DNA of 64,000 bases from Desulfosudaceae bacterium (GTDB lineage: Bacteria; Desulfobacterota; Desulfobacteria; Desulfobacterales; Desulfosudaceae): NCBI GenBank assembly GCA_963674745.2, contig CAXXDV010000001.1, positions 1,408,001 through 1,472,000 on the forward strand. Reading direction: 5' to 3'. Of this stretch, positions 1 to 64,000 are shown one piece after another (the first letter of the stretch is position 1; each line of letters starts with the position of its first letter). A program made the translations under genes and the position numbers. Below the pieces are notes generated by a model. That model did no database searches. It was given only the letters and a program-made list of their open reading frames with translations, and was not told the DNA's origin.

Positions 1-558
1 GGCCAGTACTTTGATAGTGAGACAGGGCTGCATTATAATATGTGGCGGTACTATGATCCAGAGATGGGGAGGTTCTTGCGGAAGGATCCGGTGGGACTAA
101 GGGGTGGCGTTAATCTGTTTTTATATGCTTTGAATAATTCAGTGAACAATGAAGATCCATTCGGTTTAATAACGCTAGTGGCAGACATCCCTGAGGACCC
201 AAATGCTAACACTGTAGTATGTGATGGTAAAGGTGGGACAAGGATCCAAGTGACTGAAACAGATGAATGTATCAAGAGTTGTGTAGAAGCACATGAACAG
301 AAGCATAAAGAAGATATTGACCAATGGGATCCTGATGTTTGTAAAAGAGGTGGGAACAAACCGGATGGAACTAGAATTGTTATACCTGATATTACTTATC
401 GGAGATTATCAGAAATCACTGCTCGAAATCGTCAATTGGTTTGTTTGCATGAAAAATTAAAATGCCCAGACGATGGATGTTTTGAAACAATTCAGAAGGA
501 AATAAAAATAAAAGAAAGACAAGCTCAACAGTTGATGAACGGAACGTTACCCCTGTAA
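1..558 (+). CDS. 3' end of an Rhs-family protein (core + Cys-rich HExxH C-terminal domain); 5' end outside the window
   Basis: Frame 1 from base 1 reads GQYFDSETGLHYNMWRYYDPEMGRFLRKDP...NLFLYALNNSVNNEDPFGL (Rhs core, DPxGL), then a CT containing HEQKH. Confidence 0.85.
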   Translation, partial: GQYFDSETGLHYNMWRYYDPEMGRFLRKDPVGLRGGVNLFLYALNNSVNNEDPFGLITLVADIPEDPNANTVVCDGKGGTRIQVTETDECIKSCVEAHEQKHKEDIDQWDPDVCKRGGNKPDGTRIVIPDITYRRLSEITARNRQLVCLHEKLKCPDDGCFETIQKEIKIKERQAQQLMNGTLPL

Positions 559-803
559 AAAAAGAAAAATTATTATAAATAGGAACCTGACTCGCTAGAT
601 TGCTGGGCCACTACATGACCACAAAAAAGTGTAAAAAAACTGTATTACCTGTTTTTGTTACCATGAAGCATGAGGGTTGCCTCCTAAATTTTGATGTTTT
701 GGTTTGGTCACCTACATCAAAACCGGTAACCCTCTTTTTTGCATGAGGGGTGTCAGATCAAGTTGAAACTATTTCACTTTATGTTTGCGGATTGTGATCA
801 CAG

Positions 804-1673
804 TTACGGAATAAAAGTATTCATCCTTTGGATAAAATATTTTGATTCTTTTTGAAAAGCACCTTCACTGATTTTCATATATATGTATCTGAGAGTACTC
901 CCTGGCTTATGATCATCAATTTTCGCTAAAACTTCTTTCAGATCTTGTTTTGTACAAGTCTGTGAATTTTTCCAATGGATAAATGTCTGTCCCTTATAGT
1001 TCAGAGGAGTTGCATGAAAGGAATTCTTTTCCGAATTATTCAGAAACTCATCAATCTGCTTTATAAGGTCATTTAGATCACTTCGAGATACTTTTTCAAC
1101 TCTATAATCTACAGAGATGAGTGATGGATTTAAAGGCTCAAAATCTGTATTCTCTATTTCTTCAATTAGTTCTTTTGTTAACTCTTGCTCGTTAGCATCA
1201 GCAAGGAGTGTTTGTTTTATTTGTTTCTTACTATACGTCTTCCTTTCTTCTATTTGTTCTTTTGTAAACGCTTGTATATTAGAATTAGCAAGAAGTTTTT
1301 TGATATATTCTTTTATCAACGGCAGCCGCTTAATCCCATCAGCATTCCACAAGTAAATACACAATGAAGTACTCTCAATATTTCGATAATGCTCCTGCGA
1401 TATTAATATTAGTTCTCCAAATTCTTCCTGGCGCCATGTACCGAGATCGCTTTCAAATACATCAAAATCCCCCCGGTATATTTTTCGGTATGTACCATCT
1501 ACATTGAACTGAAAGTAATTTGAGTTAGTTCCCTCATAACTTTTAAAATAGATGTTCTCATCTTTAGGCATTTGAAAAACGGTAGGCTCTTCTGCGAACG
1601 CTGGGGAACTGACCAGAATGAAGAATATAAACAATATGATATTTATCATACCTTTTTCCAATGCTTCCAACAT
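804..1673 (-). CDS. exported hypothetical protein
   Basis: 289-aa AT-rich ORF with signal peptide ending SPAFA. Confidence 0.6.
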   Translation of the reverse strand: MLEALEKGMINIILFIFFILVSSPAFAEEPTVFQMPKDENIYFKSYEGTNSNYFQFNVDGTYRKIYRGDFDVFESDLGTWRQEEFGELILISQEHYRNIESTSLCIYLWNADGIKRLPLIKEYIKKLLANSNIQAFTKEQIEERKTYSKKQIKQTLLADANEQELTKELIEEIENTDFEPLNPSLISVDYRVEKVSRSDLNDLIKQIDEFLNNSEKNSFHATPLNYKGQTFIHWKNSQTCTKQDLKEVLAKIDDHKPGSTLRYIYMKISEGAFQKESKYFIQRMNTFIP

Positions 1674-1750
1674 TAATGATTATATAGTCGGTTTGCCTTT
1701 TGCCCGAAATCTGATTTCGTATAGTAAATAAAATTTTATCAGGGATTAAT

Positions 1751-1819
1751 GGGGACGTCCATGCTTTTATGCATTTCCTCAATTTTTTTGTGTGGTAGTG
1801 GGTGACGGTTTATGCCCGA
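1751..1819 (-). repeat. inverted copy of array repeat B
   Basis: ggggacgtccatgcttttatgcat...gtgggtgacggttt is the reverse complement of the repeat at 4928-5007. Confidence 0.8.
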
Positions 1820-1826
1820 CATGAGG

Positions 1827-2252
1827 TTACCGGTTAGGCTTCCTGTGGTCTTGAACAATTTCACTACAGATCTCTACGCACTCTGAGCAAATCTCCACTC
1901 CTGGGCCTGAGATCATCATGAAGACCTCACTTTCATCCTTCGTGTAAAAGTCGCAGGTTCGACCGTTTGTACTGACAGGGCCTTCTGTTGATTTGATTTC
2001 TTCAACTGTCATTTTGGCTTGCTTGGCTACAGCGGGGTCTCTGTCACTGCACAATTCCTCCAATATGAAAACTGGCGTAGCAAATTTCTGGGCTAAAGTT
2101 TTCCGCACTGCCGGGTTGTTGCTTTCCAGCAGCCGTTCACATAAAATTACTGTATCGATCAAGTGAGAAAAGCATTCAAGGTTGTCTGCGATCTCCTCGA
2201 CAATTTCATTGTCGTTGGTATCTATCCAGTGATTCAGGGCTTCTTTGTCCAA
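1827..2252 (-). CDS. helical-repeat protein with C-terminal ClpX-type zinc-finger-like motif
   Basis: HEAT-like segments (VRKTLA, PAVAKQA); C-terminus TCDFY...MISGPGVEICSECVEIC. Confidence 0.55.
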   Translation of the reverse strand: MDKEALNHWIDTNDNEIVEEIADNLECFSHLIDTVILCERLLESNNPAVRKTLAQKFATPVFILEELCSDRDPAVAKQAKMTVEEIKSTEGPVSTNGRTCDFYTKDESEVFMMISGPGVEICSECVEICSEIVQDHRKPNR

Positions 2253-2306
2253 ATGTTTGTATATAAATTTTTAATCAGTATTGACAATTGTCCCCAATAG
2301 TCCCAC

Positions 2307-2687
2307 TTACTTATAATAAATAAATATTTGCTTCTCTTTTTCATCGATTTCTACAATAACACCGAAATCGTTCTTCAAAATACTGAACATTTCTTTATAA
2401 GAAGAATATTTAAACGAAAATCGCTCATACACACCGTCATTTATAACTTCATAACCTTTATATCGATTGCGACCTTCGAAAAAGTTCGTCAGGAGTTTGT
2501 TCTCAACAACTGTATGACGAACCCCGTCGATGTATTCCCAATGCACGGAAGTTCTAAAGTAACGCTTTTCCTCTAATTCTTCAGCCGAAAGAAAATTAAA
2601 CACACAGCCTGAAAATAAAACAATCGCTATCAAAATTTTAGCAGATCTGACAACATTCTTCTTTTTGTGTTCACGTTTATTCATCAT
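2307..2687 (-). CDS. putative lipoprotein or exported protein
   Basis: Hydrophobic N-terminus with LFSGC lipobox-like motif. Confidence 0.5.
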   Translation of the reverse strand: MMNKREHKKKNVVRSAKILIAIVLFSGCVFNFLSAEELEEKRYFRTSVHWEYIDGVRHTVVENKLLTNFFEGRNRYKGYEVINDGVYERFSFKYSSYKEMFSILKNDFGVIVEIDEKEKQIFIYYK

Positions 2688-2717
2688 ATCGATCCCCCTT
2701 CTGATAATTTAAGGTTG

Positions 2718-3380
2718 TTATTTACCAGCCCCCTCAAGAATGGCCACTATTTCTGTACGGTTTTTCTCTTCTGCAATATCCAATGGCGTATTACCCTCTT
2801 TGTCCCGGGCATCCGGATCAGCCCCGTACTCCAGAAGTTGCCGAATGGCTTCTCTTTCGTCTTCAATTATGCCGGACTTTTGTGCGGCCCGGTGCAAAGG
2901 CGTCTGCCCCAACTGATCACACCGGGTGTTTACATCAGCACCATTTTCCAGCAGCAGTTTCACAACTGCGAGGTTGCTCCCTCCCCCCCTGTTCGCTTCA
3001 TTCAAGGGTGTCAGTCCCCGTCCATTTCTGGCTTCAATATCCGCACCTGCGTCCAGCAGCATCCTCACCATGTCAGTAGAGCGTTCAAAAGCTGCCAGAT
3101 GCAAAGGTGTCGCGCCCGAGTGATCTTTGACATTGACATCCGCACCTCTTTCCAGCAGAAAATCCATAATTTGCGGGTTTGCAGCACTGGCTGCGGCACA
3201 CAAGGGTGTCCGGCCGGCACGATCTCTGATGTTAATATCCACTCCGTTTCCCAGCAAGTTCTCCACAGTCTGGATATCTCTTTTGCCTATCGCACGAAAT
3301 AATTCCTTTTTATCATCGGCAGAAACAAAACCCGTCATTACAAAAACAAACAAAATAGATGACAACAATAATCGACGCAT
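2718..3380 (-). CDS. exported ankyrin-repeat protein (immunity-like)
   Basis: Repeated GxTPLHxAA...LLxxGADVN motifs; signal peptide. Confidence 0.9.
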   Translation of the reverse strand: MRRLLLSSILFVFVMTGFVSADDKKELFRAIGKRDIQTVENLLGNGVDINIRDRAGRTPLCAAASAANPQIMDFLLERGADVNVKDHSGATPLHLAAFERSTDMVRMLLDAGADIEARNGRGLTPLNEANRGGGSNLAVVKLLLENGADVNTRCDQLGQTPLHRAAQKSGIIEDEREAIRQLLEYGADPDARDKEGNTPLDIAEEKNRTEIVAILEGAGK

Positions 3381-3639
3381 GCCCCCTCCTCTTTATTAAG
3401 CATTAAATAAAATACTGTTTTCGTTTTTGCTGCCTATGCTTTCCCCCAAAACCTTTATAGCGGCTGGGGGTGACACCCTCCACAGTAGCGACAGGTACAA
3501 TGAGGGCATTCTTTATTTCAAAGATTTTGATCAGTTCAAGAAGATTGTTGCAGCCTATAAAAACAGGATTAAAAAAGTTACAACCAATGAAACCTCTGTT
3601 TTGCCTACTTACTGTTTGAAAATGATTTGCCTTCTTGTC

Positions 3640-3672
3640 TCCCGGTGTGTCGATCCTTGCCTTCCGTGGCAT
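3640..3672 (-). pseudogene. 5' remnant of a REP-associated (Y1/RAYT-like) transposase
   Basis: MPRKARIDTPG resembles the N-terminus of deltaproteobacterial RAYT-like proteins; resemblance stops after 11 codons at a GGGAGAC motif. Confidence 0.5.
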
Positions 3673-3794
3673 TTTCGCTCCCTATTATATCTGCATTTCA
3701 GGGGGAAACGCATAAAATCATAGACGTCCTCATTAGCCCCCCAAAGAAAAGGAAAACATATAAAAATAGGTGCTTAATCGGATAAGTTCATAAG

Positions 3795-4298
3795 TTATGG
3801 GCGTACCTTATTTCTCTCCTTTGGGTGAATAATTAGCCAACCACCAATTCTTTTTTCTTTTCCAACATTAGGTATATAATAATTCCAGAATATCAAAATG
3901 TCTTTCCTCAAGAAATTGTTTATCTCCGGAAATCTTTCTTGTAATAAAATCTTGCCATCTAAAGTTTCTCCGGGTTTTAACTTAACAAGTGTTATGCCAG
4001 GATCCTCAATAGTTGTTAATTCACGGAGAGGGGCTCTTTTATCATCTAAAGGGATTACACAAAATATCATTGTAGGCGTTGGACGCCAAGGCAAGTACAC
4101 CTCATTGAATATTAAAGGAGAGTTACCTTCGTTCTTTAATATCATTTTAAGGTTAATATTATCTTCATCATACAAAATCTGTGCTTCAACATTAAACAAT
4201 AAGTCATTATTTTTAGATATCACATTATCACACTGTAGACAAATAACTAGTATCGTTAACACTATAAACAATTTTTGTTTACATGAATTGTTGTGCAT
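3795..4298 (-). CDS. putative immunity protein (exported)
   Basis: Overlaps the 3' end of the upstream Rhs CT; hydrophobic N-terminal segment; start uncertain. Confidence 0.6.
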   Translation of the reverse strand: MHNNSCKQKLFIVLTILVICLQCDNVISKNNDLLFNVEAQILYDEDNINLKMILKNEGNSPLIFNEVYLPWRPTPTMIFCVIPLDDKRAPLRELTTIEDPGITLVKLKPGETLDGKILLQERFPEINNFLRKDILIFWNYYIPNVGKEKRIGGWLIIHPKERNKVRP

Positions 4299-4830
4299 AT
4301 TCCTGAACCCTATTAATTTCATCTTCAATTTTTTTAATGCATAGAGAATCCGGATCGGTGCATTTTAATTCTGTCTTTTTTGCTTTCAAACAAACTAAAG
4401 ATTTATTACATGCGCGCCGTTCTGAAGGCGCTCTTTCACTCCACTCCCACCAAATTCTGGTCATATAATCTTTACCTTTACAAATATTATTGTTAATTCT
4501 TAGAGCATCCTCTATATGTATGTTTTCATGCGCTCGAGAACAATCTTTGAAGCATTCACCGCCTGGTGCCAAATATGGCATAATCCCACCCCTGCCATCG
4601 CATACAATTGTGTTGTTGGGATAATCTTTATCGAGCTTCCCGCTTGCGGTTAACAACCCTCTTTCATCATAATAATTTTTTGGATTTCCCATGGCATATA
4701 GATAATAACTATTCACTCCACGACTTGATCTAATCGGATCAACCCTCAAGTACCTCCCCTTGCCCGGATCATAATACCTATTCCAATTATAATGTAGCCC
4801 TGTCTCGTCATCATAGTATTGGCCCGGATA
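4279..4830 (-). pseudogene. orphan Rhs core + C-terminal toxin (HExxH, Cys-rich)
   Basis: Open frame YPGQYYDDETGLHYNWNRYYDPGKGRYLRVDP...DERGL, then CT with HENIH; no start codon before the core. Confidence 0.85.
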
Positions 4831-4887
4831 TATTCTGATGCGAGTCCCCCATAAAGACCTGTTTTTTACCCCCCTTGTTTTGTTGGC
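4815..4887. repeat. repeat A: conserved Rhs-junction/putative att sequence
   Basis: GTATTGGCCCGGATATATTCTGATGCG-n-CCCC-n-AAAGACCTGTTTTTTACCCCCCTTGTTTTGTTGG; six copies in the window. Confidence 0.9.
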
Positions 4888-4927
4888 CCCCGGATGAACT
4901 CATTTTCAAAGATATGATAGTTTACCA

Positions 4928-5007
4928 TATGGTCGTTGGGCAAAAAAACCGTCACCCACTAACAACACAAAGAAACCGAAGAAACGCATAAAAGCATGGA
5001 CGTCCCC
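4928..5007. repeat. repeat B (ends in GGACGTCCCC)
   Basis: TATGGTCGTTGGGCAAAAAAACCGTCACCCACTAAC...GAAACGCATAAAAGCATGGACGTCCCC; also at 6586, 7939 (partial), 13246, 3705 (partial) and 1751 (inverted). Confidence 0.9.
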
Positions 5008-5054
5008 ATTAGCCCTCAAGAAAAAATGAATATAAAAATGTAAAGATCAGTTAT

Positions 5055-5768
5055 TTACTTACTTTGACCCTTTTGCTCCCCACCGGCAGGCAAGCAGCAG
5101 GTGTCATCCTTACCAAGTTGCATCAACTTTTTATCACCTGAAGACAAATCTAATAAATACAATTTCTCCCTTAATGGATTATTCTGGTTGGGTCTTTCAA
5201 CCAAAAGAATAATTCCAGGTTCTATTACCCGTACGGCATCAATCGCACTGATGAGAAATTCTGCTTCTTGATCAAAAGAGTCATAAATTAACGTCATTGT
5301 CAAACTGCTATCCACTGAAATAATAGTTGTTCTTGCGGGCCTTGAAGTAGAAACAATCATTAGTGCTTTATTTTCTATCGAAGCAATTGGTGTCGTAATA
5401 AATAATAGATGATCATAGGTCACGTCACGAGCGGTTTTATTTTTAATATCATAGCAAGGAACATATCCAGACACATGGTCAGGAATTTCGTTTTGAACAA
5501 TAAAAGCATGTTCTATAAAAGCTAGCCTTGTCCCAAGTTGTTGCTTGTTAAACTGTTCAAGTTCTGCTCTTAATTTCTTTAAACACAATGGTTCTTGGTT
5601 ATTTAATTCAAACTGTTTCTCAAAATCACTGTAATTACTAATATAATATGAAAAAGCAACAAGTAAACGTGGCAACTGATAAGGAGATAGATAAGAATCA
5701 TTGCCACTCGAAACAACATGACATGGTAAACATGTTAGAATAATTACAAGTATGATAGTTTTACCCAT
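5055..5768 (-). CDS. putative immunity protein (exported)
   Basis: Directly downstream of an Rhs CT; signal peptide. Confidence 0.6.
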   Translation of the reverse strand: MGKTIILVIILTCLPCHVVSSGNDSYLSPYQLPRLLVAFSYYISNYSDFEKQFELNNQEPLCLKKLRAELEQFNKQQLGTRLAFIEHAFIVQNEIPDHVSGYVPCYDIKNKTARDVTYDHLLFITTPIASIENKALMIVSTSRPARTTIISVDSSLTMTLIYDSFDQEAEFLISAIDAVRVIEPGIILLVERPNQNNPLREKLYLLDLSSGDKKLMQLGKDDTCCLPAGGEQKGQSK

Positions 5769-5815
5769 GTTTCAAGCCCTCTATTTTTTCAATATCAATT
5801 TGCAATTAATTCTTA

Positions 5816-6454
5816 TTATAAGATACATCCCGAAATAAAATCTTTTCTATTACACCAACCTTTTAAAGGGTCTGTATAAAAATAGAGGGTTCCTCCGCTC
5901 ATGCCTTTCACTGTTACAGTCCCCGTTGGAGATAATGGTTTGCTTCTTTTGACCAATGTTCTTCCTCCTCCCTTACAACATTTCCAACACTTTTGAACCA
6001 GTTCGCAATTTTGGTGTCCAACGCACATTATTTCACCGCCACCGGTTTTATCAGACCCTCCAGAAGCATTAGTTATATTTTTCCAAGCAGCTTTTCGATT
6101 TTTGTTTTTCAGGTTAGCCCCATTCAATTTTCCACAAGTTCTGGCAGTATTTGTTCTTGAACAACAAGCAGATATACTCGCTTTAGCGTCAGCCAATCCA
6201 GGAGGGATAGTTTTGATGTCATTATAGCTAACAATAGCCCATGGTTCAATTTCCCCCATCGTCCACTCATCTGCTACGCTTAATGCTTTCGAATCAATAA
6301 GATTTACCGGGGTATTCCAAACATACTCATAAAGATTAATCCCGCCGCCTACACCAATCGGATCAACCCTCAAGTACCTCCCAACCTCAGGATCATAATA
6401 TCTGTGGTAGTTGTAGTGCAGACCAGTCTCATCATCGAAGTATTGGCCCGGATA
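5816..6454 (-). pseudogene. orphan Rhs core + Cys-rich C-terminal toxin of unknown family
   Basis: YPGQYFDDETGLHYNYHRYYDPEVGRYLRVDPIG...NLYEYVWNTPVNLIDSKAL. Confidence 0.85.
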
Positions 6455-6664
6455 TACTTCGATGTGGGTTACCCCCGAAAGACCTGTTTTTTACCCCCCT
6501 TGTTTTGTTGGCTGTTGGAAATAAAACTGTTCTTTATGGGTTAAAGGGAAGGGGAGTTAAAAGATGCAGAAGCGCATCCATTCTATATGGTCGTTGGGCA
6601 AAAAAACCGTCACCCACTAACACACGAAAAAACCGGAGAAACGCATAAAAGCATGGACGTCCCC
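6439..6664. repeat. repeat A + linker + repeat B
   Basis: Near-identical to 13101-13324 over ~220 bp. Confidence 0.9.
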
Positions 6665-7119
6665 TATTCGTTCCCTTTTTGTTCCAATGAAATAGCAGGA
6701 ATCTTTATGAATTTAATTTCGACATCACTATCATCAAAATTATTATCTAATTTTTTTATTTTGTACTCGATTTTACATGGATAGTACTCATCTAAAGAAA
6801 TTATTATTGTAATTTTTGATGGTAGTTTCCCACACCTGTCTCCCCATAAAGAAGGGCCTTTATATGTATTGAACTTATAATTTACTTCAAATGTGCCATC
6901 TTTTCTGCTAATTTCTGAATCACCATATTTATCCTTATCAAGAAATACGATTACCGAAGCATCTGATATCGAACAATCAATACAATCTCTATCTTTTGTG
7001 ATAACACTGCCAATTACTTTTATTGTTTCATAAGGACATTTTGGCATTGCTTTATCAACGAATAGCAGAGTAGACATGTTAATAAAAAATAAAGATAAAA
7101 TTATTTTTTTCATAGCCAT
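6664..7119 (-). CDS. putative immunity protein (exported)
   Basis: Downstream of an Rhs CT; signal peptide; stop codon abuts GGGGACGTCC. Confidence 0.6.
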   Translation of the reverse strand: MAMKKIILSLFFINMSTLLFVDKAMPKCPYETIKVIGSVITKDRDCIDCSISDASVIVFLDKDKYGDSEISRKDGTFEVNYKFNTYKGPSLWGDRCGKLPSKITIIISLDEYYPCKIEYKIKKLDNNFDDSDVEIKFIKIPAISLEQKGNE

Positions 7120-7137
7120 CCTTCATATTACATTGTT

Positions 7138-7731
7138 TTATTTGCATTCACATGGGTTTCCATTTCCATATCCGAAACAGGATTTTTCACACGCTTCTGG
7201 CTTTGCTTCAGTAAAATGCCTACAACTATGCACCATCTCATGCAATATTGTGGACTTAAGAGGACCACAGCTGCTAATAGAGAAACCCGATCCACTGATA
7301 TAAATAGTATCTGAAAAAAGTGGTGCTGCATGACCACAATAGGATTTATTATCACACTTTATCTTAAGTTTAGCCCATTTATCTTTTAGACAACGTTTAA
7401 GCAAACCGTCCTTAATACAATTCGAATTAATAGCAACTGCGACATCAACCATAGCTCCATCAATTGCCGAAATATGACCTGAACAAGATTCATAGATCGC
7501 ATAAAGTCCTTTTTCATCAAAAATGGTCAATATATTATTTTGAGCATATACATATGTATTTAATGTGCTTGGTTTATCTATCGAATCAAACAATAAGAAT
7601 GGAATTTGCTGTTCCTCTGAATACAGATTATGGCTTGGATCAACCTTCAAGTACCTCCCCTTGCCCGGATCATAATACCTATTCCAATTATAATGTAGCC
7701 CCGTCTCTTGATCATAGTATTGGCCCGGATA
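7138..7731 (-). pseudogene. orphan Rhs core + HExxH metallopeptidase-like toxin
   Basis: YPGQYYDQETGLHYNWNRYYDP...DEKGL; TILHEMVH. Confidence 0.85.
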
Positions 7732-7789
7732 TATTCTGATGCGCCTTCCCCCCGAAAGACCTGTTTTTTATCCCCCTTGTTTTATCGGC
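7716..7789. repeat. repeat A
   Basis: ttggcccggatatattctgatgcg...gaaagacctgttttttatcccccttgtttt. Confidence 0.9.
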
Positions 7790-8028
7790 CCCCAAGGTTC
7801 ACTTTAATATCAAAATTCGTGTATCTTCGTAATTCCGTGGCCCTGAAGGCAACCAGGCAGGCATATAAAAAATGCTCTCCCTCCTTATTCATGCCTGCCT
7901 GGGGGAGTTTTTTTGACCATAAGATTGACCTTATTCCCTATGGTCGTTGGGCAAAAAAACCGTCACCCACTAACACTCATAAAAAGAAAACAAATAAAAA
8001 TAGGCACTTAATTGAATAAGTTCATAAG

Positions 8029-9862
8029 TGATTCCTGAGAAGTAACTCTGTAAATTCCGGCAGTAATTTGCTATAAAGCGTTATGTATAAACGGACTGAC
8101 CGCCAAAGACAACTATTCGGAATAGAATCGCAGCTGCCTGAGTCGTTACAAATACGTTTGAAAGAATCTTGGGCTCAGATTTTCAATCAAGAAATTCTTT
8201 CCATCTTGATGAACAACGAAGATCAATTTTCTCAACTGTATGGCACCACAGGACGGCCCAATTTCAGTGTGGCGCGTATGTTGGGTCTTTGTCTGCTGCA
8301 AGAACTAAACAATCTGAGCGATCAACAAGCCCTTGATGCATTTGGGTTTGACATCCGTTGGCGATATGCGTTGGATGTGGACGAACAGGATGCATACCTG
8401 TCTCGCCGATCACTTGTTGAGTTTCGCAGGCGTTTAGCTGCCAAAGATCCGGAGATGAGAAGTGTTCGCACCATCTTTGAGCAGATCAGCAAGGCAGCCA
8501 TTAAAAAGCTTGGCCTTTGCGCAAGCGACCAAAGAGTGGATTCTACTCATATCGTATCCAACATATGCACCCGTGGCCGGCTGGATCTGTTTAACAAAAC
8601 CATCAACCTGTTTCTTAAAAGCCTGACAGTGGCCCAGTATTCACGCGTCCCCCAATATATAGCAAATTGGCACCAGCAAGAATCAAACGGCTGGTTCGGA
8701 TTAGGGGCCGGTGAACGCAAGGCAGAGTTGAAGCAACTGGCAAAATACTTAAACAAACTTATTGTCATTTTTAAAAAAGACAAACAGGTAGCAGCCGACG
8801 AGCCTTATCAACTGCTTGTACGACTATTCAATGAGCAATGTGAAATCCCTTCGGGCGAATCCGGACAAGAGAACAAGGCCGACGAACAAATCAAAATTAA
8901 GAAAAAATGCACTGGCGAAACTCTGCAGTCTCCATATGACACCGATGCTTCTTACGGGCATAAAGGCAAGGGTTACAGTGTCCATATCACCGAGACGTGC
9001 AATAATCCGAAAAAGAAGGAAATCATTACCGACTACGAGGTGCATGGCGCAGCCCGGTCAGATGTAGCGAAAGCTCCGGATATTCTTGATCGATTGGAAG
9101 CAGCAGATTTAAAGCCGGAGACGTTTTTTGCCGACGGTGGCTATCCTTCAGTGCCTTCGGCGGTAAAGGTTGTTGAACGTAGTGTCGAGTTCATTGCCCC
9201 GGTAAACCGCAGCAAGCTGGCGGACGAAGTAATGGGGCGAGACCAATTTAAGTTCGACAAACAGGGACATGTATCGTATTGCCCGATAGGGCACCAACCG
9301 GTCGACCATCGGATGCTTAGCGCCAATAATAAAAAGGGCAAATCGCTATACGCGATTTTTGATGGTGATCTTTGTCGCAAGTGCAGCAAACTTGAACAGT
9401 GTCCGGTACGCGCGCCCAACCATCGCGAGCGTGGCTGCAGGCCACAGGATACAGTAGGCGACTTTAGATTGGAAATAACCGATGGTCTTCGCCTAAGAGA
9501 CCAAATGTTTGCGGATCAACGGACAAAAAGCTGGAAGGACCGTTATAAAATACGCTCGGGGATTGAGGCAACAATGTCGGAATTGAAACGAAGCCATGGA
9601 ATGGCAATGCTTCGAGTTCGCAAGCTGCCAAAAGTAAGCTTCGCTGTGGCATGTAAAGTAATAGCATGTAACATAAAACGCTGGGCCAAGGCCTATGCGC
9701 AGCCAAATCATGCGCATAGCCGCCTTATAAGCCAAACTTGGGGCCTAATACGGCAATCTACGCCTCGACTCGGAAGGATAAGGTCTATCTCCCGGTCAAC
9801 GGCCCGCCGAAAATTTTGTTGTGCAACCTGATGCAAAATGGGGGCTTACTTCTCAGGAATCA
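8029..9862 (+). mobile_element. insertion sequence, IS1182/IS5-like
   Basis: Perfect 17-bp terminal inverted repeats TGATTCCTGAGAAGTAA (8029-8045) and TTACTTCTCAGGAATCA (9846-9862); 4-bp TAAG direct repeat on both flanks. Confidence 0.85.
8083..9831 (+). CDS. DDE transposase (IS1182-like)
   Basis: GRP..LSD..WRYAL N-terminal domain; VDSTH, ADGGY and YKIRSGIEATMSELKR catalytic motifs. Confidence 0.9.
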   Translation: MYKRTDRQRQLFGIESQLPESLQIRLKESWAQIFNQEILSILMNNEDQFSQLYGTTGRPNFSVARMLGLCLLQELNNLSDQQALDAFGFDIRWRYALDVDEQDAYLSRRSLVEFRRRLAAKDPEMRSVRTIFEQISKAAIKKLGLCASDQRVDSTHIVSNICTRGRLDLFNKTINLFLKSLTVAQYSRVPQYIANWHQQESNGWFGLGAGERKAELKQLAKYLNKLIVIFKKDKQVAADEPYQLLVRLFNEQCEIPSGESGQENKADEQIKIKKKCTGETLQSPYDTDASYGHKGKGYSVHITETCNNPKKKEIITDYEVHGAARSDVAKAPDILDRLEAADLKPETFFADGGYPSVPSAVKVVERSVEFIAPVNRSKLADEVMGRDQFKFDKQGHVSYCPIGHQPVDHRMLSANNKKGKSLYAIFDGDLCRKCSKLEQCPVRAPNHRERGCRPQDTVGDFRLEITDGLRLRDQMFADQRTKSWKDRYKIRSGIEATMSELKRSHGMAMLRVRKLPKVSFAVACKVIACNIKRWAKAYAQPNHAHSRLISQTWGLIRQSTPRLGRIRSISRSTARRKFCCAT

Positions 9863-9890
9863 TAAGTTAAGAACGTCCCCTATTTGTCTC

Positions 9891-10715
9891 CTAAATCTTA
9901 ACTTTATTAGGAAGGTCTAATATCACTTCGGTTTTCAAATCTAAAACAGCATGTGGGAAAGATTTTCTTATAGTAAAGGTTTTCTTCAGAATGCCTACAT
10001 ATTTCGAAAAAGAATATATTTCTATAGTTGCATTTTCTTCCTTAAGATTAATGATTGGTTCCGGATTTATTTTTAGGGCATCGGCTTTCAATTGTTTTGG
10101 TATATACTCAGAGACAATGCGCGTTAACGTCTGCTTGTCACATATAATAGTAAGTTTGCTATAATTTTCATGGTCTGCCAATAAAAAACTGTCACCCATT
10201 AAATACAAAACAGCCAACTGAAAAAATCCCATTGGAGTACCGTCTGTTTTGACATATCGGATAAATCTTTTTTGTAGGATTTCAGCATAATCGGGATCTG
10301 ATTCATCCCAGCTACCTACCAAGGACGACCATATAGCACACGCTGTTTCAGAATCATATTCATTACGATTATTCTTTTTGGCATATATAATTGGTCTGCC
10401 ACTCATAGAAAAAAAGCAATAAAAATACTCTAACGAATAATCATTCAATATTGATAAACTGCCTAATATGTCAAAGTATTTATTTATATCTATTTTCATT
10501 TCTTTATTATTGTCTAATAATTCTTTCTCAAAAATAGTAAAGTATCCTTTCACTCCCAATTTTTCTAAAAATTCTTTTTGCTGATCTTCAATGCACATAG
10601 AAAAGTTATCAACTATTTCCTGATATTTCGATTTAGAAAACGAAAAAGATGAATCAATAAATATAATAGTAAAGATAGTTAATACTGTAAAAAATATAGC
10701 AAGAGTATTTTTCAT
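9891..10715 (-). CDS. putative immunity protein (exported)
   Basis: ATG MKNTLAIFF lies 2 bp after the toxin stop; signal-like N-terminus. Confidence 0.65.
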   Translation of the reverse strand: MKNTLAIFFTVLTIFTIIFIDSSFSFSKSKYQEIVDNFSMCIEDQQKEFLEKLGVKGYFTIFEKELLDNNKEMKIDINKYFDILGSLSILNDYSLEYFYCFFSMSGRPIIYAKKNNRNEYDSETACAIWSSLVGSWDESDPDYAEILQKRFIRYVKTDGTPMGFFQLAVLYLMGDSFLLADHENYSKLTIICDKQTLTRIVSEYIPKQLKADALKINPEPIINLKEENATIEIYSFSKYVGILKKTFTIRKSFPHAVLDLKTEVILDLPNKVKI

Positions 10716-10717
10716 TA

Positions 10718-11362
10718 TTATTCTCCCAGTGCATATCCATAAGTTGAATATTGTGCACCATATCCATAATCTCCATCTTCTGGCCTTTTGTTTTGGAACC
10801 AAGGGTATCCTACCTTTCTCAAATCAGGTCTTGTCCCCCCCTTGAATTCTGCAAAATGGCCAAACTCATGAATCAGAACATTTCCTCCCCACTCAGGATT
10901 ATTGTTTTTTAGCTTTGGGCTAAGAGTAATTGTATTAGTATTAGGGTCGTATTCCCCCGTTCCTCGAACATCACCAAAACGTACTATAGTGCCACTACAT
11001 TCTGCTGTTAATATTTCTTTTATATCCACATTAAATAAGTTGAAATAGTCAACACCATTTATATATTCCTTTTGTCGGTCCATAAACCATTTCTCTGCTC
11101 TGGGATTATAATCTATATTTTGCATTATGTTATTAATATATCCTTTTATTATTGCTTTTTCATTTTCATCATTTGTTCCGTATAAAATTAGTCCTAATTG
11201 ATCAATATTAAAGACAGGATTATTATCCACATACAAATAATAATTAATCCCACCGCTCAACCTAATCGGATCCTCCCTCAAATACCTCCCAGACCCAGGC
11301 TCATAATACCGCCACATATTATAGTGCAGCCCCGTCTCACTATCAAAGTATTGGCCCGGATA
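10718..11362 (-). pseudogene. orphan Rhs core + HExxH metallopeptidase-like toxin
   Basis: YPGQYFDSETGLHYNMWRYYEPGSGRYLREDPI...DQLGL; LIHEFGH. Confidence 0.85.
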
Positions 11363-11488
11363 TATTCTGATGCGGGTTCCCCATAAAGACCTGTTTTTTA
11401 CCCCCCTTGTTTTGTTGACCCCCGGATGAACTCTTTTCTCAAGATATGATAGTTTACCTTTCAAATCAAACGATCTGTGGCAGTTAAA
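11347..11488. repeat. repeat A with extension shared with the copies at 4815 and 14276
   Basis: cccggatgaact...aagatatgatagtttacc is shared with 4889-4926; tttacctttcaaatcaaacg...cagttaaaaaa is shared with 14378-14417. Confidence 0.85.
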
Positions 11489-11791
11489 AAAGAAAACAAA
11501 TCGGGTGAAAGCGGCTCCAATATGCCGGAGATGATCCGCTGCCATTTTTTGGGCAGACCGGCGTAGATGGTTTTCAACCGTTCCCGACGAGCTTCGTATT
11601 CCAGGCAAATATTTTGTACGGCAGGACTCGAAGCCACGGCGGAACAAACATCACAACCATCTTACCCGCACGGCCACAGGCGAGGTCGGCCGGCAGAATG
11701 GGGGCGCTTTTCGGGGGCGTCTCCGTCCCCTAAGTCGTTCCCATGTTGGCTTGGTGCGCCCCCATTTGACAGTTAGTCTATTTTGTCCCCC

Positions 11792-12577
11792 TCAGTTAGG
11801 GCTACATATTTCAAGTGGGGGTTTGTGGAGTTCTGTAAAAATTGGGGGGAATATATCATCTTGCGTACCACATAAACCATCTTTACCTTTTGAACCTAAA
11901 AAATAAAATACACTTCCACTCTTATATATAAAACTATGGCTCCATCCATCTATAACTAAATTTGATTCGAAATTATTGTTTTCAGTTTTTAATTCCATTA
12001 AATCAACTGGATATTTCCCTTTGGTGTTGAAAAAATTTTTTAAATGTTTCTGAATATTATATAATTTGACCTTTGTTAAACTTATTGGATCAAGCTCAGA
12101 GTACTCGTACCCATAAGGAATTTTATAACAAATATGCTCTATTATAAAAACAATCCGTTCATTTCTTTTTTGTCTAATCAAATTGATATTTTGTTCATTC
12201 GGCATTTCATCATGTATAGCTTCAGCCAACATTTTTCTTCTTAAGAAGGGTAAAGAGGAATCCCCCTTCTCAATTATGGCTTTCGTAATAATTTCCATAG
12301 GGGTCTCGCCCAAATAAAAATCCAAAAGATCTACTAATAATTCTGAGGATTTAATACTTTTAAGCCCACTTAATTCATCAAGCGAATTATAAAATATATT
12401 GATATCTTTTTTACTATATATATTTGTTTTTAAAATATTTTTTAGTAAAAAACATATTTCCTTTTCCTCTTTGTATTTTTGTAATAAATCGTTTCTTCCA
12501 TCAATATTCGCGGCTTCTAAAAATCCGCTTAGACTAATAGAAGCTAAAAACATAAAAACAATAATTCTTACTATCAT
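11792..12577 (-). CDS. putative immunity protein with C-terminal GspG(T2SSG)-like segment
   Basis: Overlaps the toxin stop (ATGA); signal peptide; GKYP..L..L...DGWSHSFIY...SKGKDGLCGTQDDI. Confidence 0.6.
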   Translation of the reverse strand: MIVRIIVFMFLASISLSGFLEAANIDGRNDLLQKYKEEKEICFLLKNILKTNIYSKKDINIFYNSLDELSGLKSIKSSELLVDLLDFYLGETPMEIITKAIIEKGDSSLPFLRRKMLAEAIHDEMPNEQNINLIRQKRNERIVFIIEHICYKIPYGYEYSELDPISLTKVKLYNIQKHLKNFFNTKGKYPVDLMELKTENNNFESNLVIDGWSHSFIYKSGSVFYFLGSKGKDGLCGTQDDIFPPIFTELHKPPLEICSPN

Positions 12578-13116
12578 TTGACCACCAGTGTTCCGCCTTT
12601 ATCTTTTGTTAGGCAATATATTAAAGTTGACAAGTTCTTATTCACAGAAATACATCCTATGTTCTTTTGACCAGCACCATGAATGAAAAATTCTGTTCTT
12701 CCGTGTGCTTTATGGCCATTGGGTTTTAGGTATGCCCATTTTGGGTGTTTAGATATCCAACCAGGAGTATATATTTTCCAATTGCCTGTCGGTATTGGGC
12801 CGCCTACTTTTTTTTCTGAACTTTCTTTTCCATCCCCTGAAAAGGCTGATGAAGAAAAATTACAACATTTTTTGTCATTAGTATTAAAGGTACATACGAG
12901 TGTGCCATTTGTACCCGCACCTCGTGTATATGTACATGAAGCTAACCCTTTGTTATCAAAGAAAATAGCCGGATTGATATTGGCATAAAAATAAAGATTA
13001 ATCCCACTTTCAAATCCCACTGGATCAACCCTCAAGTATCTCCCGATCTCAGGATCATAATACCTATTCCAGTTATAATGCAGCCCGGTCTCATCATCGT
13101 AGTATTGGCCCGGATA
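12574..13116 (-). pseudogene. orphan Rhs core + Tlde1/DUF2778-like L,D-transpeptidase-fold toxin
   Basis: Core ...DNKGL; CT has GPIPTGNWKI, GRTEFFIHG and GCI motifs. Confidence 0.8.
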
Positions 13117-13324
13117 TATTCTGATGCGGGTCCCCCCCGAAAGACCTGTTTTTTACCCCCTTGTTTTGTTGGCTGTTGGAAATAAAACTGTTCTTTATGG
13201 GTTAAAGGGAATGGGGTTAAAAGATGCAGAAGCGCATCCATTCTATATGGTCGTTGGGCAAAAAAACCGTCACCCACTAACACACGAAAAAACCGGAGAA
13301 ACGCATAAGAGCATAGACGTCCCC
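13101..13324. repeat. repeat A + linker + repeat B
   Basis: Near-identical to 6439-6664. Confidence 0.9.
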
Positions 13325-13333
13325 CGGTAACAA

Positions 13334-13747
13334 CTATTTCCCAGGCATAAAACTTAAATAGATTGGTGGGCCTTCATTATATGAATGTAGAAATATTTTA
13401 ATAGTTGCAACTTGATACAGTTCTTTAAACATGAAGTAAAAAACTGGATAATTATAGCCATTTTCCGATGGATTATATGTTCCATCAAATTTAAATATTT
13501 CTTTATCTGTAATAATTGAGCAACTTACTTTATAATGAGTCGTTTGTTTTTGACTTATTTCCCTCTCGTTAAATGCTAATACATACGGACCGCCATATAT
13601 TAAAGGAGTAGTAATTATATTCTCTCCCTCCTTTAATTTTTTTTCAATAGGGTCAATAAATATTATATGCTTCAAAGACCAAAAAACAAAACCGACTATT
13701 ATTAAAATTATGACTAGAGAAAGGCTACTTATTATTTTTATATTCAT
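13334..13747 (-). CDS. putative immunity protein (N-terminal membrane anchor)
   Basis: Downstream of an Rhs CT; one hydrophobic helix. Confidence 0.6.
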   Translation of the reverse strand: MNIKIISSLSLVIILIIVGFVFWSLKHIIFIDPIEKKLKEGENIITTPLIYGGPYVLAFNEREISQKQTTHYKVSCSIITDKEIFKFDGTYNPSENGYNYPVFYFMFKELYQVATIKIFLHSYNEGPPIYLSFMPGK

Positions 13748-13774
13748 TTCGACGGCCTCGAATAATTTCTAGAC

Positions 13775-14287
13775 TTATAATTCCGGATAAATTAGCCACC
13801 AAGGAGTTGGGTCTTTAAGGCCACATGTTATGAATGCTTTTCGAACTTTGACTCCACAAGTGTCGAATAGTGTAATTGCGCCACTCGGGCCATTATTTAC
13901 TAAACATGTTTCAATTTCGCTCCAAGGCCTTACATCACATTCATCCTCTCTCTCAGCAGGATAACAGTGAGCATGTCCACTTTCATATTTATTGGGTTCT
14001 GCTGGGGCACTCAATTTTTGTCCATTACTTAATTTGATAAAAGCATGCCATAGTACAGCAAGTTCTCCCATTTTCTCATTATGACCCATCATTGGACGAT
14101 AGCAGGCTATAGGTCGAAGGCCAAAGGCATCACTGTTGTTTATGGGATTATTAAACGCATACAAAAACAGAGTAATCCCTCCATTTAACCCGATCGGATC
14201 AACCCTCAAGTATCGTCCAATTTTAGGATCATAATATCTGTGTCGGTTATAATGCAGCCCCGTCTCACTATCAAAATATTGGCCCGG
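13775..14287 (-). pseudogene. orphan Rhs core + C-terminal toxin
   Basis: PGQYFDSETGLHYNRHRYYDPKIGRYLRVDPIG...DAFGL; preceded by an in-frame TAG. Confidence 0.85.
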
Positions 14288-14346
14288 CTATATTCTGATG
14301 CGGGTCCCCCCCGAAGACCTGTTTTTTATCCCCTTGTTTTGTTGGC
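14276..14346. repeat. repeat A, copy adjacent to the recombinase genes
   Basis: attggcccggctatattctgatgcgggtccccccgaagacctgttttttatccccttgttttgttggccc. Confidence 0.9.
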
Positions 14347-14618
14347 CCGTAAGAAGGCTTTTCTAAAGATATGGCAATTTACCTTTCAAATCAAACGGTT
14401 TGTGACAGTTAAAAAAATCAGGATTACTTTTTACTAATAAGTCGGGTATGCTCTATACATAAAATGCAATTAGGAAAATATAAAATCTTGTGATAATGGG
14501 GTACCACAAAGATTATTAACCTTGCTTTATGTCTAAAGGATTTTAGCCCCATTAGTAACTGCCGGATTCGGGCAGCGTGCTGGTATTGCGGGGTTCATAT
14601 TGCCGGGCTGAGGGACGG

Positions 14619-15545
14619 CTATCGGCCGGATGCAACTTCGGAAGGGTGATACTTGCTGTGGACTTCTTTAAGGTCGTTGATGGTGACACGGGTATAAAGC
14701 TGGGTAGATTCTAATGACTCGTGGCCCAACATCTCCTGCAGATGCCGGATCGGCGCACCGTTTCTCAACATGTGCGTGGCGCAGGTGTGCCTGAACGTGT
14801 GGGTGGAGACGTTTTGTTTGATGCCTGCCATGCGTGCGCAGCGTTTGACAATGGCCCAGATGCCGTTGGGGTTCATCTTTTTTCCCCAGCGGTTTAAGAT
14901 CAGGTGGCCGTTGTCGTGGCCTTTTATCCAGGCGGGCCGGACCATCAGGATATAGTTTTCCGCCAGGCCGCACACCCGGCGGCTCATGGGCACGACCCGG
15001 TCTTTATCGCCCTTGCCGTGGACCAGGGCATAACCGGAGGTAAGGTCAAGATCGGACAAGTGCAGTCCGGCCAGCTCAGAACGCCGGATGGCCGTGTCAT
15101 AGAGGATTTCAAGGACGAGCCGGTCCCGGTTACCGTTATTGGTGCGCGTGTCCGGAGCGGCCATGAGCTTTTGGATGTCATCGGCGCTCAGGATGACCCT
15201 GGGCAGGCGTCGGGGTTTTTTCGGCAGTTGCAGGGCTTCGCCGGGATCATAGACAAGATAATCTTGTTTCTTTAAAAACCGGGTAAAACCTTTGACTGTG
15301 CCTAACATCTGAGCCTGGGTCCGCAAGGACAAAGGCTTGTCGGCGGCTGTATGACGGAACGCCAGGTCCTGCTGGTATTCGTACAGGATGTCACGATTCA
15401 GGGCGTCAAGGTTTACTGCCTGTTCCTGCGCCAGGAACCCGGCCATGTCTTTCAGCCCGTATTTGGCCCCCCGGATGGTGTAATAAGACCGGCCCAGGGC
15501 CTTTAAATGGTTGAGGTAAACCGGTATCAGTTCAGTGATGGTCAT
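14619..15545 (-). CDS. XerC/XerD-type tyrosine recombinase
   Basis: AIRRSEL, GKGDKDR, HTFRH, LGH and TQLY catalytic set intact. Confidence 0.95.
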   Translation of the reverse strand: MTITELIPVYLNHLKALGRSYYTIRGAKYGLKDMAGFLAQEQAVNLDALNRDILYEYQQDLAFRHTAADKPLSLRTQAQMLGTVKGFTRFLKKQDYLVYDPGEALQLPKKPRRLPRVILSADDIQKLMAAPDTRTNNGNRDRLVLEILYDTAIRRSELAGLHLSDLDLTSGYALVHGKGDKDRVVPMSRRVCGLAENYILMVRPAWIKGHDNGHLILNRWGKKMNPNGIWAIVKRCARMAGIKQNVSTHTFRHTCATHMLRNGAPIRHLQEMLGHESLESTQLYTRVTINDLKEVHSKYHPSEVASGR

Positions 15546-16450
15546 GGTTGCTCCTGGTTCGGATGGGTTTTGTCATGGATTTGCTTAACTTCTCGCGGCA
15601 TTATTTTGGTATAGGCCTGGGTGGTTTTAAGGCTTTTGTGGCCCAGGAGCTCCTGGATATGGCGGATGTCGGCCCCGTTCTGCAACAGATGGGTGGCGCA
15701 GGTCCGGCGCAGGGTGTGCGGGGACACGCTGGTTTTAATGCCCGCCTGATCACGATACTTGACCAGCAGGCCCCTGACGCTAGCCGGTGTCATGGCCCGG
15801 CCGGTGATAAGCAGAAAAAGCCGTCTTTCTTTCGGGTTCTTTTTAGCGTAACAGGGCCGGATTTTTTCCAAATACGCTTTGACCCCTGCAGCGGCTGTTT
15901 TGCCCAGGGGTACCACCCGCTGACGTCCGCCTTTGCCATGGCGGATGTACAGCACGTCCTCTATTAAATCCACATGATAAATCTCAAGGCACAACAGCTC
16001 GTTTAACCGGATACCGGTGGAGTAAAGCACTTCCATGACGGCCCGGTCCCGGATATGGGTTTTTAAGGACAGGTTGGGCTGTTCAAGGAGCTTTTTCATC
16101 TCAGCCATGGTCAGCACAGGTCCGATGCGTCGGTGTCTGCGGCAGGTCTCAATAATACCCTCGGTGGGACTGATCAGCAACCGGTGATTTTCTTCCAAAT
16201 GCTCAAACAACCGTTTGACGGCCCGGATTTTCAAGGCTCTGGTCTCCATAGCCACGACCTGGGCCATAACATAAGACTGATAATCAAGCATGACTTGCCG
16301 GGTAACCTGTCTTAGATCGCTAATATTATTTCTGGTCAGCCAGGCCGCGAACTGGTCCAGGTTTTTTCTGTATATCTCGATTGTGGCCGGAGCATAGCCC
16401 CTGACTCTTAGTTGCTGCTTGAACTCGGCTATAGTTACGACGACCTCCAT
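15542..16450 (-). CDS. XerC/XerD-type tyrosine recombinase
   Basis: GIRLNEL, GKGGRQR, HTLRR, LGH, TQAY; ATG at 16450 follows a GAGGGGG RBS; ATGA overlap with the next gene. Confidence 0.95.
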   Translation of the reverse strand: MEVVVTIAEFKQQLRVRGYAPATIEIYRKNLDQFAAWLTRNNISDLRQVTRQVMLDYQSYVMAQVVAMETRALKIRAVKRLFEHLEENHRLLISPTEGIIETCRRHRRIGPVLTMAEMKKLLEQPNLSLKTHIRDRAVMEVLYSTGIRLNELLCLEIYHVDLIEDVLYIRHGKGGRQRVVPLGKTAAAGVKAYLEKIRPCYAKKNPKERRLFLLITGRAMTPASVRGLLVKYRDQAGIKTSVSPHTLRRTCATHLLQNGADIRHIQELLGHKSLKTTQAYTKIMPREVKQIHDKTHPNQEQP

Positions 16451-16574
16451 AAGCACCCCCTCTCTCTCCGCTGTTTCTTGCTCCACAACCTCGTAGTCGT
16501 TCGGTTTGTGTCTTAACATCAGATGGTTAAGTGCCATTTTGACAGCCCTCGTTGTTCCCTCGTAGTTGCCCGAA

Positions 16575-18950
16575 TTACCCTCGTAGTCGGCTACTCTTCT
16601 CTTGTTTCATGAGTTTTTTTATTTCTTCGATCGGCGTCAGGTTTAAATAAAACCGGGTGATGTCTTCTCCCTGGCCCTTGTAATTTAAAGCATAGGCATA
16701 CTCCTTGCCCCTGGCACCGAACCGGACAAGCAGATATTCCAGGTCCTCAAGCTGGCTGATGTGGGCGCGGATCTGCCAGTCCGTCCAATTGATGGCTTCT
16801 CTGATCTGCCGCCGGGTAAAAAAGACCTCATCTACCGGGATCCTTTGTTTTTTGGATATGTCCATAACCATGCGATAGATGCCGTCAAGCAGTATCCGGG
16901 AAGGCCGGACCAGCTCGTCCAGGCTCTGACCCAGGACGTCATTGGCCAGGACATTGGCTTTGTTAATATCATCTAGAGTAACCTCGATGTATTCCACGGC
17001 CTTGCCGTCCGCCTGCACGGTCCTGGTCTGTCTCTGGTACTGATGCAAAAAGGCAATGGCCTCGATCAGGCCCAGGTATTTGTCATGGTCCCTTCGGCTG
17101 ATAAGCGATTTTGTGGGATAGGACAGGTACGGCGTAAAAGGGTTGACCACGGCCACGGGCTTTAACATCTGCTGGGCGATCTGGTGGATACGTTCAATAT
17201 GGGTTGATTTGGTCCGGTTGACAAGGCCCTCCAAAGTCCGGGCCTGCTTCTGCTTGTCGTGGATGGCGGCCGTCATGGATTCTGATTCGTCTATTGAAAG
17301 AAAGATAAACCGGGAAGCTGTCTCGGCTTCAATGTCGGCTGCCGTGGTGGTCAGCATGACCGAGACCGGGCCTTCCACGGTATAGGTTTCTGTTTTCATC
17401 TTGCCGGTGCCCGGGTCTTTCCCGGTCGCGGCAACTCTGATCCGGCCTTCTGACTGGATATTTCTTATGGAATAGGCAGCCCCGCCCACGCCCGCCTCCT
17501 CCTCGATGGCCAGGATTTTATGCTTTAATGATCCTTCTTCCTTGTAAAAAAGGGCCTGATCGGTCACGCGGGTGTATTTTTCTTGATGGCTTTCCGGAAC
17601 AAAGCGGAGGATGGCGTTCTGTAATGTCGATTTACCGGCCCCGCTTCGGGACTGGATCAGGGTGGACAAGGGCTTTGCCAGAAGCCGGGACACGGCCGTC
17701 AAATAACAAACAATCTTGTTGGTTTCTTCGCCCACAATGCCCATGACCAGCAAGGCGTCAAGGATTTCTTTAAACATGTCCGGAGATTTTAAAAATTTTT
17801 CTGCGGCGGTCTTTTCTGTCTGGCTGGGCTCAAGGGGTTTGGTTTCCTGGGCTTTGGGCTGGAAGTTTTCCACCAGGGTCAGGAGTTTGCCGATATCTTC
17901 TTTTGCCAGCTCCTCGGCCGCGCCGAACAGGTCGGCGCAGAGTTTCGCAAACCACAGCCGGGACCGGGAAGAATAAAGATCAATGGTGGTCAGCTCAAAA
18001 GGCAGGTTGCTCTCAACGTCGGCAGATGCCTTGATCACGGCTTTTAGCTGGGTCTCGCCGCGCTGTATGCCCTTGACGTGGTATTGTCGTTTTCCGTATC
18101 CCACGATAAAGCCCTGTTGCGTATGCTTGTAGATGGTCTTTTTGCGGGGATGGACATAATCGGAGTGTTCCAATGCTTTCGGGTTGACCTGATTCAGTAG
18201 GGCCTCGAACTGCTCGGGGGTATGCCGCTTAAAGTAGATGGTAACATCTTTAACGGGCAGCTCAATAGCATAAGGCGTGACCTGTGCTTCTTTTAGCTGC
18301 AAGGACACGATTTGTGCTGTTTTGCGACCTTTGTCGTCACCGCTAAAGACCAGGTAGGCGTCTTTTATCCTGCCCTTGCAATAAGAAAGATGATCAGCGG
18401 TAATGCCGTTGGCGTCGTACAGGGGCATGACTTTTTTAAATCCTTGATCGTAAAGAACTAAAGCGTCAATGACCGTTTCTGTCAGCAGGATCGTCTGGGA
18501 ATGCTTGACAGCCCGGGTATTAATCAGGCCGGAACATCGGCCTGGCAGGTATAAATGGGGCTGTTCGGAGGCTTCGTCTGTTTTGCGGCCGTACAGATTG
18601 ACCACGGCCCCGGTTGTATCGTACAGCGGGAAGACCACGCAGTTTAAAAAGCGTTCCTTGCTTTTGGTGTTCAGGATGCCGATGGTTTTTAAATCAGCGA
18701 TAATTTTGTCATCATCCGGCAGGGTGGAAGGTAATGTGCCATTGACGTAGCCGGCGCCAAAGTCCCTTAAGGATTTGTTTTTATTTATGTTCCGGACGTT
18801 TTTCAGGTAGTCCAGCCCTAGGGCGGTCTTTTCAAACGTATGCTGATAATAGGCGACCACGCGCGCCAAAAGCTTTTTTTCTCTGACGGTCAGGGGGATG
18901 GAGTCGTTGTTTGTAACTTTGATGCGATCTGCGCTTTTTTGTTCTATCAT
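16575..18950 (-). CDS. DnaG/Toprim-like primase fused to a P-loop NTPase (helicase-like)
   Basis: ERFLNCVVFPL...LYGR primase core; LTETVIDAL Toprim-like; SRSGAGKST Walker A; ILAIEEE Walker B; start uncertain. Confidence 0.8.
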   Translation of the reverse strand: MIEQKSADRIKVTNNDSIPLTVREKKLLARVVAYYQHTFEKTALGLDYLKNVRNINKNKSLRDFGAGYVNGTLPSTLPDDDKIIADLKTIGILNTKSKERFLNCVVFPLYDTTGAVVNLYGRKTDEASEQPHLYLPGRCSGLINTRAVKHSQTILLTETVIDALVLYDQGFKKVMPLYDANGITADHLSYCKGRIKDAYLVFSGDDKGRKTAQIVSLQLKEAQVTPYAIELPVKDVTIYFKRHTPEQFEALLNQVNPKALEHSDYVHPRKKTIYKHTQQGFIVGYGKRQYHVKGIQRGETQLKAVIKASADVESNLPFELTTIDLYSSRSRLWFAKLCADLFGAAEELAKEDIGKLLTLVENFQPKAQETKPLEPSQTEKTAAEKFLKSPDMFKEILDALLVMGIVGEETNKIVCYLTAVSRLLAKPLSTLIQSRSGAGKSTLQNAILRFVPESHQEKYTRVTDQALFYKEEGSLKHKILAIEEEAGVGGAAYSIRNIQSEGRIRVAATGKDPGTGKMKTETYTVEGPVSVMLTTTAADIEAETASRFIFLSIDESESMTAAIHDKQKQARTLEGLVNRTKSTHIERIHQIAQQMLKPVAVVNPFTPYLSYPTKSLISRRDHDKYLGLIEAIAFLHQYQRQTRTVQADGKAVEYIEVTLDDINKANVLANDVLGQSLDELVRPSRILLDGIYRMVMDISKKQRIPVDEVFFTRRQIREAINWTDWQIRAHISQLEDLEYLLVRFGARGKEYAYALNYKGQGEDITRFYLNLTPIEEIKKLMKQEKSSRLRG

Positions 18951-19151
18951 ATCTACGCTCTCATCTGTCAGGCATGTTAAAAGATTGACTGTTGTTTTCC
19001 TGATGCCTGATAATGAACCATAGATAAGTGTGTAAAAGTCAGAAAAGCGACTTTTGCGGCTCGGCCGGGTTATGTGTTCGGCCAACCATTGATGCCCAAG
19101 AGTGTTTCGGAGGAGGGGCGTCAAAGCCGGAGGATGAATTCAAAGGAGGGG

Positions 19152-20006
19152 TTACAAACCAGTCAGCAGGGCCTGAACAGCCTGCCGCTCATAAGCGCGG
19201 CTGACCAGGGGGCCGTCCTTGAGGTGATCGATGCGGTCCGTAAACGAAGTCGTTTCCTTCTGATAAAGGATGCCGATGGGAATCTTTTCTTCCCATTGTT
19301 CAGCCAGGGCCAGGGCCTGCTGTTTGTTGGACATATCATGATCACTTCCAAGCAGATCGAACACCCGCTGTTTGTACCAGGCATGTGTGTTGACCCGGTT
19401 AAAAGAAACGCAGGGATGCAGAATATCCACCAGGCTGAAGCCTTTATGGCGGATGGCGGCCTGAATGACGCCCACCAGGTTGTCTTTGCTGCCGGAATAA
19501 CTACGGGCGACAAAGCCCGCGCCCAGGGCCAGGGCCACGGCCAGGGGGTTGAAGGCTTCGTAAAGCACACCCCGGCGCTGCATTTTAGTGACAAAACCCC
19601 GGTCGGAGGTGGGTGAGGACTGGCCCTTGGTCAGGCCATAGACCTTGTTGTCATGAACCAGCAGGGTGATATCGATGTTGCGGCGAACGGCGTTTAGAAA
19701 ATGGTTGCCCCCCTCGCCGTAACAATCACCGTCGCCGGAGTTGACGATGATGGTCAGGTCATGGTTGGCAATCTTGGCGCCGGTGGCCACGGGCAGGGCC
19801 CGGCCGTGAAGGCCGTGGAAAAAATTGCATTTTAAAAAATGGGGGGTTTTGCCGGCCTGCCCGATGCCCGACACCAGCAGGACGTTTTCAGGGGCCATAT
19901 CCAGGCCGGCTAGGGCTGTTTTCATGGCATCCAGAATGTTGAAATTGCCGCAGCCCGGGCACCACTTGTTTTCAAAACCACATTCAAAAGCCTGCTTATT
20001 AATCAT
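19152..20006 (-). CDS. korB: 2-oxoacid:ferredoxin oxidoreductase beta subunit
   Basis: WCPGCG, GIGQ, HGR and GDGD TPP-binding motifs. Confidence 0.9.
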   Translation of the reverse strand: MINKQAFECGFENKWCPGCGNFNILDAMKTALAGLDMAPENVLLVSGIGQAGKTPHFLKCNFFHGLHGRALPVATGAKIANHDLTIIVNSGDGDCYGEGGNHFLNAVRRNIDITLLVHDNKVYGLTKGQSSPTSDRGFVTKMQRRGVLYEAFNPLAVALALGAGFVARSYSGSKDNLVGVIQAAIRHKGFSLVDILHPCVSFNRVNTHAWYKQRVFDLLGSDHDMSNKQQALALAEQWEEKIPIGILYQKETTSFTDRIDHLKDGPLVSRAYERQAVQALLTGL

Positions 20007-21711
20007 TGCTTCCTCCTGAAAAGGCATGATAACCGTCGATAACGTCTTCGGCGGTCAACGGCCGGCCGTCATATTTCAAAATCGCGCCATCGGGCGAAAG
20101 GCCGCTCTGCTGCCGGATGAGCTGACCCAGCTGGGCGGTGGCGTTGGCTTCCACGGTCAGGATGGTGTCCGCCGATCCGACGGCGTCGACAAAGGGCTGT
20201 TGCGGAAACGGCCAGAGGTCGGCCATGGTAAGGCATCCGATATCCACCCCGTCAACATGAAGCCGTTCCACGGCTTCTTCGACCGCGCCGGCCGAAGACC
20301 CCCAGGCGATCAGCAGGGTTTTGCTGTCCGGGTAAAGCGTGTCCGGCGGCTGCATTTCCCCGGTCATGGCCGCGAATTTGTCAAAGCGCTTGTTGACCAT
20401 GTTTACCCGGTTGGTTTTGTCCTCGCTGATGTGCCCGTCGGGCGTGTGCTCATTGCCCGACACGGCCACCAGGGCTTTGCCGGCACAGGGCAGGGCCCGG
20501 GGGGAAACACCGGATTCGGCTAGGGCGTATCGCAGGTATTCTTCCGGGTTTTTGATATCGGAGTCGGTGACGAGATGGCGTTCAATCTGTTCCGGGGCCT
20601 GAAAAGAAGCCTTTGTTACGGCCGTCATGTCGTTAAAAAAATGATCGGTCAAAACGATGACCGGTACCTGGTAAAGGTCGGCCAGGTCAAAGGCCCGCAG
20701 CATGATCTCGTAACCTTCGTCCACGTTCCGGGGGGCAAAGACAAAGCGGGGAAACTCATCCTGGGAGGCATTGATAACAAACAGCAGGTCGCCCTGGGCG
20801 GTGCGGGTGGGCAGGCCGGTGGCCGGGCCGGGACGCTGGGAGTTGATGACCACCAGGGGCGTTTCGGTGATACCGGCCAGCCCCAGGCCTTCGGTCATGA
20901 GGCAGAAACCGCCGCCGGAGGTGGCCGTCAGTGCCCGGGCACCGGCAAACGAAGCGCCGATGGCCATGTTGACGGCCGCGATTTCATCCTCGGCCTGTTC
21001 CACCACCAGTGGATATGTATCGGATATTTCGGACAACTGCTGCATGATACCGGTGGCCGGTGACATGGGATAAAAAGCGCCGACCCGCACATCAGCAGCC
21101 AACGCCCCCAGGGCCAGCGCCCGGGAACCGGACATGAGCAGACCGTCAGATGGTGAAGGCGTCCATTTGAAGGCTTTGGCAAAGGCGATATCCTTCATGG
21201 CCTGGTAGCCGGCCCGGGCGGTGGCCATATTTTTTTCTTGTACGGCCTGATCGGCTTTTTCAAAATGGGTGGACAGAATCTCTTCCAGCATCTCAAGCGG
21301 CGCGCCCAGCAGGGCCAGGCAGGCTCCTGCGGCCACCGTGTTGGCCATGATTTTACCGCCGGCTTCTTCGGCCATGCCGGTTATGGGAATCCGGTGCGTG
21401 TTGCCGTTGGAAGAGGCTTTTTCATCGTCCACAATAACAAGGCCGTCCGGCGCCAGCCGTTGCTGATGACGGTCGACGGTTTCCGGGGTCATGGCCAGCA
21501 GCAGATCGATGGAACGGCAGGGCGCTTTGACAGGCCGGTCGCTGACGCGGATCTGAACATTGCTGTGTCCGCCCCGGATGCGGGACTCATAGTTGTTGAC
21601 GGCAAGTACATGCAGCCCGGTTTTCCGGCAGACCTGGACCAGCAGGTCGCCGACGGTCTGGATGCCCTGGCCGGCTGCGCCGCCGATGAGGATATTGATG
21701 TCGATTGACAT
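19999..21711 (-). CDS. korA: 2-oxoacid:ferredoxin oxidoreductase alpha subunit (gamma-alpha fusion)
   Basis: GGAAGQGI, YESRIRGG, YPMSP, QAEDEIAA, TSGGG. Confidence 0.9.
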   Translation of the reverse strand: MSIDINILIGGAAGQGIQTVGDLLVQVCRKTGLHVLAVNNYESRIRGGHSNVQIRVSDRPVKAPCRSIDLLLAMTPETVDRHQQRLAPDGLVIVDDEKASSNGNTHRIPITGMAEEAGGKIMANTVAAGACLALLGAPLEMLEEILSTHFEKADQAVQEKNMATARAGYQAMKDIAFAKAFKWTPSPSDGLLMSGSRALALGALAADVRVGAFYPMSPATGIMQQLSEISDTYPLVVEQAEDEIAAVNMAIGASFAGARALTATSGGGFCLMTEGLGLAGITETPLVVINSQRPGPATGLPTRTAQGDLLFVINASQDEFPRFVFAPRNVDEGYEIMLRAFDLADLYQVPVIVLTDHFFNDMTAVTKASFQAPEQIERHLVTDSDIKNPEEYLRYALAESGVSPRALPCAGKALVAVSGNEHTPDGHISEDKTNRVNMVNKRFDKFAAMTGEMQPPDTLYPDSKTLLIAWGSSAGAVEEAVERLHVDGVDIGCLTMADLWPFPQQPFVDAVGSADTILTVEANATAQLGQLIRQQSGLSPDGAILKYDGRPLTAEDVIDGYHAFSGGSND

Positions 21712-21797
21712 AAGCATTCACCTTTAATTAAACAATTTAACCCGGAAATTTCACGAGTTGATTTTGAGCCTGGCCCCTGGCGCCTTCTGCAAGGCCC

Positions 21798-21858
21798 AGG
21801 AAGGGGCACCCCCCTGTGGGTGCCCTTTGGTCGGGGGCCACAGGGGGCCGCCCCTACA
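21798..21858. repeat. REP-like palindromic doublet
   Basis: Minus strand GTAGGGGCGGCCCCCTGTGGCC...GGGCACCCACAGGGGGGTGCCCCT. Confidence 0.55.
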
Positions 21859-21925
21859 ATATCCGTCAATTATTTGCGTTTTAAATATGTTCATAGATGG
21901 CGATAAAATTCATGAAATATCAGAA

Positions 21926-24601
21926 TTAAGGGGCCGGGGTGTCAAGCAGCTGCCGCAACACGTAGGGCAGGATTCCGCCATGCCGGTAATAGTCGACCTC
22001 GACTTCCGAGTCGAGACGGGCGATTACGTCAAACGTAATAAAGTCGATATCGTTTTCATCTGCACGGACCAAAAGTGTTTTACCGGGGGTCAGACCGTCG
22101 CTGATACCGGTAATCGAAAAAATTTCGTGGCCGGTCAGGCCCAGGCTTTCGGCGCTCATGCCGGGCTTGAACTGCAGCGGCAGCACGCCCATGGCCACCA
22201 GGTTGCTGCGGTGAATGCGTTCAAAACTTTCGGCAATCACCGCACGGACACCGAGCAACTGAGTCCCCTTGGCGGCCCAGTCCCGGGAACTCCCGGACCC
22301 GTAATCTTTACCGGCCAGCACGATCAGCGGGACATGGTCCTTTTTATACGCCATGGCCGCGTCATATATGCTCATGACCTCATTGCCCGGCAAAAAGGTT
22401 GTCCAGCCGCCTTCGGTTTCCGGAGCCAGACGGTTTTTAAGGCGGATATTGCCGAAGGTTCCCCGTATCATGATTTCATGGTTGCCCCGGCGCGCGCCAT
22501 ACGAGTTGAAATCAGTGGGCGGTATCCTGTTTAAAAGCAGGTATTGGCCGGCCGGGCTGTCTCCCGGGATTTCACCTGCCGGTGAAATGTGATCGGTGGT
22601 AATGGTGTCTCCCAACACCGCCAGCACACGTGCCTGGTTGATGTCTCCGGGATCCGGGGCTGACGGTGCCATGTCGATAAAAAAGGGCGGTTCCTTGATA
22701 TAAGAAGAGTCCGCATCCCATCGATATCGTTCCCGGCGGACGTCCGGAAGTTTTCGCCAGTTCCCGTAACCATTATAGACCGCCTTATAACAGTCTAAAA
22801 ACAGGTCCGGGGTGACAAAAGACATCAGATCGTTGATTTCATCATCCGTCGGCCAGATGTCTCTGAGGAATACCGGCTGGTCATCCGCATCCCGGCCCAG
22901 GGGTTCGTTTTCAAGATCAATATGGACGGTTCCTGCCAGCGCGTAAGCAATCACCAGCATGGGCGAGGCCAGGTAGTTGGCCCGGGTCATCGGGTTGACC
23001 CGGCCTTCATAATTACGGTTGCCGCTCAGGACGGATGCTGCGATCAGGCCGTTTCTCCAGACCTGACGTTGGATTTCACGGTCCAGCGGGCCGCTGTTGC
23101 CGATACAGGTCGTGCAGCCGTAAGCTACCGGATGGAACCCCAGTTTTTCCAGGCTGGAAAGCAGACCGGATTTCTGCAGATATTTCGTTACCACCCGTGA
23201 TCCCGGTGCCAGGCTGGTTTTGACCCATGGTTTGACTTCCAGGTCCCGGGAAACCGCTTTTTGGGCCAGCAGTCCGGCACCCAGCAGGATTGCGGGGTTG
23301 GACGTGTTGGTGCAACTGGTAATGGCCGCGATAACAACCGCACCGTGGTCCAGTCGGGATATCGGTGCCTGCCTGTCCGGCGTTTTTGATGCCACGCCAA
23401 AGGCATCGGTAAAAGATTGTTTCAGGTTGCGCACCGGGACCCGTTCATGCGGTTTTTTTGGTCCTGCCAGGCAGGGCTCTACAGTGGCCAGGTCGAGATG
23501 AATCGTATCGGAATAAACGGGCTGCGGGGTCTTTGGCGTATGGAACAACCCCTGGGCGGAACAGTAAGTCTTCACTAGGGTTACCCGTGATTTTGATCGG
23601 CCAGTCAGCAACAGGTAATCCAGCGTTTTATGATCTATCGGAAACATGGAAACAGTGGCGCCGAATTCGGGCGTCATGTTGGCGATGGTGGCCCGGTCCG
23701 GGAGGCTGAGCGCCGCCAGTCCACTGCCGTAAAATTCAATAAAATTACCCACCATATCTTTCTTGCGGGCTATTTCGGTTATGGTCAGTACCAGGTCCGT
23801 GGCGGTAACGCCTTTGGACAGCCGACCGGACAGCTCAAAACCGATCACCCGCGGCGGCAGAAAGTAAATCGGCTGGCCCAGCATGACGGCTTCAGCCTCG
23901 ATGCCGCCCACACCCCAGCCCACAACGCCCAGCGCATTGATCATGGTGGTATGCGAATCCAGGCCGACCAGGGTGTCGAAATAAGCCAGCCGGCCTTCTT
24001 CAAAGGGTTCGCCAACAACCACCCGGCTCAGATATTCCAGGTTGACCTGGTGGCAGATGCCTGTCACCGGGGGGACGACAAAAAAATTGTCAAAGCTGGC
24101 CTGCCCCCATTTTAAAAACAAATACCGTTCACGATTACGCTTCATTTCTTTTTCAGCGTTAACGGCCAGCGCGGACATACTGCCGTAAGCATCGACTTGA
24201 ACCGAATGGTCGATGACCAGGTGGACCGGAATACGGGGGTTGATTCGGCCGGGATCTCCGCCCTGTCGGAATAATGCTTCCCGCATGGCAGCCAGGTCGG
24301 CCACTGCCGGAACACCGGTGAAGTCCTGCATCAGGACCCGGGTCGGTAAAAAAGGAATTTCGGCTTTTTTTTCCTCGTCCGGTGACCAGTGAGCCAGGCT
24401 TTCGATATGGTCCCGGGTGACCAGTCGCCCATCTTCATTCCTCATCAGGTTTTCCAGCAGAATACGGATACTGACCGGCAGCCGGGTAAAGTCGAGGTTC
24501 AGTTTTTCGGCCAGCTTTTCCAGGCTGTAGTAGGCCGTCGGCTGTTCATCGATTGTCAGCGATGACCGGGTCTGAAAAGAATCAACACTTTGCTTTGTCA
24601 T
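21926..24601 (-). CDS. acnA: aconitate hydratase AcnA
   Basis: QDFTGVPA, DHSVQVD, AITSCTNTSNP, GCTTCIGNSG, GSSRDWAAKG. Confidence 0.97.
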   Translation of the reverse strand: MTKQSVDSFQTRSSLTIDEQPTAYYSLEKLAEKLNLDFTRLPVSIRILLENLMRNEDGRLVTRDHIESLAHWSPDEEKKAEIPFLPTRVLMQDFTGVPAVADLAAMREALFRQGGDPGRINPRIPVHLVIDHSVQVDAYGSMSALAVNAEKEMKRNRERYLFLKWGQASFDNFFVVPPVTGICHQVNLEYLSRVVVGEPFEEGRLAYFDTLVGLDSHTTMINALGVVGWGVGGIEAEAVMLGQPIYFLPPRVIGFELSGRLSKGVTATDLVLTITEIARKKDMVGNFIEFYGSGLAALSLPDRATIANMTPEFGATVSMFPIDHKTLDYLLLTGRSKSRVTLVKTYCSAQGLFHTPKTPQPVYSDTIHLDLATVEPCLAGPKKPHERVPVRNLKQSFTDAFGVASKTPDRQAPISRLDHGAVVIAAITSCTNTSNPAILLGAGLLAQKAVSRDLEVKPWVKTSLAPGSRVVTKYLQKSGLLSSLEKLGFHPVAYGCTTCIGNSGPLDREIQRQVWRNGLIAASVLSGNRNYEGRVNPMTRANYLASPMLVIAYALAGTVHIDLENEPLGRDADDQPVFLRDIWPTDDEINDLMSFVTPDLFLDCYKAVYNGYGNWRKLPDVRRERYRWDADSSYIKEPPFFIDMAPSAPDPGDINQARVLAVLGDTITTDHISPAGEIPGDSPAGQYLLLNRIPPTDFNSYGARRGNHEIMIRGTFGNIRLKNRLAPETEGGWTTFLPGNEVMSIYDAAMAYKKDHVPLIVLAGKDYGSGSSRDWAAKGTQLLGVRAVIAESFERIHRSNLVAMGVLPLQFKPGMSAESLGLTGHEIFSITGISDGLTPGKTLLVRADENDIDFITFDVIARLDSEVEVDYYRHGGILPYVLRQLLDTPAP

Positions 24602-24605
24602 TTTG

Positions 24606-25787
24606 CTACTTTCGTTCATCCAGAGGAATAAATGAACATTCGTCCGGACCGCAGTATTCGCCGACATACTCGGCCGATGGCCGGTACAGGGCCGGTTTTG
24701 ATCCGGCGCCGCCCAGTTGCTCTTCGATGATATGGGCCACCCAGCCGGCCACACGGGAAATAGCAAAGACCGGGGTAAACAGATCAACGGGAATGTTCAT
24801 GTAGTTGTAGACCGAGGCACTGTAGAAATCGACATTGGGATAGATATCCATTCCCTTTTTTTCTTTAAAAGCGGCTTTTCCCTTCTGTTCCAGGGCCACT
24901 GTCATATCGTACCAGAGCGGTTCGCCGGTGAGTTCACCCAAACGTCGGGACATGGCCGACAGGATGGTCGCCCGGGGGTCGCCGGTTTTATATACCGCAT
25001 GTCCCAATCCCATGATTTTGCCGCCGGTATCCAGTATGTTCGTGATATAGGCATCAATGGCTTCGACCGAACCGATCTCTTTTAACATCTGCATGACCCG
25101 CGAATTGGCACCGCCATGAAGCTCACCGGAAAGAGAGCCGACAGCCGCGGAAACAGCCGCATATATGTGGGCCCGGGTGGATGCCACCTGGCGGGCGGAA
25201 AACGTGGAGGCATTAAAAGAGTGCTCGGCATGAAGCACCAGGCAGACATCGAAAAACCGGGCCGTCTCCGCGTCTGGCCGTTGACCGGTCAGCATGTAGA
25301 GAAAATTGGCCGCGTGGCCCAAATCCGGATCGGGTGAGATGACGGGCTGGCCGGTGCGAATCCGGTGCCAGGTTGCTACGATCGTGGCCATTGAGGCCAA
25401 AAGCCGGATACCGGATATCAGGGCATTGTCCCTGTTCGGTGTTTTAATGCCGGGATCATCCCGGGCCAGCAGGGGGATTACGCCCTGCAAAACGTCCATG
25501 GGATGGGTCTGTTTGGAAATGTTCTCCATGGCACCGATCAGTTCCGTGCCGATAGTCCGGTTTTCGGACAGGGCGGCGCTAAACTGATTTAATTGCCCCG
25601 GGTCCGGCAGTGTTTCGTAAAGCAACAGGTGTGCGACTTCTTCATAGGTGGCGGACTCGGCCAGGTCGGTGATAATAAATCCGCGATAAATCAGCTTGCC
25701 GGCCTCACCATCCACATGGCTGATGCGTGTTCTGGCGACTTTGACGCCCCTTAACCCGGTGTCCATTATCTGGTCGTTTTCCTGCAT
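24606..25787 (-). CDS. gltA: citrate synthase
   Basis: HAEHSFNAST, LHGGAN, GLGHAVYK, NVDFYS. Confidence 0.95.
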   Translation of the reverse strand: MQENDQIMDTGLRGVKVARTRISHVDGEAGKLIYRGFIITDLAESATYEEVAHLLLYETLPDPGQLNQFSAALSENRTIGTELIGAMENISKQTHPMDVLQGVIPLLARDDPGIKTPNRDNALISGIRLLASMATIVATWHRIRTGQPVISPDPDLGHAANFLYMLTGQRPDAETARFFDVCLVLHAEHSFNASTFSARQVASTRAHIYAAVSAAVGSLSGELHGGANSRVMQMLKEIGSVEAIDAYITNILDTGGKIMGLGHAVYKTGDPRATILSAMSRRLGELTGEPLWYDMTVALEQKGKAAFKEKKGMDIYPNVDFYSASVYNYMNIPVDLFTPVFAISRVAGWVAHIIEEQLGGAGSKPALYRPSAEYVGEYCGPDECSFIPLDERK

Positions 25788-25890
25788 TTATCCGGTCTCC
25801 CCTTAGACGGCGTGGTAAAAAAATTTATTTTGCCATCCAAAATCTGGCTTTTGTTAGCGTTTTAAAAGAACTTTTGTATGATGCCGCTTT

Positions 25891-26223
25891 CTAAAAGTCG
25901 AATTTTTCCGGCGGCCGCCGCTCCGGGACATATTCGTGCGGCATTTTACCGTCATTCCAGGCCCGGGAAACGTAAAGCGCACAATAGCAGCTGCCGTATT
26001 CGGCCACATCCGGCTCACGGTACTCACAAGGGCAGATGATGTCTTTGTCTTTTTCCCGGTCTCCGGAAGCCAACCGGCAGGGACAGGACATGTAACCGTA
26101 GCGGTCCTTGTTGACCAGAAGCGATTCCAGCAGGTCCATGATAAGCGCCCGGTCCTTGTTAAAAAAATAGCCCTTGGGTTCCTGAATTTTTTTCAATTGT
26201 TCAAAAAGTTGTTCTTTATCCAT
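25891..26223 (-). CDS. ferredoxin:thioredoxin reductase catalytic subunit-like protein
   Basis: CPCR, CPC and CYC motifs. Confidence 0.9.
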   Translation of the reverse strand: MDKEQLFEQLKKIQEPKGYFFNKDRALIMDLLESLLVNKDRYGYMSCPCRLASGDREKDKDIICPCEYREPDVAEYGSCYCALYVSRAWNDGKMPHEYVPERRPPEKFDF

Positions 26224-26477
26224 TACAGCCCCAGCGCCTCTCTGATTTCGTTTTCCTTGAATCCCACAATTACATTTTCGCCGATGATGATGGTCGGAAA
26301 TGTGCAGCGGGGATTGTATTTTTTGACCTCTTCGATGAGGGCCTTACGCTCTTCTCCCTGTCTTAAGTCAACGTCAACAGCGTCATAGTCAACGTTGCAC
26401 TGTTTCAGGAAGCTTTTGGTCGATTTGCAATGGCTGCAGGTGCTTAATGTGTAGAGCTTTACGTCCGGTGTGGTCAT
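26223..26477 (-). CDS. glutaredoxin-like protein
   Basis: CSHC, TFP, IVGF. Confidence 0.9.
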   Translation of the reverse strand: MTTPDVKLYTLSTCSHCKSTKSFLKQCNVDYDAVDVDLRQGEERKALIEEVKKYNPRCTFPTIIIGENVIVGFKENEIREALGL

Positions 26478-26607
26478 TATTGGTCTCCTCTTTTTGAAAC
26501 AGATGTGTCTTGATGGACTCGGAACAGCCGAATTCCGGGTTGCAAATTAAAAAAAGAGCTAGATCAAGGCGTTACGAATCTCAAGGGATGCCGCTTTTAC
26601 TGTTCCA

Positions 26608-26811
26608 TCATTCCGGCATTTGGCACTCCTTGTTCCATTCAGGGCAGACATCTTTCATTTCAGCCTGATATTTGGCCATGCACTCGGAACACTCCAGTTC
26701 AACGTTCGGCACGGCACCGAAACGTTCCATCATCTCTCTTCGGGTTAAATTGGAAACCGCACTGCACCCGCATTGCGGGCAGGCGTGTTTCATTTGAAAA
26801 CGCTGGGCCAT
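26608..26811 (-). CDS. small Cys-rich hypothetical protein
   Basis: CPQCGC, CSEC; RBS AAGGAG. Confidence 0.6.
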   Translation of the reverse strand: MAQRFQMKHACPQCGCSAVSNLTRREMMERFGAVPNVELECSECMAKYQAEMKDVCPEWNKECQMPE

Positions 26812-26825
26812 GTTTTTCTCCTTGT

Positions 26826-27509
26826 TTAACAGTTAATGATTGCTCCGATTGATATTCTTTCCAGCCGCTGATCCCGATACAACACAAAAACCTGATCATC
26901 ATTCGCCATGCTGCGCAAAACCGGTTTCAAAATATCACTGTCCAGGGCCGTTGCCGCCCAGGCGGCATGTCCCCGGATATCGGTATCCGGGGAGGCCAGA
27001 TAGGGCGGTAAAAATTTTTTCGTCGGTCCCATCAGTTTCGGCCTGATGCGGGCCAGTCGCCCGATGGCCCATAACAATCCCGGCTGCAACGCTTCCAGTT
27101 CCAGGTAGTTCTCGTCGGGCGACAGGTACGAAATCAAAATGGCGTGAAACTCTTCGGCCAGCCGCTGATGACGGGCCATGATTTCCCCCATTGATTCGGG
27201 TGCGCCCCAGCCGATCCCCCCGGACTCGTCATTCAGGCTCCACATCAGGCGGCGCATGATCACCCGGGCGGATTCCATATCCTTGTCGGCTAATCCGGCC
27301 ACCAGTCGACCGATGGCTGTAACCGCCCGCCATTTTTCAATGGGCTCCGGGCTGTAAAGCATTGACAGCAAAGGATTGATCAGGCGCCGGGCCGGTTGTT
27401 GCAACAAATCCGGCGGCATTTCCTCGCTGGCGTTCCCTATTAACCACTCCCGGACCAGGATTTTTAACTGCCGGTTGGACGGGTTGCAGGCGTTCATACC
27501 TATTCCCAA
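26826..27509 (-). CDS. HEAT-like repeat protein (DVU0298-like)
   Basis: MRRLMWSLNDESGGIGWGAPE motif. Confidence 0.75.
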   Translation of the reverse strand: MGIGMNACNPSNRQLKILVREWLIGNASEEMPPDLLQQPARRLINPLLSMLYSPEPIEKWRAVTAIGRLVAGLADKDMESARVIMRRLMWSLNDESGGIGWGAPESMGEIMARHQRLAEEFHAILISYLSPDENYLELEALQPGLLWAIGRLARIRPKLMGPTKKFLPPYLASPDTDIRGHAAWAATALDSDILKPVLRSMANDDQVFVLYRDQRLERISIGAIINC

Positions 27510-27700
27510 TCAATACAACGCTGGGGACAATTTTTTATGGCTTCGTTTACCGCTTCTTCCGGATATTCCTCAAGGTCGCTTACTTCTATGAAGCCAACGT
27601 CATTGATCTTAAAAACCTGCGGACAGACGCTGGTGCAGACTTCACACAGGATACACTCGCTCAACTCGACTACCGGCCGCCTGACAGGGCTTTTGTTCAC
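27500..27700 (-). CDS. ferredoxin
   Basis: CILCEVCTSVCP...CP. Confidence 0.85.
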   Translation of the reverse strand: MNKSPVRRPVVELSECILCEVCTSVCPQVFKINDVGFIEVSDLEEYPEEAVNEAIKNCPQRCIDWE

Positions 27701-28896
27701 GTTTGTACCAACCGCTGGTTTAGGGCCTGACCGATTTTACGGCCGAAATCCCGGCATTCATCCAGTGCTTTTTCGTCCGGCACATACTGGATCTTTAACC
27801 CGGGCTCGATCATGTCAAACTTCATTTCTTCCAGCGCCTTGTAGATGTGCGATACCGACTCGCCGCTCCAGCCGTACGAGCCAAAGGCGGCCCCGATTTT
27901 GTTTTTCGGCCGCAGTCCTTTCATGTAAACCAGCAGGTCCATGACCGTGGGAAAGACATTGTTGTTCAGCGTCGGCGAACCGACAACAATGGCGCCGGCC
28001 TCCAGGACTTCCGTCATGACCTCGCTGCGGTCGCTGTGTCGCAGGCTTATGGGCCGGGCCGCAACGCCCTCTTCCGATAAACCTTCGGCAATGATTTCGG
28101 CCATGCGTTCGGTGCTGTGCCACATGGAGTCGTAAACCACCACCGCCTTTTTTGTCGGTTCATGTTGACTCCAGCGGACATAGGCATCAACAATCCGGCC
28201 GGGGTCCGAGCGCCAGATAATACCATGGTCGGGACAGATCATGCGGAACTTCAGCCCCAGATCGGCCACGGCGGCGATCACCTTTTTGATTTTTTCCGTA
28301 TACAGCAGAAGGATGTTGGCAAAATATTTCGCGGCATGGGGCATGATCGCGTCGCCCAGCTCATCATCGAACTTTTCAGGCCCGGCATAATGCTGGCCGA
28401 AGGCGTCGCTGGAAAAGAGGATACCGTCTTCGGCGTCGTAGGTGAACATGCTGTCCGGCCAGTGCATCATCCGGGTTTCCAGAAACGTCAGGGTGCGTTT
28501 TCCCAACTTGAGGGTCTCTCCGTTTTCCACGGCGTGGAAGTTCCAGCCCTGGGGAAAATGCATGGACAGGTTTTTCTGCCCCATTTTGGAAACATACAGG
28601 GGTTTGTCCTCCCCGATCTTGTGCATAATCCGCGGCAGGCTGCCGGAATGGTCCATTTCAGTGTGATTGCTGATCATGTAGTCAATTTTTTTAGGATCAA
28701 CAACCCGAGAAATATTTTCCAGCAGTGCGTCGGCATGTTCTTTTTTGACCGTGTCGATCAAAGCGATCTTTTCATCCACGATCAGAAAAGCGTTGTATGT
28801 TGAACCGCGATGGGTCGAGTACCCGTGAAAATCCCGGATATTCCAGTCTACCGCCCCGACGTTGTATATCCCCGGAGCAATTTCTATGGCCGCCAT
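27697..28896 (-). CDS. fprA: flavodiiron protein (FprA / rubredoxin:oxygen oxidoreductase)
   Basis: HTEMDHSG, HWPDSM, DAFGQH and a flavodoxin domain. Confidence 0.93.
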   Translation of the reverse strand: MAAIEIAPGIYNVGAVDWNIRDFHGYSTHRGSTYNAFLIVDEKIALIDTVKKEHADALLENISRVVDPKKIDYMISNHTEMDHSGSLPRIMHKIGEDKPLYVSKMGQKNLSMHFPQGWNFHAVENGETLKLGKRTLTFLETRMMHWPDSMFTYDAEDGILFSSDAFGQHYAGPEKFDDELGDAIMPHAAKYFANILLLYTEKIKKVIAAVADLGLKFRMICPDHGIIWRSDPGRIVDAYVRWSQHEPTKKAVVVYDSMWHSTERMAEIIAEGLSEEGVAARPISLRHSDRSEVMTEVLEAGAIVVGSPTLNNNVFPTVMDLLVYMKGLRPKNKIGAAFGSYGWSGESVSHIYKALEEMKFDMIEPGLKIQYVPDEKALDECRDFGRKIGQALNQRLVQT

Positions 28897-28898
28897 GA

Positions 28899-29060
28899 TT
28901 ATTCCTCTTTTGAGAATTCATCCTTGCTGGCGCCGCAGATCGGGCATTCCCAGTCATCCGGAAGGTCTGCAAAGGCCGTCCCGGGATTGACACCGTTGTC
29001 CGGATCACCCTCGGCCGGGTCATAAATATAGCCGCACACATTACATACATACTTGTCCAT
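28899..29060 (-). CDS. rub: rubredoxin (53 aa; absent from the ORF track)
   Basis: Manual translation [53 protein letters not shown]. Confidence 0.95.
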
Positions 29061-29122
29061 AATTTTTCTCCTTTAAAAATATAAAGCGTTTAAATGCCGT
29101 TGTCATAGTAAATAGGGCCATG

Positions 29123-29172
29123 AGGGTTCCAGGATTCAGGGGGGTTCTTGACCCCTTGAATCCTGGAACCCT
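29123..29172. repeat. hairpin built from CCCTTGAA/CCTGGAA-type short repeats
   Basis: agggttccaggattcagggg / ccccttgaatcctggaaccct; related units at 35022, 46947, 47069, 51549 and 54277. Confidence 0.6.
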
Positions 29173-29844
29173 TTATAATACCGCCTCTTTAAGGGCATCA
29201 AGCCCCAGGCGATCAATCATCGCGCCGATACGTTCCACCTTTTTGGCGTTTTCTTTATAATAAGCGACCACTTTTTCAATCAGTTGCAGTGCCTGGTCGG
29301 AATCGATGTCTTCGATCAGGGTGTCGGCCAACCGGGGTCTTCCCGTGCCTTTACCACCCACGGTCAGCACCCAGCCGTCTTTTTTACCGTACAGGCCGAT
29401 ATCCTTGATGCAGTTTTCCGCGCACTGGTTCCGGCAGCCGCTGACACCGATTTTGGTTTTGCTGGGCAAATCCATGCCGTGATAAATTTCATCCAGCTTC
29501 ATGCCCATGCCCAGGCTGTCCTGCTGGCCCAGTCGGCAGAAGGCCGTTCCGGGGCAGGCTTTGACGCTCCTGACGCACATACCCACCGCGTGACCGGGCG
29601 GAATACCCAGGTCATCCCAAACCGCGTCAATATCCGATTCCTTGATACCAACCACGGCGATGCGTGCCGCGCTGGTCACTTTCAGTGCCGCGGCATTGTA
29701 TTTTTCAGCGACGTCGGCCAGCTTTCGCAGTTGATCCGGCGTGACCACGCCGCAGGCCAGATGCGGGGCGATGGCGTATGTCTCCTTGTCCCGCTGCAGT
29801 ACAGCCCCTTTTTCTCCGTCTTTCAGACGGGTTGTTTCACTCAT
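29173..29844 (-). CDS. nitrite/sulfite reductase 4Fe-4S/siroheme-domain protein
   Basis: VRSVKACPGTAFC, KIGVSGCRNQC. Confidence 0.85.
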   Translation of the reverse strand: MSETTRLKDGEKGAVLQRDKETYAIAPHLACGVVTPDQLRKLADVAEKYNAAALKVTSAARIAVVGIKESDIDAVWDDLGIPPGHAVGMCVRSVKACPGTAFCRLGQQDSLGMGMKLDEIYHGMDLPSKTKIGVSGCRNQCAENCIKDIGLYGKKDGWVLTVGGKGTGRPRLADTLIEDIDSDQALQLIEKVVAYYKENAKKVERIGAMIDRLGLDALKEAVL

Positions 29845-29863
29845 ACTTGCTCCTCTCCTCTCT

Positions 29864-30598
29864 TTAATCAAAAGCCATGTCGGTCTTCCAAACCTCCCAA
29901 ACCTTGCCGACCAGGTCCGGTCCCGGCTTTAAGGTCAATTTACCGGGCTGCCAGCCTGAAGGCGTGGCTTCGGTTCCCTTGCTCTTGCGAACGTGCTGAA
30001 AGGCCTGAATCTGCCGCAGGCTTTCACTTACATTTCGTCCAACCGGCGGGGTCAACACTTCAAAACCCTGAACCACGCCGTCGGGATCGATGATAAAACG
30101 GCCCCGGGTTTCCACACCGGCGTCTTCGTCGTAAATGCCATAGGCCGTTCCAACCCGTCCGCCGGCATCCGACAACATGGGGAACGGTACCCCGCCCTTG
30201 ACCATTTTGGAAATTTCGTTATCATCCCACATTTTATGCACAAACATACTGTCAATACTCATGGAAAGGACTTCTACCCCCAGTTTTTTGAACTCACTGT
30301 ATTTTTCAGCAACTGCTGAAATTTCAGTCGCTCAGACAAAGGTGAAGTCACCGGGATAAAAGCACAGCACAACCCATTTACCAAGGTAGTCCGACAGTTT
30401 AACATTGATGAATTTGCCTTTTTGATAGGCCGGTGCGGTAAAATCCGGGGCCTTTTGACCGACTTTAATCATTGGAGCCTCCTTCTTGGGTTGTTGTTTC
30501 TGTTTTTCAGCGTCTTTTTCAGGGGGTTTTTCGCCGACTACGCCGCCGGTAGGCCTGGCACAGCCGACCTTGATTTCTTTTTCCTTTGCTTTTGCCAT
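29864..30598 (-). CDS. prxU: selenocysteine-containing peroxiredoxin (AhpC/PrxU type)
   Basis: Two in-frame ORFs joined by TGA (30332-30334) at the peroxidatic site: [19 protein letters not shown]-like hairpin follows. Confidence 0.9.
30303..30331 (-). promoter_or_regulatory. putative bacterial SECIS element
   Basis: mRNA UUUCAGC-AGUU-GCUGAAA hairpin starting 11 nt after the UGA, with G in the loop. Confidence 0.6.
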
Positions 30599-30659
30599 AG
30601 ACGATTCCTTTGTTAATGATTGAGTATTGACTTGCATTATACGCTTTTTATCTTTCTTG

Positions 30660-30773
30660 TAGTCGTAAAAAGGTCAAGCCCCATCTTAAAATTTGGGGGC
30701 GCGCACATCCTGAGGAATGCAGCGCAACGCAGCCGGCCGCCATGCGGCAGTCGGGCTTTTTACGAAGCCATCA
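30660..30773. repeat. MITE-like inverted-repeat element
   Basis: TCGTAAAAAG...CTTTTTACGA inverted ends; CTTTTTACGAAGCCATCA recurs at 42413-42430. Confidence 0.5.
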
Positions 30774-31109
30774 TTCTTTATGGCATTCGGTGCATTTGAC
30801 CGGCCCGGCTTTCTGACCCGCCTTGGCCAGCTTCTTGTGACAGCCCTGGCATTGTCTCATGACCTGCATTTTTTTGAGCGTACCGGTTTCTTTTAATTGA
30901 ACGATGACACCGGCTTCCTGAGGGAACAGGTTGTGACACTGCTCGCAGTCACCCAGCACCTTCTGGTGAAGCTCATGGGGAAGGGTTACGTCGGCCTTTT
31001 TGCCGCCGGGAATAACCAGCGTCGGCGCGCCCATGTTTTTTTCCGCGGCAACCGCAGCCACCATCATCAGAATCGTTGAGATAACAATTAAAAAACCGGT
31101 TTTTTTCAT
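30771..31109 (-). CDS. periplasmic class III-type cytochrome c with 3 heme motifs
   Basis: Signal peptide; CEQCH, CQGCH, CTECH. Confidence 0.85.
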   Translation of the reverse strand: MKKTGFLIVISTILMMVAAVAAEKNMGAPTLVIPGGKKADVTLPHELHQKVLGDCEQCHNLFPQEAGVIVQLKETGTLKKMQVMRQCQGCHKKLAKAGQKAGPVKCTECHKE

Positions 31110-31131
31110 TAGAGCAACCCCTTTTCGAGTA

Positions 31132-32145
31132 TTAATATTCCAGGTCATCTTCCGTAATCTTTCCCTTGAATAGCAGATAAGCCCATGTCTGATAACCGAT
31201 CACCACCGGGATAACCAGTATAACCACCACCAGCATGATTTTCAAGGTCAGCGGGCTGGAAGAGGCATTGTAGGCCGTTAAATGAAACTGGTCACCCATG
31301 CTCGAGGGAAACAGCCTCGGAAACAGACCGATGATCCCGAAAAATGTGCACAGCACAATGGTCAGGGCCGATGAGAACCAGGCTTTGGCCCAGGCCTGTT
31401 TTTTTAAAAAGAGCTTAATCCCCAGCAGGGCGACGACGTCCGCCAGTAAAACAATAAACAGGGCCGGGTGGGCCAGGTAATTGTCATACAGGTCGGTGGC
31501 CGTCCAGGTGGCGATCAGAAAAACAACCGCCAGAACAAGAAGAACATACCAGACTTTATTCGCGGCTGCCACGGTTCGATCATGAAGTTCGCCTTCCGTT
31601 TTCATGCACAGCCATAATGCGCCGTGCTGAATGAACAGGACCAGAAACAACGCCCCGCCCAGCAGTCCATAGGGATTAAGTAAAGAAAACAGGGTGCCGT
31701 AATAGCCCTGGTCATCAAAAGGCAGGCCTTTGAAAATATTGGCAAAAGCCACGCCGAACAACAGGGCCGGCGCCGCGCTGCCGATAAAAATAGTGGTGTC
31801 CCAGACTTTTTTCCAGGCAGGATGGTCAATTTTACCCCGGAACTCAAAAGAAACGCCCCGTATGATCAGGGCAAATAGAATCAGCATCAGGGCCGAGTAA
31901 AGCGAGGAAAACATGGTGGCATAAACAAGCGGAAAAGCGGCAAAGGTGACGCCGCCGGCAGCAACCAGCCAGACTTCGTTGCCGTCCCACAGGGGACCGA
32001 GAGAATTGATCATGACACGCCGGTCGGTATCGTTTTTGCCTAAAAAAGGATACAGCGTACCGACACCGAAATCAAAGCCGTCGGTCATGAAAAACACGGC
32101 CCACAAAAGCCCCCAGAGAAAAAACCATATGGCTTCCAGACTCAT
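31132..32145 (-). CDS. cydB: cytochrome bd oxidase subunit II
   Basis: DGFDFGVG, PLWDGNEVWL. Confidence 0.95.
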   Translation of the reverse strand: MSLEAIWFFLWGLLWAVFFMTDGFDFGVGTLYPFLGKNDTDRRVMINSLGPLWDGNEVWLVAAGGVTFAAFPLVYATMFSSLYSALMLILFALIIRGVSFEFRGKIDHPAWKKVWDTTIFIGSAAPALLFGVAFANIFKGLPFDDQGYYGTLFSLLNPYGLLGGALFLVLFIQHGALWLCMKTEGELHDRTVAAANKVWYVLLVLAVVFLIATWTATDLYDNYLAHPALFIVLLADVVALLGIKLFLKKQAWAKAWFSSALTIVLCTFFGIIGLFPRLFPSSMGDQFHLTAYNASSSPLTLKIMLVVVILVIPVVIGYQTWAYLLFKGKITEDDLEY

Positions 32146-33461
32146 ATCACACCTCCCTCGGCCACAGGCCCTTTTTTGGCGTTTTGCCAGATCAGGAAAA
32201 TACCGGCCATCCCCAACAGGCCATATACAACAACAAATCCGATCAGAGAGGTCAGTACCTGTCCACCGGAGATTACCGGAGATACCGCCTGCGATGTTTT
32301 CATGATGCCATATACGATCCACGGCTGACGCCCCACTTCGGCCACGATCCAGCCGAGCTGCACGGCCGCATAGGGCAGCGGCAGAGACAAGAGCATGATC
32401 AGCAGGTACCACCGGTTTTCCAGCAGTCGGTTTCGGAGAAAAACGCCCGCTAACGTGGCCAGGCAGAAATAAAAGCCAAGACCGACCATTAACTTAAAGG
32501 CCGTGTAGGTCACCAGCACCGGCGGCCTTTCATCTTTGGGAAATTCCTTCAACCCTTTAACTTCGCTGGTAAAATCATGGTATGCCATAAGGCTCAGGCC
32601 CCATGGGATTTTTCCGATTTCGATGATGTTGCGTTCATTTTTATCATCCGGCAGGGCAAACAGGTAAAGCGGAGCGGGGGCTGATGTCTCCCAGTGCGCG
32701 TCTAAAGCGGCCATTTTGGCGGGCTGGCTGTGGGCCAGGTCCGCGCCGTGCATGTGCCCTTCAATCACTTCAACAAAAGAAAACACCAGGCCGAAGATCA
32801 GGGCGATTTTGAATGAACGGGTAAATACCTCCACGTGCTGCTTTTTCAGTAGATGATAAGCGCTGATGCCCATCACGAAAAAAGCACTTAAAATATAAGC
32901 GGCACTGAGGGTATGGACGATTTCCAGAATGGCGAAGCGCTGGGTGATGATTGCCAGAAAGTCGGCCAGCTCGGCCCGGCCGTTGCGCATGACGTAACCG
33001 ACCGGATGCTGCATCCAGGCGTTGGCGATCAGAATCCAGAAGGCGGAAAACGTGCCGGCCAGGGCGACCAGCCACATGACCGCGGCATGCGCTTTGGCTG
33101 AAAGCTTTTTCCAGCCGAAAATCCAGACACCGATCAGAACCGACTCCAGAAAAAACGCCACAGATGCTTCGATGGCCAGAAGCGAGCCGAAGATATCGCC
33201 CACAAAGGCCGAATAGTTGGACCAGTTGGTCCCGAATTGAAATTCCAGCGTAATACCGGTTACAACGCCCAGGGCAAAATTGATCAGAAACAGTTTGCCC
33301 CAGAAGCGGGTCATGACAAGCCATGTTTTGTCTCCGGTCCTGGCATACCGGGTTTCCATCCAGGCGATCATGAGTGCCAGTCCCAGGGTCAGCGGAACAA
33401 AGATAAAGTGGAACATGGTCGCAGCGGCAAATTGAAGCCGGGACAAAATAAGCGGATCCAT
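32142..33461 (-). CDS. cydA: cytochrome bd oxidase subunit I
   Basis: FHFIFVPLT, EFQFGTNW, EVGRQPW. Confidence 0.96.
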   Translation of the reverse strand: MDPLILSRLQFAAATMFHFIFVPLTLGLALMIAWMETRYARTGDKTWLVMTRFWGKLFLINFALGVVTGITLEFQFGTNWSNYSAFVGDIFGSLLAIEASVAFFLESVLIGVWIFGWKKLSAKAHAAVMWLVALAGTFSAFWILIANAWMQHPVGYVMRNGRAELADFLAIITQRFAILEIVHTLSAAYILSAFFVMGISAYHLLKKQHVEVFTRSFKIALIFGLVFSFVEVIEGHMHGADLAHSQPAKMAALDAHWETSAPAPLYLFALPDDKNERNIIEIGKIPWGLSLMAYHDFTSEVKGLKEFPKDERPPVLVTYTAFKLMVGLGFYFCLATLAGVFLRNRLLENRWYLLIMLLSLPLPYAAVQLGWIVAEVGRQPWIVYGIMKTSQAVSPVISGGQVLTSLIGFVVVYGLLGMAGIFLIWQNAKKGPVAEGGVI

Positions 33462-33521
33462 TGCTTTCCCCCCCTTTAAGGTTTAATATCGGCCGGATTA
33501 TTCCAAGCTGTCAAGCGGTTG

Positions 33522-33956
33522 TCATTTTATTTTAGCAGCCAGTTCCTTACAGAAATTCGGGATTGATTTAGAGGCTATTTTCGAAGTCCCTGATGAAACC
33601 ATCAACGGTTCTCTGATCGTATCCATCCGAAAAACAAAAGTTATCGTATCATGAATGCGTTTCGGTGCTTCCCCGCTCCACCCATAAGCGCCGAAGGTAG
33701 CGCCCGCTTTTCCGTTCAGTTCCGATTTTTCGGCCATAAGCAGTACGTCTTTCATGCTTTCGGTCATTTCCCCGAAATATGTGGGTGAGCCGAATACATA
33801 CGCATCGTAGCCGAATAAACCTCTTGTTGTTTTGATATCACTTGCCTCAACGATCTTAACGTCCATGTTTAAAGACCGCAGCTCTTCAGCGATCAGTTCT
33901 GCGAGTTTAAGCGTCTCGCCGCCTTTAGTGGCATAAACAACGATTACTTTGGGCAT
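33522..33956 (-). CDS. flavodoxin-like protein
   Basis: GSPTY, FGAYGWSGEA. Confidence 0.85.
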   Translation of the reverse strand: MPKVIVVYATKGGETLKLAELIAEELRSLNMDVKIVEASDIKTTRGLFGYDAYVFGSPTYFGEMTESMKDVLLMAEKSELNGKAGATFGAYGWSGEAPKRIHDTITFVFRMDTIREPLMVSSGTSKIASKSIPNFCKELAAKIK

Positions 33957-34025
33957 GTTTTCTTTCCGGTTTGATTTAATCCATAGAACGCAAAAAAAGG
34001 TGTTCCCGGGTTTTGTGGCCGCATG

Positions 34026-34460
34026 TCAGCTTATTTTGACGGCGATTTCACGGCCGTAATCCTGGGCCATTTTAAGGCCGCCCTGCAAAGAACTGGATTT
34101 AAGCATTAACGGATTTTCTGTCATGTCCATGCCAAAAATATTTTTCATGGTTTCGTAAATTCGTTCCGGCGCTTCACCGCTCCATCCAAAGGCCCCGAAA
34201 GCGCCCCCTGCCTTGCCGGTCAGTTCGGCTTTTTCCGCTAAAAACAAAAATGTTTTCATGCTGTTGGTCATTTCTCCGTGATAGGTCGGTGAACCAAATA
34301 TGTAAGCGTCATATCCGGCCAGGTCACTTTCTTTTTTAAAATCTTTGGCATCGGCCAGTGTCACGTCAACAGCTGAAAAGCGCAGTCCTTCGGCGATCAG
34401 TTCGGCAATTTTCAGGGTTTCTTCTTTTCTGGTGGTATATACAATCAATGCTTTGGGCAT
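34026..34460 (-). CDS. flavodoxin-like protein (tandem paralog)
   Basis: GSPTY, FGAFGWSGEA. Confidence 0.85.
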   Translation of the reverse strand: MPKALIVYTTRKEETLKIAELIAEGLRFSAVDVTLADAKDFKKESDLAGYDAYIFGSPTYHGEMTNSMKTFLFLAEKAELTGKAGGAFGAFGWSGEAPERIYETMKNIFGMDMTENPLMLKSSSLQGGLKMAQDYGREIAVKIS

Positions 34461-34590
34461 GGACCGGCTCCTCTTCAAAAGGTGTCTGTACAGGTGTTGT
34501 CAGGCAGGGATGCAGAATCGGTGTTAATATGAACGGGTATCGACCCTGCACCCCTTAACCAAATTTTAATTAAAAAAATAAGTATTTACA

Positions 34591-34965
34591 TCAGGCTTTC
34601 CACAAACCGTGGAGGTTGCAGTATTCACGGGCCGTGACCTGCGAGGCGGTGGTTTTGAACTCCGCTTCAGGCGCGTCGCCCGGTTTTAAGAACTGGATAC
34701 AGCTTTTACCATCGGCAATCAGCTCAATCCACTGGATGAAATGTTTTTCTTCCATGGGGTGGGCCACATCGCCGACTTTAACTTTGACACCGTCAGCGGT
34801 TTTTTCAATTACAGGAACATGTTTTTCTTTGGCGGCGTCCACGGTATTCTCTGTCAACAGAGTCATGTCCTGTCCGCAGCAGACCAGGGTGCCGTCGCTG
34901 CCATGAAGCACCTCAACGATGTTTCCGCACAATTCGCATTTGTAAATCTGAAATCTTTCAGCCAT
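34591..34965 (-). CDS. dfx: desulfoferrodoxin / superoxide reductase
   Basis: YKCELCGN...[23 protein letters not shown]. Confidence 0.95.
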
Positions 34966-35126
34966 TTTTCCTCCTCCTAAATTTTTGATAGGTTAAATTA
35001 AGGGTGTTTTCGATTCACTTGACCCCTTGGTCCCTTGAATCCTTGAACCCTTAAAAATATGTATAGAGTGTTAACAGTTGCCCTGTTGATTTGGGCCTTA
35101 AGCTGGAGATAAACCAAAATTAAAAA

Positions 35127-35702
35127 TTACCAGTTTTCACCCAGCAGTTCAAAATGGGCCTGGGGATGGGCACAGGCAGGGCACATTTCAGGGGCTCCCG
35201 CACCTTCATGCAGATAACCACAGTTGCGGCAACGCCAGACCGTGGGTTCATCCCGCTTAAAAACAACGCCTTTTTCAATATTTGCGGCCAGGTCACGGTA
35301 TCGTTTTTCATGCTGCTTTTCAGCCACGGAAATTTTTTCAAAAACAATGGCAACATCTTCGAACCCTTCTTCCCGGGCAATTTTTGCAAATTCCGGATAC
35401 ATGGTGGTATGTTCGTAGTTTTCACCGGCGGCCGCGGCCTTCAGGTTCTCCAGGGTGGTGCCGATGACACCGGCCGGAAACGCCCCGGTGACTTCAATTT
35501 CACCACCTTCCAGAAACTTGAAAAACCGTTTCGCATGCTCTTTTTCCTGGTTCGCGGTTTCTTCAAAAATATCGGCAATCTGAACATAGCCGTCTTTCCT
35601 GGCCTGTCCGGCAAAATAGGTGTACCGGTTTCTTGCCTGGGATTCGCCGGCAAATGACAGCAGTAAGTTTTTTTCGGTTTGAGTGCCTTTCAGTCTTCCC
35701 AT
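35127..35702 (-). CDS. rbr: rubrerythrin
   Basis: FAGESQARNRY, EKEHA, C-terminal CRNCG...CPAC. Confidence 0.95.
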   Translation of the reverse strand: MGRLKGTQTEKNLLLSFAGESQARNRYTYFAGQARKDGYVQIADIFEETANQEKEHAKRFFKFLEGGEIEVTGAFPAGVIGTTLENLKAAAAGENYEHTTMYPEFAKIAREEGFEDVAIVFEKISVAEKQHEKRYRDLAANIEKGVVFKRDEPTVWRCRNCGYLHEGAGAPEMCPACAHPQAHFELLGENW

Positions 35703-35764
35703 TTTTCCTCCTTTTTAGGTTACAGCGTTTTTAGTGTGAAATTACGAATAAAAGCGCAGGAGAA

Positions 35765-35968
35765 CTATTCCTGCCACCAGCCTTTTTTGATGTGTTCCTG
35801 TTTTTCTTCCTCTGCCAGTTTGCGGATCCGGTAAGCCGAATCAAGCATTATGCCATACAGGACACCGCAGCCGGAGTCTTCCCGCTCGGCGTCGCCCTGG
35901 GTGGCCAGAGAGATTAACTGGTTCGCAATTTCGATTGTTTTTTTTATGTTTTGATCACAGGGTTTCAA
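35765..35968 (-). CDS. small hypothetical protein
   Basis: 67-aa ORF with GDAEREDSGCGVLYG. Confidence 0.65.
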   Translation of the reverse strand: MKPCDQNIKKTIEIANQLISLATQGDAEREDSGCGVLYGIMLDSAYRIRKLAEEEKQEHIKKGWWQE

Positions 35969-36006
35969 TTTATTCTTAAGCCTGCTGGTAAGTTATCTCT
36001 ATATTA

Positions 36007-36023
36007 TTCAACTTGCGTGCCAA
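36007..36023 (-). promoter_or_regulatory. possible sigma-54 promoter
   Basis: TTGGCACGCAAGTTGAA (GG-N10-GA variant of -24/-12). Confidence 0.4.
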
Positions 36024-36138
36024 ACAGCCTCGCCTTGAGGAAAAAAATATATACTTTGGATTCAGTTAGTTGGAGAAATAGAACAGCCGTTCTTTTAAAA
36101 CGCGTTTGTCGCTGAACAAAACCTGAAACAGTTTTGTA

Positions 36139-36966
36139 TCAGGCAGCCGGCTCGCACAGTAACTGCCGCAGCCGCTCACTTAAAAACATAATGGATTCGA
36201 TATCCAGGTGTTCGGTAATGGTTTCGTCAAAAAGCAGCCGGGCCTCGGCCTCAAACCCGTCCGCCGCTTCTTCGTCCCAGAACATCAGCATCAGCGGCAC
36301 CCGGGGAAGTGCCTGAAAATAGAGGGCTGCGTCGGCTGATTCGCTCTCGGCTGTCCTGTCCAGCCCCCCCAGGCTGGCGGCCGCGTCAAGCAGTTGACCG
36401 ACGTTTCCTTTAAAGGCTTTTTTGAGTGGCTCTTCCACATGGCTTTTCATGGATTTTATTTTCGAAACCGTGTTGGGAAACTCCACCAGGCCCTTCCATT
36501 TACCGGTGGGCTCAACCTTGCCGCCCTGGGCCATATGATTGAGAATAAACACCTGTTCCCAGCGGGTGAGCGGGGTCCCGTCAGGGTGGGTGACGTCATC
36601 CCGGGTGATCAGAATAAAGTCATTAAAATAAGGCAACTCAAGAGCCGGTTGACCGTTTTTTACCAACAACCGCCCGCCGATGCGTTCCGGCAGGTCCCGG
36701 ATGTCCATGGAGGCTGAGCGCTGTTTCGCCCAATTCAAGGCGTCTTCGGCCATGTCCCGTTTTGTCCATTTTCCGGCAGCATATTGCGCCTGCAGTTCGT
36801 TCTGGCAGGCGGCCACTGTTTCGGGTGACAGATAGGGACACTTGTCCAGGGGGAGCTGTTCCGAAACCACCATGCTGGCGAAAGCCAGGCAGGTTGTAAA
36901 GCCGCAATCACCGCAATTGGTCTTGGGCAATACATTTTTATACAGGTCAAGGGCGGAAAGCGGCAT
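36139..36966 (-). CDS. Fe-S domain + DUF3786-like protein
   Basis: LPKTNCGDCGFTTCLAFA...CP N-terminus. Confidence 0.75.
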   Translation of the reverse strand: MPLSALDLYKNVLPKTNCGDCGFTTCLAFASMVVSEQLPLDKCPYLSPETVAACQNELQAQYAAGKWTKRDMAEDALNWAKQRSASMDIRDLPERIGGRLLVKNGQPALELPYFNDFILITRDDVTHPDGTPLTRWEQVFILNHMAQGGKVEPTGKWKGLVEFPNTVSKIKSMKSHVEEPLKKAFKGNVGQLLDAAASLGGLDRTAESESADAALYFQALPRVPLMLMFWDEEAADGFEAEARLLFDETITEHLDIESIMFLSERLRQLLCEPAA

Positions 36967-36984
36967 TGTCGCGACTCCGGAACG

Positions 36985-38211
36985 TTACCATCGCTTGTTT
37001 TCCAGATAATCAATGTTTTCTTGGATCGTTTTTGTCTGAGGATGGTCGTCCCCCAGGGCAATCCTGTATACCTTCAGTGCTTTTTTAAAGTATTCAATGG
37101 CCCGGTCCTTATCACCTTTTCCATGATAGGCGTAAGCCAGGTTATTATAAGAGGTTGCCACATTGAGGTGATTCTGTCCCAGGGTGTCAAGGCAGATGTT
37201 AAGATCTTTGGTGTAATATTCAATGGCCCGGTCAAAATCGCCTTTTTCCCGATAGGCTTCGCCCAGGTTATTGTAAGTCGTGGCCACATCAGGATGGCTT
37301 TCCCCCAGGGCTTGAATCTGGATTTTCCAGGCGCTCATGTAAGCTTCAATGGCCTGATCATATTCGCCGTCGCGGTGCAGGGCCAGCCCCAGGCGATTGT
37401 AGGCGGCAGCTATATCAGGATCATTCTTGTCCGGGCTTTGGCGATCAATATCAAGCGCTTTTTGATAGTATACGACGGCCCGGTCATATCTTTTTTTGTT
37501 GGAATACAGGCGCCCCAGCCATACATATGCAGGACCGTATTCGGGGTTCAGTTTGACTGTAGTGGCAAGGCAGCCAATAATTTTATTGGCCGTTTCATCC
37601 GACAGTGGCTGCTGTCCGGACAGGTCGAGGGCATTGTTGTACCAGACAACGGCCAACAACATTCTGGTTGTGTTTTGGATAGCATTTTTTAAAGCCGCTT
37701 TTTCTTCTTCCGCAGCCGTTTCAGCATCCCGGTTTTTTTTGATCAGGTTGTTGAACGTTGACAACAGCTCGGTTTCCTGTTTTCGGATTTCCTGATATTG
37801 TTTGATGCGGGCACTGTCATTCAGCAGTTTTGCAACGTCGGTTTCCAGTGTATCCGGATCTACACTGACCCGAACCATGGCCTCGAAAGCAGACCCATCT
37901 TCAGTGACAAAACTTTTTTGGGGAACGATACTGGATTTCATAACACCGGCGGCCAATACCGGAAATTCATCTCTTGAAATCCCCGCCTGGTTTACGACGG
38001 GCAGGCCTTCAATATAATCACCGGCGATAATCAGTGCCGACCGTTTGGCTTTTACGGTGGCAATCACACTGGCATCATCCGAGGACAAACTGCCGCTGAA
38101 CGGCTGGCGGCTTGTGCTTTCAATGGTCCGAATACCGGCTGAGACCGCCGCCGGAAATATCAGGAAAAAAACCAGCAAACCAAAGAGAACAAAATAGATT
38201 GATCTTGCCAT
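36985..38211 (-). CDS. exported TPR-repeat protein
   Basis: HPDVATTYNNLG-type TPR repeats; signal peptide. Confidence 0.85.
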   Translation of the reverse strand: MARSIYFVLFGLLVFFLIFPAAVSAGIRTIESTSRQPFSGSLSSDDASVIATVKAKRSALIIAGDYIEGLPVVNQAGISRDEFPVLAAGVMKSSIVPQKSFVTEDGSAFEAMVRVSVDPDTLETDVAKLLNDSARIKQYQEIRKQETELLSTFNNLIKKNRDAETAAEEEKAALKNAIQNTTRMLLAVVWYNNALDLSGQQPLSDETANKIIGCLATTVKLNPEYGPAYVWLGRLYSNKKRYDRAVVYYQKALDIDRQSPDKNDPDIAAAYNRLGLALHRDGEYDQAIEAYMSAWKIQIQALGESHPDVATTYNNLGEAYREKGDFDRAIEYYTKDLNICLDTLGQNHLNVATSYNNLAYAYHGKGDKDRAIEYFKKALKVYRIALGDDHPQTKTIQENIDYLENKRW

Positions 38212-38462
38212 ATTCTGGGATCCTCCTTGTGAATATATCCTATAAACTATATAGTGTTTTAGCGATTACGTCAAGGCTGAGGATGTCTTCAGGCCTTATT
38301 GTCGGGAGCCGGCAATGATAATGAATTATATTCCGGTTTCTCAGGATTGTGGAATTGATGTTGACAGAGAACCTTCAGATTATTATATTTTTCTTATAAA
38401 TGAATTCGTAAACAATCTTATTGCCTATAACCGTATTTAGGCGTTATCAACAAGGAGGGAAC

Positions 38463-38648
38463 ATGAGCACACCTCAACATTGTCCCGGGTTTGAACAGTT
38501 CAAAAACCTGAAGTCCTTTGTCTGCAACTGCCCCGAGTGCGGCACGGCCAAGGAAATTTTTTCAGACGAGTTCGACAAGCGCCACAAATGTGACAACTGC
38601 GGAAAGGAAATTGATTTTACCCAGTGCAAGCTGGATGCGGGCGCCTGA
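38463..38648 (+). CDS. small CxxC zinc-ribbon protein
   Basis: CPECG, CDNCG; RBS AGGAGG. Confidence 0.65.
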   Translation: MSTPQHCPGFEQFKNLKSFVCNCPECGTAKEIFSDEFDKRHKCDNCGKEIDFTQCKLDAGA

Positions 38649-38770
38649 TCCCGGGTGGTTTAAAATTGTCGAAGAGAGATGAAAAAAAATAGCGGTTATT
38701 TTAAAATGAAAGGGTACCTCTAAAAAAAGCCATTTTTAGAGGCGTCCTAAAGAAAGTGGAGATTTGATTA

Positions 38771-39232
38771 ATGAGTGAATATACCTGTCGTTCCATGAAA
38801 GACGTTATTGAGTTTGCAACCAAACGGGAAGAAGAGGCCAGGGATTTTTATCTTCAATGCCGGGACAAGATCAAAAACCAGGGGCTTAAGGACTTTTTTC
38901 AGGAACTGGCCGATGAGGAGCAGAAGCACTTCGACCTGCTGAAGGCACGGGATGTCAGCAACCTTGGAGATTTTGAACCGGCCGAGGTGCAGAACCTGAA
39001 ACTGAGTGATTTCATGGTGGATGTTCATTTTTCTCCGGACATGAATTATCAGGAAGCCCTGACCCTGGCCATGAAAAAAGAGGAAAAGGCCCATAGCTTT
39101 TACGCTGCCTGGCAGAATCGCTGCGGTGATGGTGAAACAGCCAAACTGTTCGAATTTCTGGCCGGTGAAGAGATGAAGCACAAGCGGAAAATAGAAGACG
39201 TCTTTGACGAAGATATTCTGATGTGGAATTGA
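38771..39232 (+). CDS. ferritin-like (rubrerythrin diiron domain) protein
   Basis: Two E..FY...EExxH repeats. Confidence 0.85.
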   Translation: MSEYTCRSMKDVIEFATKREEEARDFYLQCRDKIKNQGLKDFFQELADEEQKHFDLLKARDVSNLGDFEPAEVQNLKLSDFMVDVHFSPDMNYQEALTLAMKKEEKAHSFYAAWQNRCGDGETAKLFEFLAGEEMKHKRKIEDVFDEDILMWN

Positions 39233-39310
39233 TCGGTTCGGTGTTTTACCGGCAGATCCGATTTTCACTGATGCTGTTTTTTTTAAATTAATTTTAGCTG
39301 ATCATTCCGG

Positions 39311-39889
39311 ATGGATAATTTTTGGCTGTGCTTTGTGCCGCTGTTCGTAGCGGTGGATGCCATCGGTGTTCTGCCCATGTTCATCTCCCTGACAGAAGAT
39401 GTGGACAGGACAAAAACCAGGCGCGTTGTGCTCCAGTCCGTCATAACGGCTTCCGTCGTTGCCCTGGCTTTTCTGGCCTTCGGTCCCGGTTTGTTGAAAT
39501 TTCTTGGGGTGACAGTACCCGACTTCATGATTGCGGGCGGCATTCTGTTGATTGTCATTTCTTTGAGCGACCTGCTCACTGGTGAAAAAAAACAGCGCCA
39601 GACGGACCCTGAGGGCCTGGGCGCTGTTCCCATCGGTGTCCCCCTGATTACCGGCCCCGGTGTACTGACCACCTGTATTCTGCTAGCCGGGCTTTACGGC
39701 GGACTGGTTACCGCTCTGGCGCTTGTTGTCAACATCGGCATCGCGGGCGTGATTTTTTTGCTGGCCAGACCCATTACCGATATTCTGGGGCAGACCGGAA
39801 CCAAGATCATATCTAAAATCGCCAGTCTGCTGCTGACGGCCATCGCCGTTATGCTGATTCGCAGAGGAATAATGGAAATTATTCCTTAA
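39311..39889 (+). CDS. MarC family membrane protein
   Basis: [19 protein letters not shown]. Confidence 0.85.
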
Positions 39890-40520
39890 AAACCAACTTG
39901 CCACCAATATGCCCGGCCACGCCAACAACGCCCAACAGAATAAAATTAATAAGTAAAAACAACCATTTGGGGCCAAGAATGACGACTTCGGGCGACATGA
40001 TCAGCCATGAAAGGATAATCAGTACCAGAATTGTTGCCGCTGCGGCGCAGGTGATTTTGATGATAAAATAGGAGGTCAGGGCGCCGTTGTATTTCAATCG
40101 CCACTCACACCAGCCGGTAAAAATCACTACCGGCAGGGATAAAAACACCACGATCAGGTTCAGGTATGCCGCCTTAGAAAGCAGGGTTGCGTCCAGAAAG
40201 CCGAAAACCACGGCCAGGGACAGAAAAAGAACGGAAACCGGTACCACCCCGTTGGGTACATGAACCGTAATAGGGTGGAGATGGTGCTTGACAATCAGGT
40301 TCTGGGCGGTTCCCATTCCCGATGGTGATGCCGGAGATGCCGGATCGGCCTCGGTCGCCTTCCGGTCGGTTTCTTTTGCAACCGGTTCGGGCGGAGGGGG
40401 ATCCGCCTCATCCGCTACCTCGACAAACTTGCTTTTATCAGCCCCGCAGACCGGGCATGTATCCGGTGGTTCGTCCCCGGTGTGAATGTATCCACAGACA
40501 GTGCATTTCCATTTTTTCAT
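39879..40520 (-). CDS. rubredoxin-like domain + membrane domain protein
   Basis: WKCTVCGY...[13 protein letters not shown]; four TM segments. Confidence 0.8.
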
Positions 40521-40542
40521 AATGTTTTCCCTTTGACGTGCC

Positions 40543-40752
40543 CTATAAATCTACCCACATATCGGCCTCATTACCGCACTGGGTGCACACGGCCGTCCCT
40601 TTTACCTTGACCTCTTCAGCCTTGGCATCATGGACGTGTTCAGCCTTTTTCTTTTCCGCTACCTCGACTTCGGCCAAAGAACAGGTGACTTCCATTTCTG
40701 ATTCATTGCCGCACTTGGTGCATGTACAGACCTGCTTGAATTTTTTGGTCAT
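40543..40752 (-). CDS. small double CxxCGNE protein
   Basis: CTKCGNE and CTQCGNE. Confidence 0.6.
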
Positions 40753-40896
40753 GGGAATCCTCCATTGTCAGTTGATTGTTCTTTCAGTTGGGCATAGCCC
40801 GTGAAACATAATACAGATGGTGCCTGAAAATTGTCAATAAACGGCTGATGCTTTTAGCCCGGATATTCCATGAATATTATTACAATGAAACAATTA

Positions 40897-41490
40897 TCAC
40901 AAAAAATTATGAAATATTCCGGTCATGGCACCGTGTTCATATAAAATATGAAGGCCAATACCGTATAACACAACCGCGCCGGTAATTTCCGCGTAGCGTT
41001 TCAGCCAGTCGATTTTCCCCGCCCGGCTTCCCAGCGCCAGACCCAACAGCGTAAACAGTCCGGCTGTAAGGCCGATAAAGACCGCCGGGAACCATATGGC
41101 CACACCGATTACGGAGAGACTCAGTCCTACGGCCAAAGCGTCGATACTGGTGGCCACGGAAAGCATCACCAGCCGCCATCCCCGGGTGGGGTCGGCCATG
41201 ATGCCGGATTCCTCGTCCCGGCTGAAAGCCTGTCGCAGCATACCGGTAGCCACCACGGCCAGCAGCAGAAAAGCCGCCCAGTGATCGTAGCGTTCTATCA
41301 GGTCTTTCACGGAAAGCCCTGCGTACCAGCCGATCACCGGCATCATGGCCTGAAACAGGCCGAAATGCCAGGAAAGCCTGAAAAACTGGCGGGCGCTGAC
41401 CTGTTGGATAAAAACCCCCGAGGCGATGGAAACCGCCAGGGCGTCCATGGCCAGTGCAACCGCCAGGCCGATGATGGCAAGTAAACTCAA
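40897..41490 (-). CDS. mntP: manganese efflux pump MntP family
   Basis: ALAMDALAV, FGLFQAMMP, ATSIDALAVG. Confidence 0.9.
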   Translation of the reverse strand: MSLLAIIGLAVALAMDALAVSIASGVFIQQVSARQFFRLSWHFGLFQAMMPVIGWYAGLSVKDLIERYDHWAAFLLLAVVATGMLRQAFSRDEESGIMADPTRGWRLVMLSVATSIDALAVGLSLSVIGVAIWFPAVFIGLTAGLFTLLGLALGSRAGKIDWLKRYAEITGAVVLYGIGLHILYEHGAMTGIFHNFL

Positions 41491-41497
41491 AGAACGA

Positions 41498-42358
41498 TTA
41501 TTCCTCGTTGTTTATAAAGGACCGGATCAGCCGCGTTGAATCGGCCGGTTTTTCCATGGGGATCAAGTGTCCGGCGTCTTCAATCAGTTGATATCGACCC
41601 TGGGAGAAACTTTCAGCAGCCTGCTTCAGGTCTATAAAGGCCCTGTTTTCAGAAAGTTCGCCCTCCAGAATAAGGACCGGGCAATTGATTCCCGGCATGA
41701 GCGGCCAGGGATCATAAACCATGGACCCCATAAAGAGCGAGGCCTCGCGTTCGGGATGACAGGCCAGGGTGATGCCGCCGTTATCCGTGTCGGTAAAACC
41801 GTGATGCAGATACATGTCCAGCATTTCATCATCCCAGCGGGCAAACAGGGGTTTGGACTTGAGGTAATCCCGTGCCGCCTGGCGGTCGTCCCAGGCATTG
41901 CGTCGTTTGATGGATTTTCCGGCCAGGGGGTGGTCCTCGACCCGCAGCTGAAGGCTGTAAAGCTGTGACGGCAGAAAAATGGGTTCAAAAAGCACCATTT
42001 TTTCGGCCGTAAGGCCGAATTTTCCCACGGCCAGGGTTATAACGGCACCGCCCATGGAATGACCGACCAATGCCGGTGACTGAATGTCCAGTTGCCGGCA
42101 TAAGCCGGACAGATCTTCGGCGATCTGCAGCCAGCTCAAGCCGCCCTGGTGGGGATCGGCGTGTCGATGGTCGCAGAAATAGGGTATGATGACCCGGTGG
42201 TCGCCGGCGAATTCCCGGGCGATGGGATGCCATATCCAGGGCATGAAGCCGGTGGCATGCAGAAACAACAAGGCCGGGCCGTTATCCCCATAATCAAGGT
42301 ACTCGATTTGTGTATCGCCGATATCGACGGATCGCTGAACCGGCTTTATGTCTGACAT
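41498..42358 (-). CDS. alpha/beta hydrolase
   Basis: GHSMGG nucleophile motif; GHLIPME. Confidence 0.88.
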   Translation of the reverse strand: MSDIKPVQRSVDIGDTQIEYLDYGDNGPALLFLHATGFMPWIWHPIAREFAGDHRVIIPYFCDHRHADPHQGGLSWLQIAEDLSGLCRQLDIQSPALVGHSMGGAVITLAVGKFGLTAEKMVLFEPIFLPSQLYSLQLRVEDHPLAGKSIKRRNAWDDRQAARDYLKSKPLFARWDDEMLDMYLHHGFTDTDNGGITLACHPEREASLFMGSMVYDPWPLMPGINCPVLILEGELSENRAFIDLKQAAESFSQGRYQLIEDAGHLIPMEKPADSTRLIRSFINNEE

Positions 42359-42427
42359 TTTTCCTCCGAACTACCATTTGATACGCTCGTGAAGAGCCAT
42401 ACTCGGGATGGACTTTTTACGAAGCCA

Positions 42428-42883
42428 TCACCATTTTTCCGGATAGCCGATATCTACAAAGGCCGTTTCCATTTTCAATTTGTGGTTTCTCTCCATTTCA
42501 GCCAGTTCAAGAAAAACGGCTTTTTCCGCCTGGCCGTAACAAATGTCCGCCAGCCGGGTATAGGCCTTCATGGCGGCCTCTTCTTTTTTCATGGCCAGGG
42601 CAAAGGCATCTGCCGGCAGCATGTCGGTTGACAGCACCGGCTCGTCAACCGTTTCAGATACACCGTAGTCTCTGGTTTTGTCAAACACGCCGTCTAGGGT
42701 TTCTGTATTGATGAGTTTCTGGAGAAGATCAAAATGCTTCTGTTCTTCTTCGGCCAGCTGGGAAAAAACATCCTTTAAAGAGGGGTTGTCCAGCTTTTTG
42801 GCTGCTTCTAAGTAAAAGTTCCGGGCCTCTACTTCGTTTTTCATGGCGTATTTAATAATCCGCCGGTAGTCGGTCGTTTCCAT
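42428..42883 (-). CDS. ferritin-like (rubrerythrin diiron domain) protein
   Basis: EEQKH and ERNH motifs; paralog of 38771-39232. Confidence 0.85.
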   Translation of the reverse strand: METTDYRRIIKYAMKNEVEARNFYLEAAKKLDNPSLKDVFSQLAEEEQKHFDLLQKLINTETLDGVFDKTRDYGVSETVDEPVLSTDMLPADAFALAMKKEEAAMKAYTRLADICYGQAEKAVFLELAEMERNHKLKMETAFVDIGYPEKW

Positions 42884-42947
42884 AAAGCACCTTTAATGTG
42901 TTTGTTTGCTATTGTTCTTTTTCGAGCCGGAACTCCTTTGGGGCCGT

Positions 42948-43760
42948 CTAAATACGTATCCGTTCCGGACAGGTAAAAACCAGCAGCTTCCTCTCCTGCG
43001 AGCAAAGCAGTGTCATGTTGACCGATTTGGCCAGCTCTGTTGCCAGATAGGTGGGGCGCGAAAGGCCGACCAGCACTTCCAGCCCCCCCCGGGCGGCTTT
43101 CTGGACCAGCTCGTAACTCAACCGGGAGGACATGACGCCTATGGCGGCCGAACCCATTTTGTTGTCCAGAAAAACCCGGCCGATGGCCTTGTCCAGAGCG
43201 TTATGACGGCCCGCGTCTTCAAAAACGGCCATTTGCCTGTTCCGGTCATCGAAAATCATTGCCGCATGGGCGCCCCGGGTTTTATCGTACAGGAACTGGA
43301 CCTTTGCCAGCATGGCCACGGCCGCGTTAACCTGATCGGCTGAGACCTTAATTCTTGTCGGCAACGATCGCAGAATCTGCTGCATGTCCCGGACCACTTC
43401 CTTGCCACAAATACCGCAACTGGTCTGGCTGACAAACCCCCTTCGTTCAAGCAGGTCGGCGACTAACACGCTACGAGCTTCGGTTAATGTGACGGTTGCC
43501 ACGTTCGTGCCTTCCTCTGTGCAGAAACTGGTGGTCACAATATCTTCCGGCCGGTCAACCAGCCCTTCAGCCAGGCAGAAACCAGCCACATGACAGGCTT
43601 CATCACCCGGGGTTCGCATGACCACGGCATATGGCTGGCCGTTAATCCGAATGGACAGCGGCTCCTCAACAATCAGGTCGGCCTGTTCAGTCGAGCGGAT
43701 ACTGTCTTTCAGGCTGATGACGGGCAGTGTCATCGATTTTTGCGGTATCGGTTGGCTCAT
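42948..43760 (-). CDS. fdhD: formate dehydrogenase accessory sulfurtransferase
   Basis: EEPL, MRTPG, SCGICG, EDAGRHNALDK. Confidence 0.92.
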   Translation of the reverse strand: MSQPIPQKSMTLPVISLKDSIRSTEQADLIVEEPLSIRINGQPYAVVMRTPGDEACHVAGFCLAEGLVDRPEDIVTTSFCTEEGTNVATVTLTEARSVLVADLLERRGFVSQTSCGICGKEVVRDMQQILRSLPTRIKVSADQVNAAVAMLAKVQFLYDKTRGAHAAMIFDDRNRQMAVFEDAGRHNALDKAIGRVFLDNKMGSAAIGVMSSRLSYELVQKAARGGLEVLVGLSRPTYLATELAKSVNMTLLCSQERKLLVFTCPERIRI

Positions 43761-43772
43761 GGACGAATGAAC

Positions 43773-44327
43773 TCAGCAGCGGTTACAGGTAAACTCATCA
43801 CACTCCCTTTCAGACAGCACTTCCATGCAGAACAGAATCCGCTGTTCTTTTTCGATGCGGTTTTCCGGCAGGGTGGCAAACGCCAGCGGATCCATCATAT
43901 CTGTCAGTTCCGCTTTTGAAAAAATGGCGTCTAGTCCTTCGGCAATGACTTTTCCGGTCAGGCTGTCCATGATGTGGGCGTCCTGCCCGTTGGAAACTAC
44001 GGCGTAAGGGATGATATGGGGTTCCACCAGGCGTGCCACTGCCAGTGTCGGCCGCTGGCGGGAAACAATGGCGCCGGGGCCGTAAATAACCGTCATCACC
44101 GCCTGTCCGTTTATACGGATGATAAAATCAACCCGCACGTTGCCCCTGTCACCGTCCACGGTCAGGGGCAGAACCGAACCGGTGGTAATCTCCTCCCGGC
44201 GATACCCTTTTTCATCCACCAGCAATCGTGCGATAGTCTGGCGGGCTCGCTCATCGTGGGTATCGGGCCGGGTTTCACCGGTAATGTAATCGGTCAGTTC
44301 GCCCAGGACCAGATGATGCTTTCCCAT
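43773..44327 (-). CDS. HsdR N-terminal-like domain protein
   Basis: DYITGE...E.ARQ...LVDEKGY, YAVVSNG. Confidence 0.6.
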   Translation of the reverse strand: MGKHHLVLGELTDYITGETRPDTHDERARQTIARLLVDEKGYRREEITTGSVLPLTVDGDRGNVRVDFIIRINGQAVMTVIYGPGAIVSRQRPTLAVARLVEPHIIPYAVVSNGQDAHIMDSLTGKVIAEGLDAIFSKAELTDMMDPLAFATLPENRIEKEQRILFCMEVLSERECDEFTCNRC

Positions 44328-44330
44328 GAT

Positions 44331-44723
44331 TTAAGCGTCCTTTTCGCCTGTTCCGACCAGGGGCAGCACCTTGGTTATTTTGAATATCACCAGAAATTTG
44401 GGGCCTTTTTCCATGTCTTTTTCCGGTGACAGGGAGCGCCGTTTCATTTCCTGTAACCGCTGTGAATCCTGTTCTTCGGACAGTTTCTCAAGGTAAAGCC
44501 GCTTGCCGGCATAGCCCAAGCCGTCCTCCTTGAACAGGAAGGCCGCCCGGGGGTTGCTCTGCAGGTTGTCATGGGTCAGCCGGTCGCGCATGATAAACGC
44601 GGCCGTGTTGTCTTCCATGATGTGCGGCCGGGAATATACGGCGGCGTTGACATTGCCGTCTTTGTCGGCGGTGGACAAAACGCCCAGTCCTTTGGTGTTT
44701 TCAAAATAGTCGTAAAGCGTCAT
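44331..44723 (-). CDS. pyridoxamine 5'-phosphate oxidase-like FMN-binding protein
   Basis: VLSTADKDGNVN, NLQSNPRA. Confidence 0.75.
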   Translation of the reverse strand: MTLYDYFENTKGLGVLSTADKDGNVNAAVYSRPHIMEDNTAAFIMRDRLTHDNLQSNPRAAFLFKEDGLGYAGKRLYLEKLSEEQDSQRLQEMKRRSLSPEKDMEKGPKFLVIFKITKVLPLVGTGEKDA

Positions 44724-44727
44724 TATT

Positions 44728-45939
44728 TTATTCTCCTTTTTTATATCCCCAAACGGCATAAACCGGGTCTGAGACCGGTTGAGCCGGGAAATACTTGTCG
44801 TCAACCGGACGTGGATAACCCCTCATGGACCAGGTCTGGATCTTACCATATTTTTCGGAATGAAGGAAATATTCGGTTACCAGTCCCAGTCGTTCAAATT
44901 CATGGCAGTTTTGCCAGATGTCGATGGCCTTGGGTGGAAACCAGCGGTTGGAAAAGGTGACGATAAAAACACCGCCCGGCTTAAGTACCCGTGCCACTTC
45001 ATCAAAAACAGCCAAAGGTGAGACCAGGTATTCGATCGAGGCCGTGCAGGTGACGGCATTAAAGGCCGCGTCGGCAAAGGGCAGTTCAGGGTTAACATTT
45101 AAATCATGCACCACCTGTCCGGTCAGTTGCGGATTGGCCGCCAGCTCTTCCCGGTTAAGGCCCAGGCCGACGATCTGTTTAAATGAATTTTCCGCCGGCA
45201 GGTGAGCATTCCAACTGCTCATCAGGTCCAGCACAGCCCCGTCCGCCGGCAGCAGTCCGGTATAAAGACCGGTAATCAGTTGTCGGGCTTTGGCGTCAAT
45301 ATGGTTCACCATGCGGGGTGTCTCATAAAACACGGTGTCCGGACGGGTGTCCGGACGGTCGAACGATCCGTTTGCGAAAAAATCGGTTGGTTTTCCGTTC
45401 ATGCGGGCCTGCATACCAGGCCCGTCGCTGACGGTTTCCAGCCAGTCGACACTGGTTCCGCCCCGTTCGTCGACTTTATCAAACACGTGGTCGATGCTCA
45501 CGGACAGGGACAGGTCGCGGCCGGCCAGGGGGTGATTCAGGTTGGCTTCAAAGGCGGACCCGTCCGATCGGCCGTATCGAAACGGTATTATATTGTCCGG
45601 AAACACATTGGTCACGTCCTTCAACAGGCCTTTGGGATAAAACCGGCCATACCGAGGTGATACAACAGCACTTTTGATTTTGCCGTGAAACCGGTCAAGT
45701 GGCAGCGTCAACACCTGTTCGGGCTTGAACGCCGGTCGTCCTTCGGTCGGCACTTTGTCCAGGTGTATGGTTTCTCCTTTTTTTCGACCGACAAGATCCT
45801 GGTATAGTGTTTTTGGAAAATAATCCCGCCACAAATTAACTTTAGGGGCAAAAAAACAATCCGTGTGAGACACCTGATCGTGTTTCCATTTTAATTCAAA
45901 CTGCATAGATGCAAGCGCATCGGGCGTTATTTTATTCAT
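44728..45939 (-). CDS. SAM-dependent methyltransferase with N-terminal extension
   Basis: VLDLMSSW, RVLKPGG, TFSNRWFP. Confidence 0.85.
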   Translation of the reverse strand: MNKITPDALASMQFELKWKHDQVSHTDCFFAPKVNLWRDYFPKTLYQDLVGRKKGETIHLDKVPTEGRPAFKPEQVLTLPLDRFHGKIKSAVVSPRYGRFYPKGLLKDVTNVFPDNIIPFRYGRSDGSAFEANLNHPLAGRDLSLSVSIDHVFDKVDERGGTSVDWLETVSDGPGMQARMNGKPTDFFANGSFDRPDTRPDTVFYETPRMVNHIDAKARQLITGLYTGLLPADGAVLDLMSSWNAHLPAENSFKQIVGLGLNREELAANPQLTGQVVHDLNVNPELPFADAAFNAVTCTASIEYLVSPLAVFDEVARVLKPGGVFIVTFSNRWFPPKAIDIWQNCHEFERLGLVTEYFLHSEKYGKIQTWSMRGYPRPVDDKYFPAQPVSDPVYAVWGYKKGE

Positions 45940-45983
45940 ACCTACCTCTCTTTTTTAGTTGTCCTTAATTGTATATAAAGTAA

Positions 45984-45998
45984 GCATAAAATATGCCG
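45984..45998 (-). promoter_or_regulatory. possible sigma-54 promoter
   Basis: CGGCATATTTTATGC (GG-N10-GC) 45 bp upstream of the methyltransferase. Confidence 0.4.
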
Positions 45999-46168
45999 AG
46001 TAAATGATCCCTTGAAAAAATTATGAACGATTTCAGCCGATGTGAAGAAAAGCGGTGGATCATGTCCTTGACAGACCCCCTGCGAAAACCGTAATCATGT
46101 AAAGGACGTTTTGCGAAAAAACAATAATGTTCGATTAAACGATCTTTCATTTGAAAGGGTAAATAAAG

Positions 46169-46945
46169 ATGAAACGATTTGCGTCTGCTCTGCTGGTCGG
46201 CCTGATGATTTTTTTGTCGGCCTGTTCGTCACTGCCAACGCGGGATACCATTACCCAGACATCTACCATTGACGCCCTTTTGGCCGGCGCTTACGACGGC
46301 AGCATGACCTGCCAGGAACTGCTGGAATACGGAGACCTGGGCATCGGCACTTTTGACCGCCTGGACGGGGAGATGGTGCTGGTGGACGGCTGTGTTTACC
46401 AGGTTCGGGCCGATGGCAAGGTGTATCAACCTGACGTGCAGGTCAAGACCCCGTTTGCTGCTGTGTGTTCTTTTTCAGCCGACCGGCCCGTTGTTTTTAA
46501 TCAGGGTGCGGACTATGAAAAAGTGAGGCAGATCCTGGACAAGTTGGTCCCCAACCAGAATGTTTTCTGCGCCATCAAAATGTCCGGGACGTTTACCCGC
46601 ATGCATACCCGCAGTGTACCGGCCCAGGACAAACCTTATCCGCCCCTGGCCGAGGTGACCCGTCATCAGCCTGAATTTCACATGGACAACATATCCGGCC
46701 AGATCGTTGGCTTCCGTTGCCCGGCCTATGTCAAGGGCATCAACGTGCCCGGCTATCATCTCCATTTTCTCAGTGATGACCGGACATGCGGCGGTCATAT
46801 TCTCGGTTTTGAAATCGCAAGGGCCGAAGGCGCGGTGGATGTGTGCGACCGTTTTCTGCTGCTTCTGCCCCGGCAAGATGAAATGTTCGGGGCTGTCGAC
46901 CTGACCAAAGATCGCGCCGCCGAACTGGAGGAAGTGGAGCAATAG
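46169..46945 (+). CDS. budA: alpha-acetolactate decarboxylase (lipoprotein signal)
   Basis: GDLGIGTFDRLDGE, GYHLHF, GGH. Confidence 0.92.
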   Translation: MKRFASALLVGLMIFLSACSSLPTRDTITQTSTIDALLAGAYDGSMTCQELLEYGDLGIGTFDRLDGEMVLVDGCVYQVRADGKVYQPDVQVKTPFAAVCSFSADRPVVFNQGADYEKVRQILDKLVPNQNVFCAIKMSGTFTRMHTRSVPAQDKPYPPLAEVTRHQPEFHMDNISGQIVGFRCPAYVKGINVPGYHLHFLSDDRTCGGHILGFEIARAEGAVDVCDRFLLLLPRQDEMFGAVDLTKDRAAELEEVEQ

Positions 46946-47179
46946 AAGGGTTCGAGGATTCGAGGGAAGTGGCAGGCCTTGGTTTAAGGCCGTTTTCACA
47001 TGTATCGGCTGGCCGGATCCGATGCAGTGTTACCTTTGACTGCGGAGAGAAATAAGTTGACGGAATTCAACCCCCTAGAACCCTTGATCCCTCGAATCCC
47101 TGAACCCTTTTCAACAGTTGAATAACAGAAAGAGCGGATTTTTAAAAAAACACTATTATAAATCGTCAGGAGGCAAAAA

Positions 47180-48367
47180 ATGGGAAAAGATGTTTTTGTG
47201 GTCAGCACCGCCCGTACCCCGGTTGGCAAACGCAACGGTTACCTGCGGGAATGGATCGCGCCGGAACTGCTGGGGCATGTGCTGGACGCGGCTGTTGACA
47301 AGATTGACCTGGATCCGGAACTGGTCGAGGATGTCATTACCGGCTGTGTTTACCAGGTGGGTGAACAGGGTTTTACCATCGCCCGCATGGGCGTCTTTGC
47401 TTCTGAAAAACTGGACTCAGACAAGGTGCCGGGCATTTCGATCAACCGGCAATGCGGCAGCAGCCTGTCGGCCGTTACCATGGCCTACGCCCTGATCAGG
47501 TCCGGCGTGCATGATGTCGTTATTGCCAGTGGCTGTGAAACCATGACCAAGTATGGCATTGCCTCGGATACCGGCGGCACGCTCATGAACGGTCAGCCTA
47601 TGGGCAGTCCCTATCACGCCTTTTACATGAAAGCCGTCAACAACGAGCTTCGCGACCAGATGCAGTGCGCCCAGCAGATCGCCAAAGAGTACAACGTCAC
47701 CCGGGAGGAATGCCTGGATCTGGCCGTGGCCAGCCACCGGAAAGCCGCTCATGCCGCAGACGCAGGATATTTTGACAATGAAATCGTGCCGACCAAAGGC
47801 AAAGACAAAGAAGGTATTGAAATCGTCGTCACCCGGGACGAAACCATCCGCCCGGACACCACTGCCGAAAAAATCAAAAACCTGCCGCCGGTTTCCGGAA
47901 CCGAATGGGTTTCGGCCGGTGTTTCCAGCCCGGTCACCGATGGGGCTTCGGCCTTGGTCCTGATGAGCGGAGAAAGAGTCAAAAGCCTGAACCTGACACC
48001 CCTGGCCCGCGTGGCTTACAATGCGGTTACCGGTTCGGAGCCAAGATTGATGCTGACCGGCCCGGTGGATGTGTGGCCGAAAATGATCGCCGCCTCGGGT
48101 CTGAATAAGGAGGACATCGGCCTGTTTGAGGTCAATGAAGCCTTCGCGCCCATTCCCCTGGCCTTTACCAAAACATACGATATTCCGCTGGAAAAGCTCA
48201 ATGTCAACGGCGGCGCCCTGGCCCTGGGCCACCCGGTGGGCAACTCCGGCGCGCGCATCAGCTGCACCCTGATCAATGAAATGAGACGACGGCAGGAGCG
48301 TTATGGTTACGTCACCCTGTGTACCGGCGGCGGCATGGCCCCGGCCGTTATTTACGAGCGGGCCTGA
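47180..48367 (+). CDS. thiolase (acetyl-CoA acyltransferase)
   Basis: NRQCGS, NEAFA, GHPVG, CTGGG. Confidence 0.95.
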   Translation: MGKDVFVVSTARTPVGKRNGYLREWIAPELLGHVLDAAVDKIDLDPELVEDVITGCVYQVGEQGFTIARMGVFASEKLDSDKVPGISINRQCGSSLSAVTMAYALIRSGVHDVVIASGCETMTKYGIASDTGGTLMNGQPMGSPYHAFYMKAVNNELRDQMQCAQQIAKEYNVTREECLDLAVASHRKAAHAADAGYFDNEIVPTKGKDKEGIEIVVTRDETIRPDTTAEKIKNLPPVSGTEWVSAGVSSPVTDGASALVLMSGERVKSLNLTPLARVAYNAVTGSEPRLMLTGPVDVWPKMIAASGLNKEDIGLFEVNEAFAPIPLAFTKTYDIPLEKLNVNGGALALGHPVGNSGARISCTLINEMRRRQERYGYVTLCTGGGMAPAVIYERA

Positions 48368-48397
48368 TTTTGATGATAAAGGCATTCCGTTTTAAGC

Positions 48398-48464
48398 AGG
48401 GGCAAGGCACGCCGTGCCCGATTGCGGGGCACGTTCATTCAGGGCACGGCACGCCGTGCCCCTA
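48398..48464. repeat. REP-like palindromic doublet
   Basis: GGCACGCCGTGCCC twice; minus strand GTAGGGGCACGGCGTGCCGTGCCC. Confidence 0.6.
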
Positions 48465-48556
48465 CCGGACCAACGGGGACTGGGGCAGGAGACAGGCAAC
48501 AGGTTAAAATTTTGGTTGCCGGTGCAGGGACAAAGGCCATGCACCGACATGTTTAT

Positions 48557-48892
48557 TCAGTCAAAATTAAGGACCATGCTGTCCCGGGCAATATAGGGCC
48601 GGTGCGGCAGGCCGGCGGCCCGGGCCACATATCCCGGAGCGGCCAGGCCGGAATCAAAGCTGGCATAGTCCACAAAGGTGCGGCCGTCGATTCTGACCTT
48701 CATGCCGGAGAACGGGGCTTTTAAAGGAACAACCACATCGGCCGAACGAAGTTGATCCGGCAGATCGTTTACACCCATCTGTTGGGCTTCTCTGCCAATG
48801 TTCACTTCCAGGTAGTGCCGTCCTGAATTCATAATATGGTCACTATATTTTTTACTGATACGATCCAGTATCTGTTTGAGTTGTTTGTTCAT
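48557..48892 (-). CDS. hypothetical protein
   Basis: 111-aa ORF with GGAGG RBS. Confidence 0.65.
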   Translation of the reverse strand: MNKQLKQILDRISKKYSDHIMNSGRHYLEVNIGREAQQMGVNDLPDQLRSADVVVPLKAPFSGMKVRIDGRTFVDYASFDSGLAAPGYVARAAGLPHRPYIARDSMVLNFD

Positions 48893-49091
48893 GATCGCCC
48901 TCCATATATTACGCGTTTGCGTTTTATCTTTAGCCCTGGCTTACATGCTCTGTAAATTCTAACATAAGCCTGCTTTTTCGCCGTTCAAGGGGCTCGCAAA
49001 AAATACCTATCAATTTAATCGGATTAATTGCCTTGCCGTTTGGTAAAAGGGGATTATGTTTGGACTAAGATTTGCTTGAAAGGACATAATT

Positions 49092-50201
49092 ATGAAATAT
49101 TACATAAACATATTATTGATGGTGGTGATCATGATGACCATAAAAGCAGGCGGTCTTTCTGCCCAAAGCGCCGCTCAGGAAAATAAGGATAAAAAAACAG
49201 ACACTTCAACAGAAACCGCCACTTTTGCCGGCGGATGCTTCTGGTGCATGGAACCGCCTTTTGAGGCCCTGGACGGGGTTTTGTCGGTCAGGTCCGGTTA
49301 TACCGGCGGTCATGAGGTCAACCCAACTTACGAGCAAGTCTCGTCAGGGAAAACCGGTCATGTGGAAGCGATTCAGATTGTTTTTGATCCCGAAAAGGTT
49401 TCCTACGACCAACTGCTTGACGTGTTCTGGCGGCAGATCGATCCAACCGACGGCGGCGGCTCTTTTGTAGATCGTGGTAATCAATACCGGTCGGCGATTT
49501 TTTATCATAATGATCGACAAAAAAAGTCGGCTGAAGTCTCCAAACAGGCGTTGGAACAAAGCGGCCGTTTTGATCAGCCGGTGGTAACAAAGATTCTGCC
49601 ATACCTGGAATTCTACGCTGCCGAAGAATACCACCAGGATTATTACAAAAAAAATTCCATACGGTATAAGTTCTACCGCTGGAATTCCGGCCGGGATCAG
49701 TTCATTAAAAAGGCCTGGAACGACGGATCGCAACCGGAAAGCGAAAAAAAGTCGAAGACTACATACAGCAAACCCCCGGATGATGAACTGCGGCAGAAAC
49801 TGACCGACCTCCAGTATGCGGTGACACAAAAAGATAAAACCGAACCACCGTTTGATAATACTTACTGGAACAATAAGGAAGCGGGGCTTTATGTGGATGT
49901 CGTTTCAGGTGAACCGCTTTTTTCTTCAGCCGACAAGTTTGATTCCGGGACCGGCTGGCCCAGCTTTACCCGGCCGGTGAGGCCGGACGCGGTAGTTGAA
50001 AAAGAAGACCGCGCGTTGTTTACGACACGAACGGAAGTCAGGAGCCGCCATGCGGATTCCCACCTGGGACATGTCTTTAACGACGGACCGCCGCCGACGG
50101 GTTTGCGCTACTGTATCAATTCAGCGGCGTTGCGGTTTATTCCCCTGGCCGATCTTGAAAAAGAAGGGTATGGGGAATTAAAAAAGGTATCAGGGTTTTA
50201 A
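49092..50201 (+). CDS. msrAB: exported methionine sulfoxide reductase MsrA/MsrB fusion
   Basis: [27 protein letters not shown]. Confidence 0.95.
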
Positions 50202-50255
50202 AGTTTTAGGTTTTATGTGATTAAGTAATCAGGGGCTTACTAGGGGAGGCTTGGT

Positions 50256-51506
50256 ATGAATGATAAGCATACATCACAGGCGTTGATTAATCAGCCGTTT
50301 ACGTTGCCCTGCGGGCAGACCATCAAAAACCGGCTGATGAAATCGGCCATGTCAGAAGCGCTGGGTACGACCGACAATCATGTTACCCCCGGGCTGGTCA
50401 CGCTTTACGACCGCTGGGCGCGGGGCGGCATCGGCCTGCTGGTGACCGGTAATGTCATGGTGGATCCAAAGGCGTTGGGTGAACCCAACAACGTGGCTGT
50501 CGAGGATGATCGGGACATGGACCTGCTCCAGGCCTGGGCCCGGGCCGGTACGCAGAACGATACCCGGCTCTGGGTGCAGCTGAATCATCCCGGCAAACAG
50601 GTACCAAAGGGCTTAAACGCCGAAGCCGTGGCACCTTCGGCCGTTCCTTTCAAAAAGGCCCTGAGCCGGTTTTTTGATACCCCCCGCGAACTCACTGAAA
50701 ACGAAATCCGCGAACTTGTCGAGCGGTTCGGCCGCACCGCCGAAATTGTCAAGACCGCCGGGTTTACCGGTGTTCAGATTCACGGCGCCCATGGTTACCT
50801 GGTCAGCCAGTTTCTTTCCCCACACCACAACCAGCGTGACGATCAATGGGGCGGTAGCCCTGAAAACCGCCGCCGCTTTCTGGTGGAAATTTTCCGGCGT
50901 ATCCGCAAAGGCGTCGGGCCGGACTTTCCGGTGGCCGTCAAGCTGAATTCCGCCGATTTCCAGCGGGGCGGTTTTACCGAAGAAGAATCCCTGACCGTTA
51001 TTCAGACCCTGGCCGACGAAGGGGTGGACCTGGTGGAAATTTCCGGCGGCAACTATGAGGCCCCGGCCATGAGTGGTCGAAAAGCAGCCGAAAGCACCCG
51101 ACAACGGGAGGCCTATTTTCTGGAATTTGCCGGCAAGGTCAGGAACCGGATTGATCTGCCTTTGGCCGTGACCGGCGGGTTCCGAACCGCCGCGGCCATG
51201 GGGGCGGCCCTGGCTGAAGGGCACCTGGACATGATCGGATTGGCCCGGCCCCTGGCGGTTGATCCGGATTATCCGGAAAAAATACTGGCCGGCCGGCCGC
51301 CGACGGTGACCATCCGCCCGATTTCCACCGGCATCAAAGCTGTTGACCGGATGGCCCTGATGGAGGTGGCCTGGTACAGCCGGCAGCTTCATCGTATGGC
51401 CAAAGGAAAAAATCCCCGGCCGGATGAAAGCGGCCTGTCGTCTTTTATCAAGACAGTGTTTACCAGCGGATACCGGACCTTCAAGACCCGTCGTCTTCGC
51501 GCCTGA
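50256..51506 (+). CDS. NADH:flavin oxidoreductase (old yellow enzyme family)
   Basis: QIHGAHGYL..QFLSP..N.R.D.WGGS.ENR. Confidence 0.93.
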   Translation: MNDKHTSQALINQPFTLPCGQTIKNRLMKSAMSEALGTTDNHVTPGLVTLYDRWARGGIGLLVTGNVMVDPKALGEPNNVAVEDDRDMDLLQAWARAGTQNDTRLWVQLNHPGKQVPKGLNAEAVAPSAVPFKKALSRFFDTPRELTENEIRELVERFGRTAEIVKTAGFTGVQIHGAHGYLVSQFLSPHHNQRDDQWGGSPENRRRFLVEIFRRIRKGVGPDFPVAVKLNSADFQRGGFTEEESLTVIQTLADEGVDLVEISGGNYEAPAMSGRKAAESTRQREAYFLEFAGKVRNRIDLPLAVTGGFRTAAAMGAALAEGHLDMIGLARPLAVDPDYPEKILAGRPPTVTIRPISTGIKAVDRMALMEVAWYSRQLHRMAKGKNPRPDESGLSSFIKTVFTSGYRTFKTRRLRA

Positions 51507-51654
51507 TTCCCGGGGCCGGATCAAAGGGCGACCCGCCGGTCGCCCTATTCCCCTTGAACCCTCGACCCCTTGAATCCTGGAACCCTTTTGAGGTCTGAGT
51601 TGAATCAGGGCAGGAATAAAACAATCATATCCTTGCTGGAAAGGAAAAACGTTT

Positions 51655-52479
51655 ATGAAAGTATTTCACCTGGATTGCGGTACCATGAGTCCGTTGGGGG
51701 GCAGGCTGTTGAACCGGAGCCCGGCAAAGGTTGTCTGTCATTGCCTGCTGATCGAAACAGACAAAGAACTGATTATGGTGGACGGGGGTGTGGGCACGGC
51801 GGATATGAAGAACGTCCGGCGGCTGGGCCCCATGCGGTTTCTGTTGAACCTTAAGCGGGATGTGAATGATACCGCGGCCGAACAGATCAAAAAACTGGGT
51901 TATCGCGCGGAAGATGTCCGGCATATTATGATCACGCATCTGGATCTTGACCATGCCGGGGGGCTGCCGGATTTTCCCGAAGCGTCCGTTCATGTTCTGC
52001 GACCGGAATACGAGGCCGCCATGCACCCGAAGCATTTCAAAGAACGGGAACGCTATCGGCGCTGTCATTTTACACATGATCCCCGCTGGGTTGTTTATGA
52101 TACGCCGGCCCGGGAAGACTGGTTTGGTTTAAACTGCATTGCCGAAGACGACCGGCTGCCGGAAGGCATTGTCCTGGTGCCGCTGCCGGGGCATACCCGG
52201 GGACATTGCGGCGTGGCCATAAAGACGCCGGACCGCTGGCTGCTTCATGCCGGAGACGCCTATTATCATGAACGCCGGATGGAACCGTCAGGCGGGTGCA
52301 CGCCCGGGTTTATCGCGTTTGAATATTTTGCCCATATCAATCACCGGCAGGCCATGGCGCAGGTTAAGTACTTGCGGAACCTGGTCAACAGCCATAAGGA
52401 CGAGGTCGAAGTGTTCTGTACCCATGACCCGAATGAACTGGAAAAATTAAGTAAAAAACCGGCCGCCGTCTCGATCTGA
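51655..52479 (+). CDS. metallo-beta-lactamase-fold hydrolase
   Basis: THLDLDHAGG, GHTRGH, GDA. Confidence 0.9.
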   Translation: MKVFHLDCGTMSPLGGRLLNRSPAKVVCHCLLIETDKELIMVDGGVGTADMKNVRRLGPMRFLLNLKRDVNDTAAEQIKKLGYRAEDVRHIMITHLDLDHAGGLPDFPEASVHVLRPEYEAAMHPKHFKERERYRRCHFTHDPRWVVYDTPAREDWFGLNCIAEDDRLPEGIVLVPLPGHTRGHCGVAIKTPDRWLLHAGDAYYHERRMEPSGGCTPGFIAFEYFAHINHRQAMAQVKYLRNLVNSHKDEVEVFCTHDPNELEKLSKKPAAVSI

Positions 52480-52498
52480 GGTGGTCTAGACAGGTTTT

Positions 52499-53242
52499 TT
52501 ATTTCAGCTTTTTTTGTGCTTCCCGGGCTATCTCGAGGTAGAAGGCGCCGCAGCCCTTCATGGCTTTATCCAGAATCTCCTTTGCCTCCTGTTTGTTCTC
52601 TTTGCCGCCCAGGTCCGCCAGCAGGTCGGCGATAAGCACCATGGTGTTGGGGTCTTTGCCGTAAAAAGGTGTGGCCTGATATTCGCGGTAATAGGCCAGG
52701 GATTTTTCCGTGTTTTTCAGGGGCCAGGGCAGCTGGTGCCAGAAGCGGGCCAGGGAAATCATCACATCCCCTTCTTCATAATTCGGGTCCATTTCATAGA
52801 CTTTTTCAAAGTTTTTCTGGGTTTTGTTTTTCAGCCCTGCGGTGATAGCCCCGAAAATACTGACACCGAATGAATACATGCCGGCATTAAAAGCAAAAAA
52901 ATAACAGCCTTCGATTTTATCCGGCTCCAGTTCCATTGCTTTTTCGGCATATGCCATGCCCTTTTTCGCTTCTGTTTTGCAGTCCTCTTGCCAGCCGGGT
53001 ACCATATGTTCCTGAAGGCCGTGGGTATAATAGGCATAGGCCCGGGCAAGTCGCCAGTTGGCTTCGTAGCTGTCGGGCGCTTCCGTCACGGCTTTTAAAC
53101 CGAGTTCAATGGCTTTTTTCTGATTTTCATAACCCCCGGCGCTGTTCAAGGCGTCCATTTTGTCGAGCAAGGGATTGGCGCCTGCGATAACAGGCATCAC
53201 CAGGGCCAGAATGATCGGCAGAAGATATCGGACCTTCTTCAT
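52499..53242 (-). CDS. exported TPR-like helical protein
   Basis: Signal peptide; WRLARAY, AEKAMELEP. Confidence 0.7.
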   Translation of the reverse strand: MKKVRYLLPIILALVMPVIAGANPLLDKMDALNSAGGYENQKKAIELGLKAVTEAPDSYEANWRLARAYAYYTHGLQEHMVPGWQEDCKTEAKKGMAYAEKAMELEPDKIEGCYFFAFNAGMYSFGVSIFGAITAGLKNKTQKNFEKVYEMDPNYEEGDVMISLARFWHQLPWPLKNTEKSLAYYREYQATPFYGKDPNTMVLIADLLADLGGKENKQEAKEILDKAMKGCGAFYLEIAREAQKKLK

Positions 53243-53441
53243 AAATGGTTCCTCCAGATAAAAGGATTAAGGTGTATAATAGGAGCATAATCATAAAATT
53301 TTGTCATATTCTTAGATACAAGAAGTTGACTCAACAGTCAATAAATAATCAATTGCATATTGGCTGTGGTGATGATAACCTGCCGTTAACCGTCTTTAAC
53401 AGACTGCTTTTCTAACCGTTCGACACTGAAAGGAGCCGATC

Positions 53442-54197
53442 GTGAAACCCATTATCCGTGGCATGGCCATTATTTGTTTAAGTTTGTTTATTTGTAGTTG
53501 TCAGAACGACAGTTCGATAGCGCAGGAAAAAGCAGGTGATGAGCCTGTCGCCCTACAGACCGAAAAAGAAAAAGTCAGCTATATCATAGGCAGCAATATG
53601 GCTATGTCGTTGATGAGCATCAAGGATGAAATCGATTTGGATCTGGTGAAAAAAGGGTTGGAAGACAAAATGTCGGATCAGCCGAGCCTGGTTGACGAAG
53701 AAGACGCTATTTCTATTATGCAGGCCTTTGCCCAGAAAATGAAGGCTAAAATGATGCAGGAGACAATGGCACAGGCTGAAGCCAACCTTACCGAGGGACA
53801 GGCGTTTCTTGAAAAAAACAAGGCTAACGAAGGGGTGGTGACGACGGACAGCGGTCTGCAGTACAAGGTTATCAAAAAAGGGGACGGCCCCAAACCCACC
53901 GCGGCAGATACGGTTAACGTCAATTATGAAGGCACCACTATTGACGGCAAAATTTTTGACAGCTCATATCGCCGGGGGCGGGCGGCAACCTTTCCGGTCA
54001 AGCAGGTCATTTCCGGCTGGCAGGAAGCGCTGCAGCTGATGCCTGTCGGCAGTAAATATAAATTGTATATTCCGCCGGATCTGGCTTATGGCGCACAGGG
54101 ACAGGGCGCGCAGATCGGGCCGAATGCCGTCCTGATATTTGATGTGGAACTGATGGATATCGTCAAGGCCGATGAAGAAGAGAAACCGTCTGAATAG
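53442..54197 (+). CDS. FKBP-type peptidyl-prolyl isomerase (FkpA/Mip-like lipoprotein)
   Basis: SGLQYKV, FDSSY, VISGWQEAL, LAYG. Confidence 0.93.
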   Translation: MKPIIRGMAIICLSLFICSCQNDSSIAQEKAGDEPVALQTEKEKVSYIIGSNMAMSLMSIKDEIDLDLVKKGLEDKMSDQPSLVDEEDAISIMQAFAQKMKAKMMQETMAQAEANLTEGQAFLEKNKANEGVVTTDSGLQYKVIKKGDGPKPTAADTVNVNYEGTTIDGKIFDSSYRRGRAATFPVKQVISGWQEALQLMPVGSKYKLYIPPDLAYGAQGQGAQIGPNAVLIFDVELMDIVKADEEEKPSE

Positions 54198-54217
54198 AAG
54201 CGGTTGTTGAGAAAATT

Positions 54218-54259
54218 AAAAAGCCGTCACCCGGACACATAACCGGATGACGGCTTTTT
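54218..54259. terminator. bidirectional rho-independent terminator
   Basis: AAAAAGCCGTCACCCGG...CCGGATGACGGCTTTTT between convergent genes. Confidence 0.75.
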
Positions 54260-54320
54260 GCTTTTTGGCGCGCTTAACCCTGGACCCCTCGACCCCTTGA
54301 ATCCTTGGCCCCTTTATTCG

Positions 54321-54959
54321 TTATCCAATGGCCGCGAAAGGATTGGTCCGTTTTTCCCGTCCGATGGTTGTTTCCGGCCCGTGTCCGCAAAGAACCATTA
54401 CATCATCACCCAGGGGAAACAGTTTTGTCCGGATGGCGGAAATCAAGGTATCAAAATCACCACCCGGAAAATCCGTCCGGCCGATCGAGCCGGCAAACAG
54501 GGTGTCGCCGACAAAGACCTTGTCGCCGCAAACCAGGGAAATACCGCCCGGAGAGTGACCCGGCGTGTGCAGCACCTTCATTTCGATATTACCGACGGTA
54601 ATGGTATCGCCCTCTTCCACCGTCCGATCAGGCGGGGGCGAATTGTCGCAGGACAGCCCGAAAGCCGCTGCCATTTCCGACAGCCCGGCCAGCATGGGAA
54701 TGTCGGCCGGGTGACAGATCAATTCGGCGCCGGTTGCCTGTTTTAACTCACGGTTGGCGCTGACATGGTCAAAATGACCGTGGGTGTTGATAATACAGGT
54801 CGCCGTCAGTTTATGCCCGGCCAGTTTGTACAGAATCCGCTCTGCTTCGTCACCCGGGTCAATCACCGCCGCCTTTAAGGTCTCCTCGCAGCCGACGATA
54901 AAACAGTTGGCCATAATCGGTCCCACTTCCAACTTCTCAATGATCAACTTCGCCTCCAT
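54321..54959 (-). CDS. MBL-fold hydrolase (glyoxalase II-like)
   Basis: THGHFDH, HTPGHSPG, GDTLF. Confidence 0.9.
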   Translation of the reverse strand: MEAKLIIEKLEVGPIMANCFIVGCEETLKAAVIDPGDEAERILYKLAGHKLTATCIINTHGHFDHVSANRELKQATGAELICHPADIPMLAGLSEMAAAFGLSCDNSPPPDRTVEEGDTITVGNIEMKVLHTPGHSPGGISLVCGDKVFVGDTLFAGSIGRTDFPGGDFDTLISAIRTKLFPLGDDVMVLCGHGPETTIGREKRTNPFAAIG

Positions 54960-55221
54960 TCTTTTTTCCCGTTCGCTGTTTTGCCTGTTCGATCAGCTCC
55001 AGGATACTGGTAATTTTGGGTTTGGTGGGGCGGGCGGTAAGGACGGCGGAAACCGTATCGGCCGGATAATGGGCCTTCAGGTATCCGACCACATCAAAAA
55101 ATTCCCACCAGCAATCCGCAATTTTCCAACACAACCCCTGATTTTCTCCGCAGGTCAGGCAATAAGAAAAAGTGATCTCATGCCCCAGCCTGGGGCAGCG
55201 TAGTTGTCGCTCCAACGGCAT
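54937..55221 (-). CDS. small Cys-containing hypothetical protein
   Basis: RCPRLGHEI.F.YC...CWKIADCW. Confidence 0.6.
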   Translation of the reverse strand: MPLERQLRCPRLGHEITFSYCLTCGENQGLCWKIADCWWEFFDVVGYLKAHYPADTVSAVLTARPTKPKITSILELIEQAKQRTGKKNGGEVDH

Positions 55222-55242
55222 GTCCGTTTCCCCGCGGTGTTT

Positions 55243-56613
55243 TTAAGAGAGTATCTCAGGCTTGGGGAAGTCGGCAAATACGGCCTCGGAAGCCGCCAGT
55301 TCCTCATCGTTCTGGACAATATCAACCAGCTCTCCGGAAAAGTATTTGTCATACCCGGCCAGGTCGATCAGGCCATGACCACTCCAGTTGAACAGGATGA
55401 CCTTTTCCTTGCCTTCTTCCTTGGCTTTGAGGGCTTCGTCAATGACACAGGCCAGGGCATGGTTGGTTTCCGGGGCCGGAATGATGCCTTCGGTCCGGGC
55501 AAATTGGATACCCGCCTCGTAGGCTTTGAGCTGCGCAACGGCTTTGGGTTCAATAAGGCCCTGGCATACGAGCTGGCTGACGGTGGGTGCCATACCGTGG
55601 TAGCGCAATCCGCCGGCGTGAATCGGGGGCGGAACAAAGGCATGACCCAGACTGTGCATGGGCAGCAGCGGTGTGTAGCGGGCTGTATCGCCATGGTCAT
55701 AAACAAACGGCGCTCTGGTCAATGTGGGACACCCTTTGGGTTCCACGGGATAAATTTCAACCTGTTTACCGTTGATCTTGTCATGAACAAAGGGAAAGGC
55801 AATCCCGGCGAAATTACTGCCGCCGCCGGCACAACCGATAACGATATCCGGATATTCGTTGATTTTTTCCAGTTGTTTTTTGGCTTCCAGCCCGATAATT
55901 GTCTGGTGAAGCATGACATGATTCAACACGCTGCCAAGGGAATAGCGGGTCTGGCCGGACTCATCGGAGACCGCCGCTTCTATGGCTTCGCTGATGGCAA
56001 TGCCCAGGCTGCCCGGGGTGTCCGGATCTTTGGCCAGAATGTCACGTCCGGCCTTGGTTTCGGTGCTGGGGCTGGGGATGCAGTTGCCGCCCCAGACCGA
56101 CATCATGGATTTGCGATACGGCTTCTGATCAAAACTGATGCGGACCATGTAAACTTTACATTCAAGGCCGAAATAGGAGCAGGCAAAGGACAGGGCGCTT
56201 CCCCACTGGCCGGCACCGGTCTCGGTCGTGATGCGTTTGATGCCGAACTCTTTGTTATAATAAGCCTGGGCCACGGCCGTGTTGGGTTTGTGGCTGCCGG
56301 GAGGGCTGACGCTTTCATTCTTATAGTAAATCCTGGCCGGCGTCCCCAGCAGTTTTTCCAGGTTACTGGCCCGCACCAGCGGCGTTGGCCGCCATATTTT
56401 CAGGATGCCCAGAACTTCTTCCGGTATGTCGATCCAGCGTTCGGTACTGACTTCCTGCTCGATCAGATTCATGGGGAATACCGGGGCCAGCGCGTCCGGG
56501 CTGATGGGCTGGCCGTCTGGCCCGAGCGGGGGATTCATTTTAATGTCAGCGAGAATGTTATACCACTGGCGCGGCATCTCATCTTCCGTTAATAACACTT
56601 TTTTGTTTTCCAC
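55243..56613 (-). CDS. trpB2: TrpB2-type tryptophan synthase beta
   Basis: [31 protein letters not shown]. Confidence 0.93.
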
Positions 56614-56630
56614 AAGCTCTCTCCTTAATT

Positions 56631-57077
56631 TTAAGATCGGTTAACATCTGACAGTTGAATATCTTTTTGTTGCTCAAGCTGTTTTCGAATACTGTCAAGG
56701 ACACCGTTGATAAACGCCCCGGAATCGTCGGAGCTGAATTGTTTCCCTATTTCTATGGCCTCGTTGATGGCTACTTTGAACGGTACATCCTGACAAAACA
56801 TCATTTCATAGACAGCGATTTTCATAATATTGCGATCTACTCCGGACATCCGGCTGATCTTCCAGTGCTGGGAATGATCCGCCAGCAACGCGTCGATCTG
56901 CCTGCGCTTGTCCCGGACGCCGTTAGCGAGCGTAAAAAAATGCGGAAATGTCTCCGGGGTCAAATCAAAACGCCCGCTAAAGGCATCCAGTTCCTCTTCA
57001 AAATTTTCCCAGGCGTTTAAATCTCCGGCAAAGAGAAACTGTAACGCCAAAATGCGCGATCTGCGTCTGCCAGCCAT
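56631..57077 (-). CDS. nusB: transcription antitermination factor NusB
   Basis: [24 protein letters not shown]. Confidence 0.95.
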
Positions 57078-57092
57078 ACCAAGATACTCAGT

Positions 57093-57560
57093 TTAACGGA
57101 TTTTGTTCATAAGGTTGGCCATCTCGATACCCGCAATGGCCGCGTCCCATCCCTTGTTGCCCGCCTTTGTTCCGGCGCGTTCAATGGCCTGTTCGATCGT
57201 GTCGGTAGTGATGACACCGAATATTACCGGCACGGCCGAGTCCAGGCTGACCTGGGCGATTCCCTTGGACACCTCTGCACTGACATAATCAAAATGAGGT
57301 GTTGAACCGCGAATAACGGCGCCCAGACAGATGACCGCATCATAAGCACCTGCCGCCGCAAGCTTCTTGGCCGCCAGTGGAATTTCAAAACAGCCCGGTA
57401 CTTTGACCAGGGCAATGTTTTTATCCTCAGCGCCGTTTCTGATCAGGGCGTCCACGGCCCCGGCAACCAGCCGCTCGGTAATGAAGTCATTAAACCGGCT
57501 GGCGACCAGCGCGAACCGTTTTCCTTCAGCGGAAAGTCCGGCTTCGATTAAGTTCGGCAT
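57093..57560 (-). CDS. ribH: lumazine synthase
   Basis: [23 protein letters not shown]. Confidence 0.96.
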
Positions 57561-57622
57561 TTTCCCTCCTAAAATAATTTAAGTGTAACACCATCAATAA
57601 AAGAACAGGTCCCGGTTGCCTG

Positions 57623-58837
57623 TTATGGCACACAATCCAGGTTCAGAGTATGACCCATTTTCAGCTTTTTACATTCAAGGTAATTTTTATTGTACTTGTT
57701 GGGCGGAATTTCCATGGGAACCTGCTCCACCACGGAAAGGCCGTAGCCTTCCAGCCCGACGATTTTTTTGGGGTTGTTGGTCATCAGCCGCATTTTTCTA
57801 ACCCCCAGGTCGGCCAGTACCTGGGCGCCGATACCGTAATCCCGCAAATCCGGGCGGAAACCCAGCTCAACATTGGCTTCCACCGTATCAAACCCCTGGT
57901 CCTGAAGGTTGTATGCTTTGAGTTTGTTGACCAGGCCGATGCCCCGTCCTTCCTGCCGGACATACAGCAGGACACCGGATCCCTCTTCGGCCATCATCAG
58001 CATTGACTTTTGAAGCTGGTTGCCGCAGTCGCAGCGTAGCGAACCAAAGATGTCTCCGGTCAGGCATTCGGAATGCACCCTTACAAGTACCGGTTCCTCA
58101 GTTTTGATTTCACCTTTGATCAAGGCGATGTGCTGAAAATCATCCATGTCATTTTCGTATACAATCACCTTGAACTCACCACCATACTGGGATTGAATTC
58201 TGGCTTCCACCGCTTTTTTGACGAAGGATTCCGTCCGCATGCGATATTCGATCAGGTCGGCGATGGTGCAGATGCCGATGCCGTGTTTTTCACTGAACTC
58301 CATCAGGGACGGCATTCGGGCCATGGTGCCGTCATCGTTCATGATTTCGCAGATGACACCGGCCGGTTTCAGGCCGGCCAGGCGGGACAGGTCAACGGAA
58401 CCCTCTGTCTGTCCGGCCCTGACGATGACGCCTCCGCGCCGTGCCCGCAAAGGGAAAATATGACCCGGCCTGGCAAGATCATCCGGCCGGGCATTGTCGG
58501 CCACGGCCGTAAGAATCGTGGTTGCCCGGTCGGCGGCGGATATACCGGTGGAAACGCCTCGCTTGGCTTCAATGGATACGGTAAATCCGGTCTTGTACTG
58601 AGATGTGTTTTTATCCACCATCAGCGGCAGGTTAAGGGCTTCGACGATATTGGCGTCAAGCGCCAGGCAGATCAGGCCGCGACCGTGTGTAGCCATGAAG
58701 TTAACCGATTCCGCGGAAATTTTTTCGGCGGCGATCATTAAGTCGCCCTCGTTTTCCCGGTCTTCGTCATCCGTCAGAATAATCATTTTTCCGGCACGGA
58801 TATCTTTTATTGCATCTTCAACACTAATTAGTCCCAT
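57623..58837 (-). CDS. ribBA: DHBP synthase / GTP cyclohydrolase II
   Basis: [31 protein letters not shown]. Confidence 0.96.
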
Positions 58838-58868
58838 GTTACTTCTCCTGTTAAGTCAATCAACGGAA

Positions 58869-59531
58869 TCAATCAAACCCGGCTTTTAAAAGAGATTCCC
58901 GGGTAATGGCTCCCCCGTCGGACGGATTGTCGTTTCCGGTCCGGCCGATGGTCAGAAAATGATTCACGTATTTTCCGATAATATCGGTTTCAATATTCAC
59001 AACGTCTCCTGCGCGCCGAAAGCCGAGGGTGGTCATGCCGGCGGTATGCGGTATGATGCTCACCTCGAAAAAATCCCGGCCGCAACGATTAATGGTCAGG
59101 CTGATGCCGTCGATGGCAACCGATCCTTTGGACACCATATAAGCCGATAAATCGGCGTTTACGCCAAAAGTGAAAATTAGGGCGTTTCCGGCTTTCTGTT
59201 TATCCCGTATTATACCGGTGCCGTCAATATGGCCGGTAACCAGGTGACCGCCCAGGCGATCGGTAAATCGCAGTGCCCGCTCGAGGTTGACCCTCGTGCC
59301 GATCTTTAAATCACCAAGGGTGGTTTTTGTCATGGTCTCCGGTGAAGCGTCGGCGTCAAAATGCTTTTCGGACACACTTGTGGCCGTAAGGCAGACGCCG
59401 TTGACGGCGATACTGTCACCGATGCGGGTATCCCCGAGGTCAAAACCGGTGTCGATACTGATGCGCATGCCACCGCTGACCTGCCGGGTGCTCCGGATGA
59501 CGCCCAGTCCTTCGATAATACCGGTAAACAT
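58869..59531 (-). CDS. ribE: riboflavin synthase alpha chain
   Basis: MFTGII, GGHLVTGH. Confidence 0.96.
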   Translation of the reverse strand: MFTGIIEGLGVIRSTRQVSGGMRISIDTGFDLGDTRIGDSIAVNGVCLTATSVSEKHFDADASPETMTKTTLGDLKIGTRVNLERALRFTDRLGGHLVTGHIDGTGIIRDKQKAGNALIFTFGVNADLSAYMVSKGSVAIDGISLTINRCGRDFFEVSIIPHTAGMTTLGFRRAGDVVNIETDIIGKYVNHFLTIGRTGNDNPSDGGAITRESLLKAGFD

Positions 59532-60628
59532 CAGTTTATATATCCTTCCACCAGAAAGTCTTCCTCAAACCGCCGTACCGACGTTTTGTTCAGCCGGATA
59601 ACATCCTTCATCAAATCAGGGCCGTTTCCGGCACAAACCGGAACACCGTCATCTCCGCCCATTATTTTGGGCGCGTAAAAAAAACAGACCTTGTCGACGA
59701 TTCCCGCCCTCAGGGCCGAACCGCTGACCCGGCCGCCGCCTTCAATCAGCAGGCTGGTGATATCCATCTCTCCCAGTCGTCGCATCAGGCCGGTCAGGTT
59801 AATGCGTCCTGATTCATCCTGGTCTTCCGCAATTACCCGAACGCCTGTTTTTTCAAAGCGCGCCATTCTGCCCGGATCGACTGTTTTGCCGGTGACAACA
59901 ATTGTCTCCGCCGGTGAATCCAGGTGAAACACACAGGCGTTTTTGTCTACCGTCAGGCCGGTGTCCAGGATAATCCGAACCGGATCCCGGGTCGGTCTTC
60001 CTTCAAGCCGGGCCGTCAAACTCGGGTTGTCGGCCTTAACCGTTCCCGAACCGACCATGATGGCGTCGGCCGCGTGCCGCATCTGGTGAACGTAATGTCT
60101 GGCACGCTCCCCGGTAATCCATTTCGAGTCGCCTGTCCGGGTGGCGATGCGTCCATCCAGGGTCATGGCGCATTTTAATGTTACAAACGGCGTTTTGGTC
60201 CGGATGAACTTAAGAAACCATTCAATCTGTTTTGCCGCTTCCTCCCGGCAAACGCCTTCGACCACTTCGATACCGTGGTCTTTCAGAAACGCCAGACCGC
60301 CTCCGGTGACATCCGGGTTGGGATCCCGCACCGCGATCACCACCCGCTTGATACCGGCCCGGATGATTTTTTCGGTACAGGGCGGTGTGCGGCCGGTGTG
60401 ATTGCACGGTTCCAGCGTTACATAAATGTCGGCTTTTTCCGCCAGCGCACCGGCGTCATCTATGGCCATTACTTCCGCGTGCGGCTTTCCGGCCGCTTCG
60501 TGCCAGCCCCTGCCCACAATACGGCCGTCTTTTACGACAACCGCACCGACCGCAGGGTTGGGAGACGTAAACCCGTCTCCTTTTGCTGCCAGGCTGATGG
60601 CCTGTTCCATGAAATAAGTGTCATCCAT
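59531..60628 (-). CDS. ribD: riboflavin deaminase/reductase
   Basis: HAE, TLEPCNH.GRTPPC, EGG. Confidence 0.96.
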   Translation of the reverse strand: MDDTYFMEQAISLAAKGDGFTSPNPAVGAVVVKDGRIVGRGWHEAAGKPHAEVMAIDDAGALAEKADIYVTLEPCNHTGRTPPCTEKIIRAGIKRVVIAVRDPNPDVTGGGLAFLKDHGIEVVEGVCREEAAKQIEWFLKFIRTKTPFVTLKCAMTLDGRIATRTGDSKWITGERARHYVHQMRHAADAIMVGSGTVKADNPSLTARLEGRPTRDPVRIILDTGLTVDKNACVFHLDSPAETIVVTGKTVDPGRMARFEKTGVRVIAEDQDESGRINLTGLMRRLGEMDITSLLIEGGGRVSGSALRAGIVDKVCFFYAPKIMGGDDGVPVCAGNGPDLMKDVIRLNKTSVRRFEEDFLVEGYIN

Positions 60629-60660
60629 ATCATTTTCACGTCGTGAGGAGTGCCGATCGG

Positions 60661-61113
60661 CTATCGCTTCAGCAGGCTTTTCAACTCGGAGTAAAAATCA
60701 TGCACATCCTTGAATTCTCTGTAAACCGACGCGAACCTGACATAAGCCACATCATCCAGCGTGTGCAGCTTTTTCATGACTTTCTCGCCGATGATGCTCG
60801 AAGGAATCTCATTCTCGCCCATTTCCATCAGATCACGTTCAAGTTCATCAATAAAATCTTCAATCACATTAATGCTGATCTGACGTTTCTGGCAGGCGCT
60901 CTTCATCCCCACCCGGACTTTTTCCTTGAGAAAAGCCTCCCGGCGACCGTCTTTTTTGACGATCATGATCGGCACTTTTTCCACATGTTCGTAGGTGGTG
61001 AAGCGACGACCACATGAAAGGCATTCCCGGCGGCGACGGGTCTCGGAGTCCTCCCGGCTTAGCCGTGAATCAATGACTTTGTTTTCAAGCTCTCCGCAAA
61101 ACGGGCATTTCAT
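60661..61113 (-). CDS. nrdR: transcriptional repressor NrdR
   Basis: MKCPFC...RRRRECLSC, AYVRFASVY. Confidence 0.97.
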   Translation of the reverse strand: MKCPFCGELENKVIDSRLSREDSETRRRRECLSCGRRFTTYEHVEKVPIMIVKKDGRREAFLKEKVRVGMKSACQKRQISINVIEDFIDELERDLMEMGENEIPSSIIGEKVMKKLHTLDDVAYVRFASVYREFKDVHDFYSELKSLLKR

Positions 61114-61116
61114 GTG

Positions 61117-61602
61117 TTATTCCTTTTTACCATGATTATCCATATGGGTCAGCCTGATCTCAGTCTCTTCAAGCATCTGTTCCGACAGATCGTCGGCATA
61201 GCCTTCTTTATAAAAAATGGTTTTTAAACCCGCATTAATGATCATTTTGGTGCATATGGAGCAGGGCAGGTTGGTACAGTAAAGATCCGCTCCGCTGATG
61301 GTCACACCGTGGGAAGCGGCCTGAATAATAGCGTTCTGTTCGGCGTGGATACCCCGGCACAATTCATGTCGCTGACCCGAGGGTACGTTCTGTTGTACGC
61401 GAAGGCAACCGGTTTCGGCACAATGGGGAACGCCTGTGGGCGCGCCGTTGTATCCCGTAGCCAGTATGCGTTTATCCTTAACGATAATCGCGCCGACGGA
61501 ACGCCGCAGGCAGGTGGAACGGGTGGCGACCAGTTCGGCGATTTGCATAAAATAGGTGTCCCAGTCCGGTCGCTTTGAGACTCTATCGGCTGGTGGTTCC
61601 AT
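61117..61602 (-). CDS. dCMP/cytidine deaminase family protein
   Basis: HAEQNA, PCSIC. Confidence 0.9.
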
Positions 61603-61676
61603 ATGTTTTTTCTTCCTTGCAATATATCAGCACGGGTCACGTCAACCGGCCGGATGCTGTACCGGATAAAATGATC

Positions 61677-62918
61677 TCAGGAATACAGCGGGAATTCCCG
61701 GCAGAGGGCCGTAACCGTTTCTTTCGCTTTTTTAATAACCGCCTCGTCGGACCGGTTTTTCAAAACGTTGACAATCAGATCCGCAACAATATCCATCTCT
61801 TTTTCCGTCATTCCACGGGAGGTCAGAACCGGTGTGCCGATTCTGACACCACTGGTGACGAACGGTCCCTGGGGATCGTTGGGGATGGTGTTTTTGTTCA
61901 GCGTCAGACCGGCTTCTTCCAGAACCGCTTCGGCTTCCTTGCCGGTTACATCGAGGCTGCGTAAATCAGCCAGCATGGTGTGATTTTCGGTTCCGCCGGA
62001 AACCAGGTCAACCCCCCGGTCCATGAGTGATTGGGCCAGAGCCCGGGCGTTTTTAACGACAGCGGCCTGGTATTTTTTGAAGTCTTCGGTCAGGGCTTCG
62101 CCGAAAGCCACGGCCTTGGCCGCGATGACATGCATCAGCGGGCCGCCTTGAATGCCGGGAAAGATCTCCTTGTTCAAAACCTTGCTGTAATCTTTGTTGG
62201 ACAGGATTAGGCCACCCCGCGGGCCGCGCAGGGTTTTATGGGTCGTGGAAGTGACCACGTCAGCATGCGGCAGCGGAGAGGGGTGAAGCCCGGCCGCCAC
62301 CAGGCCGGCGATATGGGCCATGTCCACCATCAGCAGTGCGCCCACGGATTGCGCGATCTCCTGGAATTTTTCAAAATCCAGGCGGCGGGGATAGGCGCTG
62401 GCCCCGGCCACAATCATTTTCGGCTGATGGGTTTTGGCCAGGTCGGCCACCTGGTCGTAGTCAATGCGGCCGGTCTCTTCGGAAAGACCGTAGGGCTTGA
62501 AATTATACAGCTGGCCGGAAAAATTGACCGGACTGCCGTGGGTCAGATGTCCGCCATGGGAAAGATCCATTCCCATTACAATGTCTCCGGGTTTGAGCAG
62601 CGCGAAATAAACCGCCATATTGGCCTGTGACCCGGAATGGGGCTGGACATTGACATATGTGGCGCCGAACAGTTCTTTGGCCCGGTCGATGGCCAGTTGC
62701 TCGGCCATATCGACAAATTCACAGCCGCCGTAATATCGACGGGCCGGGTAGCCTTCGGCGTATTTGTTGGTCAGCACGCTTCCCTGCGCTTCCATGACCG
62801 CCTGGCTGGCAATGTTTTCCGATGCGATCAGTTCCAGCGTGTTCTGCTGGCGGTCCATTTCCAGACGGATGGCCCGGGCGACTTCAGGGTCTTTTTTTTC
62901 AAGATAATCCAGGTTCAA
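61677..62918 (-). CDS. glyA: serine hydroxymethyltransferase
   Basis: [26 protein letters not shown]. Confidence 0.97.
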
Positions 62919-62950
62919 AACAGCTTCCTCAAAAACATGAAAAGTCCGGC

Positions 62951-63181
62951 TTAAAGCCGTTCATTGATATAGTTTACGGCGTCCTTTACGGTTTTGATCT
63001 GTTCGGCTTCCTCGTCGGAAATCTCCAGGTCATACTCGTCTTCCAGCGACATTAATAGCTCCACAATGTCCAGTGAATCAGCACCCAGATCACTGATAAA
63101 TTCAGCTTCCAGACGGATGTCTCCCGGTTCAATCTCCAATCGTTCCGCAATAATTCGTTTTACTTTGTCTTCAACCGACAT
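62951..63181 (-). CDS. acpP: acyl carrier protein
   Basis: [16 protein letters not shown]. Confidence 0.95.
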
Positions 63182-63212
63182 TTTACCGCTCCTTTCTTTT
63201 GCCCGCTCCGAC

Positions 63213-63962
63213 TCACAAGTATAATCCGCCATTGACATGAATTACCTGTCCGGTAATGTACGCGGCCCTGTCAGAGGCCAGGAAAGCAACTACGGCGGCC
63301 ACGTCGTCGGCTTCACCTATTCTTCCCAGCGGAATCCGCTGGGCGATTTTTTTTTTCTCGGCTGCGGAAATTGTTTGCGTCATATCCGTATTTATCAGTC
63401 CGGCGGCAACGGCATTAACCGTAATATTCCGGGAGGCGTATTCTAAGGCAACCGACTTGGTCAGCCCGATCAACCCGGCTTTTGATGCCGCGTAATTGGC
63501 CTGTCCCGGGTTTCCGGTCAACCCCACCACGGAACTGATGTTGATAATCCGTCCGGACCGTTGTTTGAGCATCTGCCGCGAAGCAGCCCTGGTACATAAA
63601 AAAGCGCCTTTGAGATTCACATCGATCACATCGTCCCAGTCCTGTTCCTTCATTCGCGGCAATAGACCATCCTTGCTGATGCCGGCATTGTTCACCAGCA
63701 CATCAAGGCGTCCGGTTTCTTTTACGACGGCAGAAAAAAAATTCTGCACTTCTTTTTCCACGGACACATCCGCGCAGGCGGATGATACCCGGCCGCCCTT
63801 TTTTTTGATCAGCGCTTCGGTTTCCCGGGCTGATTCAGAGGAACGGGAATAGTTAAAATAGATATGGGTGTCGTTTTCAGCCAGCGCCAGGCAAATCGCC
63901 CGGCCGATTCCACGGGCGCCTCCCGTTACCACGGCTACCCGATGGTTCTGATCAAGCCCCAT
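63213..63962 (-). CDS. fabG: 3-oxoacyl-ACP reductase
   Basis: [17 protein letters not shown]. Confidence 0.95.
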
Positions 63963-64000
63963 AGCTGCCTACTCCTGATCAAATCCCTTTTCTTTATGCT

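Follow-up and report, generated by a model that had tools for sequence, protein, structure and literature searches.

A probable site-specific element that exchanges toxin tips at the last repeat of rhs genes

The window, ie the whole 64,000-nt stretch of DNA analysed here, carries six Rhs tip and immunity cassettes which are joined to a common leader at the same codons and which lie next to genes for two tyrosine recombinases and a primase. We consider it probable that this arrangement was produced by a site-specific integrative, and probably replicative, element which targets the last repeat of rhs genes and swaps toxin tips. On the best reading, the window contains a decayed copy of the element together with five gene-less derivatives. 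The element may be the episomal tip carrier that was predicted in 2009.

The 3' end of a full-length Rhs gene encoding 4182 aa (C1:1396010-1408555 in the genome) occupies positions 1..558 on the plus strand; it runs from PGQY to the stop codon and comprises the last core repeat and the tip. The gene converges on the cassette array, and its tip is 44% identical to tip 1 across the whole length. A post-immunity block of the D4/D2 type is located 3' of this main tip (1734..1811, plus strand) and forms inverted repeats I4-I7 with blocks in the array; another (D4/D5; 3705..3798, minus strand) closes the array. The cassettes, all on the minus strand, have no N-terminal part of their own; in each, a piece of Rhs core leads into a variable tip, which is accompanied by an immunity gene. 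Cassette 1 (3795..4917) has an immunity candidate at 3795-4328, a tip at 4279-4827, and the leader with part of the X block at 4828-4917. The immunity candidate, the tip and the leader are found at 5055-5768, 5816-6451 and 6452-6510 in cassette 2 (5055..6510), at 6664-7119, 7138-7728 and 7729-7793 in cassette 3 (6664..7793), at 9891-10802, 10718-11359 and 11360-11495 in cassette 4 (9891..11495, leader plus X block), and at 11792-12577, 12574-13113 and 13114-13171 in cassette 5 (11792..13171), the tip of which gives a weak Tlde1-like match. Cassette 6 (13334..14433) contains the tip of the element's right end, with the immunity candidate at 13334-13747, the tip at 13775-14287, and the leader and X block at 14288-14433. 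Each spacer is made of a left-end piece and a right-end piece of the element found in the related genome G002. The left-end pieces, again on the minus strand, are at 4922..4974 (just past the immunity gene of the full-length element, matching G002 element coordinates 1085-1135), 6581..6694, 7846..7979 (88% to G002), 11638..11718 (homologous to the left non-coding region) and 13241..13285. The array is split by an insertion sequence (8083..9831, plus strand) which encodes a DDE transposase of 582 aa (PF13751, PF05598, PF01609) and is outside the system. The GC content of the cassettes is 31-41%, compared to 55-61% in the flanking chromosome.

A preliminary description of this DNA reported six such minus-strand cassettes with a common non-Rhs leader at PGQY, and the junction alignment bears this out. 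There are six direct repeats of about 223 nt (4704-4926, 6328-6550, 7605-7827, 11236-11458, 12990-13212 and 14164-14386). In all six copies the minus strand reads ...CAACAAAACAAGGGGG-TAAAAAACAGGTCTT-n-GGGG-n-CGCATCAGAATAT(A/G)(T/G) immediately 5' of CCGGGCCAATA (PGQY). The leader is about 60-90 bp long and abuts identical PGQY codons in every cassette. Past the junction there are about 90-140 nt of Rhs core, followed by unrelated toxin ends, with a small ORF after each. Three more copies of the leader/PGQY junction are found on contig C3. All nine in this genome are base-identical, and the core fragments lack the variation in length that homologous crossovers would predict, as every junction is at the same base. 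The leader might have been ordinary Rhs coding sequence, but the two full-length Rhs genes (the 4182-aa gene, ending at window position 558 on the plus strand, and a 4462-aa gene on C3) both read ...VENNLRF/PGQY, and by eye only 5 of the 15 bases 5' of their P codon match the leader. Rhs homology thus begins at CCGGGCCA, and the leader is no copy of those cores. The runs of G in the leader vary from 4 to 7 among copies, so that the upstream frame is shifted, while the last 13 nt or so (RTATCANRRTAYWT) are conserved regardless of the target sequence. In G002, CCGGGCCAATACTACGATG is common to both ends of the element. A 14-bp palindrome previously proposed at the junction is weak, with 5 of 7 positions pairing by eye. 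The cassettes had also been called start-less; this applies strictly to the copy at 14290, where TAG directly precedes the P codon, and to those with TAA 12-13 codons upstream. The copies at 4830 and 11362 are open further upstream, the 11362 frame having both an in-frame ATG and a TTG.

The end of Xer1 lies 329 bp from the last junction, close to the 330 bp or so given previously. Xer1 (14619..15545, minus strand, 308 aa) and Xer2 (15542..16537, minus strand, 331 aa) are XerC/D-like tyrosine recombinases. Both give full-length Phage_integrase matches, and their translations show the R..K..HxxR..H..Y residues. Their XerC/XerD equivalog scores are 238/229 and 240/235 bits against cut-offs of 330/335. 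These scores ruled out housekeeping XerC/XerD, and three paralogous pairs adjoin primases. Further Xer homologues are present elsewhere in the genome. The neighbouring gene (16575..18950, minus strand) encodes a primase-helicase-like protein of 791 aa, which compared to orthologues of 890-907 aa has suffered an in-frame loss of approximately residues 14-120 (the DnaG zinc finger). Homology to the element stops about 40 bp 5' of the primase ATG; a small ORF and the left non-coding region are therefore missing, and the truncated window element cannot itself be complete. The window copy is decayed, and five of the six cassettes are gene-less derivatives which have kept both element ends.

The intact element is about 8 kb (G002, G000-C3). 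Taken as a circle, its order is leader, the last 30-45 or so core codons (PGQY to DPxGL), toxin tip, immunity gene, a short conserved block, about 1.6 kb of non-coding DNA, the small ORF, the primase, Xer2, Xer1, the X block, and the leader again. The primase is of the DnaG type, fused to a P-loop helicase-like domain, and the leader closes the module on its right, after primase-helicase, Xer2 and Xer1. We propose that the Xer pair would act on the leader/PGQY site of a circle, recombining it with the PGQY codons of a resident rhs gene. This would join the Rhs shell in frame to the new tip, with the new immunity gene arriving at the same time. The previous tip and its immunity gene would end up behind the leader at the other end of the element, where they would lack a start. 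Insertions could recur and stack, and internal deletions would give mini-cassettes which retain both ends and could move in trans.

The module recurs in relatives and in other orders. Close orthologues of Xer1 (79-84% identity) were found in three of 60 relatives (G002, G003 and G006), and a BLAST search of 401 genomes of the order with the X block and leader gave real matches in only four, namely this genome and the same three. The co-occurrence ties the junction to the recombinase pair and primase. The leader/PGQY junction is also 3' of Xer1 in G002 and G006, and in every close-orthologue copy with sequence available; two G003 contigs end exactly at ATCCGGGCCAGTACT, as expected for an assembly break at a repeat. 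Both flanks, ie Rhs upstream and tip downstream, are visible in G002, G690, G158 and G086, the last with three elements in tandem. Of the 27 Xer1-type genes, from different clades, that have 475 bp or more of sequence after them, 22 have a Rhs tip with little or no core within 1.5 kb downstream on the same strand; 12 more copies reach a contig end less than 700 bp past Xer1. A tip HMM identified 17 of these tips (residues open upstream: 0-44 in 16 and 66 in L133), and the short NNP....DPxGL motif the other five (11-16 residues); the chance expectation for the motif is 0.09 per 1.5 kb. Rhs tips are otherwise scarce, with 16 matches in the 5.5 Mb of this genome. On the other side, a Rhs tip lies upstream, on the same strand and no more than 9 kb away, in 11 of the 16 cases where a primase gene has 4 kb or more of sequence before it, and in seven the tip ends a frame open for 445-1847 aa. 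Related genomes are non-independent samples. Not every copy conforms: the core fragments after Xer1 are longer in G085 and G239:C49, a tip is absent from both sides in G073, and the 7.8 kb upstream in G085 contain no Rhs. The copies furthest removed in sequence (32-34% identity) have no tip within 1.5 kb.

E. coli and Ralstonia have a version with one recombinase. The primase and a single XerC-like gene of E. coli SCU-113 lie between a vgrG-linked rhs gene and displaced tips with an identical leader/DDPIGL junction; 56 of the 5426 complete E. coli genomes carry the module, and a Ralstonia megaplasmid has the same layout. Two circular plasmid records, from Lonsdalea (11.3 kb) and Shigella (8.8 kb), contain primase, xerC, immunity genes and fragments of Rhs tips that are preceded by little core or none. 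As excised circles they are suggestive only, and the Shigella record, which equals one period of an E. coli chromosomal tandem array, could be an assembly artefact. The contigs of the runs showed neither an excised circle nor an empty site, and no alternative joint.

The exact site of joining within the last Rhs repeat (PGQY, GYRYY, DPIG or NNP..DPxGL) differs among recombinase clades. One clade uses PGQY/TDQE/STKY or GYRYY and the other NNP..DPxGL. The junction labels need 13 changes on the Xer1 tree, compared to a mean of 21 after shuffling, and none of 200 shuffles was as low. The recombinase gene is at one end of the element, adjoining the junction. In the second clade the element is bounded by direct repeats of only 40-47 bp (82.5-93.6% identity; G853, G799 and G830), which is short for homologous recombination.

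The strongest alternative is nevertheless homologous recombination alone, after Jackson et al. (2009), in which circles of core fragment plus tip enter the conserved core through RecA-dependent crossing-over. On this view the leader common to the copies would be a frozen accident spread by duplication, and the Xer and primase genes a plasmid-like passenger integrating through the same homology, with the Xer genes serving only to resolve its own multimers. Circles of exactly that kind were proposed in the available text of that paper (PMC2935791). The primase family is found on plasmids, and the C3 array of three leader-type cassettes has no adjoining Xer genes. Homologous exchange has clearly also shaped the Rhs cores: beyond the junction these are mosaic, pairs being near-identical for about 90 nt and then unrelated, which implies homologous exchange or gene conversion. 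Orphans in G044 and G057 retain variable lengths of core (30-208 aa open upstream), and G002 also has orphans with 5-12 core codons retained. Even so we regard this explanation as unlikely. Against it stand a junction that is base-identical in nine copies and across three genera and yet differs between recombinase clades, leader bases conserved up to the junction whatever the target, imperfect end identity of just 40-47 bp in one clade, and the fixed orientation and distance of module to junction in the 22 of 27 copies. The preliminary proposal that PGQY is the site of a dedicated site-specific system is supported in part by the linkage of the junction to the recombinase pair and primase; it is tempered by the exchange among cores, and no recombination event was observed directly.

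That description also likened the array to an integron, in which a resident recombinase pair would capture and store free tip cassettes at one fixed chromosomal site, in the way that IntI works at attI. The array does immediately adjoin the recombinases, the mini-cassette ends are conserved, and Bacteroidales rAID-1 combines a XerD-family recombinase, an array and integron-like intergenic repeats in the available text (10.1101/471110). Tyrosine recombinases, a repeated site between cassettes, and circular cassette intermediates (an integron feature) are further points of likeness. A stationary platform is nonetheless improbable, as the recombinases are within the unit, between the Rhs gene and the displaced tip, and are themselves repeated with it, often in tandem, inside the rhs loci of many genomes. 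They score only 109 and 133 bits with the integron-integrase model TIGR02249 (cut-off 265), the spacers fold as single strands no better than shuffles, and so unlike attC (z +0.28 and +1.42 for two of the five), and the cassettes are in-frame 3' gene ends which complete a resident gene, not promoterless whole genes. A shufflon-like switch, in which recombination between the main PGQY and a cassette site inverts the intervening DNA and gives the Rhs gene a new tip, would arise from the convergence of Rhs gene (plus) and array (minus), and fits the inverted repeats between window 1-170 and the cassette cores (114-170 nt, 73% complementary; 38 nt at 92% with cassette 6) and the plus-strand D4/D2 block 3' of the main tip, but is very improbable, since Rhs gene and tips are in direct orientation at all other loci examined (the C3 array is directly downstream of, and co-oriented with, its full-length rhs gene), and the single strand-switch joint in the contigs (79/81 to 14203/14205) was rejected as evidence of inversion, being accounted for by a mosaic orphan paralogue at about C3:2406178.

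The reading as a site-specific, tip-swapping element has several precedents in part. The accessible text of Jackson et al. (PMC2935791) describes a full-length rhs gene followed by start-less modules of core fragment, tip and immunity gene, and a model in which a circle inserts by a single crossover and shunts the old tip downstream, with an episomal tip pool predicted. What sets the present junctions apart from those orphan arrays is a breakpoint exact to the base, with a foreign leader directly beside it and a recombinase and primase module physically linked. Xer genes adjoining immunity arrays are already known: in the available portions of the reports on rAID-1 and polyimmunity loci (Ross et al. 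2019, 10.1101/471110; PMC12247911; Zhang et al. 2012, PMC3482391), a Xer-family recombinase heads a co-oriented, low-GC array of small immunity-related genes with repeated intergenic sequences, much as in the window. The authors called the assembly of rAID-1 arrays unresolved (PMC12247911). Those portions describe immunity genes only, one recombinase, no primase and no location inside a rhs gene (10.1101/471110; PMC12247911; PMC3482391), whereas the window cassettes keep in-frame tips and the unit carries a replication gene and sits between Rhs core and displaced tip. A 2026 paper (Curr Biol 36:176) possibly concerns the same kind of module in Enterobacterales, which may lessen the novelty.

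The proposed mode of insertion resembles that of SCCmec-type and PICI-type islands. These insert site-specifically at the 3' end of a conserved gene, encode a primase/helicase for replication after excision, form tandem stacks, and have recombinase-less, helper-dependent derivatives; they restore the end of the target gene, and their recombinase families or targets differ from those of the element, which would exchange the target end for another toxin domain. Host XerC/D and dif-like sites serve the Xer-exploiting elements and pdif modules; the element described here has one or more Xer-like genes of its own, and half of its site is rhs coding sequence. Such modules, in the available text, are small, bounded by Xer-type sites and able to move between replicons (PMC6449649).

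Rhs and other polymorphic toxins often change their toxic ends. The accepted view since 2009, as given in the accessible text, has been homologous recombination with hypothetical episomal circles and no known integrase or carrier (PMC2935791). A linked recombinase and replication module with base-precise junctions would supply both carrier and enzyme, would account for the pile-up of displaced tips, and may bear on the assembly of Xer-linked immunity arrays such as rAID-1. As the one-recombinase version is at the vgrG-rhs locus of E. coli (the 56 genomes above), att sites and recombinases could be assayed in a standard host. More tentatively, these elements could be the long-predicted episomal tip vehicles, acting as selfish weapon-converters which, inserting at a specific site, re-arm the host Rhs with a toxin of their own, with the stacked mini-cassettes as a library reshuffled in trans, in a family that spans Desulfobacterota-like anaerobes, Burkholderiales and E. 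coli and in which each recombinase clade has evolved its own exact target. If so, carriers with a new tip and matching immunity could kill siblings lacking the element, while keeping the old immunity.

The minus strand of the window carries six modules marked by six direct repeats, each of about 223 nt. When the modules were aligned, a common leader of roughly 60-90 nt (...CAACAAAACAAGGGGG-TAAAAAACAGGTCTT-GGGG-CGCATCAGAATATAT) was seen to run without a gap into CCGGGCCAATA, the PGQY codons. From the PGQY start there are approximately 90-140 nt of the last Rhs repeat, then unrelated toxin ends, with a small ORF 3' of each. GC content is 31-41% in the cassettes, against 55-61% in the neighbouring chromosome. 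Directly upstream of the array, on the same strand, are two XerC/D-like tyrosine recombinases (Xer1 and Xer2), both scoring below the cut-offs for housekeeping XerC/XerD, and a primase-helicase-like gene. The array is interrupted between cassettes 3 and 4 by an IS element (8083-9831, plus strand) encoding a 582-aa DDE transposase (PF13751, DUF772, PF01609). The two G runs of the leader vary among the window copies (4-6 G in the first and 4-7 in the second, e.g. at 14300-14360, 13125-13170 and 4840-4900), and their length determines which upstream frame enters PGQY. Pfam gave no family for any immunity candidate of the window cassettes or for five of the six tips, the exception being tip 5, with a weak match to Tlde1. 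The tip of the full-length Rhs (1-555) and orphan tip 1 (4279-4827) form one toxin family, absent from Pfam, with 44% identity over 185 aa and a CDGxGG...AHExxH motif in both. Promoter and terminator scans gave site numbers not above those of shuffles. Rfam gave no relevant match, only a weak psRNA2-like one, below threshold, at 674-847 and a piece of a group II intron at the edge of one fetched locus (L080).

The window is C1:1408001-1472000 of the organism's own genome, which comprises 5.5 Mb in three contigs (C1 to C3). A 4182-aa Rhs gene on the plus strand ends at window position 558 and so converges on the minus-strand array. On C3 there is another Rhs gene (4462 aa), which is followed by three leader-type cassettes in direct orientation, with no Xer gene nearby. 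Both full-length genes read ...VENNLRF/PGQY, and since their DNA likeness to the cassettes starts only at the P codon, the preliminary description was correct in seeing a single fixed breakpoint joined to a foreign leader, as borne out in 9/9 copies in this genome. The 14-bp palindrome that it placed at the junction counts as an idea and not as a finding, together with a 9-8-9 inverted repeat (GACCCGCAT / ATCCGGGCC) and a dif-like CGCATCA-GAATAT; these were seen by eye only and are not conserved in leaders that precede TDQE, an equivalent of PGQY. A 16-nt inverted likeness between the leader and the D2 block, a short post-immunity repeat, gave no stable single-strand fold.

Several other features surround the two arrays. 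Between the converging Rhs end and the window array are a small protein with a ClpX-type C4 zinc finger (1827-2252, minus strand, E 3e-11) and a secreted-looking ankyrin-repeat protein (2718-3380, minus strand). Within 558-1811 no plus-strand ORF is fit to be the immunity gene of the main tip; a 289-aa ORF with a signal-like start (804-1673), on the opposite strand, precedes a plus-oriented post-immunity block (1734-1811). Just beyond the last cassette is an 89-aa fragment starting MPRKARIDTPG (3403-3672, minus strand), for which the Pfam scan gave no family. Its 341-aa full-length relative (MPRQARIDAPGAVHHII..) lies just beyond the C3 array (C3:2400244-2401266), and presumably resembles a Y1 transposase of the IS200/RAYT type. 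The C3 array is interrupted by an IS of 532 aa, different from that of the window, which occurs a second time at C3:46456-48051.

The exact leader pattern found nothing in 60 relatives and only two matches in species-representative genomes, which when inspected proved to be unrelated coding sequence. It was too strict a query, missing relatives that BLAST and protein searches found. Xer1 orthologues of 79-84% identity are present in three of the 60 relatives, namely G002, G003 (two copies) and G006, and homologues of 58% identity in G027 and, twice more, at the C3 end of the own genome. Each is part of a primase-Xer2-Xer1 trio, and in all copies with sequence past Xer1 a conserved X block (TTTTTTAACTGCCACA..GTTTGATTTGAAAGGTAAA..) leads into the leader and then an Rhs tip; two G003 contigs end exactly at ATCCGGGCCAGTACT. 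With X block and leader together as BLAST query, the matches judged real among 401 genomes of the order were confined to the own genome, G002, G003 and G006; five more hits, 24-32 nt long (E 3e-4 to 9e-4), were not counted as real.

A wider survey used the primase alignment against 401 genomes of the phylum and the C-terminal half of the primase against 401 genomes of the class (27 genomes matching at E <=1e-15), the flanks of the matches being mapped by tblastn and an HMM built from 44 tips. There were 39 Xer1-type places, 27 with at least 475 bp downstream; at the other 12 the contig stops less than 700 bp past Xer1. An Rhs tip follows Xer1 within 1.5 kb on the same strand at 22 of the 27, 17 found by the HMM and five by the motif NNP....DPxGL. 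Sixteen of the HMM-found tips have 0-44 residues open upstream, and one (at locus L133) has 66. Among the primase places with at least 4 kb upstream, 11/16 are preceded by an Rhs tip within 9 kb, and seven of these 11 tips terminate a frame open for 445-1847 aa. One genome (G086) has a full-length Rhs and then three tandem elements with a displaced tip behind each; another (G158) has two. The exceptions are G085, with a longer core fragment after Xer1 and no Rhs upstream, G239:C49, with a 335-aa core fragment after Xer1, G073, which lacks a tip on both sides, and the copies that are most distant, at 32-34% identity. A metagenome scan with the primase alignment gave a single locus (L087), and no primase relative was found in viral contigs and phage records. 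The tie of the junction to the recombinases and primase, as put forward in the preliminary description, is strongly supported by these comparative data across genomes.

The position of the junction varies with the recombinase. Most of one Xer1 clade joins at PGQY or the equivalents TDQE/STKY, and the own C3 pair at GYRYY; in a second clade the site is NNPxxxxDPxGL, and the element is bounded by direct repeats of 40-47 bp with 82.5-93.6% identity. A tree was built from 30 Xer1 rows and two Xer2 outgroup rows, partial or sub-38% rows being left out and L127 dropped for its three stops. Junction classes cluster on it (13 changes, where shuffled labels averaged 21 and 0/200 shuffles were as low), a figure that is descriptive only because relatives share junction labels. 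In the leader, CTTTTTAACTGC, GCTCTTTGA, TAAAAAACAGCTCT and the final 13 nt or so (RTATCANRRTAYWT) are conserved from clade to clade, irrespective of the target-side sequence.

The G002 locus opens with a full-length Rhs (4099 aa), followed by a tip and an immunity gene. Non-coding DNA of about 1.6 kb separates these from a small ORF (MTSTLETTDIF...), after which come the primase (907 aa), Xer2, Xer1 and the leader/PGQY tip with an immunity gene. Recombination at PGQY between a resident rhs and a circle running from a tip to Xer1-leader would generate this order. Intact elements have the conserved non-coding DNA of about 1.6 kb between immunity gene and small ORF (L053 13242-15000; L083 approximately 13100-16000; C2:130801-131627). 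It contains no long ORF, Rfam match or clear iterons, and a search of the G002 region for tandem repeats or iterons gave only four tiny two-copy rows; it is a candidate replication origin.

The window copy has decayed. Its primase is without residues 14-120 or so, the DnaG zinc finger, and element homology extends only about 40 bp upstream of the primase ATG, to a point next to where an oxidoreductase gene ends. Nothing remains of the small ORF, of the non-coding region or of any fused Rhs. Each inter-cassette spacer consists of two pieces homologous to the G002 element, one from coordinates of about 1025-1314, directly past the immunity gene, and one from about 7907-8058, past Xer1 up to the junction. 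Because these are the left and right ends of the element, the window cassettes are internal-deletion derivatives, and in keeping both ends they are like non-autonomous elements.

At the C2 end is a non-coding region of the element type (77% identity over 916 bp), after a 945-aa YD protein of the same class as the GYRYY-type tips behind the two C3 elements, so the C2 and C3 ends are probably joined across an assembly gap. The breaks at these contig ends fall within the repeated primase gene and the non-coding DNA of the element, so the assembly probably lacks at least one copy of the element.

Homologous recombination as the origin of tip arrays is a rival explanation. Jackson et al. 2009 (PMC2935791) proposed it with circular intermediates and predicted an episomal tip pool. 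In the cassette cores the first 90 nt or so after the junction are mosaics; for cassettes 1 and 3, and for the C3 main tip and its first orphan, 27-30 of 30 positions match in three consecutive blocks, followed by unrelated sequence. Orphans with variable core lengths are found in other genomes. Homologous exchange thus acts on the cores after the junction as well, and on these two grounds the rival stays alive. When contigs of four runs were aligned to window 1-20000, joints were observed only at repeats, these being assembled contigs and not raw reads. A strand-switch joint from 79/81 to 14203/14205, considered as a sign of inversion, is accounted for by a mosaic orphan on C3, and the joint 4777-6402 is a collapsed repeat of depth 32-46.

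Related modules occur beyond the phylum. The C-terminal half of the primase matches 37 plasmid records at 42-46% identity. A circular Lonsdalea plasmid of 11.3 kb carries xerC, primase and a RelE/ParE pair. It also has two tips that come with nuclease ends and immunity genes, and in which the frame ahead of DPIG...DPFGL is open for no more than 6-10 codons. A circular Shigella record of 8.8 kb has xerC, primase and Rhs fragments. A Ralstonia megaplasmid has the order full-length Rhs, tip, primase, Xer gene, displaced tip. The Shigella-type module is present in 56/5426 complete E. coli genomes and occupies 200 chromosomal places there (median four per genome). In E. coli SCU-113 it is at the vgrG-rhs locus in two copies, both followed by the same leader of about 120 nt, joined at ...GATCGTCCC/GATGACCCGATAGGGCTG (DDPIGL). 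As the period of the E. coli array, about 8.8 kb, equals the size of the Shigella 'plasmid', the latter is an excised unit or else an artefact of assembly. On the opposite strand, each unit of the enterobacterial element (L156 = NZ_CP072857.1, L155, L158) also carries an HTH regulator and a SymE-type toxin gene, and the additional pair of the Lonsdalea plasmid is of the RelE/ParE-DinJ kind.

XerC/D genes were noted beside polyimmunity loci by Zhang et al. 2012 (PMC3482391). Ross et al. 2019 (10.1101/471110) described rAID-1, the biogenesis of which is called unresolved in a 2025 follow-up (PMC12247911); Martinkus et al. 2026 (Curr Biol 36:176) is cited by a 2026 preprint. Nowhere in the full-text literature searched, exclusive of subscription-only papers, was a primase/recombinase element described as inserting at a fixed rhs codon. 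The preliminary description had envisaged an integron-like platform. Given the recurrence of the module inside rhs loci, the picture shifts to an integrative element that is mobile, swaps tips and is accompanied by non-autonomous derivatives; its enzymology we infer from sequence.
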